Assembly: GCA_003427395.1 (NCBI GenBank)
Contig: BFEA01000031.1
Span: 1,570,138-1,634,137, forward strand
Direction: 5' to 3'
Origin: Chara braunii
Taxonomy: Eukaryota > Plantae > Charophyceae
DNA length: 64,000 nt
Shown: one piece after another, positions 1-64,000 of the stretch
How positions within the stretch are numbered: the stretch's first letter is position 1
How the letters are laid out: each line of letters opens with the position of its first letter
The notes under the pieces: generated by a model
What the model saw: only the letters and a program-made list of their open reading frames with translations
Databases searched by the model: none
What the model was told of the DNA's origin: nothing
Translations under genes and position numbers: made by a program

Positions 1-3000
1 GCCGGATTTTGAATCTGAGTAGCGGATTTTGAGCTATCGGAGATAGGGGCTTCGCGATATAAGAAACGAAGGCAGCCATGGCGGGAGTAAAATTCTAGTA
101 TTTCGCCTATACTCAATAGAAAGAGGTGAATGAAGATGCAAAAACGGGGTTTGGAGCCGCGATGAGTTGATTGGTGGTCTTAGTTTTGGTAGAGAGGCTT
201 TAGTTTTTGTGCTAGTGAAGGTAGGACCCGCGCTGTGAAAAATGGTTTGAGTGAGAGTCAGGTGGGAAAATTGATGAATATTTACGTATTCTAGCGAAAG
301 ATTCACTCTCGTTTTGATTTTTTTTTTTTTTTTAGTGGTGATTGCATGACCGTTCTGTTTATCATGGAAGTGCAAACATTATGTGTCTTCATCATAATCG
401 ATGCGATGGTCACGTCCTCATCCTAATCGCCATCTTCGTTTGTCTTACACTCATCTTAGTCAAGACACATAGATGCGTGCGCATGGGTTTGTGGCGGTCA
501 TCATGGCCTCTCAGAACGCTCAGACGAGGACCCTGTGCGCGTGCCTTGTGCCGTCTATAGGTGATTAGTGTGGTATTGTGTTGTGAAGAGACCAACGAGG
601 AGGTGTGTACACGCGTGAGTGAGAGGTGTGCATGGGAGAGAAAGGACGGAGAAGTCATATGTATTTGGCGATCACATTGCGGCATGTTCGGTGTTCGGTC
701 GCCCTCTAGTTTTTGCCTGCATCTATACAGCCTGCAACTCAACCGTTAATCATCGCCGGAAATGGAGGGACGGTTCTGCGTGGACCAAAAGAGTTGTGTG
801 ATTGTTGATAGTCATACTACGGCACACCAATTGGTCCGCAAAGGGTGATCCGCCCTCGAATAGATCGGCTAGTTTGTGTGCTCTCAGATGACTGATTATG
901 AGATTAGTCTCTCTCACGGGAATGGGTGGAACAAGCACGACGCGTTGCTTGATTTTGGCTTCGTTCATCGTATCACCCTTTTTGACCAGGTGTGATCAAA
1001 GAGTCTCAGAGTAGATAGGCGGGATAAGGCATGCGAAGGGGAGAGTGAGTTAACGCTTCTTGTCATGCCACGCACAAATGAATCAACCGCTAAGTTCGTA
1101 ATCCCTACTAGTTCTTACTCTATTGTTTTTTTGTCATAATTTTTGTCACCCCCGTTCAATGAGTCTATTTGATTTTGCGGTGGTATTCTTGATGTGATAT
1201 GATTAGTGACTGGTGATAATGTGAGTGAAGAACAAGAATTTGCGGAAGTTACACCCCGGGACTTACAGGTGCCTGTCTTTCATGCAATCTTCAAAATTAG
1301 TCGAGCTTCCGATTAATGACAACAAGAAGAGGGAAAAGAACTTTCTTGTGATTCTTTGTGGTGACGCAAGACTAGCCAGGTGGAAGTTTCAAGTAAACTG
1401 CGACTCAAACTATGGTTTTATCAGGTATTGCTATGGGAAAGATGCATATCGGGATGCCTGGTTGACTCGCTAATTAGCAGGGGAATTAGAGGTTTAGTTT
1501 GCATGCGTGTTGACAACATCTCTGTCGTTGTTCATGTGATTGTGAAAGCAGCGGAGCAAGTGATACACGATCAGACAAATTCTGCATAGAATGCCCATAG
1601 AGTGAGTAGCCCGAGATAATCACATACCTGATGTCATTGCTACAGACATCTGCACCGACATTATGAGAGAAGTATCAATCTGCAATTCCTTCGCTCATGC
1701 ACTCACTCAATAGTCTCGCTCCTTGTTTATTGTTGGCGTCGTCTGTTACAGACTGTTAAGGTGTAATGTGAGTTTGAACGGGTTTATGAGGTGTTTGTGT
1801 TACAAGGCTATCAAGAAAGTCCAGGGGGAATGTGTAGGCTTGAGTCTGATGGCATCACTCACCGGAGATTAATGAATACCAATGCCTGATAAAGTTTTGT
1901 CACCTTGCTTCGCATGTGTATCCGTGTGATCAGTAAGGTCGGGGGGGGGCTACCGCGTCCGTAGGGTCATGAACACTTTTGTGATCTATTGGAATTCGTG
2001 ATTAAGTTAGTGGACTCATAATTTGTTTCCGATCAAGCTATTAACTCAATTATCGTATTCACTCGTTTGTACAGTACCCATCATCCTACTTGCAAAGCCT
2101 ATGATTCTTGACTCGGAGGGATTTCTGTGGAACGAGACTAAAAGTGATATTCTAAGGGCACTCTGCCAAGAAAATTATTTTCAGCAGCCGGGTTTCTACT
2201 CCTTATGGCTCTCTTTCCTCTGAGCATCGCCTTTCATTCCTTTGTCGCTCAAATAGTTACTGAGAAAATTAGCAAGTCACGACTGATTTGCAGAGAAGCC
2301 TTTGGTTATGGCTATGTGTCTCTTTGTTGGCGCTGAGAAAACGGAGGGGTTCAGCCCTGACGTGATTAAGTGAGTACCATAGCCGCCTGTGAACAGGGCT
2401 AATAAAGAAACTCAACCCTGGAGATCTGTTTTTGAGGTTTTAGCGGGTTGGTACTTGTCTGCGTTGCTTTATGATCCAGTTGATGGAGAAAAAGAAGATA
2501 CTGCGAAGAGTTGCTTACCTCTTAGTTAAATTCCTGATCGATGGTGACTGAAGGACTTTGTTTCGCTTAACATTCAGACAAGTGTGTATGAACCCTCTCG
2601 TATCCCACGGTAATGAGCAGACATGAGATATTGAGAGGGTGGAAAAGGGGGTTTTCTGCTCTATACGTGAGACTGGGGAAAATGCTTGACCGGACCCAAA
2701 CGTTGTAAACTGACAGGATTAGCATCAGTAACTCCCTTGTGGTGCGTGTACGTATCGGTCTTACTTGACACCATGTTGTGCTGAATGCAGGTTGGGTTCA
2801 CGTAATACACTCGGGGGGTCGGCCCGTGTTAGTCATGGACCACACTTTATACCTGGATATCTTAATGCATACGAGGTCTCGAGCGAAAGCAAACTCGCGC
2901 TCGCGGTCTTAACGCCGAGTACAAAGTAACCTTGCAATCGAACCCAATGAATTGGGCTGGAGTGGATCAAATGCCTTGAGCTCCTCTAATAGGAATTAAC

Positions 3001-4259
3001 TGGATTAGACCCTGTAGTAGTATGCAGAATATGGATAAATCATACAACTCAAGGAAGTGCGTTTAATTTGTGTGTGGGCTGCTTGAGACGAAGTGCCCTG
3101 AGCAATACTGTTACGTGTGAGGAATCCTAGTGCTGGTCTTGTTTAGGCTTCAAAGTACCTTTCTACAGCTGAATGAACCGTAACCCTGACGGTACGGTGT
3201 TCGAAGCATTTCGTGCTCATTCACCGTTCAGGGTGTGACCTACTCCTAGTCAACAATGGCATCTTGAGAAAAGGAGGGGGAGGGGCCTGCATATTGTCTT
3301 AAGAGCAGACAATTATTGAGCCAGCATTAAAATTGATATGTGACTGATCCCTCTGGTCACCATCATCCGATCCGGAAAGACCCTGTCTTGTATGGACTAT
3401 TATCAGTAGTAAAAAGGCGGGCGCTATCTGAATTATTTGAGGCAAACGACTCATGGGAGCGCATGCCTTAAGTTGGAAAAGGGTCGACGTGATGCAGATT
3501 GCAGCGTGAATCAATTGCTACATGTTCCACTAACTGCCCCAACAACGAACGATTATTAGAGGGCGGATATTGTAGAGCAACCGCCCACGACCCTCTGAGT
3601 CACAGGCATCCTAACTCAAGAGGACGGACTAAGGGAAGCGAGGGAAAAACATTTTATAGCTAACTTGTGTAATAGGACGAAAGAGAGCAAACAAACGAAA
3701 AGGTTCTCGTGTGACAAGAGGAAAAATCTCAATCAAGCGTATGAGTCATCATTAAAATCAAGATTGTAAGGATTATCTATACAATTATGTTTTCCCAGTC
3801 TGTTGTCGAGATCAAGGCACGAGCTCCAGAAAGGAAGGTTTGCTTATTCTCTAGTGAATGACACCGCAAAGCATCTTGCATTTCGTCAAATAAAGTCTTG
3901 CTACCTAAGACATCCGGTGTCACGGCTCAGAATGAGCACCAGTAGGAGACACCCTATATTACAATGGGGAAGAGATGCAATGACCAAGCCACAATTGAAC
4001 TTCAATGTTAGTTCCAGTGACACCTTTGTGTTGCATGCAAGCAGAGCAAGGTCAATGGTCTGGAGCATACAAACAGCAAGCAAAAGGAAGCTATATAACC
4101 TTGGTTCTTATTGGTCGAGGACATATGGCGAGTAAACAGCCCAGACAGGGAAACCTAGTGATGTTCAGGTACAACAAAACAGTCGGAACCTAACAAGCCC
4201 CTCCCTGCTTTACTTTAACACTACGATTAGCATAACTCTTGCGTCTTCCCTTGGGAATC

Positions 4260-4505
4260 ATGCACAACGGTGATACTTTGGTGATGTCCTATGCAGATTA
4301 CCGAGATGTAGTAGAAGGATGGGAGGAAGAGGCATGTCGAGACATGGATTCTTATAGACAGATTCTACGAGAACATGCAGTCCAGATAGTCAAGGAAGAG
4401 AGGTATATAAAATATGTATTCTACTTTCATGGCTGTGACGGTAAGCTGCACAGCACAGGCTCATTCCTAGAGACAGTGGAGCAAGCTCAGATAAAACTCA
4501 AGTGA
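4260..4505 (+). CDS. Family A small ORF-B (81 aa), unknown function
   Basis: MHNGDTLVMSY...ILREHAVQIVKEERYIKYVFYFHGCDGKLHSTGSFLETVEQA aligns by eye with ORFs at 52586, 60954 and 61435. Confidence 0.65.
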   Translation: MHNGDTLVMSYADYRDVVEGWEEEACRDMDSYRQILREHAVQIVKEERYIKYVFYFHGCDGKLHSTGSFLETVEQAQIKLK

Positions 4506-4817
4506 GCACAAAGATATTGAAGTTTTTCCTGTCAACATTTCAAGCTTTAGACGGCATCCGACTATCGACAGGCTCATCAACATTCCATCTCTATGTGATC
4601 AGTGTCCAGTGGTGTATTACCCTTGTAGCATTTGGCCATTTATCATTCAGCACTCGGTCGGCATTCAAGCAGACATTCAATTATCCACCAATCGAAATTC
4701 AGTCACCTGAGTTACTCGAAACTTTCAGCCATAATCAATCCGTCAGAGATCAGTTTCGATCCGACATTTGCCTTTATCTAAAGACCTTGGATCTGTTTCA
4801 GGACCCGACATCAGCAC

Positions 4818-5456
4818 ATGAGTGCAATCCAGTCATTCCCAATTCAGCAGACGGTCTTGTCCAGCCTCAATAGGATTGCCCTTAAAGATGCTTTATCGTA
4901 CCGATATGTCAGTGCAGTCAGTTTCAGACAAGGAGACTTATTCATTCATGTGGTTCACGTCGAGTTTGCAGGCGGTACCGTTCATGACTTGAGGGCATAC
5001 TTGAGGAGGGGTAAAGAAACACATGAGTTTTTTGATTCAGACTGGGTCTCGGCAGCCAGGTATCTTAAGGAGAAAGAGAGAGAGTTTGACGAGAATGGTA
5101 CCAGGTTGATCCGTAGTTTTGGGCCCAACCTCTACACCGACTATCCTAAACCACCAGTGTCTTTCACTCTTACAAACAGCTCATGTTGGAGTGACCTGGT
5201 GGATCTAGCCAAGAGATACATCTCACCAGTGCAGATTGACTATGAGGCAGTGACAGAGCCCTCAGGGTTCCAACATCTCAGAAGAGGGATTTTCTCCAGG
5301 CCCTATCTTCCTACGCTACAGGAGGAGTTTTGTGTCATGGTTGATTTCCGTGTCATGGAACTTGGGTGGAAGTACTCAGAGCTTGCAGGCTTCAGGTGGC
5401 TCTACATTCAGATGGCCACAATCTCAGAGGGTACACAGGCATGGCTCAAAGCATGA
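4818..5456 (+). CDS. Family A ORF-C (212 aa, intact), unknown function
   Basis: Intact ATG-to-TGA ORF with collinear homologues at 53113 and 61893 (QTVL.SLN.I..KDA..Y.YV, GT.HDLR.Y, SFGP.LYTDY, LAKRYISP). Confidence 0.75.
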   Translation: MSAIQSFPIQQTVLSSLNRIALKDALSYRYVSAVSFRQGDLFIHVVHVEFAGGTVHDLRAYLRRGKETHEFFDSDWVSAARYLKEKEREFDENGTRLIRSFGPNLYTDYPKPPVSFTLTNSSCWSDLVDLAKRYISPVQIDYEAVTEPSGFQHLRRGIFSRPYLPTLQEEFCVMVDFRVMELGWKYSELAGFRWLYIQMATISEGTQAWLKA

Positions 5457-8400
5457 GAGACGCACTGCCAGATGAGAGATTGAGTATGTGACCTAGAGGG
5501 ATGAGTGAGGACTCTTGCCTAGTGCTGGTCGTGCTTGTTCATCTGTACTCCTTGAGATTACTATGAGTTCTCATTTTTCCCTCATTTCTTCTTGTCATTT
5601 GTCCGAGTCAGTCAGTCTTGCTTCTCTGCATTGCCCTTGCATGATGGTTGTTTTTTATGATGATCCATTCACAGTTCTCAAATTTAGTAAACTGACAGAA
5701 TTACGCATGCGTGACATTCCAATTTTCCGGTAATTATTATTTGCATAATTCTCTGTTGTTCTGAATCAAAATAAAAGATTCCAAAGACCGGGGACCGATG
5801 AAGATCGCAATTGAAAGGTCTCGCTCGAAGTCGGACACACACAACAGGAAGGGATTTGCTTTATTTTATTTATTTTTATTTATTGCAAACATCATACAAA
5901 ATCCTGCATGACAGCCTGTTGGCTTTCTGATCGCCTGAGGAGGCCCGACTAGAAAAAGTGCGACACCGTGCGTAAAGCACGTTACCGGCGCGACTACCTT
6001 CACAAGGGTATCCACCCTTGTTTTGCAAGTGACAGGAAATGGTCTTGAATTGGAAGTTAGGAGCGTTGCATAAGCCGCAGCCGAGTTTTCTTTCTTTGAC
6101 TAAGAGTGTGGGATTGTTTGAAGAAGTAGAGAATGTGTGGGCACGCAAGTTTGAGACGCACGTGATTTTTCTTTTTCTGGTATGAAGTGAATCGCCATTT
6201 CTGTCGAAGAGTTTCTTATTTTTTATTAAAGGTTTGATTCTAACGATCTTTTTTTATTCTTGATTGAGGAGCCTGTTTGTGACGAGCACACGCGCACAGA
6301 GGTGGGTTGCCATGGTGGGCGTCAAGTTTGACCGTCGGTGCCACGGTAGCTATTTAAGATGTTATTTGGAAAGACTTGGAGTCGGGCAACGTGCGGCACG
6401 GTAAGGTATTTTAGTTATCCGTAAAACAGGTATGGCTTTGACGTAGTGAGGGGCGTGTGCGGCGCGCAGGTTTGGTGTGAGTAGGGCAAGGCATGGGCTT
6501 GGGGCGTTTCAACGCGTCTATGTAGTGGGCGGAACCCGTTTATATTGGTTTCCGCAAGTGTCAGTGCTAGCCTTGGTCATAGCGTTATTGGTTATGTTGG
6601 TAGATTGCTACTATGGAGGTTTGGGGATCGAGGGCGGTATCCGACAACGAGGGAGCAGCGGTGTAGTTTGAAGGAACCGAGGGGTTGAGGGCTTGACAAG
6701 GCTATCCCCCTCTGTTTTATTGACGCCCCCGGGGTTGGGACCGATCAGTGGGACGAGGGGGTGCCGGAGGTCCCTCCCCCTCCTTCTCTTCAAGGGGTTT
6801 TTCTATTTTTATTTTATTTTATTTTATTTTAAACTTCTTTGTTCTGTCTCATTTTTCTTAGGGACCACTACCAGTTCCGGTACCGGGTCTGGGGCTGGTG
6901 TCGAAACCAATTGACTTAGCTCAATTGGTGCGCCTCAGAACTGTTGAAATACAGGTCTCAGTATGAATTCCATTGAAACCAGAAGAGTAAGATGCTGCAA
7001 ATATGAATTACTTATAACCGATCGGTCCCGTGGGCCTGACCATGGGAGTGCTACCAGTCATGGAACCGGGAAGAACCAGCAGACTCGTACAGTTGGTATA
7101 CCCATGAACTGTAAAAAATACAGACCGGAGTTTACCACAAATGTCATTTTTTTTATTATTATTTTTTTTAATTTATTTATTTTCGTTCACAAGAGTTCTT
7201 GCACAATTTGTGAATAGCGCCGTGTGACCAGCAAAGTACTAAATTGCCATTGTTGCAAATAGCTAGGGTTTGTCCCATCTAAAAAGGTACAGCAGCGTGT
7301 GACCTGAACCATGCACAAAACCTTGAATTGACCTGTCCCAAATCTGCATATTTTGCAGATTTGGGATCGCAGGGTGAGCATTCCGTTGAGACCAGAAAGA
7401 TGGTGGACCTTGCCTGGGCACAATGGGGCGGGTGAACCAGGGCGGAGGCCGCAGGCTGCAGCCGCGGTCACATAGAGCCCCTTCCGACTTCCATTTTCAA
7501 AAATTCTCATTTGAATAACTACCACAAAGATCTGTGTCGGGATCCGCTCCGCCTAGGCTCACGCTACAGGCTTCGAAACAGGGCGCGGCCAGGGGGAGGC
7601 TACGTCTGCTGCCCACGATCCGCTGTGAGAAGTGGATATGAGCATGCCTGTTGGGGTGGTAGTAGGGGAGCTACGCCTGGGCACAGCCGACCAAAGGAAC
7701 TCTGGTGGGGGCTGCAACAATGTTAGCAAGTACCAACTAGCCTAGCTAGGTTGGCACACTCACGGACTGTTGAAATGTAGATCAGAGTTCGATCCGGAGA
7801 AGGGGTCTACCTAGGTGTTGCTACGACCCCATCGTTTAGGCATCTCACAAAGTCCAATTTTTATTTTTAATTTTCTTATTTTTTCTCAGCCCCTCTTCTC
7901 CTTTTAGGAGCTGCACTGCATTTTTTTCTCTCGGCTGGATGGACCTTCTGCCTAGATTTGGGCAGATTCGTTCAATCAGGGGCAAATGGTAGTGGATGCT
8001 TCCTTGAGTGAATCAGGGGCAAATGGTAGTGGATGCTTCCTTGAGTGAGGCACAAGTAAGCTATGTGGACATGCTATTCTAAGCTATATAGGACAGCGAG
8101 GTCCGGCGACCAGGACTTTACTTCCATTTAGGTACTGAAGACTGTTGGATCGTGCGCTATCATCCGGGCATACTTTGGCTGGCAGGAGAGGCTCGTGGAG
8201 TAGCGGGCTACGAGGAAGAAGAAGGGGAGGAGACGATGAGGGAGAGGATCATGACGAACGGGAAAGGAGTGAGGTACCGGCTTAGAGGCAGGGCGAATCC
8301 AAGTACGAAGTTAAAATTTTAAATTAGATAATAAATGGTGAGATAGAAGGAGAAATGAGTGCGCGGAGGAGTCGAGAAGAGAAAAGAGAAGGTGAACAAG

Positions 8401-9412
8401 AAGAAAAAAAAAAAAGATCATATCTCGCCCAATTCCTAATGAAATTGAGCAAACAAAGGTGTTAATCGGAGGTTCTTAGACATTCCGGATCAAATGGCCA
8501 TGCCAGATTTTATATCTGAGCAACATATTTTGCGCTATCAGGGATAAAGGCTGCGCGACATAAGGACGAATGCGGTTATGGCAGGGACGAAAATCTTATA
8601 TCCCATCCCATACTCAATGAAATCGGGCAGGGAAAGAAGAGATTCCAGGGTTTTTAGATAGGGCAAATCCGTTGGAAGAGTTCGTTTTCATGATCAGTTA
8701 GTAGAATGGGAGAAAATGGAAAAACGGGGTGTGTGACAGTTGCGAAGAGAAGAATATGGTGTGGGAGAAAATGGTGTATCTCTCCCATTTATGAGTTAGT
8801 TTGGGCGAGGGAAGAGTCTACATTGGGGTTTTTGGGTATGATGAACGTAATGGTAGCATCGGATATCGCATCTGAGCAGCAAGTCGGCCAGGATCAGCAA
8901 TAAAGGCTGCGTGATTTGCAAGCGGGGACGAGTGGGAGATGGCAAGGCGGGGAGTGAATGTTTCAAGTATTACCGGTGGAAAGTTCATTTTCTCCACAGC
9001 GCTGCCTACCGTGTTCGCAGTTGTGGTGTTACTCGTCATATTTGTTGGTCTCAACCCCAATGCTTCGTTCTATAGTCTTGCTGCTAACAGTACGCATCTC
9101 TATCAAGACAGTGCTTATATGAAGATCCATAATCATGGGTGGTGACGAACGAGAGTGCAAGAGAGAAAGGAGCGCAGGGAGAAGGAAAGAGTAAAGGAGT
9201 CGAGCTATATACCTGGTCGGAGGCGAGCGGAACTGCGGATAACAAAGCAATACATCTCTCCATATTCTGGCGGAAGAGTTATTCTCTACACTTGGTGAGT
9301 CGTAGGATTGTTTCGTGTTGGTGCTTGCGTGTGTGGGGCTCGGTCTATCCGCGCTTATCTTGAATTACCAGAATCTGACCAAGGTCGCAGCAAGATCATG
9401 TGAGAACGGGAT

Positions 9413-9458
<46 letters not shown>

Positions 9459-10384
9459 CAGACAGACAGAGAAGGTACTTATCAAGAAAGGTAGGCAAGT
9501 TGGTGGATGCATCTTTCCACAATCGGAGGAAAGATTCATTCTCATAGCAGCAGGCGCACAAATCAAACAATGAGTAAGTACCTGCGCTGAGCAGAGAGGA
9601 ATGAATTTTGTCACGGTTATGATTAGATACACTAGATGAGGTAGTTAGAAAGAGAGAGAAAAGGACTCACCTGCTCGTCGCAATTCCAAAAGGGCTCACT
9701 TTCGTGATTACCAATGCCCGTGGTGACCACGTTTTTTTATGGGTAGTGAAGTGAGGTCACTGATAGTGCATGTAGGCTTATCATGACGGACACCATCTGA
9801 AAATGTTTACTACCTAGCTGACAAAGTGTCGCTTGATCCAGGGGAGGGACGTGCTGCTACTGTATTGCTGTTGAGGTACAGTGTGGGTTGCAGCAACATA
9901 CTTGACTGCTGATTTTTTTGGGCAACTGCTGGTCCATTCTGAATTGGCGTTGTGCTTCACTGCGCACCGCGAATTGATTGACTCATTCACACTGGCGGGG
10001 TTTTAGTTATAGCTACTGCGCACAACTGCGGTGCGCACTCCTCCCGCATTGCACCACAGTCGTCGGGGTGCCACAGGGATACGCCGAACTCTGCTAGGAG
10101 AGAAGTGACCCCCTCACTCCTCCCGCATGCATCCCTACTGAGCCTGCCCCTCCTGGAGCCGCCCCCCCCCCTGGCCTCAACAACCCCAAGGGGAGGCACA
10201 CGCTCAACCGTTACGGGAACCCAGGATGTATGGTTGGGAATTCAGGATCAGGTAGGCACCCTGATGGGTGGATCCCCGGTGCAGACCTGCAAAGCCCTAT
10301 GTACATCCGTGCCCCTGGAAGCATGCGCGCTCAGTGTGTGAGTGGTAGTGCGTCAACCTAACGCCTTGCCGACGGCATATGCAC

Positions 10385-10464
10385 GAGGTTGCGGATTTGA
10401 ACCTGCAACCTCAAACCACAATGTGCATTTCCAACCGGTGCCCTAACCACTGGGTCATCCGCCA
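10385..10464 (-). mobile_element. tRNA-derived SINE head or tRNA-like pseudogene
   Basis: On the minus strand, A-box-like TGACCCAGTGG (10457-10447) and B-box GGTTCAAATCC (10403-10393), the latter inside an 8-bp stem GAGGTTGC/GCAACCTC. No clean cloverleaf. Confidence 0.55.
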
Positions 10465-12010
10465 CTCACGTATTGTTGGATTTCACCTGCATTGTGAAAT
10501 AGAGCATTGGGGGTGTGCTCTATCCAAGCACGACCTTCCTAAGCTGTTTTTCCTGGCAGTGTTGTCATACTATATGGCAGTTGTTGTTGCTGATGCCAAC
10601 AAGATGCATTGTCAATTCAGAGGCTGCTAGACTGTGTAGTACTAAGCCACAAGTAGAGGAAGAAGCGGACTGAATAGCGAGAGGGAGAAAAGTTGGCAAC
10701 GGGAAGAGGATTGAATCAGAGAAAACAGAAAACGTACCCACATTTGGGCGCACCGTTCGCCTATCCCGACTTGCTGTACTATGATTCAACCTCTACTACC
10801 TTCAGTATGGGCAGCAGGTGGCTTGTTGGACTGTTGCTATTTTCCAAGTCAGAATAACAGTTGTTTTGACTGGCATGCTGTGTGGGTTACTAGCACTACT
10901 GCTAGGGGCTCGAAATACTGTTGTTGCCAATCCAGACACGTTTGCTACTAGTTTCCTCCGTGGCGGTTATCCTTGTTGTTGAACTGAGACTGTTGTCGCT
11001 CCTGAGCCTTGACTACTGATGTAACTTGAACAGCAGTAGCTACTACTTACCTACAGACCACTGATGATGAGACTGAGGAACTGCAGTCGAGATTGTACCA
11101 TAACTGAGTATTTCGCTAAGTACTATTGTAGCTAGGCTTCAAAATGTTGTTGCAGTGCAGTTACTGTGGTTGTTAGTTCACACTTGGCTGTTGCTGCTCA
11201 AACTCGGGCCACAGGTTTCACTCGCCCAACCAGAATGGTAAAAAGCAGTTAACGCCATAGCATCAGGCTGCTAATGCTAGGTGTCGCTAGGCTACTGATG
11301 CGATGTCGCGACACTGCAATTGAGTTTTCATGTGTGGTCATTTGCATTTAGTAGAAGCATAGCATTGTGTAGTTGCAAATGTTATTGTATTTTTGTTGTG
11401 CATTGCTGTGTATTATCATAGTATAGCGCTTGCAGAGCTTTTTGTTGGGCATGGTTTGATCACTGTACCCGGCTGCTGCTCGTGCGACCATTTTGCTCAA
11501 TAACGCTGCATTATCGTCTGCACTTCGAATAGAGCACGGGGATGGGCACTTCGAAAAACGAGTGTCCAGAGCTGTGTAGCTGCGGGTTGGTCAGGAGAGA
11601 CACATCATAGCTTTAGAAGGGTGATCAGACTTTGAAGAGGGATCACTGTTGCGGCTTGGAAGGCTGTCAGGTGTTTGTTATGCTGCATCTTGATCGAAGA
11701 TCTGAATTAAGTTTCACTGCGTTTATTGGCCACCATTGCGGGGCCCTCAGGCGCATGAAGATTTCAAGGTCCTCTCCTGCGAGTTGAGTTCGTCCCTCTC
11801 CTGTACCTCGAGGGTCTAAAACCCCTCCTTATGCCCTTCTTATTTTAAGTTTAGTCTGTGGTTACGAGAGGAAGGCGGCAGGCGGGGTTGCAACCCATAG
11901 GACCGCATCAAGACTCTGTGGGGAGTCTGCCCACCGATTGCGGGAGCTCCGACGGAACTCAGGAGGAGTTATGGAGGCAAGGAACCAAGAGGTAATTCTT
12001 CGACTCCTTC

Positions 12011-12016
12011 TATAAA
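12011..12016 (+). promoter_or_regulatory. Candidate TATA box upstream of the hairpin array
   Basis: CTATAAACC about 260 bp upstream of the first hairpin. Motif only. Confidence 0.35.
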
Positions 12017-12269
12017 CCCCAGCTAAAACCCTTATGAATACATCTCTTTATGGATGCTTGATTATACTACATCCATCCCTATGCACTTTGTGTTTGACTT
12101 TTCTGAACTAAGTCAGAATTAACAAAAGAAATGGATGCACAAACTTCAATTTTCTTCTTCTTTTGTTTGTTTGAAGTTAGATTGTGAAAGGGATGAACTG
12201 GGGGAAGGTGGGAGAAAGGTAGTTTTGCTTGCAATGATTGGGTCTCCTTTGTTTATTTTTATTTCCTCT

Positions 12270-12962
12270 GCAGCCAAGCAATGTGGCTTCGGTCAGGCAT
12301 GATTGTCGTATTGTTTGTGTTTCTGACAGTCAGACAATGTGACTTTAGTCAGGTCTGATTGTCATACCCCTGTAAGTTGTTAACTAAGCAACCATTCAAG
12401 TGACTTCAGTCAGACCTGGTTGTCGTGTTTATGGTAATTTGTCTGTTGAAAGGGTTTTAAGAGTTGGGTAATGTGGTTTTAGTCAGATTCAACTACTTGC
12501 TTCTTTATGAGGGAGGTTTGGACAGAGGACTGAGTAATGTGGCTTCGGTTTGGCTTAGTCTGAAGTCACTCGCATAAAAAGAAACCTATAAATATTATTT
12601 TTTATATGCATAAGTATTATACTTTTTACAGAACAAGCTAGTGAGATAATGTGGCTTCAGTTTGGTTTAACTATAGCTTATCACAGAAAGGGAAAGAAAA
12701 TATTAAATTAAGAATACAACAAATGTATTTTGAGACAGACTGAGCAAGGTGGTTTCGGTTTGGCCCAATCTTAGTCTTCAAAAGATTAAATAGATTGAGA
12801 GAGTTATTATAAATCTGGATATTAAACATTTAGCAGAGGTAGACAATATGGCTTCGGTTTGGTCTAGCTAACTGCCCAGAGAAGAAACAAGTAGGAGTGC
12901 CCTCTATTTTGTTTATACAAAGGTAAAAGGTTAAACAATGTGGCTTGGGTTTGGCTTAACCT
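12270..12962 (+). repeat. Array of 9 interspaced structured repeats (17-nt core AATGTGRCTTCRGTYWG closed by variable stems)
   Basis: Cores start at 12280, 12336, 12397, 12470, 12536, 12648, 12746, 12845 and 12937. Each is flanked by complementary arms. Confidence 0.9.
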
Positions 12963-13167
12963 CCTTATGCCATATGTAAGTTGGGGTATCGGGGTTTTAC
13001 TCAACTGAGAGATGATGAACTACTTGTGTGAAAACAACTTGGGAGGAACTGGTGAGAATACTTACTCATCGTGGTATGGACTTACATAAGGCTGAGTGTG
13101 AGCTCTACTTGTTCTGAGTCGTAGCTTTGATAGGTAGTGCTTTAGATGCTCACAATGTGCTGGAGCT

Positions 13168-13650
13168 GTAGGAGTTAGTTCAATTCCTACATTTTCTGAG
13201 TTAACTTGATTTTACATAGTTCAATTATCGCATTTTCTGGGATCATTTATTTTACTTAGCTTTGTACAGATTTTGGAAAGACACTTCTCCTACGGGAAGC
13301 GATGCTGAAATTTCTGCAAATTCAAGGAGTTAGTTAGAATTTTTGTTTTTCACAAAGTTTGATTTTTTTGACTTCATATATGACTTAGTACGAATCTTGG
13401 AATCGTACCTTTTTAAAAGAGATGCTGCCCATATGTTTACTAATTCAGGGAGTTAGATAAAACTTGACCTTGTGAAGTCAGGATCACTTTTAGATTTTAT
13501 GTTTAGTCTTATATAAATTCTGCAAAAATATTTTTCCTACGGGAAGCGCTGTCAAAATTTCCTGAAATATAGAGGAGTTATAATATTTTAGAACCATTGA
13601 AAGTTTGACAGTCTGCCCTCGCGTAGGGGAGATACTGCCGAAAATTTTTA
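13168..13650. repeat. Degenerate ~120-155-bp repeats with GGAGTTA(G) and CCTACGGGAAGCG motifs
   Basis: GGAGTTA near 13170, 13327, 13449 and 13574. CCTACGGGAAGCG near 13289 and 13536. Confidence 0.55.
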
Positions 13651-14135
13651 ATATTTCAAATAAGTATCAGATGTGAGGTAGGGAGATAAGATCTATTTTA
13701 TAAGTCACTCAAGCATAGTTTGGTCAGTGGTCTGTGTTGTGTTGAAGGTCATTCTTATTTCAAATTGGTTCAAGGCTTGATTAACTTATAGTTGATCCTA
13801 CGAGGATCATCTTATGTTATCTTTTGATAACAGGTCGGTTTCCAGTTCAACTCTAATTCATTCTCACTACTCAACCTAAGGCTTTAGCCCCTGTGGGTTG
13901 AAATGTTTCTTGGGGTTTTACCAAAACTTTTATGAAATGGTCATTTAAAAGACTGAGTGTTTTTTCTTTGGGAGATTGGACAAAGGTTGAGATTTGTGTG
14001 GCTAAAGCAAAGGGTGTGAGTACAGAGAGTGGTTGAAGTTGACCCCGTGAAGTGTGTGTTTTGTTGATGTTGGATCGGTTGATGTGATTGCAGATATGTC
14101 TTGTGAGTTGAAGTCCAGATTTGATTTTGTATACG

Positions 14136-14137
<2 letters not shown>

Positions 14138-14217
<80 letters not shown>
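14138..14217. repeat. (AT)n microsatellite
   Basis: About 40 AT units, read directly. Confidence 0.98.
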
Positions 14218-14219
<2 letters not shown>

Positions 14220-15559
14220 GAGAGTGATCGTCGCGTATTTTATAACCTTTTGTATTTATTTTTCCGAGTCTTATGTCCACATGGTCATTGTTGTCATGCG
14301 TAATGATTAAATAGTTATGTATCAAAAGAGAGGTCAAATCCCTCTTTTCCTTTTGCTTCTTAGAATTACTACAATTGGACGTTGAAGTCCGTGACAACCG
14401 TCAAAGTCAAACCCCTTGATTTCTCTCTAGGCCCTGGATGATGGAACCCGCCTCCAAGGCCACGAGAGTCGACTACCACCATAGGCCGGAACCTGTATAC
14501 CACCCACTCTCCACAGTGTGCAAACGAGGGTGTGGTTCTCAACCGTCTTAGTGGTTGTTTAGCATCGAGAGATTGACCCCTCAAGGCGCGTGTCAGCCAA
14601 CACTTGAGTGTCGAAGGTGACCATCGAGCGCTCTGAGGGCCTTGCAATTATGGGTACTACATAGTACGCCTTCACCGCGACCGCTTGCGTATTCATGCAT
14701 TGCTAGTCGATATGATTAAGACTGGTGCTGCTGCGATATTTATTCGGAGTCTCACGTGCGATACTCGTCTGATCCAATTAGTAAAAGTTATGGGTCTAGC
14801 GTGGAAAAAGAGACTAGCGTGATTTACATATGGAGTACGATTTTAGTTTTTGTGAGACGTGTCGCATGGTTAGATTCGACTGTCCTAGTCGACCAAGGTA
14901 GGATCACATTCGAGAGATCAACGCCTCGGGCGACGGTTCGTGCACGGGTCCGGTTCAGGTGTTAACCGCGCGTACCCCCTATGCTACAGCAAACGAGAAA
15001 CGCCTTCGGTCGGACCACCTCTGCGATTGCATATGAAAAGCCTTCGCATGTGGTTCCGTAGTTTGGCAGGGATACGCCCACCTAAGGGATCGTGACAGCT
15101 CCTGCAGGTGGAGGTAAGTTGTACCTCGCGTGGCTCAATCCTTTCATAGGGGTTCACGAGAGGTATAGCTGGCGCACTTGGCCGGAGCGGCAACGCTCTA
15201 CGACGAAGTCCTGCAAAATTCTGCGTCACGCGGCCGGGAGGGTCCCCTCTACGAGACCGATGCCCTCAACAACGCCTAGTAGGAGGACGAAGAGGACGAG
15301 GATCATGAGAGACGCGAGGGGAAGAAGGGGAGGGTGCACCAACGTCTCTAGGATCGACCAACGATGAGCTCAAGCCCGAGTGCTCATAAAGAATAGCAAG
15401 CAGCGCGAAGGTAGAATTGCGAGCGGGTATGCCTACTATTGTAGGAGGATCAGAGGGACGGGAGATCGCCTCTAGGTGGTTGCGGTGCTGGATGTCGAAA
15501 CGAGGGGGTCAGGCTGAGGGCGAAACTGCTGAGCAAAGTGGCGCTGGAGGGCGTCAGCG

Positions 15560-17482
15560 TAGGGGCCGGTGGATGGGGTGTGACCAAGTAGGCGACAACG
15601 GGTACATATACCTCGTGTACGGAAGTCCTCACTCTCCATGATAGTCAATCGGGCTCGAGGGAAGACGTAGCCCGATGGGAGGGGCTATTGTGTGGCCGAT
15701 GAGCTGGTCCTCGATAAGGAGGACTGGCGTTGCCTGAGGAAAGCAAAGAACACGGACGAGGTGCTCGTCCTGGTCGGGATCGTCACCATCCACAGGAGAC
15801 TGGGGGTCATGTCCCTGGTCCGGGTCACTATGGGATCCATCCGAACCAGTACCCTCCTAAGCGCTCGACGACTCGCGGAGCATAGTCTAGACACGGCAGA
15901 AGAAGGCGCGTCCAGGAACTTGGCGAGGGTCGCGGAGAGACGTGGAGAACTGTTGGGGGCGAGATGTGTCAGGGTCAGACTTGGCAACGGGAGGTGTAGC
16001 ACCAGGTTCAGATGTGGAACCCACAAGAGTTGCATAGGTGAGCTGGATGGTCCTGGCAATGTTGAAGGCCTCAGGGAGGATGTGGATTTTGTATGCCAAC
16101 ATCTGAAGCTGGAAGGGTTGGGGTAACCTGGCACAGAAACGCTGGACCATAGCATCGTCGACTATGAGGGAGGGGGGAATCTGGGCATGAACAAGGTGGA
16201 ATATCGTGATGTACGACTCTAAAGCATTGTTGCCACCAAGTCATCCGATCTCAGCGACCCGTGTGATTGGGTCACGGGTAGGCGTCGGGCGAGAGAAGTA
16301 CTGCTGGAGAAAATCACGAAACTCTGCATACGTCATACTCGCATGAACGCCCTGCTGAGCACGAAGGGCGAGAAAGTCGCGCCAAGTGGAAGTCGCTCGA
16401 GCTGTGAAGCGAGCTGACATCTTCGTAGGCCACAGGTCCATGTTTACACCATGGTACCAAAGGTGCTCCTCGGTTGTGGTGATCCATCCCAAGAGTTCAG
16501 AGGCCTTGCCATCGAACTGGGGGAGTCTGTTAGGGCGGTATCGAGGTACATATGGCGGCGACTGATAATGAGGAGGGAGGGGGAGGGCACACTGTGACAA
16601 GAGGACATTGGAACTAGGGGCACCCGCACGGGTACTAAATAAGGCAGGAAGTTGAGGCAAAGGGCCGTGAGACATCGTGGTGGCCGATGGAGGAAGAGTA
16701 AAGTGCATCGCAGTGGCCTGTGTCTGATGCTGCTGGTAGACGAAAGCGGCAGCATGTTGTGCCGCGAGGTGGGGAGGCAAGGGTTGACCTCCTTGGAGCT
16801 GGCGGATGTGATCGTGCACCATGGCAAGTTGGCTTTGGAGCTCAACATTTTGTGTCTTGGGTGTCATAGGGGGTGGGCGGGGAGGTAAAGAAGTGGGGTG
16901 TGGTGAGGTAGGTGTCGTGGAAACTAAAATTGAGGAGGTGGCGGGACACGATGCCATGGGTCATGAGGAGGGAAGTGTGGAGGTGGAAACTTGGGAGGAA
17001 GAGATGGCTGCAGAAGAAGGGTGGGTCAGGGGAGAAGGCATACCACTCGTGGAAGAGACAAGCGTGTAGATGACGCCAGCCGAAGAAGGAGAGGAAATAG
17101 GCATAGATGTTGATGACGCGGGTGGGAGGGAGGACTGTGGGATACCAGATTCGGGAAAGGGGAGGTGTGATCCACTAGGAGGATGTGTGTGGGAAGAGGA
17201 GGGGGGGGGAAGAGAGGAGGGAGGTGTGGTGGCACGCGACTCCATCTGTAACATCCAGTCTGACAAAGTATCGAAGTTGGTTTGCATGGCCGTGAATTTG
17301 GCCTCGAATGTGGCCCGCATGTGCTGGAGGATGGCTAGTACAGGGTCTGACTGGGTGGCGGGGCCCGAACTGGCGGCCGCAGGGGTGAGAAGCTCCGCCG
17401 AGTCAGGCATGGTGTCACGAGCTAGGAACGCAAGGCCTTCGTTCATGGACCGGGAGGGACTTGCGAACTCAACACTTTGCAT
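15560..17482 (-). pseudogene. gag: Ty3/Gypsy-type gag, disrupted by stops and a frameshift
   Basis: In-frame pieces 17482-16961, 16957-16241 and 16150-15887. Retrotransposon-gag-like RLPQFDGKASELLGWI...W...TYAEFRDFLQQYF. Degenerate zinc knuckle CTRCRLLGHTPSTG at 15606-15565 in another frame. Confidence 0.8.
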
Positions 17483-20400
17483 ATAGTCAAGGGATGAAGA
17501 TGATGAAGAGGGGGAACTTGGATGGGGGGGATGCTCAGTGGCAGCGATCGACGTGTCAAAGCGAGTAAGTCGGTGTGCGGCACGGGCATCTCGGGTGCGA
17601 TTTTGGAGTACACGTTGCTGGTTGTCTTGGGGAGCCAGATTGGCATGCAGAAATGGGGGTAAGAAAGGAATGCGTGTAGAAATGGGCTTTAGCGAACTTC
17701 CGGAATTAAATCAAGACAATTCAAAATCGGATTAAGGGAGGAAGGGAAAAATTTTCAATTGGAGCCAGGAAAATAAAAAGAAATTTTCACAAAACGACAT
17801 GGGGCATAAAGGAAAGCATGTGTAAGACAATCACGAAGTCAAAATAAAATTCCAAAATTAATTGGACGTAAATTCGAAATTTAACTAGGCTACCAGCCGG
17901 GCCGTCCGGGTCCCGGGTGGCCAGCCCGTGCAAGGACCAAGGAAGGTCCCAGAAAAAAAAAACAAAAAAAAAACAAAAATCCAAAAAATCAAAAAAAAAA
18001 CTATGTTATGCAGAAAACTAAACTGAACAACTTTTGCCTTAGGGTCACATTGAAATTCTTCACCAACTTTAAAATAAATAATAAATTTTAAAAATATTGT
18101 TTTATTTTTAGTTTTTTGGCCCGGGCGGGCAAGTGACCCCGGGCCACTCTGGTGGCCTAAGAATTTAAAAAAAATTGAAGCAAAATTCAAGAAATTTAAA
18201 AAATATTCAGAAAAAAATATATAAAAGTCCGGGGAGATGATAGAAGAGGTAGAGATGAATGCATAAAAGAATTTTAAATTAAAATAGAAAATTCCTTGGC
18301 GTGTTTTTGGAATTAAAAGAATTCTGAAAGCAATTTGAAATAAAAATTGAAGACTAGTACCTAATTGAAGGATTTACGATGAAATCGCAGAAAGAGTTTA
18401 ATGGTCAAGTAAATTGAATTGGGAGGAATTTCAAAATTATTCAAATGAAAAGAATAAATTGTATCACATGTTGTAAAATTATGAAGAATTTCAAAGAAAT
18501 TTTTAAAAAACTCCAAAATAATTTCAAAAAAAATTGCGGAATTTTAAAATTTTACGAGGGATACAAAGTAGAAGTACAGTGGATGTCGAGAGGATTAAAT
18601 TTAGTAAATTCTGAAATGTATTTCACTAATTTCTGAATTAAAATCAAATTTTAAACTAATTTACGAAAGAATTTGATATAATAGGTCGGCGTTCCGTGCA
18701 GCAGGATGAACGACATTGTCAGACAAGCACAAAAAGAGGATATATGCGTTAGGAATTTTAGATAATGCGACCAATTGGATGGGATGGGAGAGGACGAAAG
18801 GGAAAATGGAGAGGAAAAAAATGAGATGTTTTAGAGAGATCGGTGGGAGGAAGGGAGGGAATTAGTAAGAGGTAGAGAAATTCATAATACCACACTCCCA
18901 GTCGGTCGGGAGTAATCAAGGTCCTTCCTCCTAGCCAAGGAAGGTCTTCAATCAACCCCTAAAGGGTCTTATCGATCGTTCCCCGGCCTCAGTGGAACGG
19001 CAAGGTCGCCGGATTAAATGCGCGAACTGATGATGACGGACCACTGCAATGATAACGTCGGCAATGGCGGCAATGACAAGGACGATGATGATGATGATGA
19101 TGATGATGATGCTGATGTTGATGATGATGATGGCGGCCACGAACCAATTATCCGTGTGGTAACTTTTTCGACCCCTCTAGCTTGAAGTCTCGAAACGCTA
19201 AAGAATCGGTAGGCCAAACTCTCACATATTGTATTCGTAGTGGAGATCAAAATCAAATGAGTTTTTGCCCTCGTGCGCCAAACGAGATTTATTTTCTCGT
19301 TGCGCTCATCGTAGGACACCTGCATCATCTTCTAACAGATGTGCCACTCCCGCCAAGGCCCAGGTGTGCATGTGTGCGCAGGCGGAAGGTAATGGGGGAG
19401 CAACGTGGTGAGAGGTGGGGAGGCCGATCGCGCAGGGAAATTGGGGAGTAAGGGGGGTGACGCAGTAGGGAGGAGCGGGAATGGGAATCGGGTCGAGGGG
19501 GATCGGGGTGAAAAGTAGGGAATGGTGGGGGGAAATCGCGTGGGAGGGGGGAACGGGTTGGGCGCTTGGGGGGTCGGAATCGGGGGCAGGGGGTGTGGGG
19601 GAAATCGAGGATAATTGGGATCAGGGGGCGAAGGTGAGGGAAAGTCGGAGGGGAGTTGGGGGAGACGCGGGGGAATCGGGATTGAGGACGACTGGGGAAG
19701 GGGAGGGAATTCGGGATCTGGCAGAGGGAGACGGAGCAGTGGTGCACGTGTGCGCGCAGGGGGAGGGGGTTCACGGGGGATAGGGAGTTGCGGAATCGGG
19801 AGGGCAGCAGAAGCGGGAGTGGAGCGGCATGAGCGAAGAGGGAGTGGAGTCGGTGCGTGGGGGAGTCACGTGGGCGGGGAGCGGAAGCGGGGTCAGGATC
19901 GGGGAGGCGGGGCGCAGTTAGGGGGGGGGAAGGTTGGGATTAGGGTGATTGGATTGAAGAGGTGGGGCAGGGAGCGGAAGCGGAATTGGGTGGGGGGAGG
20001 TGCGGATGCGGGGAGAGGAGGAAGGGTAGCAGGGTCGGGAGTCGGGAAGGAGGATGGGGAGGAGCGGGGTTAGAGATGTGAAGGGGGATTTGGGATCGGG
20101 ATCGAGATCAGAGGGTCGGGGCGCAGTTGGGGAAGGAGGAGGGGAGCGGAATTAGAGCGGGGAAAGAAACAGTCGGGACTGGGGTTGGCCTCGGAATGGG
20201 AAGCGGGCAAAGTCGGGATCGGGATCGGGATCGGGATCAGGATCGGCAGAGGGGGAGGAGGTGGGCGGGGAGAAGTTGGGTTGGGATCGAGAGATCGTGG
20301 TGGGAGAAGATCGGGGTCGGGGCGGAGGGGGAAGGAGTAGCGATGGGGAGGGAAAAAACGGAAAAGGGCGGGAAGGGGGGGGAATCAGGATTAGAAGAGC

Positions 20401-21211
20401 GATTGAGGGAAGAGGGGGAGGAGGGTGGGAGAGAGCACATGCACGTTCATGTGTTCGGGGAGGTAGTAGGGGGTGTGGGATCGGTCGGGATCAGGGCCGC
20501 GAGGTAGGGATGACGTGGCAGGCGGATCAGAAGGCAGGGTAGAGGGGGAGGAATGTGCGCACGTACACGCAGCAAGGCAAGCGATAGGAGGGAAGGGGGG
20601 GGGAAGAGAAGGTTGAGGGGTGGGCAGCAGTCGAGGAGATGAGGAAATGGCTGCAGAGTGGGAGGGGGGAAAGAGGGATTGAGATCGGAGTTGGGGAGGG
20701 GGGGGGCGAGTCGGTGTAAGATAAGAGAAGTTGGGATTGGAGGGGGAAGAGGAGAGGGGGGGGAAAGGATGTGCTGACGGACGGGAAGTGGGCAGTCCAC
20801 GTGTCAATGACCCTTCCGCAACTTCACCTATGGGGACCTTGATACGACTTCTCCTTCCTCCAATGATAAGGCTCGATGGACTTCTCACAGCACTGCCAAC
20901 TTCGAACTGCCGATGTCACCGCAGTCCAGACACGTCACCGAGCCGTTCAATCGGTAGGAGCAACAGGCAGTGGACGTGTGTTAGTGCAAGCAGTACCATC
21001 AGGTTGACGTCGGCAGCCGGTAGGAGAGCCGCAGCAGCTGGAGCAGTGTGTCTTGGGGATCGTCAAGGAGAAAGGCGCCAGCTTGGAAAAAAAATGTACC
21101 TGGTCACGTTAACAGACCAGGTGCGGCTGCAGGAACAAGCTCGGAGATGGCTATCCGTGATGTAGGATAGCGAAAGGGGGAAGGGGGGAGGGAGCAGAGG
21201 TTTGACACTCC

Positions 21212-21223
21212 GCTCCGATACCA
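21212..21223 (-). promoter_or_regulatory. Primer-binding site for initiator tRNA-Met, next to a 5' LTR end
   Basis: Minus strand reads ...GTTACA-T-TGGTATCGGAGC against the canonical TGGTATCAGAGC. The LTR edge is at 21225, upstream of gag on the same strand. Confidence 0.8.
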
Positions 21224-21260
21224 ATGTAACGCACGTGTAGAAGGTGCGTGCAGAGATGGT

Positions 21261-21309
<49 letters not shown>

Positions 21310-21654
21310 NNNNNNNNNNNNNNNNNNNNNNNNNNNNNNNNNNNNNNNNNNNNNNNNNNNNNNNNNNNNNNNNNNNNNNNNNNNNNNNNNNNNNNNNNNN
21401 NNNNNNNNNNNNNNNNNNNNNNNNNNNNNNNNNNNNNNNNNNNNNNNNNNNNNNNNNNNNNNNNNNNNNNNNNNNNNNNNNNNNNNNNNNNNNNNNNNNN
21501 NNNNNNNNNNNNNNNNNNNNNNNNNNNNNNNNNNNNNNNNNNNNNNNNNNNNNNNNNNNNNNNNNNNNNNNNNNNNNNNNNNNNNNNNNNNNNNNNNNNN
21601 NNNNNNNNNNNNNNNNNNNNNNNNNNNNNNNNNNNNNNNNNNNNNNNNNNNNNN
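21310..21654. other. Assembly gap (others at 25676-25781, 30976-31011, 39436-39538)
   Basis: N runs, mostly flanked by dinucleotide repeats. Confidence 1.
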
Positions 21655-22155
21655 AGAGAGAGGGGGGGAAAGGATGTGCGGTCGGCCCAGTGAGGATTCT
21701 CTCTCTCTATATATATTATGTATATATTCTATATATATTATGTATATATTATGTATACAATATTCTGAATTTATTTATCATTGAATTCATTATTAAAAAT
21801 AGTTTAATAGTATTATTCATACTATGCTCTTTATATGATATAAAATTGATAGATTGCCTATATAACATAGCATCCAGGGTGAGTTCCGCTTTACCTCTGA
21901 TCCCAACGTGGATGCTGGAGAGAATACAATCCCACTCTAGATCCCGAACGACCTTGATGAAAGGAGAACTGGCAAACTGTCCCAACCGTGGATGAAGGAA
22001 ACAACCGTGGAGAGTCCTTGGGCAAAGAGGTGGACTGCCGAAAAGACAGTTGGGTTTCGAAAGGCCGTACTTTGAGGTACCGGCATCGCAAAACTAACCA
22101 GTCCGTGCCCAACCAGTAAGGCGGACGTAGGACAACTCCTTTCTTCCACCTGCTC

Positions 22156-22265
22156 AAGTCTACCCAACTTCTGCTTGAGATCCTGAAGTGTTGTCGAGTG
22201 GCCGAAAATCAAGTCTACCCAACTTCTGCTTGAGATCCTGAAGTGTTGTCGAGTGGCCGAAAATC
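22156..22265. repeat. Perfect 55-bp tandem duplication
   Basis: AAGTCTACCCAACTT...GGCCGAAAATC occurs twice, at 22156 and 22211. Confidence 0.95.
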
Positions 22266-23585
22266 GTGTTTTCGACAGTGGTGTGGCGAGCCGCTAAGTG
22301 GAGCCAATACTTTTTTTTTTGAGAGTTTGGCACGTCCGACAGCTCTAGAAGGACTCACAATTTTTTCTGCGTAGTGGAGAGAGACCCATGTCTCCAACAG
22401 TGAATATGCCAGTACTGCAGCACTTCCAACCCTAAGGCAACCTCTCTACCTTCATTGCAGCATTGACAGGGAATTCCAGCATTCCTCTGCCAACCCCGCC
22501 CTCTCCTGCTGCCCACGCCCCCTCTTTATTTGATGGGGCAATCTATCATATATCGATGCTGTTTGCACTCCATCCTCCCCTGTACTGTGGCTGCGGCCTT
22601 TTGGCTTTGTATTGTGTACCTCACTCTGTGCCTCTGTACCCGGTTTCAGCACGTGCTGCTTCCCCTGACTACTGGAGCCATCTGCTCAGATGGTCCTCCC
22701 TTCCTGCTGACGGCTACGATATGGATGTTTCTGAAAAAACAGATGGTCTGGAGCAGTCTACTGCTGGTTCCGCGCCAGAGTTAAGCATCCCGCACCATCT
22801 GTCCATCAGGGGTATCTGCTTGTCTTGTCTCTTTCTCTACGAGGGAATCCGGATTGTCGAGAACTCTTCACGGGGTCGCTCCACTCCTCACCGCCACAAG
22901 CCCAAACGACACACAAATATGGCGGAGTATCTTCCCATGGACTAGCGGAAGATTCTTTCTCATTTTGCTCTCTTTTTTTTGCTCATTTGGTGAGTAGTGA
23001 GTAGGCTCATACGCAAAAGCGTGCACTGAAAAAAAAACAAAACAAAAGCGTGCAACACACACACACACAAAAAAAAAAAGGACAAAAAAGGGCGTTGCTC
23101 CACTGCTTTCGAGCCATGACGGCCGGTCCAACACGCTGACAACCCCTACGGCGGCGAATGGAACTTCGTGTCCGCCAAAACGGCCCAAAAAAAAAAGAAA
23201 AAAAAGAAAAAAAAGAAAAGAAAGAACTTCAAAGAAGAAAGAAAAAACTTCGTGTTCATCCTGACTGCCCTTTCGACGACTTGAAGGGCCACACATTTCG
23301 CTCCCTCACCCCCGCTCCCTCCCCCCAGCAACAATATGAAACTGGCCTCCGAAGATCAAGAAGGCAAATGGTCCCAGATATGAAGCCAGATAGATGTTAA
23401 ACATTCACAGCGTGTCACTCTTGGGCCTACTGGTAGTTGCACCACTTGCCATCCGTCCGACAAACATTTGGAATGAATCGAAACAACGAAATGGGGCAGG
23501 TACATTTGGAATGAATATAAACCCAAGGGGTCTGTTGGCACACCAATGAATTGAAATGAAAGTGATGATGATGAGATGAAAGTAG

Positions 23586-23709
23586 GGGCCTCGCTCCACC
23601 ACCCTCGAATGTGCAAAACGAGAGTGAATCTGCCGGTAGAACATGGAAAGATACATCGTCGCCATGATTTATGTCTTTTGAGCATGTCGAGAGTAGTGGA
23701 GCGAGGCCT
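23586..23709. mobile_element. Tourist/Harbinger-like MITE (degenerate)
   Basis: TIRs GGGCCTCGCTCCACC / AGTGGAGCGAGGCCT belong to the same family as 35035. TSD not matched. Confidence 0.55.
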
Positions 23710-23978
23710 ATAACGGTACCACTACTACGGTAGTACGCCTCGACCCCTTGGTAGGGCCTCGCCCCACGCTCAGGTACCCCAATTTCTCGTTTTCCCTGCC
23801 GTAGAGATTACGGCTATCGAACGGCCTGCCAGACATCAGGAATATATATACTTATACTGATAGTAGTGGGTAGGTCCCACTTGCACGAATTAAGAGATCC
23901 TGACCGTAAGTAGATTGCAAAGATCAACAGCCGAAATCTCCTAATTTGCGTGAGCCGGACGTTGCCCCGAAGGGGGAA

Positions 23979-24018
<40 letters not shown>

Positions 24019-25563
24019 CAGTTCATTCGACTGCTGAAAGGTTGCGAGTGTTCGTTTCTACTGCGGGGTCTGAATGGGTAAAGGGCGTGCACTTTTCCAT
24101 GGATGTATGTGACCGAAAAGTGGACCACCTTCCTTCTAACACATCTTAAGCGGGCCAGGCTCGTGTTCGCAGAGGGGAATTCCTGAGCGCACTCAGGCCG
24201 CGTGTGCACTCACACAATGCTTTTTCCAGCCAATCTCGGCAGAATACGTCCATGAGTGACCTTATTTGCGGTCAGATTCATCCAGTGTGGATGAGAGTTG
24301 GCCTCTCCTTTCCTGAATGGGTGGAAGTTGGCCACTCCTTCCCTCCAAAAAGCATTCGGAGAAGACCCTAAGGGAAAAAAAAGTGAGCGTCAAGAAAAAG
24401 AAAAAGAAAAGCAATTGGGTCGAAAGCACTGGTCATATATGTCTTGTTTGTCAAATTTTGAAAAGTTTATTCAACTTGAATATTCTGCTCATCCAGCGGT
24501 ATCAGTTCGTAGTTCTTCTTGATCGAACGGGGGCCGTTACACCCCACAGGGAATATGAAATTTATGAAATTGCCCGCCGTGCAGGCACTACGCCGGGTAG
24601 CGCGGGAGGTGCAAGCTGGAGCGTGTGTGTGTGTTTTGGAGCCGAATGGGGACAACACAAAAGGATAGAATGAGGTGGGTGTTTGAGGAGGAGGGGGTTG
24701 TCATCGGGAAAAGACAGAGGGGTGAGGGACGTCGCAAAGCGACGCAAAAATAGAGGGTAGAAGAGTGGGGGGTGGAGGGTGGGGGTGATTGGAGAGTGCT
24801 GCACACACACACGCACACGCACACGCACACACAACGCACACACAACGCACACACAGAGGAATGGCTGTGGATAGCATGTAAGCAACCCTTTTAGGTTGTC
24901 GTTCACGGCATGGAGGTAGTGTTTTTTTCCGGATTCCGATTTGTCGTTCACGCCATGGGGTATCCCGATTTGTCGTTCACGCCATGGAGTTAGTTTTGGG
25001 GGGGATCCCGATCTAATCTATACACCGGTGGGCGAGGGTGCCAACTCTGCTGCCTGTGATTGGCAACCGGCCGACGTGTCACGAGATGGAGGGTAATTGA
25101 GATTGATTGAAATTAACGGGGCAGGACTGAGACAGATGACAAGGCGAGGAGAGAAGGGAAACCAACGCCTTGCGTACATATATATGTCTGTCTTCTTATC
25201 GCAGTCGATGATAGCACTTGAACCGTCCTGGGTGCTTATGCGTCTGCATGTCTGCTGTCTCTGATGCAGCGAATGTGTTGTCGTCTGCCTGCAAAGGGTT
25301 TGTGTTCGCTGTCTATATCCACGAAAATCTCTCTTCTGATACCAAGTGCATGCCAACAAGGTTCACCGTGAGACGAAGTTTAGTGACTGTCGGTTATCAT
25401 TCTGTGAAGTTATGCAAGGAGAAAGATCGGACGTCATGGGTAGAGAAACAGTTGTGCCTCCTCTTCCATTTGTGCAGGTGATTCCTTCGTTTGCCTACAG
25501 TCTTCTCCCTCTCCGCTGCTCCCACCCTCTCCTCTGAGCTCTGACTGTCATTGGTGTTAGTCC

Positions 25564-25596
<33 letters not shown>

Positions 25597-25612
25597 ACAC
25601 ACACACACACAC

Positions 25613-25675
<63 letters not shown>

Positions 25676-25781
25676 NNNNNNNNNNNNNNNNNNNNNNNNN
25701 NNNNNNNNNNNNNNNNNNNNNNNNNNNNNNNNNNNNNNNNNNNNNNNNNNNNNNNNNNNNNNNNNNNNNNNNNNNNNNNNN

Positions 25782-25826
<45 letters not shown>

Positions 25827-25875
25827 ACTCTCTTCTGCGAGTTCTGACTGTCAACTGTCAATGATGTGAATCACA

Positions 25876-25970
<95 letters not shown>
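25564..25970. repeat. (CA)n(GA)n compound microsatellites directly upstream of the U-box gene
   Basis: Read directly. Similar tracts at 33253, 34266, 39370, 40656 and 63911. Confidence 0.95.
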
Positions 25971-25973
<3 letters not shown>

Positions 25974-26005
25974 GCTGGGGGGGGGATTAGAGAGGACGAA
26001 GAGCT

Positions 26006-29000
26006 ATGGAAATTGTGGAATCCTCAGATACGATTGGCGGGAGCGTGAATGTTGCTGCCTCTGCACGCGGACGTTGGATATCATCAGACGGTGACGAGAT
26101 CGATCAGGTAGCTATGGCCATCAACAGTGGCATGGATCCATCGCCGCCCTCGCCTCCCTCCCGCTCCTCTTCCCTCGCTGTCTCTGCCGATTGGGCGATG
26201 ACGAGTCTTGCTACTATCTCCTCTCTCCTGACACGAATGTCGGAGACTCATGGTAAAGTGTTGGTTCACCGGTTCTCGTGCAAGCTGCTGAGCGACTATG
26301 TTCAACGTCTGTTGCCTCTGGTTCGTGAGCTGGCCGCGGCGGACCCATTCGCCACAGCCAAATACACCTCTGAACTTGCAGGTCTCCAGTCGAGCCTCCA
26401 TTCGGCAATGGTGTTAGTTGAGGGTTGCACTCATATCTTCTACGTGTGGCGTCTTGTCAAGGAGCGTGAACCCTTCCCCGAGTTCAAGACGATCAGCAGG
26501 AGCATTGATCGCTCAATCGGACGGTCAGGGGCGCTTCTCGCGGTGCAAACGGTGTCAGTGACGACACGTCAGGGGATCGAGGACCTGCGGCGCGCATTGA
26601 AGATCGTACGGTATGGGCTCGATGAGATGGATAGGCGGTTGCTTGAGGCGTACAGCGAAACTCCACACCACCAGACGACCGTTATGGCTACGTGGCGCCA
26701 GCGGTGGCAGCATGCCAGGCGCAACCCCCGTGGGGCCACCATAGCTCCTCAGCCTTGGGCAAGATCAATCAGGGGGGTAATGGGGAGGGTTGGCTGGGCA
26801 GGACCGGATCCTCGAAGCCGTAGATCGCTGATGATGCAGCCGGGAATAAGAGTGTTTGGGCAAGACGAAGAAGTAGAGGAGGCGAGAGAAGAGGAGGTGG
26901 CACGAGATGCGGAGGAGGAGGAGGAGGATGAGGAGGAAGATGTGGAAGAGGAGGAAGCGGCGGCTGAAGAGGAAGACGACGATGCGGACGAACAAGGGCA
27001 CGGAGATGAAGCGGGCGGCGGCGACGAAGAAGACGGAGGAGAGCGCGGGTGGGGCGAAGAAGAGCGGTTTGTGAACAGATTGATGCAGTTCATGGCACGG
27101 ATGGAAAAGACGAATACGAGCTACGTGCTGCGTCTCGAATGGGAGAAGGAGGCGCAGGCTTTGTCCTCGGCTATGGCGGAAGCGAGGATGGGCGGGCATC
27201 AAGACGACGCCGAACAGATAGCGAAGCTGGTGCTGGCAATCGGAGTCGTGCGCGATAGGCGTGCAAGGGAGCGATCCCGACGACGGATCCGATCTAACGA
27301 GAACGTAGGTCTCACATCCAACGGTCTATATTCCGTCGATTTCATTCCCAATGCCGGGGCCGTGACTTCGGGCGGGGTTTCCACGGCGGCAGCAGCAGCA
27401 GCAGCCGCCGCTGTCGGCGCTGAGGTCGTTGACCAGAGGACGACGAGGAGGAGGACGAGGAGGTGGAGGATTCTCAGTAGCGATGATGCAAATGATTTGA
27501 ATAGAGAAGGTTGGGAGGGAGGAGGATCAGACGGGGAAGAGGAGGAAGAAGTCGAGGAGGAGGAGGAGGAGGAGGAAGAAGAAGAAGACGGAGACGAAGA
27601 GGAAGGCGAAGAAGAAGAGGAGGAAGGGGAAGAAGAGGAAGAAGAAGAGGAAGAAGAAGAAGCAGAAGGAGAAGAAGAAGCCGCAATCACGTCAACGTCT
27701 GGCGGAGCTATGGCAGGTTCGCTTAGTCGTCTGGCCGACGATCCGAGTTGGGACCTCGATTACCTACCTTCTCCTCCCAAAGAGTATCTTTGTCCAATTA
27801 CGTTAGAATTAATGAGAGACCCCGTTGTTTTGGAGACGGGTATTTCGTACGATCGAAGGGCTATAGAGGAGCATTTCCGCTGTGGATACCGTACCTGTCC
27901 TGTCACCAATCTTCCTCTCAGCTCCTGCAAGCCCTTTCCAAATTTTGGCCTTCGAACGGTTATTCATAATTGGCATGCCGCTGCCATCACTAGTAATAAC
28001 CTGGGGTTACCCCAGACTGCCTCTCCTCCGCCGTCCGTGCCTGTTCCTAATCACCCCCCTTGTGCTCCTCCTCCTCCTACACGTAATAGTGCAAATCCGA
28101 TTACTCTCCCTTGCCCGCCTGCTACTCCTTCCCCTCTGGCTAGTCCTATTTGTCCGCCTTCTCCCTCTCCGCCTTCTCCTTCACCTAACGCTCCCCCTTC
28201 TCCCTGTCCGACTTCTCCTCCTCCTAATTCTTCCCCTTCTCCCTCTCCGTCTTCTCCTTCACCTAAGTCTCCCCTTCCCCTTTCTCCTCCGTCTCCGACC
28301 TTTCCTTCACCCACATCCCCTCCGTCTGCATCTCCTGCGCGCACTTCTCCCTCACCTGAGTCTTCTCCGCTTACGTCTCCCCCGTCTACTTCTTCTCCGC
28401 CTCGCCGTGCTTCTTCCCGTGCTCGGTGCGATTCCCCCCTTGCAACTGTTTCCCAATCACTTCCTTCGTCGTTGTCTTTTTCCGCCTCCGCCGCCGCTTC
28501 CGCCCGTGCAACTACGTTTCGTGTCAGTTCTTCCCTGTCGGATATGCGCAATGTCAAGCCAGTTAGTAATACGAGCAGGCTGCTGTCTGTCGAGGTGTCC
28601 TCGTCCTCTCGTGCGGTTCGCATGCGCGATGGCGCGGAAGGGCGCGGAGGCGCGGAAGTGGAGTCGGCACCTTCCGAACGATCGGCATCTGGCAATGCCT
28701 TGCGCTTTCGGGGGGAAAGCGATCGGTTTGTCGCTCCGTCGGCTGGGGCGTACTCGGCCTCCTCCGCGAGTCAAGGGGGGGGAGAAATGCTCTGCAATCA
28801 TTGCCGTCAGCGATCGCTCGATTCACTGACACGGAGGTCAGCGTGGGCACGGGAGCAGGGGTGTTCCATATCAGCAGAGAGGTCTGCATTTCCAGGACGT
28901 GTTGAGAGGGCTGCATTTCCAGGACGTGTTGATAACGTTCCCTCCTCGACGACCGTAATCGTGGATGCGTCGAGGGCAAGAGCTGGTCCTGGGTTAATTC

Positions 29001-30070
29001 CAAGCGAGACTTGTAGATCGCGAAGGTCACAGTCGACGACGACGACGCCGGAATTTACGCCCATTAGTGACGATGGGAGTGGGTACGAGGGCGACATTGT
29101 GGAAGAAAATGTGACGGTAGTAATCGTCAGAAGAGGAGCAGCAGGAGTAGCAGGAGGAGGAGGAGAAGCAGGAGCAGGAGAAGCAAGAGGAGTCATGGTA
29201 GTAAAGGGGGGAGTAGGAGGAGGAGGAGGAGGAGGAGGAGGAGGAGGAGCACGAGGAGGAGGAGGGGAAGGAGCACGAGCAGGAGAAGCAAGCGTCATGG
29301 TAGTAAAGGGAGTAGGAGGAGGAGGAGGAAGAGGAGGAGCAGGAGCAGGAGAAGCAAGAGGAGTCATGGTAGTAAAGGGAGGACTAGGAGGAGGAGGAGG
29401 AGGAGGAGGAGGAGGAGGAGGAGGAAGAGGGGGTCGCTATGGACGGGGCGACGATGACGATGCCGGATTAGCAGCAGATAGCTTGTCGACGGGAGCGGTG
29501 GCATCTTCAGCAGCGTTGTCTCTGTCTGTGATCCGGGCGTCCGTAGCCGCGGGTGCATCGTCTGCGGCAGCAGCACCTACCTCTCTCGAGGAGGCGGGGG
29601 CGGTTGGCCTGCCCCCATCTCCGAAAGTGAGGACCGTGAGTTATTGGCAGCGGCTGGGGCGGCACGTGTGGGGCCCACATTCGCCCGGCTCAGAAGGGGC
29701 AGGTCGACGTGGAGCAAACACCGACGCGGAAGGACAGGTGGGTGAGCGTAATCCATCTTGTCGCAGCGAGTGCGGAGGTGAAGTGCCGGCCCTCCAGCGG
29801 ACCGAACCGGAGCAGAGGGGTTGCTTCTCTCCCCTCCACCGCCGCTCCTACTTCCGCTCTGCTCCCCATGTTGGACAAGACCGTGGTCATCATCATCGCG
29901 ACGTGGATCGCGATCGGGACGGTGAACGTGCCAGAGAGAGCGAGAACGATAAGTGTTCCAGCGGAGCCAGGAGCACAGTGGATGGCAGAGAAGAAAGGGT
30001 AGATGGTGGATCTGGCGGTCTTCCAGTCAACAGCCCTAGCGACGAGGACGCGCACGAGGGCGCGGCGTAG
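26006..30070 (+). CDS. Plant U-box (PUB)-type E3 ubiquitin ligase, 1354 aa: N-terminal UND-like helical domain, acidic tracts, U-box, Pro/Ser- and Gly-rich tail
   Basis: Single ATG-initiated 4-kb ORF. Canonical U-box PPKEYLCPITLELMRDPVVLETGISYDRRAIEEHFRCGYRTCPVTNLPL...PNFGLRTVIHNW at ~27773-27976. The N-terminal segment (HRFSCKLLSDYVQRLLPLVREL...LHSAMVLVEGC...WRLVK) resembles the U-box N-terminal domain of PUBs. Confidence 0.9.
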   Translation: MEIVESSDTIGGSVNVAASARGRWISSDGDEIDQVAMAINSGMDPSPPSPPSRSSSLAVSADWAMTSLATISSLLTRMSETHGKVLVHRFSCKLLSDYVQRLLPLVRELAAADPFATAKYTSELAGLQSSLHSAMVLVEGCTHIFYVWRLVKEREPFPEFKTISRSIDRSIGRSGALLAVQTVSVTTRQGIEDLRRALKIVRYGLDEMDRRLLEAYSETPHHQTTVMATWRQRWQHARRNPRGATIAPQPWARSIRGVMGRVGWAGPDPRSRRSLMMQPGIRVFGQDEEVEEAREEEVARDAEEEEEDEEEDVEEEEAAAEEEDDDADEQGHGDEAGGGDEEDGGERGWGEEERFVNRLMQFMARMEKTNTSYVLRLEWEKEAQALSSAMAEARMGGHQDDAEQIAKLVLAIGVVRDRRARERSRRRIRSNENVGLTSNGLYSVDFIPNAGAVTSGGVSTAAAAAAAAAVGAEVVDQRTTRRRTRRWRILSSDDANDLNREGWEGGGSDGEEEEEVEEEEEEEEEEEDGDEEEGEEEEEEGEEEEEEEEEEEAEGEEEAAITSTSGGAMAGSLSRLADDPSWDLDYLPSPPKEYLCPITLELMRDPVVLETGISYDRRAIEEHFRCGYRTCPVTNLPLSSCKPFPNFGLRTVIHNWHAAAITSNNLGLPQTASPPPSVPVPNHPPCAPPPPTRNSANPITLPCPPATPSPLASPICPPSPSPPSPSPNAPPSPCPTSPPPNSSPSPSPSSPSPKSPLPLSPPSPTFPSPTSPPSASPARTSPSPESSPLTSPPSTSSPPRRASSRARCDSPLATVSQSLPSSLSFSASAAASARATTFRVSSSLSDMRNVKPVSNTSRLLSVEVSSSSRAVRMRDGAEGRGGAEVESAPSERSASGNALRFRGESDRFVAPSAGAYSASSASQGGGEMLCNHCRQRSLDSLTRRSAWAREQGCSISAERSAFPGRVERAAFPGRVDNVPSSTTVIVDASRARAGPGLIPSETCRSRRSQSTTTTPEFTPISDDGSGYEGDIVEENVTVVIVRRGAAGVAGGGGEAGAGEARGVMVVKGGVGGGGGGGGGGGARGGGGEGARAGEASVMVVKGVGGGGGRGGAGAGEARGVMVVKGGLGGGGGGGGGGGGGRGGRYGRGDDDDAGLAADSLSTGAVASSAALSLSVIRASVAAGASSAAAAPTSLEEAGAVGLPPSPKVRTVSYWQRLGRHVWGPHSPGSEGAGRRGANTDAEGQVGERNPSCRSECGGEVPALQRTEPEQRGCFSPLHRRSYFRSAPHVGQDRGHHHRDVDRDRDGERARESENDKCSSGARSTVDGREERVDGGSGGLPVNSPSDEDAHEGAA

Positions 30071-33000
30071 GGGGGCTTCAACGGTAGGTGGTCGAGATCG
30101 GGGGAAGGGAGGGCAGCCTCGGCCGCGATGGTGCCGTTAAGAGTGGGCGCGGGAGCGGGGGATGCCGCTGCTGAAGAGATGGTGTCACCGGCATCCTCCG
30201 CTGATGCGGCGGGATGGAGCGGAGGGGGCGGCGGGATGGACGTGCGGAGGCCGGGGGAAAGGGGAGCGGGGGAACATCATCTCCTGTCGTGGGAGGAGGG
30301 TTGTTCACGAACGCTCGTGCAAGGAGTGGTTGGTGGCGCGTCATCATTTCGATCCGCAGTAGGGTCAGAAGAGGGGGTGCCATCAAGAATCGTCGAGGAG
30401 GGGGGGTGGAGGCGGTCAACGGCGCATCCTCCACGTCAGCCCATTCTTCCCAAGGCGGCCAGCGTCGCAGTGCCGCCGGAGACCACCAGTGCGATGGGTA
30501 CGACGCCGGTGGAGGGGCAGAAGGAATCGGGGTCGGGGTCGGCGTCGGCGTCGGTATCATCAGGGTCGGGATCGCGATCAGGGCGCCGAGACCGGCTTCT
30601 GCATCGCTCATCGGCTTTGTATTCGTTGCTCTTCTTCGGCGGTAGCAGACAAAGTCCACGTCGATCAGAAGAAGCGAATGTGAATGTGTGTCGGTGATCG
30701 GACGGCGGATGGTTTGCCCGGAATCCAGTCTAGACTAATACGGTGGGTGGACGTACTTCTGTACACAGTGACACGTGGCAGCCCAGCCAACGCGCCCATG
30801 GGGAGTAATGTGATTACCTTGGAGAGACATTTCATACGATTAGGTAGTACTGGCGTTCATTTTNTTTTTTTTTGGGGGGGTGGGGGAGGATGTGGCGGAC
30901 GGAAGGCGGGGGGCGGTGAGACCTTCCTATAGCTTCCCACCTTTCTCCATTACTTCCTCTCCGTTCTATTCTTGTNNNNNNNNNNNNNNNNNNNNNNNNN
31001 NNNNNNNNNNNGGGGGGCGGGGATTTCTCTACAACCTCTTTGCACTCTCCTTTTTCTTTTTTTCTTATGATTTCGTTTCGGAGTTCTCCTTTCCTTGGTT
31101 GTTTCCCCACGCTCTTTTTGGCTCTTTCTCCCTCTTCTGCTTTGGTGTGCGCTCCTCTTTTCTTTGTATGTCCTTTCTTCTCTCTGTCGCAGCTCTTCGC
31201 CGCAGCTGGAAGTTTCTCTTTTCCTCTTTGTCCAGGCATTACGACGCCTCTGCATCGCCTTTGCACTGGCTTTGGGCCTCTCTCCCTCCACGGCTCACCG
31301 CATGCGCACAAAAAACAAGAAATATGGTATGGTGGTGTGCACCTTTCCATGTTTTACATTTGGTGAGTAGCGGAGCGTGGGCCTCGAAATATGGTATGGT
31401 GGTGTGCATCTTTCCATGTTTTAGCCGAAGAGTCAGCCTCATTTTGCACATTTGGTGAGTAGCGGAGCGTGTGCGAGGCCCTTCGCATCGCATTTCGCGG
31501 CTTCTTTTTTTTTTCCTGTTTTCTGCATTTCACTCGTTTATTGACTGTTTCAGCAGGAGGAGGTGCATCATGGCGTCCGAGCTTCAGAATGTAAAGGGGG
31601 GAGAGAGGATTACGTGGAGAGAGAGGATTACGTGCTTACTTGATTGACACGGCAGCGAGCGAGAAGCGTCTCCAGAAGTTTCCCGCCTCTTTTTCTTTTA
31701 TATTGCTCTCCTTTTTTTTCGGTGAAAGAGAGGGGAGGGGGGGGGGGGGGAGGTGGAGAGAGAGAGGATTATGCAGTATTGCTTTCCAATCCAGTGGTCT
31801 TCGTGCCCGTTTTCTTCTTCCTTTCCTTGTTTGGCTTCTTTGGGTTTTGTTTATTATGGCTTTTTTTTTTGTTTGTTTTAAGCGACGCCTGTTCTGTTTT
31901 GTCGCCCTCGTTCTCTCTCGGAATTTGTGTAAGTGCTCGCTCTTTTGTTAGTCTTTTTCATTTTCTTCTTTTTCTCTCGTTTTTTTTTTGTTAGTCTTTT
32001 TCATATTCTTCTTTTTCTCTCGTTTTTTTTGGTTAGTCTTTTTCATTTTCTTCTTTTTCTCTCCTTTTTTTTGTTACTCTTTTTCATTTTCTTTTTTTTC
32101 TCTCCTTTTTTTTTTTAGTTTTTTTTCGTTCGCTTTTTTTTCTCTCCTTTGTTTTTGCCATTTTCGTTGTCTTCTTTTTCTCTCTTTTTTTTTTTNTNTT
32201 TTTCATCTTCTTCTTTTTCTCTTTTTTTTTTTTTGTTTTTGGCTGCTTTGAACGCTGCCTGCCTGGTTTTGGCCGCCTTTGTTTTTTTGGCTCTCTCTCT
32301 GTGCAAATTCGTCCGGAAGTCCGCTCCGTCGCTGATCAGTTTTGCTTGCCGGGGTCACTATTTACCTAAGTAACTAACTTTTTTTTTTTTTTTTTTCCCA
32401 TCTTCAGAAAATATACAGAGGAGGAAGAAGATAGCTGTCTCTCCTCTTCTTCAGAATACGATCATGTTATGATACGTGAAATACGGATGAGGCAGACGAT
32501 GTCTCTCTCTCTCTCTCTCTCTCTCGGGTTCCGTGTTATAGTTTCTACCACCCTGTCCAAACAAGACTCTTCTCTCCTTGGTCACTTTTTTTTTTTTTTT
32601 TCTCGTCATTTTTTTTGGTTTCCTGTTTCTTTTTTTTTTCGCTCATATTTCATGATCACGTAGATTTTATCATTTTATCATTTGAACGATTTGCTCGCCG
32701 CCGATCCCGAAGGCGGCCAGCGGGAAATCGGAAGAAAGCGTAGTAGTGACAGCGAAGAAGATTTGTTGCTGTCTTCTTCGGTTTTAGGCGGTCGTCTCGA
32801 TTCTTTGGAGACGAAAGTAGATGTTCACTTTGGACGGATCTTTCTTTTTTTTTTTTCCCTCGCGCTTTGCCTTGTGGTGCCATCCTCGCGCTCGCTGATG
32901 CCTTAGTTTTTTTTGCAGCAACATAATCGGAAGAAATCGCAAAAGAAACAATCGAAATCCAAGGACACAAAGAAATGAAAAGAAGTGAAATCGAAATCCG

Positions 33001-33247
33001 AAGACGTCGAAACATATCCATCCAAAAGAAAGCAAATGCCAAGTCCGCCAGTCACTTGTCTAGGATTTGAGCTTGCATCAAAGTTGTTCTGTTCCTATGC
33101 GGTTACTTCACTCTTAAGGATTGCGCTATTGTCCCGTTACGTTGATCAGATCCCTTACTTTTTTTCTTTTTTTTTTCCCCTTCCCCTCCATTCCCCCCTC
33201 TCCCCCCTCACGTTAGTCTCCGTCTTGTTCTCTCCTATTTCTAATGA

Positions 33248-33320
<73 letters not shown>

Positions 33321-34261
33321 CTTTCAAGATTACTCTCTTTCTCTCTCTTTCTTTTGACGTGTTTACGCTGCTCGGTCACATGTAAAATCCGGTTGTTTTA
33401 TGACCTGATTATCATTCGGTTCCTCGTCTTCGCTCCTCGGCGAAGATCATGCCTACTATTCGGGAAAGACGGTTGGCTTTTCGACAGGACAACAACTAAA
33501 ATTACCAGTCCAGTGATCAACGCGATGAGAAAGACGTTTTTTCTGTATAATTGCCAATCAATGGGAGCGAGAGGGTTCAGCCAATCAATGGGAGCGAGAG
33601 GGTTCAGCCAATCAATCGGAGCCGTTTTCCGCGTAATTGGGTATTACGAAGAGGGGGACTGATCGAGGCTTACAATGATCAGCGAACGCGATTTACGACA
33701 GGCTGTCTGATCGACTTGTTGGGCGACCGGTAGTCGAACGACGTCCTCTGACAACCAGTCGTCTCGATCGAGCTCAAAATCGCTCTTCAGCAAAATAGGG
33801 GTTTGTTGTTTTGTCGCTGTTCGGCAGAATTGGGATTTTGGGATTTGATTTGCAGCAGAGTGTGATAGATAACGGTCTTTTTCATCTTGACCCCTGTCCG
33901 GGAAATTGTCAAATATAGATGTTTTCTTACAGAAAGAAAGAAAGAAAGAAATAGCGAGGAGGGCTTAACCATGGTGTTGTCAGCGCAGTTGAATTTCAGA
34001 GATTAGTTCGTAGGGGGTTACGAATCTTGTTGATTTCGGTTGACGTCAGCCGTCTTCACGGGCGTTTCTGTCCGGTGTATTTCATTTCTGTTTGTGTGAC
34101 AGTCTCCGATTCTGAGAGCTCTCGGGGTTGATTGTTAACTGGAGTTTTTGAGATAATACTTTCTTGTCAAAGTGGACTTGTTGAGATCCAACCTCGTTGA
34201 GACCTATTCCCTACCTGAACGATATTCGAGTGTGTGTGCATGTGCGGATGTGTGGACACAC

Positions 34262-34324
<63 letters not shown>

Positions 34325-34345
34325 CCGCATTTGTTGTGTACGTGG

Positions 34346-34393
<48 letters not shown>

Positions 34394-34419
34394 TGTCGCA
34401 TTTGTTGTGTGTGCGTGGC

Positions 34420-34454
<35 letters not shown>

Positions 34455-35034
34455 TGTGTCGCATTTGTTGTGTGTGCGTGGCCTCGCTTTTCTCTCCGCT
34501 CGGCAAATGCATAGGAGGCATTTGGGCAAATCCGATGACAACACTTGGACAGAGGTATGGTGGTGAGCGGTGAGGGAGAGGGAGTACTAGTTGAATATGA
34601 TGATGACACGCGTAAAAGGTGTACGTGGAGTGCACAGTAAGCTTTGACTGAGTGGGTTTCGAAAACGACTGAAGGTGGATGAGATTAAGACAAAAAAAAA
34701 AGTGGATGAGACACGTAGGCAACGGAGGACCGTCTTTCCAGACCACTTACTGTACGACGATGGTGGTTGGGATCCTGTTGATGATTTCCTCCTGCTATGG
34801 ACATACATATCTATATACCTGTCTCTCTCTCCCTCTCTCTCTCTAAATGTCGATATGGCAATAAGGTAGACAGTCACACAGACAAAGGCTAGGAGAGATT
34901 AACTGTGATGATTTGCTGTGGCTTCTGTTGTTGGGTATGCCTATGATCCTGTCCTCCGAAGGCTGCTCTACGATGAAACAAAATGAGATGTGCAAGGTAC
35001 TGAGGTCTCCTGGAAAGGGAGGAGCCACCACTAA

Positions 35035-35426
35035 GGGCCTCGCCACACCACTCTCGAAACGCGAAATTTTTTTGAGAGTTGTCAGACTTTTTCGAGAGTA
35101 GGGTTTTCGAGAGTTGAGGCGCTTTCGCCACACAGCACTCTAGAAAGGGCGATGGTGTTGGACAAAAGATGAAAAACGACAGGTTTGTCTTTTCCGAATG
35201 GAGTCAGGATAACGGCCAGACAGCTCTCGAAAATAGAGTCCCTCAAGGGTTCCGCCGAGGACGCTTGAAAACGCACGAGTTGCAGGCTGGGCGTTTAGGA
35301 GTTTCGAGAGTTGACTCTCGAAACAAGGTCTGTCGAAAGAGTTTTCGGGCCACAACTCTCAAGTGGCTGTGTGGCGACGGCTCCAACTCTCGAAAACCGG
35401 GTTTCAAGAGTGGTCTGGCGAGGCCC
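35035..35426. mobile_element. PIF/Harbinger (Tourist-like) MITE
   Basis: TIRs GGGCCTCGCCACACCACTCTCGAAA / TTTCAAGAGTGGTCTGGCGAGGCCC, TAA on both flanks, internal CTCTCGAAA subterminal repeats. Confidence 0.85.
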
Positions 35427-38400
35427 TAAAGCGAATGCCCGTCCTCTTCTCGTTCCCCTGTGCCTTCCTCTCCTCCCCAGCGGCTTCTCCCTTAGCCCAA
35501 TGTTTTTTTCCCGCTTTCCCTCCAGGGTGTGCAATGTTTTGTTTTGTTTTTGTTTTTTATTTTTATTTTTATTTTTTTAATTTTAATAATTTGGACCTTT
35601 TTTTTTTTTTTGGAAAGCTTGAACTTATATTGCAAAAATCATTGGAACGAGGCCGGGGACCTCACAATTCAACCCGGGGTTATCCTGGCAGCCTCAGCCA
35701 GTTTCGCTTAGGAACCAAGCTCGACTACTAAACCGATTCTTCAGGATATGCTGGAACCCGGGTCCAGCGTCCCCCTCCTACTATGTAAGCTTTGACGCGC
35801 AGAGTAAAAATGATGAGCTTAACTGATAAAGACAGCTCATTGCCTCTCAAGATATATCCTGTGTACTGAGGCTGGCCCATAAGAGCCCAGTTTTTCCCTT
35901 ACTTCCAATATTCAGACTCAGTAAATTTATGGCTGCCCTGAAAAATTCTTTATGTGCTCACGCAGCCCCCAGCTCATAAAGTCTCAATAGTAGCCCTATC
36001 AGACCTAAGATCGGTCCTGCCGCTACACACAAGCTGCCGTCCAAGTCCAGCTTTTGTAAAAGACGCCGCAAGTGAAAAGGATGTAAGCATTGTGTAGTTA
36101 TAGCTACCGCGGAGCATCCGCCGCCTGTGTTTCTCAACAGGCCCGGTCTTGATGCCACCCGCCTAAGCAGACGGGCTCGGTAGTTCAACATCACAGGTGT
36201 CATTGCTGTAGAAGATGTAGAGTTCGTACTTCACCATAGGGGCTTCGACAGCTTGGCTTGGCTGTGAAAGCAATACCAAAGCCAGCACTCCACGCCCCTG
36301 AAACTGCCGAAGCGCTCACACCGCTGCTGCAGATTCTCCCACTATCTACAACAGCGCCGCTACCGGGAGTACTGGATCGATTCGCACTGGCTCCAGCACA
36401 GACTACACTAAGTTAAATAAGAGTCACCAAACTACCACTCCATCTGGACTGCAAAACACATTCATCTGACCAGAGCCTCAGAATAGACACGACCAGCGCA
36501 GAAAACCATCCAGCCACTGTAGAGAATAAACTACTGTGGAGAGCGGAGCTATGAACCACTGGTCTCAGTTCTGAAAGCGATCCAAACGCAGCGGAGAGGG
36601 GAGACTCGGAGGGCAGCCGTGAACAACGGCTCTCAAACGACAACGATCCTCAGCCACAGTGCAGCGGGGAACAATGAACGACAGATCCCGGTGGACGCGC
36701 TAGGCCTCATGAAATCACGTGAGGAGAATTCACACGACCTTATGAATCTACCCTTGAATACAATATTGGCTAGGTGCATGGTAAGTTCTTAGACAGCAAG
36801 GGACATTAGGATTGACAAGAAGATTTGCACCGAAATACTTCCCAACATCCAACCAGTCAAGAAATGCTACCTGTTATGGCAACCATCCTCGTACAAATCC
36901 TACAGGAGCAGTAGCGAAAGCTTAATGAATCCGGCCTTAATTACCGGCAAATTCATTGAAAACAATCAGCAGATAATTACCGAAGCTCAACCGGCAATTT
37001 AGCAACTCGTCACTGCTAAAATGAACGACTATCCTTGGAATTACAATTAGATACAGATGAAGGGCCACAACTGGATATCTCAAGAATTGATATGACCAAT
37101 GCTCAACAGGCTATCCACAGTGCGCAGGAATTCAGCAGCACCCCTGCAGAGACGTCGACAGTTCTCCGAGGTAGAAGGTTTGTAAAACCAGCCTTGGGGC
37201 GTCGCCGCACGGGACACGAAACGGAAAACGAAACGAGTGAATCTTCCCGCAGAAAATGGCCAGGTTCATCGGTTTGCTACAAATAGTAACGAGTGTATTG
37301 TGCCGCCTTTCGTGGGCAGATGCACTCATTTCGTTTTTGTTTCGTGTGCCGTGCGGTGGGACCCTTGGTCACAGCCAGATACACAGTATGCAGTAAGAAG
37401 CGCCGAGTCAAATTCCACGGAGAGACCAAGCATATGCGTCAGAACAGAACAGACAATTGATGGGGTTGGAGTTAAACTAGTCCTGAGCGTATTGAGGAAA
37501 ATATTACAAAAAAAAGAATAAATCCAACTTCAATATCGACTGCAAAATCAACCACGACAAAGTTCTGCGAAGATCGACAGGTAGGAACAGCCAAAAGGTA
37601 TTGTGGCAGAGTACAGAGCTCTCCAGCCGGACGTGGAAACAAAATGGATCTAGGATGTTAATGTGTCTAGCTTCATACCCTTAACTTCTTGCTCTTCATG
37701 ACATTTCTGCCCTTGCTAGTATCAGCAGCAGTCCCACCGCCTTTGCAAGCTGTCCCACTGCTTCCGCAAGCGCTGCTGCCTTCACTGCTGGCATCCTGAA
37801 GTACTCTCTCGTGCAATAGGAATGATGAGTCCAAGGTTGCTTCTGAACTCTGGCATCGTGACGACTGCCAGACTCTACACAAGATTATGCTGCATGTGGC
37901 CAGAAGATTCGCCAGCTTCGTCCAAAGTCATGTAGGGTACACGGCAACGATCTCCATTCGCCCACGGAGTTTTCAAAGTTTTTCTATGTGATGTTGGGCA
38001 GGGCTGCTAGCATAGCCTTACGCCCCATCATATGCCAGATGGGATGCGCTACGGCCGTCCCCCAGCACCACCAGTGCCCTCGCCACCAGGACGCCCCCAA
38101 AGGAGCGACGACTTCCAACGGCATCACTCCCACCACTGCCCGTAGCTCTCCCACAGCTTAGAGAGTGCTGATGCCCATATAGCAACCGCTGTTATGCACT
38201 GGCCCCCTGGTTGACATTGCACAATAGGCAATTGGTGATAGCAAGGCTAGCAGAGAGCCGGAATCTCCCTATCCCCTGATATCCAACAGGGGCAAACGCA
38301 GTAAAACTATACCATGCGGGAGATGGGGGACGCCTTGAAATTGACGAGTACGACGGCGTCCATCCTATAAGAGGCCAGCTGCTTCCTGCCCCTTGGTCTT

Positions 38401-38663
38401 CCCAAGGGGAAACGCCGTACCAAGCATACCGCGCTGAAGAATGAGGCACGTCCTTAAAAATACCGAAGAAGAAAATGTGCCCCACACACGCCATGTGAGC
38501 AGCAGCAAGCGGCGCAGTAACACGGTAGCACCTCAAGAATACCGATGTTGAGGGCGCTAGCACCTGCGTTAACGCACCTAAGCGCTGTCACGTGGCACGA
38601 CCGGCCTCCGCGGTGCTATTCCAATTGTTTTTGCCGGTGGGATCTCGCCCTGTGCGCAGTCCC

Positions 38664-38768
38664 TTTGGACCATTTTCCGATTTATGCGTGTCATCCTTGA
38701 GTGCGCAGGGGCCATGCTAATCTTCTTTCTCTGTATCGCTCCAATTTTAACGGATGTCCCTAAGGGCA
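38664..38768 (-). ncRNA. U6: U6 snRNA copy, full length but mutated (probable pseudogene)
   Basis: Minus strand GCCCTTAGGGACATCCGTTAAAATTGGAGCGATACAGAGAaagaAGATTAGCATGGCCCCTGCGCActcaAGGATGACACGCATAAATCGGAAAATGGTCCAAA matches plant U6, including the ACAGAGA box and AGC triad. It has two 4-nt insertions and no oligo-T end. Confidence 0.9.
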
Positions 38769-38854
38769 GGGTGTGCAATGTTTTCCTCGAGTATGGGCGA
38801 TTACATTGTGGCAGAGTTAAGAGTTACACTCAGTGGGCTTTTGTGAGGGAGAGA

Positions 38855-39027
38855 GGGCCTCGCCGCACCACTCACCAAACTCCAACATTCTGAATGAATC
38901 TCTACAGAGTTTTGTTCCTGGTACATTCAGGATGTCGGCATTTGGCGAGTGGTGAATGAATTTCTACAGAGTTTTGTTCCTGGCACATTGAGGATATTGG
39001 CATTTGGCTAGTGGTGCGGCGAGGCCC
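38855..39027. mobile_element. Harbinger-like MITE
   Basis: TIRs GGGCCTCGCCGCACCACT / AGTGGTGCGGCGAGGCCC, 3-bp TSD AGA, internal ~60-bp tandem duplication. Confidence 0.85.
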
Positions 39028-39115
39028 AGAGAAGGGGCGGAAGAAGAAGGGGAGGGGGAATGAACGGAAAGGAAGTTCACCCTTTGTTTCCTTGTTTCTG
39101 TTTTTTTTTTTTTTT

Positions 39116-39367
39116 GGAAAATTTGTCTGGCGCCCCTGTAACTTCCATGCGGCGCTTCGACGGACCAGGTACCCTGTCGTGCTCCTGGGGCCTCTGACAG
39201 CAAAGGCGCAGCTTTCTGTGGTGCCCTTACTGGAAGGCCAGTCCCATTTCATTGGTCCCTGCGCGATATTCCCTCATAAGCGGCATGGATCTCTCCGTCA
39301 TGCCCTTGCGCCTGAAATTCGGATTTGAACCGCGTGCTTTTTGTGGCGCTGCTGCAAAAAATGACGA

Positions 39368-39433
<66 letters not shown>

Positions 39434-39539
39434 GTNNNNNNNNNNNNNNNNNNNNNNNNNNNNNNNNNNNNNNNNNNNNNNNNNNNNNNNNNNNNNNNNN
39501 NNNNNNNNNNNNNNNNNNNNNNNNNNNNNNNNNNNNNNT

Positions 39540-39629
<90 letters not shown>

Positions 39630-39897
39630 TGAAGTGGCTGCCATGCGTGTAGCCGTAGAGGTGAGCTGAAAAGATGCACCCTACTGGTAGGGGCATATGC
39701 AATTTTTGTGTGCTGGTACCCGACAAAGTTGGAAGGGGTACCGATAGGGGCATAACAAAAATATTTCAGGCCCAACCGACACCGGGGTTTTATGGAAAAT
39801 TTGAATCGTGGTCAGAGGAAGGAGACATGGGCAATTGGCCTTGGGAGGGGTGTGATGCAAAATAATGGAAATTATAGGGGTGCCAGACAAATTTTCC
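39116..39897. mobile_element. TIR element (Mutator-like MITE) inserted in poly-T
   Basis: 33-bp TIRs GGAAAATTTGTCTGGC(G/A)CCCCT(G/A)TAA(C/T)TTCCAT. Runs of at least 9 T on both sides are compatible with a 9-bp TSD. Confidence 0.75.
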
Positions 39898-39957
39898 TTT
39901 TTTTTTTTGTTTTTTTAATTTTTTTTCCCTTCCCCTCCCCCCCCCTCCCCTTTCTTA

Positions 39958-40032
39958 CGAAGTGCAATGGGAACCCTGCAACCTAGGCCATCCGCCTTCG
40001 TGACCATGGATGTGCCCCGCCCGGGTAAGTAT
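39958..40032 (-). ncRNA. U1: U1 snRNA 5' half (3'-truncated pseudogene)
   Basis: Minus strand ATACTTACCCGGGCGGGG...GGTCACGAAG...GGCCTAGG...CCATTGCACTTCG gives the splice-donor-pairing 5' end, a U1-70K-like loop I and the U1A loop ATTGCAC. No Sm site or stem IV follows. Confidence 0.8.
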
Positions 40033-40652
40033 TGTTTTTTTTTTGTTTTTTTGTTTGTTTTTTTTTTCCGGTCTTCTCCTGATCCGGGGACAGATATATG
40101 TATATTTTCTCTCACCTCACACATCTTTTAACTGGCGTTCTGCCATGTCATGGAACATATCCTTTTTTCTTTCACTACCTACCTACCACTACTCCTAAGG
40201 CTATATGGGGGACCGTTGCAAGCATAGCTTTCCACCTCGCTTCGGTGAAGGGAGGTTACCTCTCTCGGTGGAGGGAGGTCACGGCAAGTATTGTTTGCTG
40301 TTTTCTGTTTTCTTTTCTTTCTTTTTTCTTTTCTTTTTTTCTTTTTTTCACTTTTTTACTGTGATCTTAGCCGAGGCCGCTGGGTGACTGTTTTTCGAAC
40401 CCTTGCGAGATGGCCACTAGGGGTCTACATGACACAAGGGTCAATGCTCTCACCCTCGAGAGCATGACGCATACCATGTAGTCAGTTCGTCGTTGCATGC
40501 ATGCTGCAGGAGAACACGTGGAAATCCTCCTTCCACACAATAATTGTTTCTTGTTCTGTAACGACCGTAGGGTTGCAAAAAAAAAAAAAAAGGGGAGGGG
40601 GGTGCAATAAGTTATCTGAGGAGGGATGCGCCATTAGTGTTTGGAAAGCCAT

Positions 40653-40694
<42 letters not shown>

Positions 40695-40695
40695 N

Positions 40696-40780
<85 letters not shown>

Positions 40781-41577
40781 TATATATATACATAAATAAT
40801 ATTATATATATATGACATTACTGCAGAACTCCTTGTGTGCAGAACCGTCGATGGGAAAACAGGTGTGTACATAATGCAGTGGCAATGGGCTTCACCCCGT
40901 GTACGATTCACCACAGCACCCCATTTCCCTTCTTCTTTTCTGCCTTTTTTCTGGTGTTTAGTATTCTTTAGGTTTCTTTTGTTTTCTTTCGAGAAGTTTT
41001 GACTGTTTTCCTTTTTCTCCCTTTCCCTTTTTCTTTTTCTTTCTTTTTGTGTCTTTCTTGTGTTCGTTTCGGAGGTAGGTAGGAACATAGCTTGGAGTGA
41101 ATAGGTTTGTGGCGGAATGGTGTAGGTGATGGAACAGATACTGGCATCTCTTTTATGGGATGCTGGCCCTGCTGGGTCTGTTTCCCAAGGGGAGGGGGGG
41201 GGGAGGAGATATACTCAGTTTACATTTGTAGGAAGTGTTGGTATTGTTTGATTGTGGGGTAGCATAGACTACTGTAGATTCAATTTGGTGCTCGTAATGT
41301 TAGAATAAACTGTAGAACTGATAGAGCAGAAGATGAGAAGAAGGATTGTAGTCGCTGAAACAGTCATGGCATGAGCTTTGCCTGCCCGGAGAGCCTCTCT
41401 CAGCTCATAGCTGCGGCGACTCTTGTAAGGGGCGCGGGGCCCGCCGGCCTGGTTCCCGGCTTTCATATCAAATAAAGATTGATCCTTTTTTGGGAAAAAA
41501 AAAAGAAACAAAGAAAACGTTGGCGGGCTGCTGCATGCTGTGGGACACCAAGCGTTAAACCCCCTTCCACAGAATAA

Positions 41578-41698
41578 GGGCCTCGCCACACCACTCTCGA
41601 AAAGTGAAAAAGACAAAAATGTGGTGGGTGCATCTGGCCATGTTCTATTACGAAGTTCATTCTCATTCTGCACATTTTGAGAGTGGTGTGGGATGCTC
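41578..41698. mobile_element. Short Harbinger-like MITE
   Basis: Left TIR identical to that at 35035, degenerate right TIR, TAA on both flanks. Confidence 0.65.
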
Positions 41699-41849
41699 TA
41701 ACTGTTTCCTTCTAGATGTTGTTATGCTGGATCAGTGCTATGATTGTGCAGATCGTCACCGAAAAAGGCATTCAGTTGTTGTACGATCATTATGGATATC
41801 TTACATTAGACCCTGGAGAAAGATGGTGGCATTAACCTTGCAGACTTCT

Positions 41850-41883
<34 letters not shown>

Positions 41884-42299
41884 AAAACCACAGGCTTTTG
41901 CAGATTCCTCGTAATGCTATACTGACAATATTCCCCGTGATGCTATACTGACAATATTCCCCGTAATGTTATACTGACAATAAAAAAGGCCCGAGAGGCC
42001 GTCCTGTCCTGATTCGACAGGTAATTGAATTGGTTGGGCATAAAAGAGAGTAGCAGCTTCTCCAGAGCGAGTTAATTCCATGTCTTTTTTTTTTTTTTTC
42101 TTTTTTTTTTAATTTTAATCAGAACAACCCAAGGTGGTGGTAGGGGTGCTGATAAGAGCAGACACCACTCTGGTTACACTCCATTTGTGATTGAGCATGA
42201 CAGGCACGGCGCTTGCTGCCTTCCTATCGTGTTTTATTCTGAGCATGGTGCACCAATGTGCAAGGCATCCATCTGAGGTTACCAACCGTCGTCCTCGTG

Positions 42300-43860
42300 A
42301 CTGATGCATAAGATGTCCAGTAAGCCATCAGATGTGCAGGGGGGGGTGATCATGGACGACAAGCTCTTATGGGCAGGGATTGAGGGGTGAAGGAGGAGCT
42401 CAGGGGTGGGGATCAAGGGATGGAGGAGGAGCTCGGGGGTGGGGATTGACGGATGGCAGGCTCGCATGATTGAGTTGTGGAGCATCGTCTGTGGGGCCCC
42501 CAGATGTGGGAGGTTGGTTAGAGCGAGTACCTGGAGTCCGTGGCGACAGCGAAGCTGACTGAGATTCCGAGTGCAAGCGGGACAAAGGGGAAGATAGGGG
42601 GACTAGAGAAAGGGCGAACCCTTCTTTGTCCAAGCTCGGCAAGGGAACAAAGAGGGGCGGTGTTGGAGGGCGCGGTGTACCGGCCCTCCACGATGTACCT
42701 AGCACACCTTGCCCACGAGCCTCCGTGGTGTACCAGGCATGTCCAGATTGTGTCCTGCTCCTGGACAGGTCCCCGGCTGACGCTCCCATAACAAAAGGGT
42801 GGAGGTGCGCCACTGGACTTTCCTTTGGTCCATGCGCTCTCAGCGCCCTGCTCTACAGCAGAGCACAACTGGGCGTGCTTGTGGTAGCCGCCACGATCGC
42901 CCGGGGACATGGAGGGGGCAGGTCTGGCGCAGTCTTTTCAGTTGCGCGCCAAGACTCTCAAGTCAAGTTATGGGACAGGTACTCTGACAACTGTCACAAT
43001 AAAAGAAAGGAAAAGAGAAAAATGAAAGAAAAGAAAAAAGAGAAAGTGGAATGCCATTTTGATTTGCGTTTATCTGGAGCGCAGCTTTAGTCTTAATTAA
43101 TCAGAAGGTCACTAATAACTGGCGACCCAATTTCAAATGCTAGGGAGATATCCCGGGCGCCGGGGGCCTGACGTCACGCCCGGCTTGGCAACTGAGTGAC
43201 CGGCCAGGTTTGAACCCAGGGCACGGGCCCGGGCAGCCCCAGCGCAAAAAAATAAAAAAATAATAAAAAACACCTGGAAAAATAAAATGTTGTGTAGAAT
43301 TGCAATACAAACAACTTCTGGCTGAGGGTCACATCAGAATTCCTCACGGAACTAAGGGTAAAAAAGAAAATAACCAAATCACACTAAGACACCCCCCTTT
43401 AAACCCCTTTAGCCTTTTTAAAACTCATTTATACCCCCCTTCCCCCCCTTGACAGCCAACGCTCAAAAGAAGAAAAGAGCCTGGGTTTGGGCTCCTCTCA
43501 GAGAGCGAGGAAAAAAACCACCACCATGTTTTTTTTTGTTTTTTTTCCCCCCCCAATGCCCGGGTATCCCAGGCGTCACGCCTGGGTGACTGGCCGGTCA
43601 TGAAAATCTTCAAATGAGAATTTCTTTCCTTTATTTTAAATTAATTGCTTTCTTTTATTTTAGTTCCCCTCTTGTGATTCTACAGGGGAACGAATGGTTC
43701 CTTCTAAAGTTTTAAAGCGAGCGGCCTAGACTGGCTGACCTCTCACAAATTTGTTCCGCCTAGTGAATGCGACCTACCAGGCGTTGTGGATTAAACTTCC
43801 AAAAGGAGGGTAACCTCGGCCGCATTGGTAGGAAGCTTATCACACCCCATGGAGCACGGG
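42300..43860 (+). mobile_element. Family A internal segment plus the first ~35 bp of the LTR-like unit (left limit approximate)
   Basis: 42800-42980 is homologous to 56020-56200. The junction AAAAGGAGGG...CGGCCGCAT|TGGTAGGAAGCTTATCAC at 43826 matches that at 56879. Confidence 0.6.
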
Positions 43861-46093
43861 TGTGACGCTCAACCTCACGCTCCGCGCTGCTTCCCGGTCG
43901 AAGCGTTTTGGTTTGCGGAAGGGCCTCGGGAGGACAGCGAAGATGGGGTGTGCCAAGGATTTTTGGAAAAGTTGAGTGTGGGGACACAGACGGAACTGAA
44001 ATCCCCCGTGTTGGTCCGACCTTAGTAAGAAGGAGGTCTGCCGCCGCGCGGGTTTAAGGGAGAAAAGGGCGCGCGCGGGACTTGCGGCTATGGGAAATTC
44101 AATCCAAAAAGTATCGCTGAACTTTCCAGCAAGCCGTCGCTCTTCGTTTCGTGTGAAAGGGGGCAGTGCACGCGTGGTATCCTGTTAACGGATGAGGTCT
44201 CATCGACGTTCGATACGCAACTCTGAATCCGATGTGGGGGGCTTCAATCGAGCAGCCCTCTCCTTATGCTCGTCCTCGCCACATGTGCGGCAGTGGAAAC
44301 CCTTGGCTCGGTAACGCTCAAAGCGGCGACAATCGCTGCACATAGTGTTAGGCCAATGAGGCTCCACGGGACGACGATCAACTCATTAAATGACAACAAC
44401 AACGAATAGGGCGGAAAGTGCGTATCAACAATAACAAAACCCGCACCAACGAATCCAAAACACCGATTTTTGGGAGAAAAGTAGTAGCGCCCTCAGATCT
44501 TGGCGACAACTTCTCGTACGTCCCGCTCGCATACACGTATCCTTTCCTCGTTGTACGGGAACGGGCTTGGCGGGGGCACGGGAAGTTGGCGCCCGGTTGG
44601 GTTGAGGCCGTCTGTCCCTATGACAACAAAAGCAAGCACAAAACAAATTTGTCTTAATCATACATCATTCGTTCGACACTCCAGGCAGCCAGATCGTCCA
44701 GTCAATCCGCCAATCATCCTCCCAATCATGCTATAACAAGCTTTCTAATACGACCCAATACATACACATATCAAAATGAGAGAAACAAAGTTACCATAAT
44801 TCATCCATTATAATATAACGTGACAGAATGAGAGAGTGAGGGAGAATAGACGCAGATCAAAGGGGAGGAACGAATATAAGGCAATGTCCGGCGATCTTGT
44901 CTAGGGAAATTCCGACTTAAAAGCCGATTAATCAGAACTCACGTTCGAAGATACAGATTTTGAGAACTTGTCACAAGCACTGACGATCCCGACCGTCACG
45001 TGCTAATCCACCATAGCGATCGTCACCCCGCCAACTTAGTCTACGCACGGTCTGCCCTGGATCCCACAGTTCGTCGGGCAATCCAGCGCTCCACCGCCAA
45101 GGCTACATTCAGCTCGTCGGGACTTTTCGACTCGCACCTTCTCACACACCGTCTAGCCATTGCCTCTCGAAAACTAGCTGATGAGTCGAGAGAGAGATTT
45201 TATGGGGCGCTTTATAGCTGCGGAAAAGGAGATAGACATTAGGAAGGGTTAGGACTGAGGCGGGGAGGGGCAGAGGGAAGTTCGGGGATAATCGTTGAAA
45301 GCCATGTCGATCCTTCGAAGGTCAGTCGTAGCCAATCAGAATCGTCGTGTATCAGGAATTTCCTTCTAACACGGTGCGTCGGCTAGAAGGAAGCAAGAGG
45401 GAGTCGACAAAGTATTTCGGCGCGAGGATTGGAGCGGGAAGAAGAAAAGCGCGAAAGATAGCACGAAACGGAACCGAGATTCAGACGATCAAGAAAGAGA
45501 AAAGGCGTGCGAGGCGAAGGAGAGATCGAAAACGGTTATAGAGAAAGAAGGAGCTTGAGCGCGAAGAAGAGAGTGTTGAAGGTAGCGAGGGAAGAGGGGA
45601 GGGGAGGTTCGCATGCATGACGCCGATGCAAAAAAAAGCACCGAAACAGTTACAACTAGTTCAAAACTGAAAAGTACCATATCTGCGCGTAGGGCGAGTG
45701 TAGGAAAGAGTCCTATACCCATTCAGATTCCTACAAAAAAATTCCGGAGTTTTCAAAGACGAAGTCGAGAACATTCATACACAAGAAAGGACACGTCAGG
45801 TTCCTCTCATTCTAGAATTCCTAACTGTCGACCCAAATTCCTAGCGCGCTTGCTAAGGCGAGCATAATTCCCATGTCTTTCCCGAATTGCGAAAAAATGA
45901 AATTCCAAAAGTCGATCAAAAAAACATTGCCGAAGGTTCAAAGAGGGACGGGCTTCCTTTATTACGAACAATGCACCTTACTTCATGGAAATACAAAAAG
46001 AGGCCCTGTTGGCCTGTTTGCAAGAACACCAAAATTCGAGAAAAAGGGGGGGGGGTTGGAAGATGGCGCATGCCCAGAGGCTGGCGCGTCACA
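43861..46093 (-). mobile_element. Probable 3' LTR (2.2 kb) of a Gypsy element
   Basis: 8-bp terminal inverted repeats TGTGACGC...GCGTCACA, minus-strand TATAAA at 45216-45211, and position downstream of the integrase fragment. Confidence 0.65.
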
Positions 46094-46150
46094 CATGTGA
46101 CGCTCAGGGGGTTCCAAAATTATGTGATCTCTTGATTGCATGCACGAAAG

Positions 46151-48259
46151 CTAGTTTACATGGCAGAGGGGGAAGGAGGAGGTGAGGAGATGAATGAGGA
46201 ACCCAATGTATCGGAACGAACAAAATCTTGTAGAAGCATCAGATCGGGCCGGGGGCCATGTTGACGGCAACTTCAATTGCAATATCTTCACGAATTTGTC
46301 GGCTCCAGGATTTCGGGATCTTCTACCAGCCCTGTCATGTGCAGTTCCCTGCTTCTTTGATCGGCGGTGGTTGTGCCGGATCTTGCCTGGTTCTGCTTCA
46401 TCACTGGGAGTTCGCTCGGCGGTAGTTGACGAGGAGAGGTTTATGGAGTGGTCTAGGCTATTCAGCAGGGAGCGGAGGGAAGTAATCGGATGCTTCGTCA
46501 CCGAGATTGACAAAGTGGACGGTTTGGTGTGCTCGAGGGAATCGATGGTTGGGTCGGGAGAGGGAGAGGAGGTAGTCGGTATACAGGGTAGGGTTAGTGC
46601 GGAGGACATTATCGCGTAGGGACTCATAGTCCTCTACTATGGGAAAGGTTCCAAAGGTGATGCAGTACAACTTCATATGGTTGTACTGTCTCCAGGCAAC
46701 ACTGAAGAGAAGGATGTTGAGGGGGAAGGACAGGGAGTGATGAGGGAAGACTGTGCATAAGAGTCGTACTACAAAGTGGGGACAAAAGAGTTGGTTGGCG
46801 AAAATGCGGTAGTTTAGAGGGAACTCGATGTGGGGAAGAGGAAAAAAGGAGAGAGAATCAAGAGGGCGGCGGTAGATCGGACGAGGATGGAGCGCCCGTG
46901 CGGGGAGGAGGATGGGGACAAAGCACGGAGGGGGTGGAGGAGGGAGATGGGGAGCAGGAGCGGGGGTGCCGACGGGAGGATTTTGCGCCATCGTGTCGAC
47001 TGGCAGCGTCGGCAGGGACTTCGGGGTTCAGAGCAGATCCTCCCCGTGTAGCAGGTAAAGCTCGGGCCGGCGGGCCCCCCTGGGGCTCCGGTGCTGATGC
47101 CTCTTCTTCTTCTTTCGACGTTGATCTGGCTTCGGACTCTTCTTCTGTCGATAGACCTCCGATGGCTATGCGACCTGGATCGTCGTCCGATGACACCTCG
47201 CCATGTGTCTGGTGAGCGTTCCGGAATTCATTTAGATCGGAATTATCCAGTGCAAGATCGTCCAGGTCCAGGAAGCACCAAGCCGTGGGATCGTGATCGC
47301 TCAAATATTGACAGAAGTCGTTTGTGCAGTTCGCCCAAATTACTATTGGTGTCAACGTCCTTTCCAAAGTGACAGGTTCGGCCTGGTTGGGATCGCTCGG
47401 ATTGAAGGAGAATGTTTGTCGATAGATCGTCCACGAGCTGAGACAGAAACGTGAGAATCTCGTACGCAACAGTCGCTCTTCCGCCTTCAGCGATCTCCCC
47501 ACAAAGAAGTCTAAATAAAGTGCCACGAGTCTCCGTCTTCGTCGGCCACGCCTGAGCTAGCAGTAGCGAAATCTTGTTGTAGATCTCTAACTCCCGATTG
47601 CTATAGTACCGAGCCCAGTGACACCTCATTCTTAGCATGCACACACTGATCGATGCAAATTCAGTCCACTTGCGGAGGTAAAGAGGATGGAAGGGAGGGA
47701 TCCTGGAGGGGCGAATCTCCAAGGTTAGAAGGGGATCAGCCCAAGATGGTCAGAGAGTTGGAAGATCTGAGGAGAGGGAGAAGGTCGAGAAATGATTCAT
47801 CGGCGCAAAGGGTAGGTACGAAGAGGGGGAAGGGGATGAGCTGGGGGATCAGTGCTACTAGTTCGAAGAGAGAAGGTATCGATACACTCGGTTCCCACTA
47901 TTTGTCGGCCTGGTCGGGCTAGTCGCCGCTGTCTACTCGTAGAGGCTGGTGATCACTGCGTTGCGTTGCTGCAAGTGGACAGTGCATAGATCACCACTGA
48001 AGGCAAGGATCTCCGTTACATCGCTCTGGTTAGGCCGAGAGAATCGATCGAACGCCGAAACTTCCACTAGGATGGTTGTTGCTCCCCGCTCCGTTGAAAT
48101 CATCATTTCTACCGCCGCGCACCAAGCCCGGTGGCTAAACAGCTGAGCAAACCGGAGGAGATCGGGACTGAGACTAGGATGCGGGACTTGGCGAAACTGC
48201 AACAAAGGTCGAGGCTGAAGAAGTTGTGGGGGAAGGGCCGGATCGATGGCGAAACTCAT
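46151..48259 (-). pseudogene. Fragmented extra ORF between integrase and the 3' LTR
   Basis: Chain of same-strand ORF pieces (48259-47933, 47722-47243, 47526-46858, 46627-46151) with protein-like composition. No family recognised. Confidence 0.45.
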
Positions 48260-48319
48260 GGCGAAGACTGAGGAGAAGTGGTACCAGACGAAGGGGGGGA
48301 AACAAGATCCTCGTCTAGG

Positions 48320-48634
48320 CTAAAGAAAGTAGACGAAGGCGAGGTAGGAGGTATGGCGGACGATAGGAATAGAGCTATGGCTGGCACCGGTCTCAGGAGC
48401 GATGTGCGCAGTATTGGCTCCGTTAGGGTCGAGTTCCACTACTTGAAAACAACCAGAAAACTTGGGAGCGAGTTTCCGGTCGCGTGCACATTTACGTACC
48501 GGCACTAGGTCCCCTAATTTATACTGGTGCTGTGGGCCTACATTCCCATTCCAGGCCTCGTAACTATGGACCTGCCTACCGTGGGCCAGTTCGGTAATTT
48601 CCTGCCTTTTTCGGGCTAACCGCCTTATCCACAT
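48320..48634 (-). pseudogene. pol: Ty3/Gypsy integrase C-terminal (GPY/F module) fragment
   Basis: QYKLGDLVPVRKCARDRKLAPKFSGCFQVVE fits the F/YxxGDxV...KLxPK(W/F)xGP(Y/F)xV motif. It is cut off at 48635. Confidence 0.8.
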
Positions 48635-49236
48635 TGGTAGGAAGCTTATCACCCCCCATGGAGGGTCATAAACCCCCTCCTTACCATCGGACACAGACCC
48701 CTATTAGTAGTAGTCAAATCGTCCCCTTTCAAAGGAGGGAGGTCATCAGTTGGAGCTCCATTATGGGATCACATTGCGCGCCGAGCCTGATGTCTCTTCA
48801 AGTCTAGTTGAAAAGACAGCAGGGGTAGATCATAGGGGTGCACCTATGTAGTGACCATTGAAATTTTATTTCGGGCTGCGTTACTTAGCTAACTAGTGGC
48901 TAACAATTTCTTTCATTTTATTATACTTTTATCTTAATTTTCATATTATTCTTACCTTATTGAATTGAAAACATCAAAGCCTCTTAATTAAAACGCAGGG
49001 GCAGCGACACCTTCAAATTTTATAAGAAGGTGGCCGCTCATATATTCACCTATTGGTCGAAGGGTATGCACGTGGGCTTATGCTGCCAGTGCCTGCCACC
49101 ACATTGTTTTGTACATCAAGATAGCAGTGTTGAGGTGCGAGGTGCTTAGTCCACGACTGTCTGAGTTTAGTAGTCCAGTAGCTTATGCGCGTGGTGAGTC
49201 TGAAGTGAAGAGTTAGGCACTGACTATTCTATAGTC

Positions 49237-49726
49237 ATGGCTTATTGTGGTGGTCTCCACTACTACAGGACTAGACACTTTAAGTGTTTTTGGAGCTGGG
49301 AACCTAAGGGCGAAGAGGGAGTTGTAGTGGACGCTAGCTTGAACTACAGTAAGTATGGCAGGCTAGTGAAATTGAGAATTAATGTTTATGGTGACAAGGA
49401 ACATGAGATGAGGGAGGATGTAGCTGTGCAAGGGGCAGTTACCGAGGCTCGAAAACCGGGCTGAGTGGAGGTGCAAACGTGACGGTTTGACCACTGCGCT
49501 CCAGACTACCATTACCTACCATGAAAAGGAGACCTCTACTAGGATTACCGAACGAGAACAACAACGGCTGGATCGAGACTCAAAGGCGAAGTCCGAAGCC
49601 AATGATGCGGAAACCCAGTCTTGGCATGGATGGGATCAATGGCAGAGAGACCACCCGCCAACCGAGTCGTGGAGGATGGTCCAGAGGCTAGTTCACGGCC
49701 ACAAAAATGACATTGAGAGTGCATAA
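49237..49726 (+). pseudogene. Family A ORF-A, frameshifted
   Basis: KLRINVYGDKEHEMRED...QGAVTEAR / TALQTTITYHEKETS aligns with 57480-57947. Confidence 0.7.
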
Positions 49727-52585
49727 GAAAATTAGGCAGAGGTAGACCACGTGTGGGTGCATGACATTCAGTACGAGTGAAGCGCGAAAGCGGAGTGGAG
49801 TAGCATGCCATGCTTTACATCATCTATACATCTGGCACGATAGATATGATTCTTTTGAGCACACTTCAATCGCATTTGTGGTGTGTATATATAGTATGTG
49901 CAACATATGAGCGAAGGAGTTATACCAATTGAGGGTTGGTCTACGCGGGAGCTTCACGTATGAGGCTGCTGTTAACGTCAACAATATTGCCCCTACATTA
50001 CCCCCAGTCATCGAAACTCAGCTTTAACGAGCAAAGGGTGAGGTGAACTCACGAGAGAGGAAAAGGGTGGGAATGCATAGAGAGCTTGAGAGAGGTAAGA
50101 CTTCGAGTGAACACACTATGTGTGAGAGGTTGTGGTTGACAACGTAGGCTTGTGCTCCCTGCTGGCTCCAATCGTATTCACAGAGTTTCGCACTGCGCAT
50201 CTTTCACCATCGTCAGAAAGACAAGTGTCATGTTGTCTTCATCATCTTCGATGTGTAGGTGTAGGAGGCAGGGTGAGAGAGGGAAAAAAGTCAGGGCCTC
50301 GGAGGACCATAGTCATGCGGGGGAGAGTTGATAATACCAATGTCGGTACGAATGCACCAGGATCAAAGAGGCTTCTTCGTCGTCAGCCGTTTGTTTGTTG
50401 GGTGTGCCATAGAGGACACTTGTTTGGTCGCGTTTTGATCATTTCTTACTAGAACCGCCATAGCGGGTGGTTGTTTTGCAATATTGCACTTTCTGATGGT
50501 TTCATCATCTACATCACATTCTACGCCATTTTCTCCATCGCCACTGAAGTGCTGCTTTAGTTATCACAAGTGAGCTTCAAATTGCCACCATCATTTACAA
50601 GCTTCATGCTAAGTTGGCCGCAGTCTGAGCGTGGATGAAAGCAACTCCGAGAGGGTACTCTCGCTAATGGGAGAAGGTTTTTAACTTTTGGGAAAACGTG
50701 GTTGACACATGGGTAAAAACAGTTGTCGTCACTGAGCATGATCTGGTTTTCCTGCACTAATCTCTGAAGCCACTATCAAGTGTGATTTGGCTATCTTTGC
50801 GTTGACCTTTGATACCGTCATCGGAAGTGAGTTGAACGTCTTCACGCTAGTCTTCGAAGTTGCCTCTTCTATGTTAGTTCTTGAGGCTATTGCGAAGGGA
50901 GACTCTGCTTCTCCTTATGAAGGCCGCTTTTCACTTTACAAACATAAGCAAGTTCATTAGTGAACCAGTTACAAATACTCATACAAATTAGCACATCGAG
51001 TATGACAAATTATGTATATACTTTTTAACATGCCATGATTTGTGAATGTGTCATGCACGCCTTGACAACTGTGACACACATCCTTACGTTTTTCTGATAT
51101 TGCAACCACGAGCTTTTTCAAATCTTCACGTATGCTTGTAACTTTTATTTATACCGACGTTGACCAGTAACCAGGACGGGTTTTATGCGTATCTCAAGTT
51201 CCCCTCTAATACTGCAGAAATATCTCATTGCACCTTAGTAAATTGTAAGCAAACCCTTGATATTTTATGATATGACAGACATGTCCCCCTGCTTAATGAC
51301 AAATTGCAAAGTTACCCCTGGTGGTCCAAGAAATTTCAGGCATAACTCTAGATTTTCTTGAAACGAATTTCAATAATATTTCTACATTCGGAACCATGAA
51401 GTTAAATGTGGACAATTCCTCGCATTTTAATAACGAGTCTAAGTGTGAGCGAAACTTAGGTTCATAACTTCTGTTGAGTGCAAACAAACTCTAAAGACCA
51501 TGTCATTTCACTAAATGAGAATGATACAAATAGACATAAATCTTAAAATTCTTCCATTGAGTGCGAGCAGACACCCTGTTTCAAAGTTGCTAAGAGTGCT
51601 AACAGTCCTCATACCGAGAAACTTCACAATTTAGACCTAGTACTCTAAACCTCCGCACTCTTGGACAAATGGAATTCATAGTGCGCTTTAATTGCTCTAG
51701 TGCTTTGAATTATGACACCATACATCAGCTCAAACAAGTTTCGTATGACAACTAAAATCTAGTGGAACTTAGTTCACTAAGCGAACTCTTCATAAGCGAC
51801 AGTGAAGACAACTTTCAGTAGGTTGTGCAGTCAAACATCTTGATCGATGTCCAATAACACTCCACTACCTATTCAGACAACTCTTTGGCATACTGTTTTT
51901 TAACAACCCATCCTAAGAGGGCATGATTGATAATATCAGCAGTTTTCACAAAAAAAGTCAACTCTATTTTTCTTTACAACATTTTGCATTTGTTATAGCA
52001 ACACTCAACAGTTCATCTGAGTTGAGTTTGGTTGTCTACTAAAATTTATCAACAGCAGCTTTATTATTATTATAATTATAATAATAATAATAATAATAAT
52101 AATTATTATTATTAATCTTAATTGTATTTATTATCAATTCGGATCATTGCATAGTAGTTATTTAGGTTGGTCCCCTCCAGGGCTAAGAAACGACCTATAG
52201 CAGGTTGTTAAGGCAACTTTTGACAAACTTTGTTTCGCAAGCTACCTAAACAGCATCAGCAGTGTGCTAATCAGTACATAAGAGTTAGTTGTTATCACCC
52301 AATGAGGTTTTAACGGTCTGTTTAGGCGGTACTCAAGGGATTTAAGCCAGTCTTTAACAAACGATCCAATAGATGGTCCTCAACAGATTGTTTGAGATTA
52401 TCTCAACGGTAACAAAATTGAAGCTTAGCAAATTCCTAGTTACTGTTCAGATCAATCTACAGTGCACTGTCAATCTTATTCTCATGTTGTAAACGAATTG
52501 AGGAAACCTATCAAGTCGCAAGTTGTCCCCTCTCCTTCTTCTTGCATCTTGTCAAGCTCCAAACTCTTTGAGTGGGCAGAGGATC

Positions 52586-52831
52586 ATGAGGGACGGTGAG
52601 GTCTTAGTTGTGAAATGCAAGATCATCAAGGACAAATATGAAGGTTGGAAAATGAAGACTGATCAAGATATGGAGTTTCATAAATTGGTCTTGAGAGAGC
52701 GTGCAGTTCGGAGGATTGGGGAGAAACAATGTATTGAGTATGTTTTTTTATTTCTACGATCATACCGACAATCTACACAATACTGGATTCTTTTTTAGAC
52801 CATTGAGCAAGCCAGGGCGAGGCTTAGGTGA
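52586..52831 (+). pseudogene. Family A ORF-B, frameshifted
   Basis: MRDGEVLVV...DQDMEFHKLVLRERAV...CIEYVF, then TIEQARARL after a frameshift. Confidence 0.65.
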
Positions 52832-53112
52832 AAAAAACTAATTTTTCTCAAAGACATCATCAAGATTTATCAGTAAATCAATCAACAAATGTTTTCTATC
52901 ATTTTATAACTTTTCTCAGCACCAAGCGGTCAATGACTTGCAATCTGTGGCCAATTGCTCGGCAACTTCCAATCATCAGAGATATCATCAGTAACTACCA
53001 ATCATAGTTGATTAATTCAGTTTTCTTTAGTCAGTGTCACTAAGTCGACACTTGTCTTGATCTCATTCAAATCATAATTCCTCAACATGCCAATTTCCAA
53101 CAATTTTTATGC

Positions 53113-53757
53113 ATGAATACTATCACATCTTTCCCAGTTCATCAAACTGTCCTGACCAGTCTCAACAAGATAGCTTCCAAGGATGCTTTCCAATATCGGT
53201 ATGTGAGTGCAGTTGACTTCATACAATGAGATTTGTTAATCTTCGTGGTCGTCACTGAGTTTGCAGAGGGAACTATCCAAGATCTGAGGATCTATGTGAA
53301 GAAACTGAAGGAGACTCATGAATATTTCGATACAGTATAAGTTACAGTGAGTCAATAGAGGAGAGAGCACGAGTGCTTCAAGGGGATGCAAAGTTGATTT
53401 ATAGCTTTGGTCATAAGTTATACACTGACTACCCTAAGCCTCTGGTCCCTTTTTACCTCATTGATGGTTCTTACTAAGGTGATCTGGTTGATTTGGCCAA
53501 GAGGTACGTCTCACCAGCAGAGTTTGACTATGAGGCAGTGACTGAACCATCAGAGTTTTGACATCTCAGGCGAGAGGTCTTCTCTAGGCCCTATCGTCCT
53601 ATTCTGCAGGATTAGTTATGTAATATGTTTGACTTTCAAATCTTTGGGCTTGGATTGTCATATTCGAAATTCATGGACTTTAGGTGACTCTGTATCACTA
53701 GACTACAATCTGAGGGGGTACCTAAACCGTGCTAAATGTGGCTCAAGACGCTCGAGA
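53113..53757 (+). pseudogene. Family A ORF-C, multiple stops
   Basis: MNTITSFPVHQTVLTSLNKIASKDAFQYRYVSAVDFIQ*DL... is collinear with 4818-5456. Confidence 0.8.
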
Positions 53758-55729
53758 CGAACAACCAAGAGTGAAATTAAGGTGAATTGAAAAAAAAATT
53801 AACAATGTAGTTGAGGATTACGTCTCACAGCATACTACATCGTTCAACATAGTTTCACCATACCTGGTATGGATTCCACCATACTACAAACGTTCTACTT
53901 GAATACTGCTCAGTCTGCTGGAGAGCGCACACTCTCTCTTTCTATTTATCCCCCAGTAGCAGTCTCATCGTCCTCTCGGAACGAAAAAAGAACTGGTACC
54001 AATTCCGAAAAAAATAATAATATTAATAATTGCAACAAAAGCACAATAGTTCGAAGAAAGTTCAAAAAGACTAAAAAAAGCAAAAGAAAGTTACGGAAAG
54101 CATTGATAAGGGATGTATGAGGACTCTCGACGAGTATTGGCCATGTATTTTCATCTGTATTTCTTGGGATTATGACGAGTTATCACCATCCCTCATTCAT
54201 TTTGTCTTTGGCTTGAGTCAATCAGTCCTGATTCGTTTCATTGAAATTAATCAAGTCGGGGACCAACGTAGATCATAATTGAAGGGTCTCACTCGAAGCC
54301 GGATGCACACAATAAGAAGGGATTTGCATTATTCATTATTTATTTATTGCAAAAATCATAAAAAAACATGTGTAACAGCCTGTTTTCTTTCCGATCGTCA
54401 TAAGTGGTCTGCCCATAGAAAAAATGCGACAACAAGTTTATAAGGGAGTGTAGGGCAGCAAAGTGGACACCCCCCCAGATGAAGGGAAGGACAACGATGA
54501 AAACGAACATGGCGGTGACTCCGGTGAGTAGGAAAAATGCGAAGTTTTCGTATGATTTGAGGCATCAACAACAAAGGAAGTCAAACCATCAGTTGACAAA
54601 GAAGAGGTAGGGAGTGCATTACTAGGGAATGCAAGAGAAAATAAAGAGCATAGGACCAAAGGAGTTGGTGGTTGCAGAGAATGAGGAGGCAGTGTGACAT
54701 GAGTAAAAAGATCCCAGTGGGTAAAAAGTGACGGGTGCAAAGGTGTTAGAGGCAGGAGAGATGAGGCAGGTAGGAGGGAAAAAACTAACGAAAGTAGTAG
54801 AAGCGAGGTAGGCAGGAGCACAGGGGGTAAAGAAAACAGGGAATGTGAATGGGATTCAGGAGGGAGGCACGAAGTCTGGGGTTGTGTGAGCAGTGTAACA
54901 CATTAATCAAACCAAAATCAGATAACGCCAGTTAGGAAGTTTAAGTATTTTCGCGCGGACAATTACAATTGTTTAGAGACTAAAACAAAATACCCAATAA
55001 TTGACTTGATATCTTATGATCATATGATTTTTTAATATCTTCGCCTGGACTATTACACATGTTGAAGCACTGAGAAAAAACCCACTAATTCACGCGAAAT
55101 CTTGTGTTCATATGATATTTTAGAAAGAAGATAATTGAAGAAGTATGTTATGTACAAATTCTATTTTGGATATTTTATTCCTATACACTCCTAAAAAAAT
55201 CAGCGGTCCTCGCATAATGCCCCCGCCGGGCCCACAAAAAATCGTTGCACATGAAACCGTCCGGGTGCGGCCGCATTGTCGACGTGCACAAGTTTTTTCG
55301 GCGTCATGGGACCGTTTGATTTTGTCGCCTCTTTGTGGGGGTTCGGTGTGTTTCGTTTGGTTGTTCTCCTTTCTTTTTTTTGTGCAGTGTGGCGGGTGGA
55401 CGCGATGCAAATGTTCAAATACAAGTTCATAACATAAGCCGTTCGGGTGAGCATACACATGGTACATGGCCTTGCTCCATCCCTAGCGGTGTATCTTTCC
55501 ATGGTCTAGGGGAAAATTCATTCTCATGTTTCTTTAATATTGTTTCCTGTCCTGTTTTTCCTTTTTTTTTCATAAAAAATAAAGCACAAATGACAAAGAT
55601 ATGGCGGTGTATCTTTCAATGTTCTACCAAAAGATTCATTCCCATTTTGCACGTGCTGTTGCATGATCATGAAAGGCAAGGGGGACTTGACGAATCACAA
55701 TCGTCAAAGAGAGGATGTGACGTGTGATG

Positions 55730-56878
55730 CAGTGGTGGCGGGAAGAGGAGGGTAGAAACCAGGAAAAGCGCCAGGAGGAGGAGCGGGAGGAAGGGGGGGA
55801 CAGAAATCAGGAGCGCGAAGAGCGGGAGGGGGACCAGGGGCAGTTATGAGGAGCGCGGTGTCGGAGGGGCGGTGTCCCGGCCCGCCTTTGTGTACCAGGT
55901 CCTCGCTCAGTGCCACTTGTCCCGGCTTACTGCTCCCTAGGCTCATCTCGTGCCGTAGGTCTGGTACCTGGATTGTTCTTGGTGTGGACTGGTCCTGTCG
56001 GTGCATGTCCTTAGCAAAAAGAGTGCGCCACAGGGCTTTCCATTGGTCCACGCAGGCTCGGCGCCCTGCTGTACTGCAGAGCACAACCGGCCTGTGGCCG
56101 TGATAGCCGCCGGGTTCGCCCTAGGACGCGGAGGTGAGAAGACTAACTCAATATTTTCGACTGCGTACCAAGCGCCCCTCTGCAGAGTTATGGGTTAGGT
56201 GCACGAAAGACAGGTAGTTGTTAGGAAGGAAAGAAAACGGAGTAAAGGATGAGCACGAAAATGAAATTAAAAAGAGAAAAGAGAATGGAACGCCTGATCG
56301 GTACACGGATCAAGGTCGTTGCCTTAGTCTGGAGTAATCCGGCAATAGCTGTCCGCCTACTATTATTACTGTTATTATTAATTTGCCTATTTTCGGAGGC
56401 AAGTTCACTTTCGGCCCTCGTCACCTCGTAGGGAGGCCAACTATTTGGGTTTCGAGTTCAGGTGGTGGTATTGCGGCCTAGGCAAGCCTGACCCTTCGAA
56501 TATCACCTGTACTAGGCCCGTGCATCTAAGCCTCGCGCGGTAGGACCTAGCTATATTGGAGACCAGGTATAGTGGGATCTGCATGGACTTGTACTGCTAT
56601 TCAGGCGGAGTTGTTGCACGGAGAAAAATTGAATCGCCACCCTTTTCTTCTTATTGTTATTATTTTTATTATCATTATTATTATTATTATTACTCTACCG
56701 GTTTTGGACGCGGCTTCCCTTTTCGTTTTCTGTCACTTCGCGGGAAAATCAACAGCCCTAATCTTGGGCTGTGGTCCACGGCCTACGTTGGCCGACCCCA
56801 AGTATCTCGTCTCAGATCGAGCTCCGATTGAGCGCCGTGCGATGATGCCTCAAAAGAGAGGGCGACCCGCGGCCGCAT
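55730..56878 (+). mobile_element. Family A internal segment preceding copy 3 (left limit approximate)
   Basis: Homology to 42300-43825. Purine tract AAAAGAGAGGG at 56852-56862. Confidence 0.55.
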
Positions 56879-57479
56879 TGGTAGGAGGCCTATCACCCCC
56901 CCATGGAGGGTCATAAGCCCCCTCCTTACCATCAGACACGGGTACCCAATGAGGTTAGGTCTGTGCTGCATTTTAAGAAGGTAGGGTGTGGTCTCCTGTA
57001 TCTCGTTATGGGACTGCAGTGCCGAATCGCCTGTCTTATCGCGAGGATCTGAGACTGACAAGCGCAAGGCAGGTTCATGATCGACCGTTGGGTTTCAGGC
57101 TCGAGTATTATTTTCTGAAAATTATTTAGCTCTAGTTTATCGCCTCATTTTATTTATTGCTTTATTTTAGAACTTTTTCTTTTTTTTCTTGAATCTGGTA
57201 AGACCTGAAAAGGACTAGTCGAAATACCTCATTCAAAACGTAGGGAGGCAAGCTTATAAAAGGAAGAGGGAGTCAGAATGTCGTCCGCGGCCAGCAGCCT
57301 GGTCGCACGTAGTCTGTACCGCAGGCTCCGGTGGAGAGAGGCGTGCTATTGGGAGTTGGTGACTTTGTGCTGCACTATTTACCGAATAGACGCTGGTTAT
57401 TGAGAAAGAGCGGCTATGGTGTTGCACGGCTATAGACCTGGTTACTGGTATCACCTATCACCAGGCCCGGTGGAAACCC

Positions 57480-57947
57480 ATGTTTGGGGAAGGGCCCTGG
57501 ATCACTGTCATGCTCAGTTACGATGGGGGTGATGAAGTGAGGATGAAGATTAACGTGGAAGGGGCTAAAGAGGTGGAGATGAGGACTGATGGAAAACTGC
57601 AGGATGCGATCACGGAGGCAAAAGACCGTGCGGAGAGGCGCTGCAGGAGGGACGGGGTGACTGCAAGGCTGCAGGTAACGGTCTCGTATCATGAGACCAA
57701 GACCTCAATGGGCACAGCGGACCTGGAACAGGCCCACGTGGACAGGGACTCAGGTGGGGAAAGTGAAATGAGCGAAGCGGGAGACCGGGAAACGGACCTC
57801 AGATCCTGGAATAGACCAAGCGAGATCCAGAGGCACCACCGAGTTGTGAAGCCGGTGGAAGAGGGACCCGAGGCCAGCTCTCGACAGCTGACACCCAGAG
57901 GCCGTGGGACAGAAGAAAAGCAGAACAGGGGGAAAAGGCGCGTGTGA
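57480..57947 (+). CDS. Family A ORF-A (155 aa), unknown function
   Basis: Open ORF homologous to 49237-49726. The true start may lie upstream in another frame. Confidence 0.6.
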   Translation: MFGEGPWITVMLSYDGGDEVRMKINVEGAKEVEMRTDGKLQDAITEAKDRAERRCRRDGVTARLQVTVSYHETKTSMGTADLEQAHVDRDSGGESEMSEAGDRETDLRSWNRPSEIQRHHRVVKPVEEGPEASSRQLTPRGRGTEEKQNRGKRRV

Positions 57948-59316
57948 TGCGAGTTCAATATAGCGGAGAGGCTGAGGCGAGGACGGGGGGCTCGCGGTAC
58001 ACACGACATGTGTCGTGCGAGAGAGAGAGAGAGGGAGAGAGAAGGTCAATGCGTGAAAAGGGAAGAGAGGTGGTTGGCGTCAACACATCAGGCTATGCAC
58101 AAGAATGAGGAGTGAGCTTACCGCGTTTCGCTAGGGAGGTAGCCTTGGATCGAACAGGGCATAAAACTGTGGCCTGAGTACTCAGCCAACGCGTGGCACG
58201 CTCGTGTGGGAGGGAAGAAGTATGGGCAAGGTGCACGAGTGATTAGGGAGCGAGAGAAGAGGAAGCGCTCTCGAAATGCATGACGAGCAGGCAAACTACG
58301 GGTCTTCGGGCTATGACGAAGAGGCTAGTGAGTCGTCAAGCGAAGTTTGGGCTCTTATCTCCAAGAATCCGGTTGCGAGTTTCTGACTGAAGCCTGAGCA
58401 GTTTTTCGCGCACTGTTTGCTTCCTCCTGACTCTCTCGCGTTGCCAAGAGTATGTGAGAGAACTACGGTTGATGTGCCTTGGCTGTTTAACTGGCGAGAA
58501 TAACATTGGTCACATGCCACGTTGGGTATGGAAACAACAAAGTCTAATGTGGTGATTCACTCGAGTACCGACAAGAGCATTATTCGTGCAGCCGCGCAGA
58601 GAAAAGATGTGAGGAAGGGTTTGCGTGTATGCTCTAGTTTTGTCAAGTAGACAAAGGCCATTACTACTGCTTCTTTGATGAGTAAACCGTTGGAGAAACC
58701 AACGTGCGCGCTTCATACGGCGTATGCGGGCCCAACGTCAGAAAGGGGGTTATGAATTGAGCTAGATCTGCGAGGAAGAGGGCCTCGCTTACCCGTTGGC
58801 AGGCACTGATGACTACCACACCGTCATCCTCATGTGATCTTCAGCCTGAGAAGGGGGTGGCAACCAAGAGTCATCCGTGTGTTTTCTCTATAACTGTCTC
58901 GGCCAAGACTTCAGATAAGATGTTGACTCTTGCGGGACACAATTTCCTTTCAGCTTTCACTAATTTTAGTCTCCCTCGTAATTCAGGTAATCAGTGCAAC
59001 TGATCATTATAACAACGATTCAAACATACCTGTGACTGAAGTGATTCAACGTAAGGGAGGTAGGTTCGAGACGTTAGTGAGTTTGAGATTGAGTATTTCT
59101 GTTTTTTTTTGCATGACCAGGTGCTGTCGGGTTTGGTGTGTCGTTTATACTGAGTGGGATAAGTGACCTCTTGGCAAGATTAAAGAGAAGTGTTGCCTCT
59201 GTAATCAAGAGCTTAAGCGCCGCAAAGTGGAGTTTACAAATACATAAAGGACTCAGACCCTTTTTCCGTCCCCTTTCATCTGCGTGTGACAGCACAGTGT
59301 TGATTGTATTGAGTGG

Positions 59317-59537
59317 CATTGCTGCGTGATTACACTGTGTGACTACGCAGTGCGATCGCATAGTGTGACCGCACTACGCGGCTGTACTGTGTAACTACAT
59401 TGCTGCATGATTACACTGAATGACTAAGCCATGCGATCACGTAGTGTGACTACACTACGGGGCTATACTGTGAAATTACATTGCTGCGTAATTGCACTGT
59501 ACGACTCTGCCATGCGATCACATAGTATGACTGCAAT
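59317..59537. repeat. 81-bp tandem repeat, about 2.7 units
   Basis: CATTGCTGC unit starts at 59317, 59398 and 59479. Confidence 0.9.
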
Positions 59538-60953
59538 GTGTTGCTATTGCATGAGTGTATGGCAGTCAGGGTTTATACGTGTGCGTTTAATCGTGTACCT
59601 AATTGTGACTGTGTGAGTTTGCTAGTGATCAGAAAACAACTGAGCAAGTGAACATTTCACTAAGCTATTTCAATGGTCAACTGCAAGCTACCGTGAAGAA
59701 AAGTTGAAGATATCGAAATTATAGCCACCATGATCTTTTAGAGAATCAAAATGCAGACTGAGTAGCAAAGCTTAAAAGGAGGGACTGGTCTGTTTACACT
59801 GGTTTGTCATGCCCAGCCGAACCTTCGGTGAGTGGTAGAGTTCGTATTTAGAGAAAGTTCTCGCATGGGCAGGAGGCAACGCACGCTAAAGAGGATTATA
59901 TATATCCTTGTAAAGTATTTAATTGATGGGGACTAGCGAGGGTTAACTCAGCTTACTTGTGAGTAAGACCAACGAATAGTGGTCGAACCATCAGTATTGA
60001 GCATAATCTGAGCGGAGTCACTTAATAATTTGAACGCGACCATTTATCAGCAATTCCGTTGTGATGATCGGGCAGGTTAAGTTGTTGAGTTGGGTTCCCG
60101 ACTTGACTTAATCTGAACTTTTGTCATATCACCTCTGGAAACTTGAGAGGACAACCAAGCACGAACGTTCCTGGATCTAACCAGTCTCCCATTCACTGAC
60201 AAGTTACGTGCAAACTTATTGAAATAGCATGAGCATTGCCTATGAAGCGTTTTTATTTCATTCGTTGTGCCGGCTGATGCAGAAGAGGGGCCACAATGTT
60301 TAATGTTGCGTACGGATAGAAGTCACAATTGCCTTGCTCACCACTAAGTTAGTTGTAGTGCGGTTATACTGCTGTTGAGTCTGGCTCCACGCTGGGACTA
60401 AACTCGACTACCCAACGCTCAATTCGATTGGTCGTTGTGCCTCACCACACCTCGTTCAACTTAAACGTAATTCAGATCTGCACAGGAAAGAATGTGAGAA
60501 GCGTCTCATGCCATGCTGGTGAGAGACAAGATCACTGATTAAGCGATTCAGAATCCTCATGGAGCAGCAACTCATTTAGAGAGAGGAACGAAGTTAACTA
60601 CTTGATTTCCACAGTGACTGTCATTTTCTGAACTAGACCTGGAAGGTAGATTGATAGTTTAGAGCTACTGATCGAATTATCGATGAATACTCCTCCACCT
60701 TGTCAAACTTACTAGGCCTCTAAGTGTCAGAACCCAGCGAGACAGAGAATCATCTACCACCCCCCCATTTTTTTTTTTTTGACAGCAAGTTGCAACAAGG
60801 GAACTGAGTGAGCAAATGTTCCACGTTTAGCTCCTTCTTACGATGCTCTGGTCAGGGAACGAACTCGAGGTTTTCATCTGTTAATTGCTATCTCTGGCTT
60901 GGACTATTGGTTCCTGTGACCGGTGAGCCGGTGCGATAAACGTCAGCGGGAAA

Positions 60954-61205
60954 ATGGGGGATAGTGACACAGTGAGAGTAACTTGCTCGTTGCGCCAAAG
61001 CTTTGCAGGGGACTGGAGAGAGAATGCAGTGGAAAATTATAATCAACTGACAGTTATAATGATGGAACACGCACTGACCCTTGTGAGGAAACACACAAAA
61101 ATCGAGTACACGTACTACTTGCATGACGTTAATGGGAGGTTGTGTGCCACCATCTCATCTGTGGGCTCCGTTGAGAGGGCTAAAAGAGTTTGTGGCAACC
61201 AGTGA
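60954..61205 (+). CDS. Family A ORF-B paralogue 1 (83 aa)
   Basis: MGDSDTVRVTC...EHALTLVRKHTKIEYTYYLHDVNGRL...SVERA. Confidence 0.65.
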   Translation: MGDSDTVRVTCSLRQSFAGDWRENAVENYNQLTVIMMEHALTLVRKHTKIEYTYYLHDVNGRLCATISSVGSVERAKRVCGNQ

Positions 61206-61434
61206 GGTGAATAGGCCCACTATTTCTTGGGTAAATGAGCTTACCTCAAGGGGAACAAGGGAAGACCAGAAAAACAACACTCATTAAGCATGCAGCAGAT
61301 CAGAACTTGAATAACTGCAAATCTTTATAGCACAAGGACGACTAGTTGAATAGCAGTTAAGTGACAGAGTCAGACAGTTAGCAAACTTCACCAGTTTTCT
61401 CACCACTGTGAACCAATGCAGACGCAGTTGAGAC

Positions 61435-61689
61435 GTGGGTGATCTAGACACAGTGAGGATCTCTTGCGTTCTGCATCAAGGCCGCGCCAAAGAAGAATGG
61501 GAGAGGGAGAGAGTTATTGAGAATACCCACCGCAAGACGACTCTCACGAGAGAGTACGCCCTGGCGGTAATAGAAAATCAGACTAAGATCGAGTACTTTT
61601 ATCATTTCTACGGGGTTGATGAGAGACAACAAGCTATCTTCTCCATAATTGATTCAGTTGAAGAGGCCAGTAAAGCTAGTGGCCTTTAG
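61435..61689 (+). CDS. Family A ORF-B paralogue 2 (84 aa, GTG at the start position)
   Basis: GDLDTVRISC...EYALAVIENQTKIEYFYHFYGVDER...SVEEA. Confidence 0.6.
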   Translation: MGDLDTVRISCVLHQGRAKEEWERERVIENTHRKTTLTREYALAVIENQTKIEYFYHFYGVDERQQAIFSIIDSVEEASKASGL

Positions 61690-61892
61690 TGGAAGAGAAC
61701 TCAATATTCAATTCAGCATTCAGTCCAATATTCAGTTCAACTTTCAAATCAGCACCCAAATCAACACTCAGTTCAGTTCAGCGACTAAATCAGTAAATAG
61801 ATCAGCAATTCAGCAAGCAGTCCAACAATCAGTTCAGCATTTAAGTCAGCAAGTGAATCAGAGATAATCAACAGATATCAGACATCTTTGTC

Positions 61893-62549
61893 ATGAGTAC
61901 AGTGCAATCTGCTCCAGTCAGTGAGACAGTGCTGACTAATTTCAATCGGATCTCATGCAAGGAGGCTTTCCGTTATCAGTACGTCAATGTCATTGGTTTT
62001 GGACAAGGAGATCTGTCAATCTTCGTTGTCCGGACCAGTTTCGTTGATGGCACTATCCACGATCTGAGGCCTTACCTGAAGAAGGGCAAGGAGGCTCATG
62101 AGTATTTCGATCTAGTCTGAATCTCAGCCACCAAATACCTCGAGCAGAGAGAGAGGGAGCTCGATGAGAGTGGCACTACGCTGATCCGCAGCTTTGGGCC
62201 AAAGCTTTATACTGACTATCACAGACCTCCTGTTCCTTCCCTTCTCACTGATGGCATAGGATGGCATGACATGATCAGCTTGGCAAAGAGATATATCTCT
62301 CCAGCGGTGATCGACATTGAGGCACTGACAGAGCCAACCGAGTATCCATACCTCAGGCGAGTAGTCTTCTCCGTGGACGGGCTGCCTACTTTGTGGGAGG
62401 AGTTTTGCTCCATGGTTGACTTCCGTGTCATATACCTCGGATGGTAATGCTCATAGCTTGCTGGTTTCAGGTGGCTCTTTGTCACGAGGTCTCAATCTCA
62501 GATTGTACGTGGGTGTGGGTCACAACACCAGGGATGGTCAATGAAATGA
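61893..62549 (+). pseudogene. Family A ORF-C with premature stops
   Basis: MSTVQSAPVSETVLTNFNRISCKEAFRYQYV... A Trp-to-TGA change at 62118-62120 interrupts it, and homology continues in frame (SFGPKLYTDY, LAKRYISP). Confidence 0.8.
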
Positions 62550-63908
62550 GAGATTGAGAGAGACTGACCAGAGGGATGAGTGAAGACTCTTGAGAGGTGC
62601 TGACCATGCTTGCTTATATGTACTTTCTGAGATTGTTACGAGTTCTCATTCTTCCCTCAATCATCTTGTCTTTGTCTTGAGTCAGTCGGTCTTGATCTCC
62701 TTCTTGACATTGCTTGAAGGTTATGTTCTCGTTTGCTGATTATGTCACAGTTCTCAAAATTCCTAAATTGGCATCTCGATATACACATGGCATATTTAAT
62801 TTAATTTTCATTATCTGCATCATCATTGTTGTTCCGAATCACAATTAAAGATTCCTAAAATCGGGGTCCGGCGAAGACCGCAATTGAAGGGTCTCGCTCG
62901 AAGCCGGGCGCACACAACAGGAAGGGATTTGCTTTATTTAATTTATATTATTTATTGCAATCGCAACCAAAATCTTGCGTGACAGCCTGTTGGCTTTCCA
63001 GGTCGCCCGAAGTGGCTTGACTGGAAAAATGTGCGACAGCGGGGAGCGGGAGGGGGAGTAGGGGCAGGATGAGGAGTGGGAAGAGGAGCGTAGGAAGGAA
63101 GAGCGGGAGATTGGTGACAGGAGGAGAAGGGGAAAAATAACAATCTAGGAGGAGGACAATAAACTGAAAGGAGCACCAGGAGGCGAAGCAAAAGGATGAG
63201 TGGAAGGAGAAGGACACTGAACTCGCGGAAGAGCGCCAGGAAGCAGCGCTAGCGGAGGAGGGCATGAGAGGAACGAGACATGGAGGAGATGCCCGCAAGA
63301 GGAGGAGTCGATGAGCTGATGGAGGAGGACAGTGGAGGAGTGGGAGGAGGGGCAGGATAACTAATGGAACGAGGAGCGGTAGGGGGGAGGAAAGGAAGGA
63401 TGACGAAGAGGAGGACGGCAAGCGGAAAGATTGCACGAGTACCAGGATAAGTGAAAAGAGGAGGGGGAAGATAACGAGCGAAAGGAGGAGCAAGAGGAGT
63501 GGCAGGAGGCGGAATGTGATGAGGGAGGGAAGGACGACGTGCAAGAGGAGGCATGGGAGTAGTAGTAGTAGTAGTAGGAGGAACGGGTGCAAGAGGAGGG
63601 GGAGCGGGATGAGTAGGAGAAGGAACGGGAGAAAAAGGGGCAAGATGACGAGTTGGAGGAGTACAGTGACCGAGAGGACGAGGCGGACGGGGAGGACGAT
63701 GAGTGGCAGGAGAAGGTCAACTAAGGGGAGGAGGATATTTTTGTGTGGTTTCCTTTCTGCGCATTGCATCTTCGGATACAAGTACACAACAGCATGCGGT
63801 TTTGTCGCGGACTGCAAGGAGACCCGTGGCTGAACAATAGGAGGCTGACGGCCTCGAGGGCGAGGGTGAAGAACAGGAGGACGAAGAGTTTGATATATGT
63901 ATATTTAG

Positions 63909-64000
<92 letters not shown>

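Follow-up and report, generated by a model that had tools for sequence, protein, structure and literature searches.

The window, the whole 64-kb stretch of DNA that was analysed, carries nine copies of a short core, each enclosed by arms of its own, and this raises the question whether they form a structured signal, on which strand such a signal would be read and what kind of element carries it. The surroundings are eukaryotic and repeat-rich, with rRNA and U6 fragments, a U-box ORF and a Ty3-capsid ORF. The nine-hairpin array is real. Nine cores at an irregular spacing of 56-112 nt had been proposed by a sequence-only reading, and all of them were found in the places claimed, exclusively on the + strand and spanning 12280-12953. 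The units are the following:

12272-12304, + strand: unit 1, arms around the core 12280-12296, with cUUCGg and inner GGC/GUC
12324-12364, + strand: unit 2, 12-bp arms, core 12336-12352
12388-12423, + strand: unit 3, core from 12397/8, 1 base short in the present copy
12462-12494, + strand: unit 4, core 12470-12486
12527-12561, + strand: unit 5, core 12536-12552, first of five GTTTG-type heads
12639-12673, + strand: unit 6, core 12648-12664
12737-12771, + strand: unit 7, core 12746-12762
12837-12869, + strand: unit 8, core 12845-12861
12927-12963, + strand: unit 9, core 12937-12953

The core consensus, AATGTGGCTTCGGT(CA/TT)G, is a non-palindromic 17-mer. Six of the nine cores lie within 2 mismatches of AATGTGGCTTCGGTTTG, where shuffled sequence would be expected to give 0.01. 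From core to core the distances are 56, 61, 73, 66, 112, 98, 99 and 92 nt. A covariance model of the nine units, a check that had been proposed earlier, was run on the 64-kb window; it found these nine, which match by construction, and no tenth unit. Tandem Repeats Finder (TRF) reported nothing across the array, and cmscan against Rfam returned nothing near gathering score for the array and the sequence on either side of it, all scores being far too low and the best E values 0.2-0.74, in agreement with the view that this is neither a known Rfam family nor an ordinary satellite.

The spacers are 21-77 nt long, an almost fourfold range. They had been called unrelated, and pairwise comparison revealed no significant likeness (28 pairs, lowest p 0.065); older duplications are nevertheless visible. 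Units 5-6 with their spacer align to units 7-8 with theirs (64% over 157 nt) and unit 1 aligns to unit 3 (72% over 54 nt), thus the array appears to have grown by duplication.

The arms differ between units yet pair. Over the first 8 arm positions, 52 of 72 own-unit pairs are Watson-Crick (WC) when the core of unit 3 is taken as 17 nt (54 of 72 when it is taken as 16 nt), against a mean of 34.0 for arms swapped between units, and only 2 of 362,880 swap permutations equalled the own-unit pairing. All 8 arm columns change on both sides. The arm covariation score was 0.634 versus 0.427 and was reached by none of 500 shuffles; a count of double-change columns (8 versus 5.9) was not significant when taken alone (43 of 500 shuffles). 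Pairing amounted to 88% in the true register and to 11-47% in slid registers, and the point at which the stem begins relative to the common head is constant in all nine units. The inner helix of 3-4 bp varies on one side only, its pairs being kept through G-U. When folding was compared with shuffled sequences, unit 2 was the sole clear case (z -4.0), the other eight units ranging from z -1.93 to +0.81, and the array as a whole gave z -0.96 on the + strand and -2.05 on the - strand. A search for long-range pairing of the cores inside the element gave nothing notable.

Other copies were judged from difference tables of mapped public DNA contigs; mapping on the array only took in 344 and 442 contigs from two contig sets. 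We examined 41 majority differences, namely the best 40 of 244 and place 12963 from a wider mapping, and as these are the best supported ones they are mainly private to the present copy. The majority letters describe the state of the other copies, which differs from covariation between copies, and they may include contigs of neighbouring similar units (0 and 5 contigs fit two places). Cores account for ten of the 41 differences, arms for 14 and spacers for 17. In the cores all ten changes go toward the common head letter, and UUCG loops result in units 3, 4 (where most other copies have this loop) and 9 (UUGG in the present copy). Each of the 13 arm pairs touched by majority differences is paired in most other copies, 12 as WC and 1 as G-U, with a chance of 4e-6 to 3e-4 for 12 one-sided arm changes. 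With majority letters, WC pairs in the first 8 arm positions rise from 54 to 64 of 72, and G-U is left in 5 of 72.

Unit by unit, the other copies mostly show G (12342) and C (12346) in unit 2, G-C at the two broken arm pairs of unit 3, C-G instead of G/A at arm position 5 of unit 6, and WC pairs at the two A-C arm mismatches of unit 7. An insertion of T behind 12399 in unit 3 occurs in 2-4 contigs per run. The present copy is thereby shown to have decayed from a cleaner family state. Conservation of the arms in structure over sequence, as claimed before, is supported both by the covariation between units and by this cleaner state of the other genomic copies. Contig depth was greater over units than over spacers (Spearman 0.47 and 0.52, 29 bins); the spacers are present in other copies and were inherited with the element. 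To judge from joints and inserted letters, some copies may have a further unit ahead of unit 1, and copies appear to differ in unit number.

To describe the carrier, the two public DNA contig sets were mapped on 11000-14100 at 80% likeness (13,885 and 14,055 contigs). The landmarks are:

10568-11700, - strand: low-copy flank with several paralogs, about 86% alike, Q/S/T-rich
11726-11738, - strand: CA-A-TGGTGGCCAA, resembling an LTR end plus primer-binding site (PBS), at the edge of family-wide similarity
11726-12040, no strand assigned: block common to most copies
12011-12016, + strand: TATAAA, just beyond the block common to most copies
14004-14014, + strand: purine tract AAAGCAAAGGG directly before TG, polypurine-tract (PPT) candidate of a plus-strand element
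14015-14396, + strand: candidate 3' LTR, TGTGAG...CGTGACA, with (TA)n at 14138-14216

Summed contig depth, which is not copy number (a single-copy contig gives about 10), was 5e4-3e5 over 11728-12039, up to 1e5 at 13184-13599 and 14016-14100, and 350-1500 over the array. The carrier is by these depths a high-copy dispersed repeat. Because the depth over the array is far below that of the flanks, the array is taken to be common to a subfamily at 80% likeness, and most subfamilies would be without an array or have a diverged one. The array thus sits in a variable non-coding part of a very high-copy repeat.

Family-wide similarity ends at 11726, where 285 and 301 contigs have unrelated loose ends. 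At the other side depth goes up tenfold in the bin from 14016, a joint lies at 13919-14012, the conserved block starts at 14015, and CGTGACA ends the candidate LTR at 14396. The edges of the repeat, at 11726 and about 14396, resemble those of LTR retrotransposons, and the carrier is likely to be one. The candidate LTR edges 11737 and 14015 are not among the loose-end matches listed, no second LTR was found in the window, and the end pairs examined had no target-site duplication. A TATAAA had been pointed out upstream of the array; it is present at 12011, outside the family-wide block, and its role as promoter is putative. The left flank (10568-11700) has weak 3-nt periodicity and is possibly a decayed minus-strand ORF, either gag or an antisense ORF; searches of 5970-11724 for gag and pol, which included the left flank read through stops, gave no Pfam or homolog match.

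The PBS-like site on the - strand and the PPT-like site on the + strand point to opposite orientations of the element. The TGGTGGCCAA site is a putative tRNA-Ile match and a candidate PBS. CA-N0-3-TGG has a background of 3.6 per kb per strand; at 11738-11726 the site argues for a minus-strand element, in which a single long LTR would span 11737-14396 and have 14015-14396 as its far end. A search for a self-priming PBS yielded nothing, its best match being 9/12. The AAAGCAAAGGG tract counts for little on its own, since the background of such tracts is 0.44 per kb per strand. The orientation can be read both ways, which leaves room for a role in antisense RNA or at the DNA level. We consider it somewhat better than an even chance that the element lies on the + strand, with the array in a long region between pol and the 3' LTR, before the 14004-14014 tract and the LTR at 14015-14396.

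The strand of the array RNA had been deduced from the non-WC positions of the arms, said to be G-U on the + strand. This argument does not hold. In the first 8 arm positions of the present copy there are 8 G-U versus 5 A-C pairs; at four of these G-U positions, and at four A-C positions as well, the majority of other copies show WC pairs, so that decay produced both kinds. The + strand is favoured on other grounds, namely the fixed G-U of the inner helix, which would be A-C on the - strand, the cUUCGg heads, and cUACGg hairpins nearby. Hairpins of the cUNCGg type with at least 3 bp number 5 on the + and 0 on the - strand in 11737-14396, the remaining 61 kb having 7 and 4. Folding energy does not tell the strands apart, as the units' difference between plus and minus (-2.3) does not stand out from background (-1.39, sd 2.57). 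Taken together, a + strand RNA seems to us distinctly probable. A second series of hairpins was seen at 13286-13629 on the + strand, in subrepeats of about 120 nt starting at 13286, 13408, 13533 and 13616; it has four hairpin-like motifs, two of them with cUACGg and a U-G pair on the + strand, and sits in blocks common to far more copies than the nine-unit array.

Poly(A) RNA was followed in three runs (X5, X6 and X7; 6-13% of each run). Over the array depth was 0 in X5 and at most 4.6 in X6, and X7 gave one read. From a presumed RNA run, three contigs matched the array, at <90%. If the library is of the usual stranded kind, array reads of X6 lean to the + strand (summed depth 11.2 versus 3.5), and over 13080-14100 its reads lean to the other strand (276 versus 128). 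The RNA signal is background-level transcription of many copies. No pile-up of RNA ends at the units was seen in X5-X7, libraries unable to show small RNAs. On the block 11728-12039, X5 reads are one-sided (first mate on the - strand, about 35 versus 2) and X6 reads are balanced; X5 has almost no reads elsewhere on the element.

We give about an even chance to the array being a multivalent protein-docking signal on the RNA of the element, serving Gag packaging or export. A fixed asymmetric head on stems that merely pair has the anatomy of a protein-binding RNA site. Each stem would only need to exist, so as to present a head consisting of the AAUG/G internal loop and a mini-hairpin of 3-4 bp with a cUUCGg cap, and the head would be read by sequence. 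Nine repeats would provide avidity for the reader protein, and by this avidity the RNA could be chosen by the Gag/nucleocapsid of the element during assembly or by an export adaptor. A scaffold of this kind had been proposed before, and it is the best reading because the carrier is a high-copy retroelement-like repeat. No binding partner, gag or pol linked to the present copy was found. More broadly, LTR retrotransposons might mark their own RNA by a family-specific multivalent code, a fixed-head and free-stem array read by Gag or an accessory protein, and the present array would then be one instance of a general, undescribed class; with a minus-strand element the code would lie on antisense RNA or first-strand cDNA. 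We put this forward tentatively, at clearly less than an even chance. RNA self-selection by LTR retrotransposons is described in passages of PMC11381356 as poorly defined even for Ty3, and passages of PMC11963269 give no known function for repeat arrays of plant elements. With its natural compensatory stems and nine-fold head, the array offers a ready 35-nt substrate for probing and pull-down, controls built in.

Several other explanations have to be weighed against a docking signal. With a minus-strand element, all of 11737-14396 would be a single long 5' LTR with PBS and gag behind it, and an antisense transcript of this LTR, or else single-stranded first-strand cDNA, would be where the hairpins work. 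CA-A-TGGTGGCCAA lies exactly at the edge of family-wide similarity, a similarly built element with CA-T-TGGTATC is found at 21226, ORF-like minus-strand DNA begins about 35 nt beyond the PBS-like site, and the lean of the X6 reads over 13080-14100 fits as well. We also counted in its favour that supplement file 3 of PMC6317226 lists tRNA-Ile priming for 9% of the Tekay elements and for 7% of those of Chlamyvir, and that antisense LTR promoters are known, according to passages of PMC7264820. Nevertheless, this explanation seems unlikely to us: no junction cluster at 11737 is among the matches listed, no gag was recognised in the left flank, the tRNA match is putative, and we found no precedent for selection on nine antisense hairpins. 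Somewhat less likely still, the cores could be binding sites in double-stranded DNA, an enhancer or insulator array within an LTR whose arms form cruciforms or nothing. A fixed non-palindromic 17-mer occurring nine times in an LTR-like element would suit such sites, as would the arms of the other copies, which are nearly pure WC and hence strand-neutral; Sirevirus LTRs, according to passages of PMC2829016, have 8-32 repeated motifs near the promoter with a proposed enhancer or insulator role. A duplex, however, has no need of unit-specific complementary arms, the inner helix retains G-U and UUCG, and folding with DNA parameters is weak, the units summing to -35.7 kcal/mol compared to -89.6 kcal/mol as RNA. 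A DNA enhancer array would be of specialist interest only.

The arms might also be a neutral by-product of template switching, which repairs short quasi-palindromes in a duplicated, drifting repeat. Such an origin would agree with the near-perfect arms of the family, with growth of the array by duplication and with the small amount of RNA. It is made improbable by the same stem register around the same head in 9/9 units, by G-U persisting in the arms (5/72) and in the inner helix, by units being better conserved than spacers, and by the spacers, which are without such palindromes at a fixed place. Finally, each unit could be a processing site, either a self-cleaving ribozyme or a nuclease site, at which a precursor is cut into unit RNAs in a CRISPR-like or retrozyme-like manner. 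A fixed internal loop on a variable stem is the look of small ribozymes and of Cas6-type sites, and retroelements bearing ribozymes reportedly exist. We regard this as very improbable, as no Rfam ribozyme or CRISPR repeat matched, the spacers of 21-77 nt are inherited and match nothing, no nuclease gene was found in the parts scanned, and nine cuts in its own RNA would harm an LTR element.

Among known systems, CRISPR arrays resemble the present one in having short structured repeats between dissimilar spacers. Unlike theirs, the arms here vary by unit, the spacers differ widely in length and are inherited with a eukaryotic mobile element, and no cas gene was found in 1-11724 and 14400-19100, the remainder of the window being scanned in part. 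Near-identical repeats and spacers of even length are thus not what the array has. A BLAST of the spacers for targets, as had been proposed, gave no blastn match among 50,697 records of phages and 72,556 of plasmids. The idea of a CRISPR-like precursor therefore finds no footing, as the spacers are variable and inherited, match no phage or plasmid, and lie among units at which RNA ends do not pile up in libraries where small RNAs are not visible. The core pattern occurred 0 times in viral contigs (2 scans) and 0 times in prokaryote genomes. Fourteen metagenome loci were set aside as chance: each has a single core whose arms do not pair consistently, and lacks another core within 3 mismatches. 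In a comparison by eye, the cores did not fit those of K-turns, SECIS elements, hammerheads or twister-type ribozymes.

Dispersed packaging signals of ssRNA viruses are, like the array, many degenerate stem-loops with a common loop motif and joint avidity, whereas the present units are clustered in 0.7 kb of non-coding DNA, and no case from an LTR retrotransposon was found in the literature searched. SL-C of the RSV Psi signal is likewise a small stem-loop with a UNCG-type loop in the non-coding RNA of a reverse-transcribing element, where stem structure counts for more than sequence. It differs in that it occurs once, inside a compact signal close to the 5' end; the nine units of the array are spread out and have an AAUG/G internal loop besides, and their binding is putative. 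According to passages of PMC5035970, the UGCG tetraloop of RSV Psi is bound by NC and is dispensable for Gag selectivity in vitro.

In the motif and palindrome region of Sirevirus LTRs, passages of PMC2829016 and PMC4728375 describe many copies of a short motif with divergent flanks, predicted hairpins and variable copy number, much as seen here. There, the conserved motif is itself a GC-rich palindrome with a CGG-CCG core and is read as DNA regulation; in the present array the asymmetric loop is conserved, the palindromic arms covary and the core is non-palindromic. In Retand elements, tandem arrays lie in the stretch from pol to the 3' LTR and adjoin antisense ORFs (passages of PMC11963269 and PMC7264820). 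Family-specific repeats, a long non-coding region, variable copy number and adjoining antisense ORFs are points of likeness in what these passages describe, but the Retand arrays are head-to-tail and were found by Tandem Repeats Finder, which is blank on the present array. The words 'hairpin' and 'secondary structure' are absent from PMC11963269. In the open literature, as distinct from subscription papers and repeat libraries, no published account of such an array was found, and the core sequence searched as text gave a sole match, which concerns an unrelated subject.

Several features of the surroundings were recorded in addition. Another repeat family is present in three copies, 67-78% alike, at 4236-5968, about 52560-54431 and about 61540-63038. 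It has two + strand ORFs, which in the first copy measure 89 and 213 aa and gave no Pfam match, the ORF at 4815-5453 also giving no homolog. Behind these ORFs come a purine tract and then about 470 bp of LTR-like end, TG...GCGACA, a build shared with the 14004-14396 region. Left of its third copy, at 59317-59535, lie three copies of a non-coding 81-nt repeat, 81-83% alike. To the right of the carrier, 15475-21226 is a gypsy-like element on the minus strand; its PBS at 21225 is of the tRNA-Met type, and its long leader contains LSU and SSU rRNA fragments (19175-19356 and 20813-20972). By position, the broken Ty3-capsid ORF at about 15900-16400 (E 6e-4) belongs to this element, and a homolog search with its gag piece was blank. 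A decayed tRNA-like sequence, perhaps a SINE, was noticed by eye at 10370-10450 on the - strand, where ARAGORN reports no tRNA. Further downstream, a 1354-aa ORF at 26006-30070 has a U-box and a weak MCAfunc match followed by long acidic and proline-rich repeats, and a U6 snRNA-like sequence (54 bits) lies at 38659-38767 on the - strand.

Follow-up and report, generated by a model that had tools for sequence, protein, structure and literature searches.

Retrotransposons of the Retand/Tat group of Ty3-gypsy, which includes maize Grande, have non-autonomous members, and the accessory gene of Grande is reportedly driven by a promoter of its own. Elements of this group carry a multi-kilobase stretch before the 3′ LTR that holds extra ORFs and tandem arrays, and the regions between pol and the 3′ LTR of Retand are described as 2.9 to 6.6 kb long (PMC11963269). 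Ogre elements have LTRs of 1.9 to 6.5 kb and extra ORFs whose function is given as unknown (PMC6431247, PMC6317226). The sequence-only reading of the locus presented here held that LTRs are normally non-coding, a rule to which sag/naf in the U3 of MMTV is a known exception (PMC9412291).

The window analyzed, a 64,000-nt stretch of Chara braunii contig BFEA01000031.1, contains three copies of a real repeat, U0, U1 and U2, all on the plus strand. Earlier described as two complete units and a partial one, the copies do exist, but only about one-third of each unit is homologous between them (1,871 of the 5,797 bp of U1, at 48635..54431, and 2,296 of the 6,160 bp of U2, at 56879..63038 in the bounds first proposed, of which the left is doubtful). 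The partial copy U0 (2489..5965) comprises motif D, the right block and, of the three ORFs, only ORF-B and ORF-C; neither ORF-A nor the left island was found on its side of the window (1-2488). The conserved islands are collinear, in the order flank F, left island, TATA, ORF-A, motif D, ORF-B and ORF-C, and are separated by unrelated spacers. The middles of the copies (about 3 kb) are unrelated, save for one 28-codon match, motif D (59874..59957 in U2 and 2489-2572 in U0; 57%, E = 5e-7), which could possibly be the remnant of a fourth ORF. The middle of U2 also holds a tandem array of 81 bp × 2.7 (59317..59535, no strand given).

Read depth of the repeat is hundreds to thousands of times that of single-copy sequence. 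By bin, it amounts to 2,700 to 3,000 times at the right, 800 to 940 times in ORF-C and 240 to 270 times in ORF-A, and the left bins together are deep (555 + 753 times); these values are summed word depths rather than copy numbers, and with the 80% cut-off the count for diverged ORFs comes out too low. In the same read set, the LTR and the internal part of a nested gypsy element stand at about 5:1. This gypsy-type remnant (43861..48628, minus strand), which is unrelated to the repeat, lies between a stub of the left island and U1, and includes an LTR-like part (43861-46093, minus strand, TGTGACG…CGTCACA) and an integrase C-terminus (48320-48628, minus strand; MLVIN_C, E = 0.004, below the curated cut-off).

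The order ORF-A, ORF-B, ORF-C on one strand (plus), as originally read, holds in both complete copies. ORF-A lies at 57416..57947 in U2 (about 175 codons, one frameshift near 57455) and at 49237..49726 in U1 (one frameshift near 49451). ORF-B is open in U0 (4260..4505, 81 aa) and in U2 (60954..61205, 83 aa) and frameshifted in U1 (52586..52831); U2 has a second, diverged ORF-B (61432..61689) with 38% amino acid identity to the first. ORF-C is open in U0 (4818..5456, 212 aa), and has five or six stops and frameshifts in U1 (53113..53781) and three stops in the aligned part in U2 (61893..62510). Open copies exist for all three ORFs, and their ATGs align between copies. Synonymous sites are near saturation in all seven ORF comparisons (pS 0.64 to 0.84 vs pN 0.22 to 0.38); at the level of sequence, the comparison of the copies demonstrates that purifying selection acted on ORF-A, ORF-B and ORF-C during their divergence. 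None of the three has a relative in Pfam, PHROG or PDB, and no family or fold gives them a name; for ORF-B of U0, AlphaFold predicts a beta-alpha-beta-beta-alpha arrangement (pLDDT 83).

The closest relatives of the ORFs are two C. braunii gene models, CBR_g30998 and CBR_g4049. They are other copies of the family, with ORF-A followed on the same strand by ORF-C (72% and 82% amino acid identity to U2, the former for the open ORF-A of CBR_g30998), or with ORF-C from its own ATG, in automatic models that are fused to unrelated gypsy RT and protease pieces and named after the RT. Both models place the RT exons on the downstream side of ORF-C rather than upstream of it. The models look stitched: their domain order is scrambled, and their RTs are 54/115 identical. 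As such fused “RT-domain” models, ORFs of the repeat already contaminate the Chara annotation.

The right end of the repeat is sharp in all three copies, because identity between them falls from 72 to 81% over the last 60 bp of the units to 34 to 43% over the next 60 bp, which is chance level (300 random pairs: mean 41, 95th percentile 48, maximum 58). Sharp ends had been proposed for both sides of the unit; at the left, an independent end is present in only one of the three copies. Each right end closes with TGCGACA (at 5965, 54431 and 63038), a form that resembles LTR ends elsewhere in the window (…CGTCACA at 46093, and …CGTTACA at 21221 on the minus strand, before a primer site), and AATAAA or AATTAA lies about 195 bp before it in every copy. 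The right flanks were said to be mutually unrelated, which the three copies bear out (z of −0.4 to 0.1 and −1.0 against local shuffles); they continue neither flank F nor one another.

At this end, U2 has a 462-bp block (62577..63038, TG…CA, directly preceded by AGAGGGA) that is a candidate for an ordinary 3′ LTR. Its counterparts are a 464-bp block in U0 (5502..5965, directly preceded by AGAGGGA, 76% identical to that of U2) and a 318-bp block in U1 (54114..54431, directly preceded by AAGGGA, with an internal deletion of about 145 bp). AGGGA|TG, a signal identified post hoc, marks the start of the block in three of three copies, 318 to 464 bp from the right end. The 15 nt before this TG contain 10 or 11 purines, compared with 4 to 7 before the left TG. 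In the comparison of U1, identity steps from 35 to 53% up to 70 to 77% at the purine tract, where the BLAST match between U1 and U2 also starts; between U0 and U2, identity passes the tract without a step (55 to 80% upstream). The purine run is short (6 to 7 nt) and lends weak support, runs of at least five purines before a TG occurring 3.3 to 3.7 times per kb. The ends of the block are inverted in TG/CA only. No canonical TATA was found in it, only a conserved TATTTA tract about 95 bp from the end, and it has no 5′ partner in the window, where all three of its matches are the known copies.

At the left, TGGTAGGA is present three times in the window (43826, 48635 and 56879), each time preceded by CCRCAT. 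The left conserved island spans 56873..57022 in U2 (92% to U1 across its first 60 bp, with an imperfect hairpin) and 48629..48777 in U1, and the copy at 43826 is a 35-bp stub (43820..43860, 33/35 nt identical to U1), cut at 43861 by the gypsy-like LTR. The left flanks of 43826 and 56879 are indeed homologous, as first noticed (42746-43102 vs 55971-56339, 65%, E = 5e-28). These flanks, F43 (42570..43825, plus strand, holding a small inverted-repeat insert around 43197-43590) and F56 (55767..56878, plus strand, with a core at 56023-56172 that is non-coding, its differences being even across codon positions), run collinearly into the unit in two of three copies without a sharp step, and identity between the two rises through 41, 43, 50, 58, 67 and 84% across the TG. 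No gag-pol was found upstream of F43 or F56. In U1, the first 6 nt of homology precede the TG (CCACAT vs CCGCAT; 0.4% of the 6-mers of the window match equally well), and this microhomology (48629-48634) adjoins the gypsy integrase. The left boundary of a giant LTR rests on this one rearranged junction, which may be a repair joint at the microhomology, formed after gypsy insertion into the left island and partial deletion of the island.

A polypurine tract adjoins the 3′ LTR as a rule. The tract reported before the left TG is present at 15 and 16 nt in both F-linked copies (43801-43810 and 56852-56862), but it is not adjacent to the TG. TATA-like words do lie about 380 bp inside the left TG, with TATAAGA at 49021-49027 in U1 (386 bp) and TATAAAA at 57255..57261 in U2 (376 bp) as candidate TATA boxes.

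Termini of the TG…CA type are present, with CA at all three right ends and TG at both candidate starts. Within the 64 kb, we found no paired direct repeats that could form an LTR pair (the copies are 72 to 81% alike at the end and their middles are unrelated), no TSD-flanked solo copies and no gag-pol of the repeat family. TGG, as the beginning of a PBS, follows none of the three right ends, all of which may belong to 3′ LTRs. No TSD was found at U1, and U2 has only a 4-bp match after a 6-nt end shift among 110 shifts tried, neither copy being a whole element or a clean solo. In agreement with the sequence-only reading, a Pfam search of 103 stop-free frames detected no RT or recombinase for the family in the window; it detected no HUH protein either. 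Helitrons end in 5′-TC…CTRR-3′ and target AT, and the unit ends read TG…GACA or TG…ACCA. Hallmarks of Penelope-like elements are partial-tandem pseudo-LTRs, RT/GIY-YIG and often a hammerhead ribozyme; there was no partial tandem, no RT and, across 42000-64000, nothing in Rfam that reached gathering level. Ginger and GingerRoot DNA transposons are described with terminal inverted repeats of 100 to 150 bp and a TSD (PMC6839031), and no inverted match was found between the unit ends. DIRS, Ngaro, PAT and VIPER elements are described with split direct repeats, or with ITRs plus a complementary region that lies internally (PMC6681497); no copy of the terminal 70-mers that exceeded shuffles was found internally. 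For Replitrons, the described hallmark is short direct terminal repeats with an HUH Rep (PMC10288648); the unit ends, of which the true left one is uncertain, share no repeat beyond CA, and no HUH ORF was found.

A link of the repeat to LTR retrotransposons is plausible because its right end is a sharp CA, as at other LTR ends of the window, and its ORFs are real, selected and unnamed. We tentatively propose, at somewhat less than an even chance, that the copies come from the 3′ end of an abundant LTR retrotransposon whose long internal region with accessory genes is followed by an ordinary 3′ LTR of about 460 bp. Such an element would spread by reverse transcription and integrase, with its plus strand primed by the 6- to 7-nt purine run and the terminal CA serving as integrase attachment end. 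Its gag-pol would lie further upstream, and may have been lost from the present copies or be supplied in trans. The TATA would be an internal promoter of the accessory genes, whose likely role, we guess by analogy, is to help the element's own replication or to counter host silencing.

Points for an LTR of about 460 bp are the sharp right end, AGGGA|TG in all copies, the collinearity of F in two of three, the depth of the right bin, which is the deepest, and the Retand precedent. Points against it are the missing 5′ partner, PBS and upstream gag-pol, and a good TATA at the left, not in the block; the RT exons downstream of ORF-C also count against it, as do ORFs in sense orientation, which in Retand are antisense.

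The original suggestion of a single LTR spanning all ~6 kb appears unlikely: U3 would begin at TGGTAGG, the promoter would lie at +380, the genes inside the repeat and the CA at the end of U5, and F would be the 3′ end of the internal region. This fits the TG…CA ends, the terminal islands as the most conserved ones (92% and 72 to 81%), the canonical TATA, the deep left bins, the 10- to 11-nt purine tract upstream in both F-linked copies and the position of the RT exons in both gene models. The length of 5.8 to 6.2 kb falls in the range described for Ogre LTRs (PMC6431247), and MMTV is a precedent for a gene in U3 (PMC9412291). However, the purine tract is 15 to 16 nt off the TG, the only independent left end of the three has a microhomology of the 0.4% chance class, TSDs are as wanting as described above, the window has neither pair nor PBS, and the conserved AGGGA|TG is left unexplained. 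This reading takes its left boundary from a single rearranged junction and has its purine tract off the TG; it is not favored over the simpler one of ~460 bp. If it were true, the LTR of a charophyte retrotransposon lineage would have become a TATA-driven cassette of ~6 kb, holding three or four genes that evolve fast and have no known relatives, and each full element would carry it twice; solo LTRs would each act as self-contained units of expression, in thousands of copies, and giant LTRs of plants could no longer be held to be non-coding as a rule.

We also consider improbable an unclassified non-autonomous DNA element, moved by an HUH protein or a tyrosine recombinase, that brings a promoter, a gene cassette and a poly(A) signal of its own and inserts behind CCRCAT without a TSD, F being a carried-along flank. 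The lack of a TSD, CCRCAT before all left ends, imperfect hairpins near both ends and the AATAAA/AATTAA of all three copies would suit such an element, and Replitrons, most families of which are described as lacking TSDs, are abundant in non-seed plants (PMC10288648). Yet only one of 12 end folds is unusual (the left-island hairpin of U2, minus strand, z −3.1 against a background minimum of −2.6 of 60), terminal direct, inverted and split repeats and an HUH or recombinase ORF are absent, and, since the right flanks continue neither F nor each other, F is not a simple target.

A 5′-truncated retroposon (LINE or Penelope-like) or an endogenised virus is very unlikely, even though the 3′ end is sharp and deepest in reads, the 5′ extent varies with microhomology, and Chlamys Penelope-like elements are described as abundant in C. 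braunii (PMC8557442). The copies lack a poly(A) or repeat tail, partial tandems, a hammerhead (Rfam), an RT and an endonuclease, and the earlier label “virus-like” is not borne out, with no match among viral contigs, phage genomes, PHROGs or viral folds. We give hardly any credence to TGGTAGGA as a primer-binding site, with F as 5′ LTR and the unit as internal region of a non-autonomous LTR element: the junction CATTGGTA shares 8 identical nt with 21219-21226 (minus strand), which we take to be a U5|PBS junction, but F is repeated behind no right end, and the flank of U1 codes for integrase, not an LTR. No tRNA was found in the window.

On either LTR reading, the element family is abundant and apparently undescribed, and belongs to the group of algae that neighbors the land plants. 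The repeat carries several accessory genes kept by selection. Its multi-kilobase stretch with extra ORFs and a tandem array, and possibly its non-autonomy and promoter, recall Retand/Tat. Retand, however, is described from eudicots and monocots only, with ORFs that are antisense and mostly TRP28 (PMC11963269), whereas those of the repeat would be sense, three or four in number, small, without a Pfam match and with no RT linked. Ogre is alike in that its LTRs cover the length of the unit, and differs in that its extra ORFs are internal, its long LTRs are described as non-coding, and its LTR pairs, PBS and TSD are known, none of which was seen for the repeat in the window. Likeness to MMTV lies in an ORF within U3 with its own promoter (PMC9412291), and to foamy virus in an internal promoter that drives accessory genes lying between env and the 3′ LTR (PMC7828637); both are vertebrate retroviruses, to which no sequence or fold relation was found, with one ORF and no ordered cassette. 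LARDs, non-autonomous LTR derivatives (PMC6431247), are likewise large, of LTR type, without gag-pol and moved in trans; the repeat differs in that no paired LTRs were seen in the window and in that its content is selected coding sequence.

The repeat is a real feature of this stretch of eukaryotic DNA, which is rich in microsatellites and contains gaps. Its copies, all on the plus strand, are U0 (partial, 2489-5965), U1 (48635-54431), and U2 (56879-63038). The terminal motifs that the sequence-only reading had assigned to these units, TGGTAGGA and TGCGACA, each occur three times in the window, where that reading had put them, and the sharp right end it described is present in all three copies: identity falls from 72 to 81% over the last 60 bp to 34 to 43% over the next 60 bp, at a baseline of 41% for random pairs. 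Only about one-third of the unit length is homologous among U0, U1, and U2, in the order left island (the first ~150 bp), promoter region, ORF-A, motif D (28 codons, common to U0 and U2 only), ORF-B (present twice in U2), ORF-C, and a noncoding right block (the last 318 to 464 bp). The ~3-kb middles of the units do not align between copies. The putative TATA box reported ~380 bp inside the left end corresponds to a TATA-like word at +376/+386, within the weakly alignable promoter region.

Several other elements lie in and around the units. The middle of U2 holds a Cys-rich stretch with a stop (59124-59240, plus strand; …CCRVWC…KCCLCNQ…), possibly the remains of a zinc-finger ORF. F56, the flank left of U2, and the right flank of U2 share a purine-rich motif that matches at 22 of 24 nt (55820-55845 and 63044-63069, plus strand); the similarity around it is not significant (z = 1.9). 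Right of U0, a ~370-bp two-copy repeat at 8260-8947 also matches positions 1-152, given which U0 may be nested inside another element. The 5′ part of another gypsy-type element occupies 15671-21230 on the minus strand; its LTR end and primer site lie at 21212-21230, and 15887-16240 weakly matches a Ty3 capsid (E = 0.06). At 25991-30070 (plus strand) there is an open frame of 1,359 codons that appears to be a host gene; it has a U-box domain (E = 5e−18), a weak MCAfunc match, and extended tracts rich in E, in P/S, and in G.

The open reading frames of the repeat bear the mark of selection. In the plus-strand frame, pS (0.64 to 0.84) exceeds pN (0.22 to 0.38) in all seven pairwise comparisons (three of ORF-C, one of ORF-A, three of ORF-B), third codon positions are the most divergent in six of the seven and tie in the remaining one, and the ATGs of all three ORFs align between copies. 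Judged by sequence, ORF-A, ORF-B, and ORF-C are genes. ORF-B and ORF-C are open in U0, and U1 and U2 hold stops or frameshifts; together with the selection signature, this suggests that the copies diverged under gene selection and decayed after insertion. The proposed gene order recurs at another locus, the Chara braunii gene model CBR_g30998, in which an open ORF-A is followed by ORF-C. Both this model and a second one, CBR_g4049, run on into a gypsy reverse transcriptase (RT), one of them with domains out of order, and their RTs are identical at only 54 of 115 positions. Because of the scrambled domains and dissimilar RTs, we read these models as stitched predictions.

A HMMER search for ORF-C relatives among 1.84 billion representatives returned four matches: two Chara braunii gene models, one ENA protein (26%, E = 7e−9), and one spurious repeat protein (P0008), which was dropped because its match covers just 20 residues. 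On this basis, Chara is the likely host. The distant relative at 26% identity comes from two ENA contigs, 586 and 513 bp long (P0007/P0009), which suggests that the ORF-C family reaches beyond this genome. A word-indexed protein search, which missed both relatives later detected by HMMER, gave no hits for ORF-C among 137 near-length and 614 longer candidates or for the ORF-B profile among 38. No match to any of the three ORFs was found in Pfam, PHROGs, phage tblastn, or PDB sequences, the PDB matches obtained being due to the RT portions that the gene models contain, and ORF-B showed no relationship to ORF-A or ORF-C. The predicted model of ORF-C is of low quality (pLDDT 45) and gave no Foldseek match at E = 0.001. 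That of ORF-B is good; the lowest E value obtained with it is 0.03 to 0.08 and the highest VIA Z is 5.0 (rmsd 2.9, 76 aligned), and many of its weak matches are to PD-(D/E)XK nucleases, at scores too low to be trusted. In the Atlas, P0007 gave weak endonuclease/exonuclease/phosphatase-fold matches under the bar (TM 0.52 to 0.59), and ORF-A gave no usable match. In the sequence and fold searches, no family or fold names the three proteins.

At the DNA level, patterns of the repeat were found in no metagenome or viral contig; prokaryote genomes gave four, where chance alone would give ~9, and none of the four could be extended at the protein level. A separate candidate (L001) was ruled out: it matches by chance over 34 residues and lies in a prokaryote-like operon, which we take to be a gas-vesicle operon. 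A 31-nt stretch of a Pedobacter genome (L002:7993-8023) matches the U0 right block at 30 of 31 nt; being of low complexity and without wider similarity, it was taken as chance. Rfam gave four weak matches, none reaching the gathering score.

Contigs from two DNA runs of a single study, which may be the source of the window itself, were placed at 80% likeness. Summed word depth in 650-bp bins, expressed relative to single-copy bins and not a copy number, was 2,700 to 3,000 at the U2 right end, 800 to 940 on ORF-C, 500 to 770 on each left island, ~500 on F56, 240 to 270 on ORF-A, and 7 to 8 in the U2 middle. The repeat is therefore shown to be an abundant, diverse family. In samples of two RNA runs (6% and 12% of reads), one run (X5) put almost no reads on the ORFs; in the other (X6), reads were equal on both strands, mostly <90% alike, and followed the DNA depth, a signal that looks like DNA carry-over. 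A very abundant short dispersed repeat (55486-55652, near 273-316, 22876-22980, 23592-23708, 31395-31460, and 41575-41688) dominates loose ends in the DNA and RNA reads.

The left end of the unit is weak. Two of the three copies have the flank F (F43, 42570-43825; F56, 55767-56878) before the TG, across which identity climbs gradually from 41 to 84%. The copy at 43826 is reduced to a stub of 35 bp; next come a TGTGACG…CGTCACA repeat of 2.2 kb and a minus-strand gypsy 3′ region, which ends in an integrase C terminus adjoining U1. Since F is common to two copies and 43826 is a stub, U1 provides the sole independent left junction; homology there begins 6 nt ahead of the TG, a degree of matching expected at 0.4% of sites, and no TSD was found. 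A clean insertion of U1 into integrase was ruled out because the sequence to the right of U1 is low-copy and does not encode integrase. In the simplest history, a gypsy element would have entered the left island of an F-linked copy at a point ~40 bp in, and this copy later suffered a deletion that may have been repaired at microhomology from a family copy. Within the nested gypsy remnant, an LTR-like end CGTCACA, 2 nt, and a second LTR-like start TGTGACGCTCA stand back to back at 46087-46107, an arrangement that resembles a two-LTR junction. A 12-nt direct repeat, GCGGCCGCATTG, at 55267-55278 and 56869-56880 (plus strand) flanks a 1.6-kb segment with F56; it may be a target duplication or have arisen by chance, and F43 has no such repeat upstream.

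We tentatively favor, as the leading possibility, that the copies derive from an LTR retrotransposon whose LTR is ~460 bp long and represent its 3′ part. In all three copies the right block starts with a 6- to 7-nt purine run directly followed by TG (5502, 54114, and 62577), a candidate priming site, and extends to CA over 464 bp in U0, 318 bp in U1 (with a deletion), and 462 bp in U2. Identity to U1 steps there from 35 to 53% up to 70 to 77%; the closer pair, U0/U2, has no step. Because comparable purine runs before TG are common (3.3 to 3.7 per kb) and the run was noticed after the fact, it is modest evidence. Measured from its end, the block has AATAAA/AATTAA at ~195 bp and a TATTTA tract at ~95 bp; it lacks a canonical TATA and has no partner elsewhere in the window. 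In such an element, a region of at least 7 kb (F, left island, internal promoter, accessory ORFs, and tandem arrays) would precede the LTR, and movement would rely on an RT and an integrase whose genes lie upstream or act in trans. The anatomy of the copies, the selection on their ORFs, and their abundance are established; the function of the genes, mobility, use of the promoter, priming, and the role as an LTR are inferred.

The sequence-only reading had instead proposed that the whole ~6-kb unit is a giant LTR cassette or else an unclassified virus-like element. The feature stands; as an interpretation, the giant LTR is unlikely, and less probable than an ordinary LTR accompanied by an unusual accessory region. 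It offers a better TATA than the right block, conservation of both unit ends, and a length inside the Ogre range, but requires a misplaced purine tract, the one upstream of the left TG lying 15 to 16 nt away. Precedents exist in Ogre for LTRs of 6 kb (PMC6431247) and in MMTV for a gene inside U3 (PMC9412291). U1 and U2 as a paired LARD were ruled out by the lack of a PBS, the low-copy spacer, and the unrelated middles. Ranking next, and also improbable, is an unclassified HUH- or recombinase-moved element: CCRCAT and the absence of a TSD fit it, but neither terminal repeats, an enzyme, nor convincing hairpins were found (one of 12 terminal hairpin folds was significant, and consensus folds of two to three rows showed little covariation). 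A LINE/Penelope or viral origin is very improbable, and reading the left site as a PBS comes last; these two fit worst.

Paired LTRs, a PBS, a PPT, and a TSD are the common features given in REXdb (PMC6317226). As paired LTRs, a PBS, and a TSD were not seen for the repeat in the window, we do not file it as a member of the LTR retrotransposons. Tested features of Ginger, DIRS-type, Helitron, and Penelope elements were likewise not found in it. The openly accessible literature yielded no account of the family; one may exist in Repbase/Dfam, in supplements, in subscription journals, or in the original paper on the Chara genome. The repeat is most like the pol-to-3′-LTR region of Retand/Tat elements and the accessory gene of Grande, which reportedly has its own promoter. 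The Retand/Tat region spans 2.9 to 6.6 kb, with ORFs and tandem arrays (PMC11963269). The repeat differs from Retand/Tat and Grande in the orientation, number, and identity of its ORFs and in its host group.
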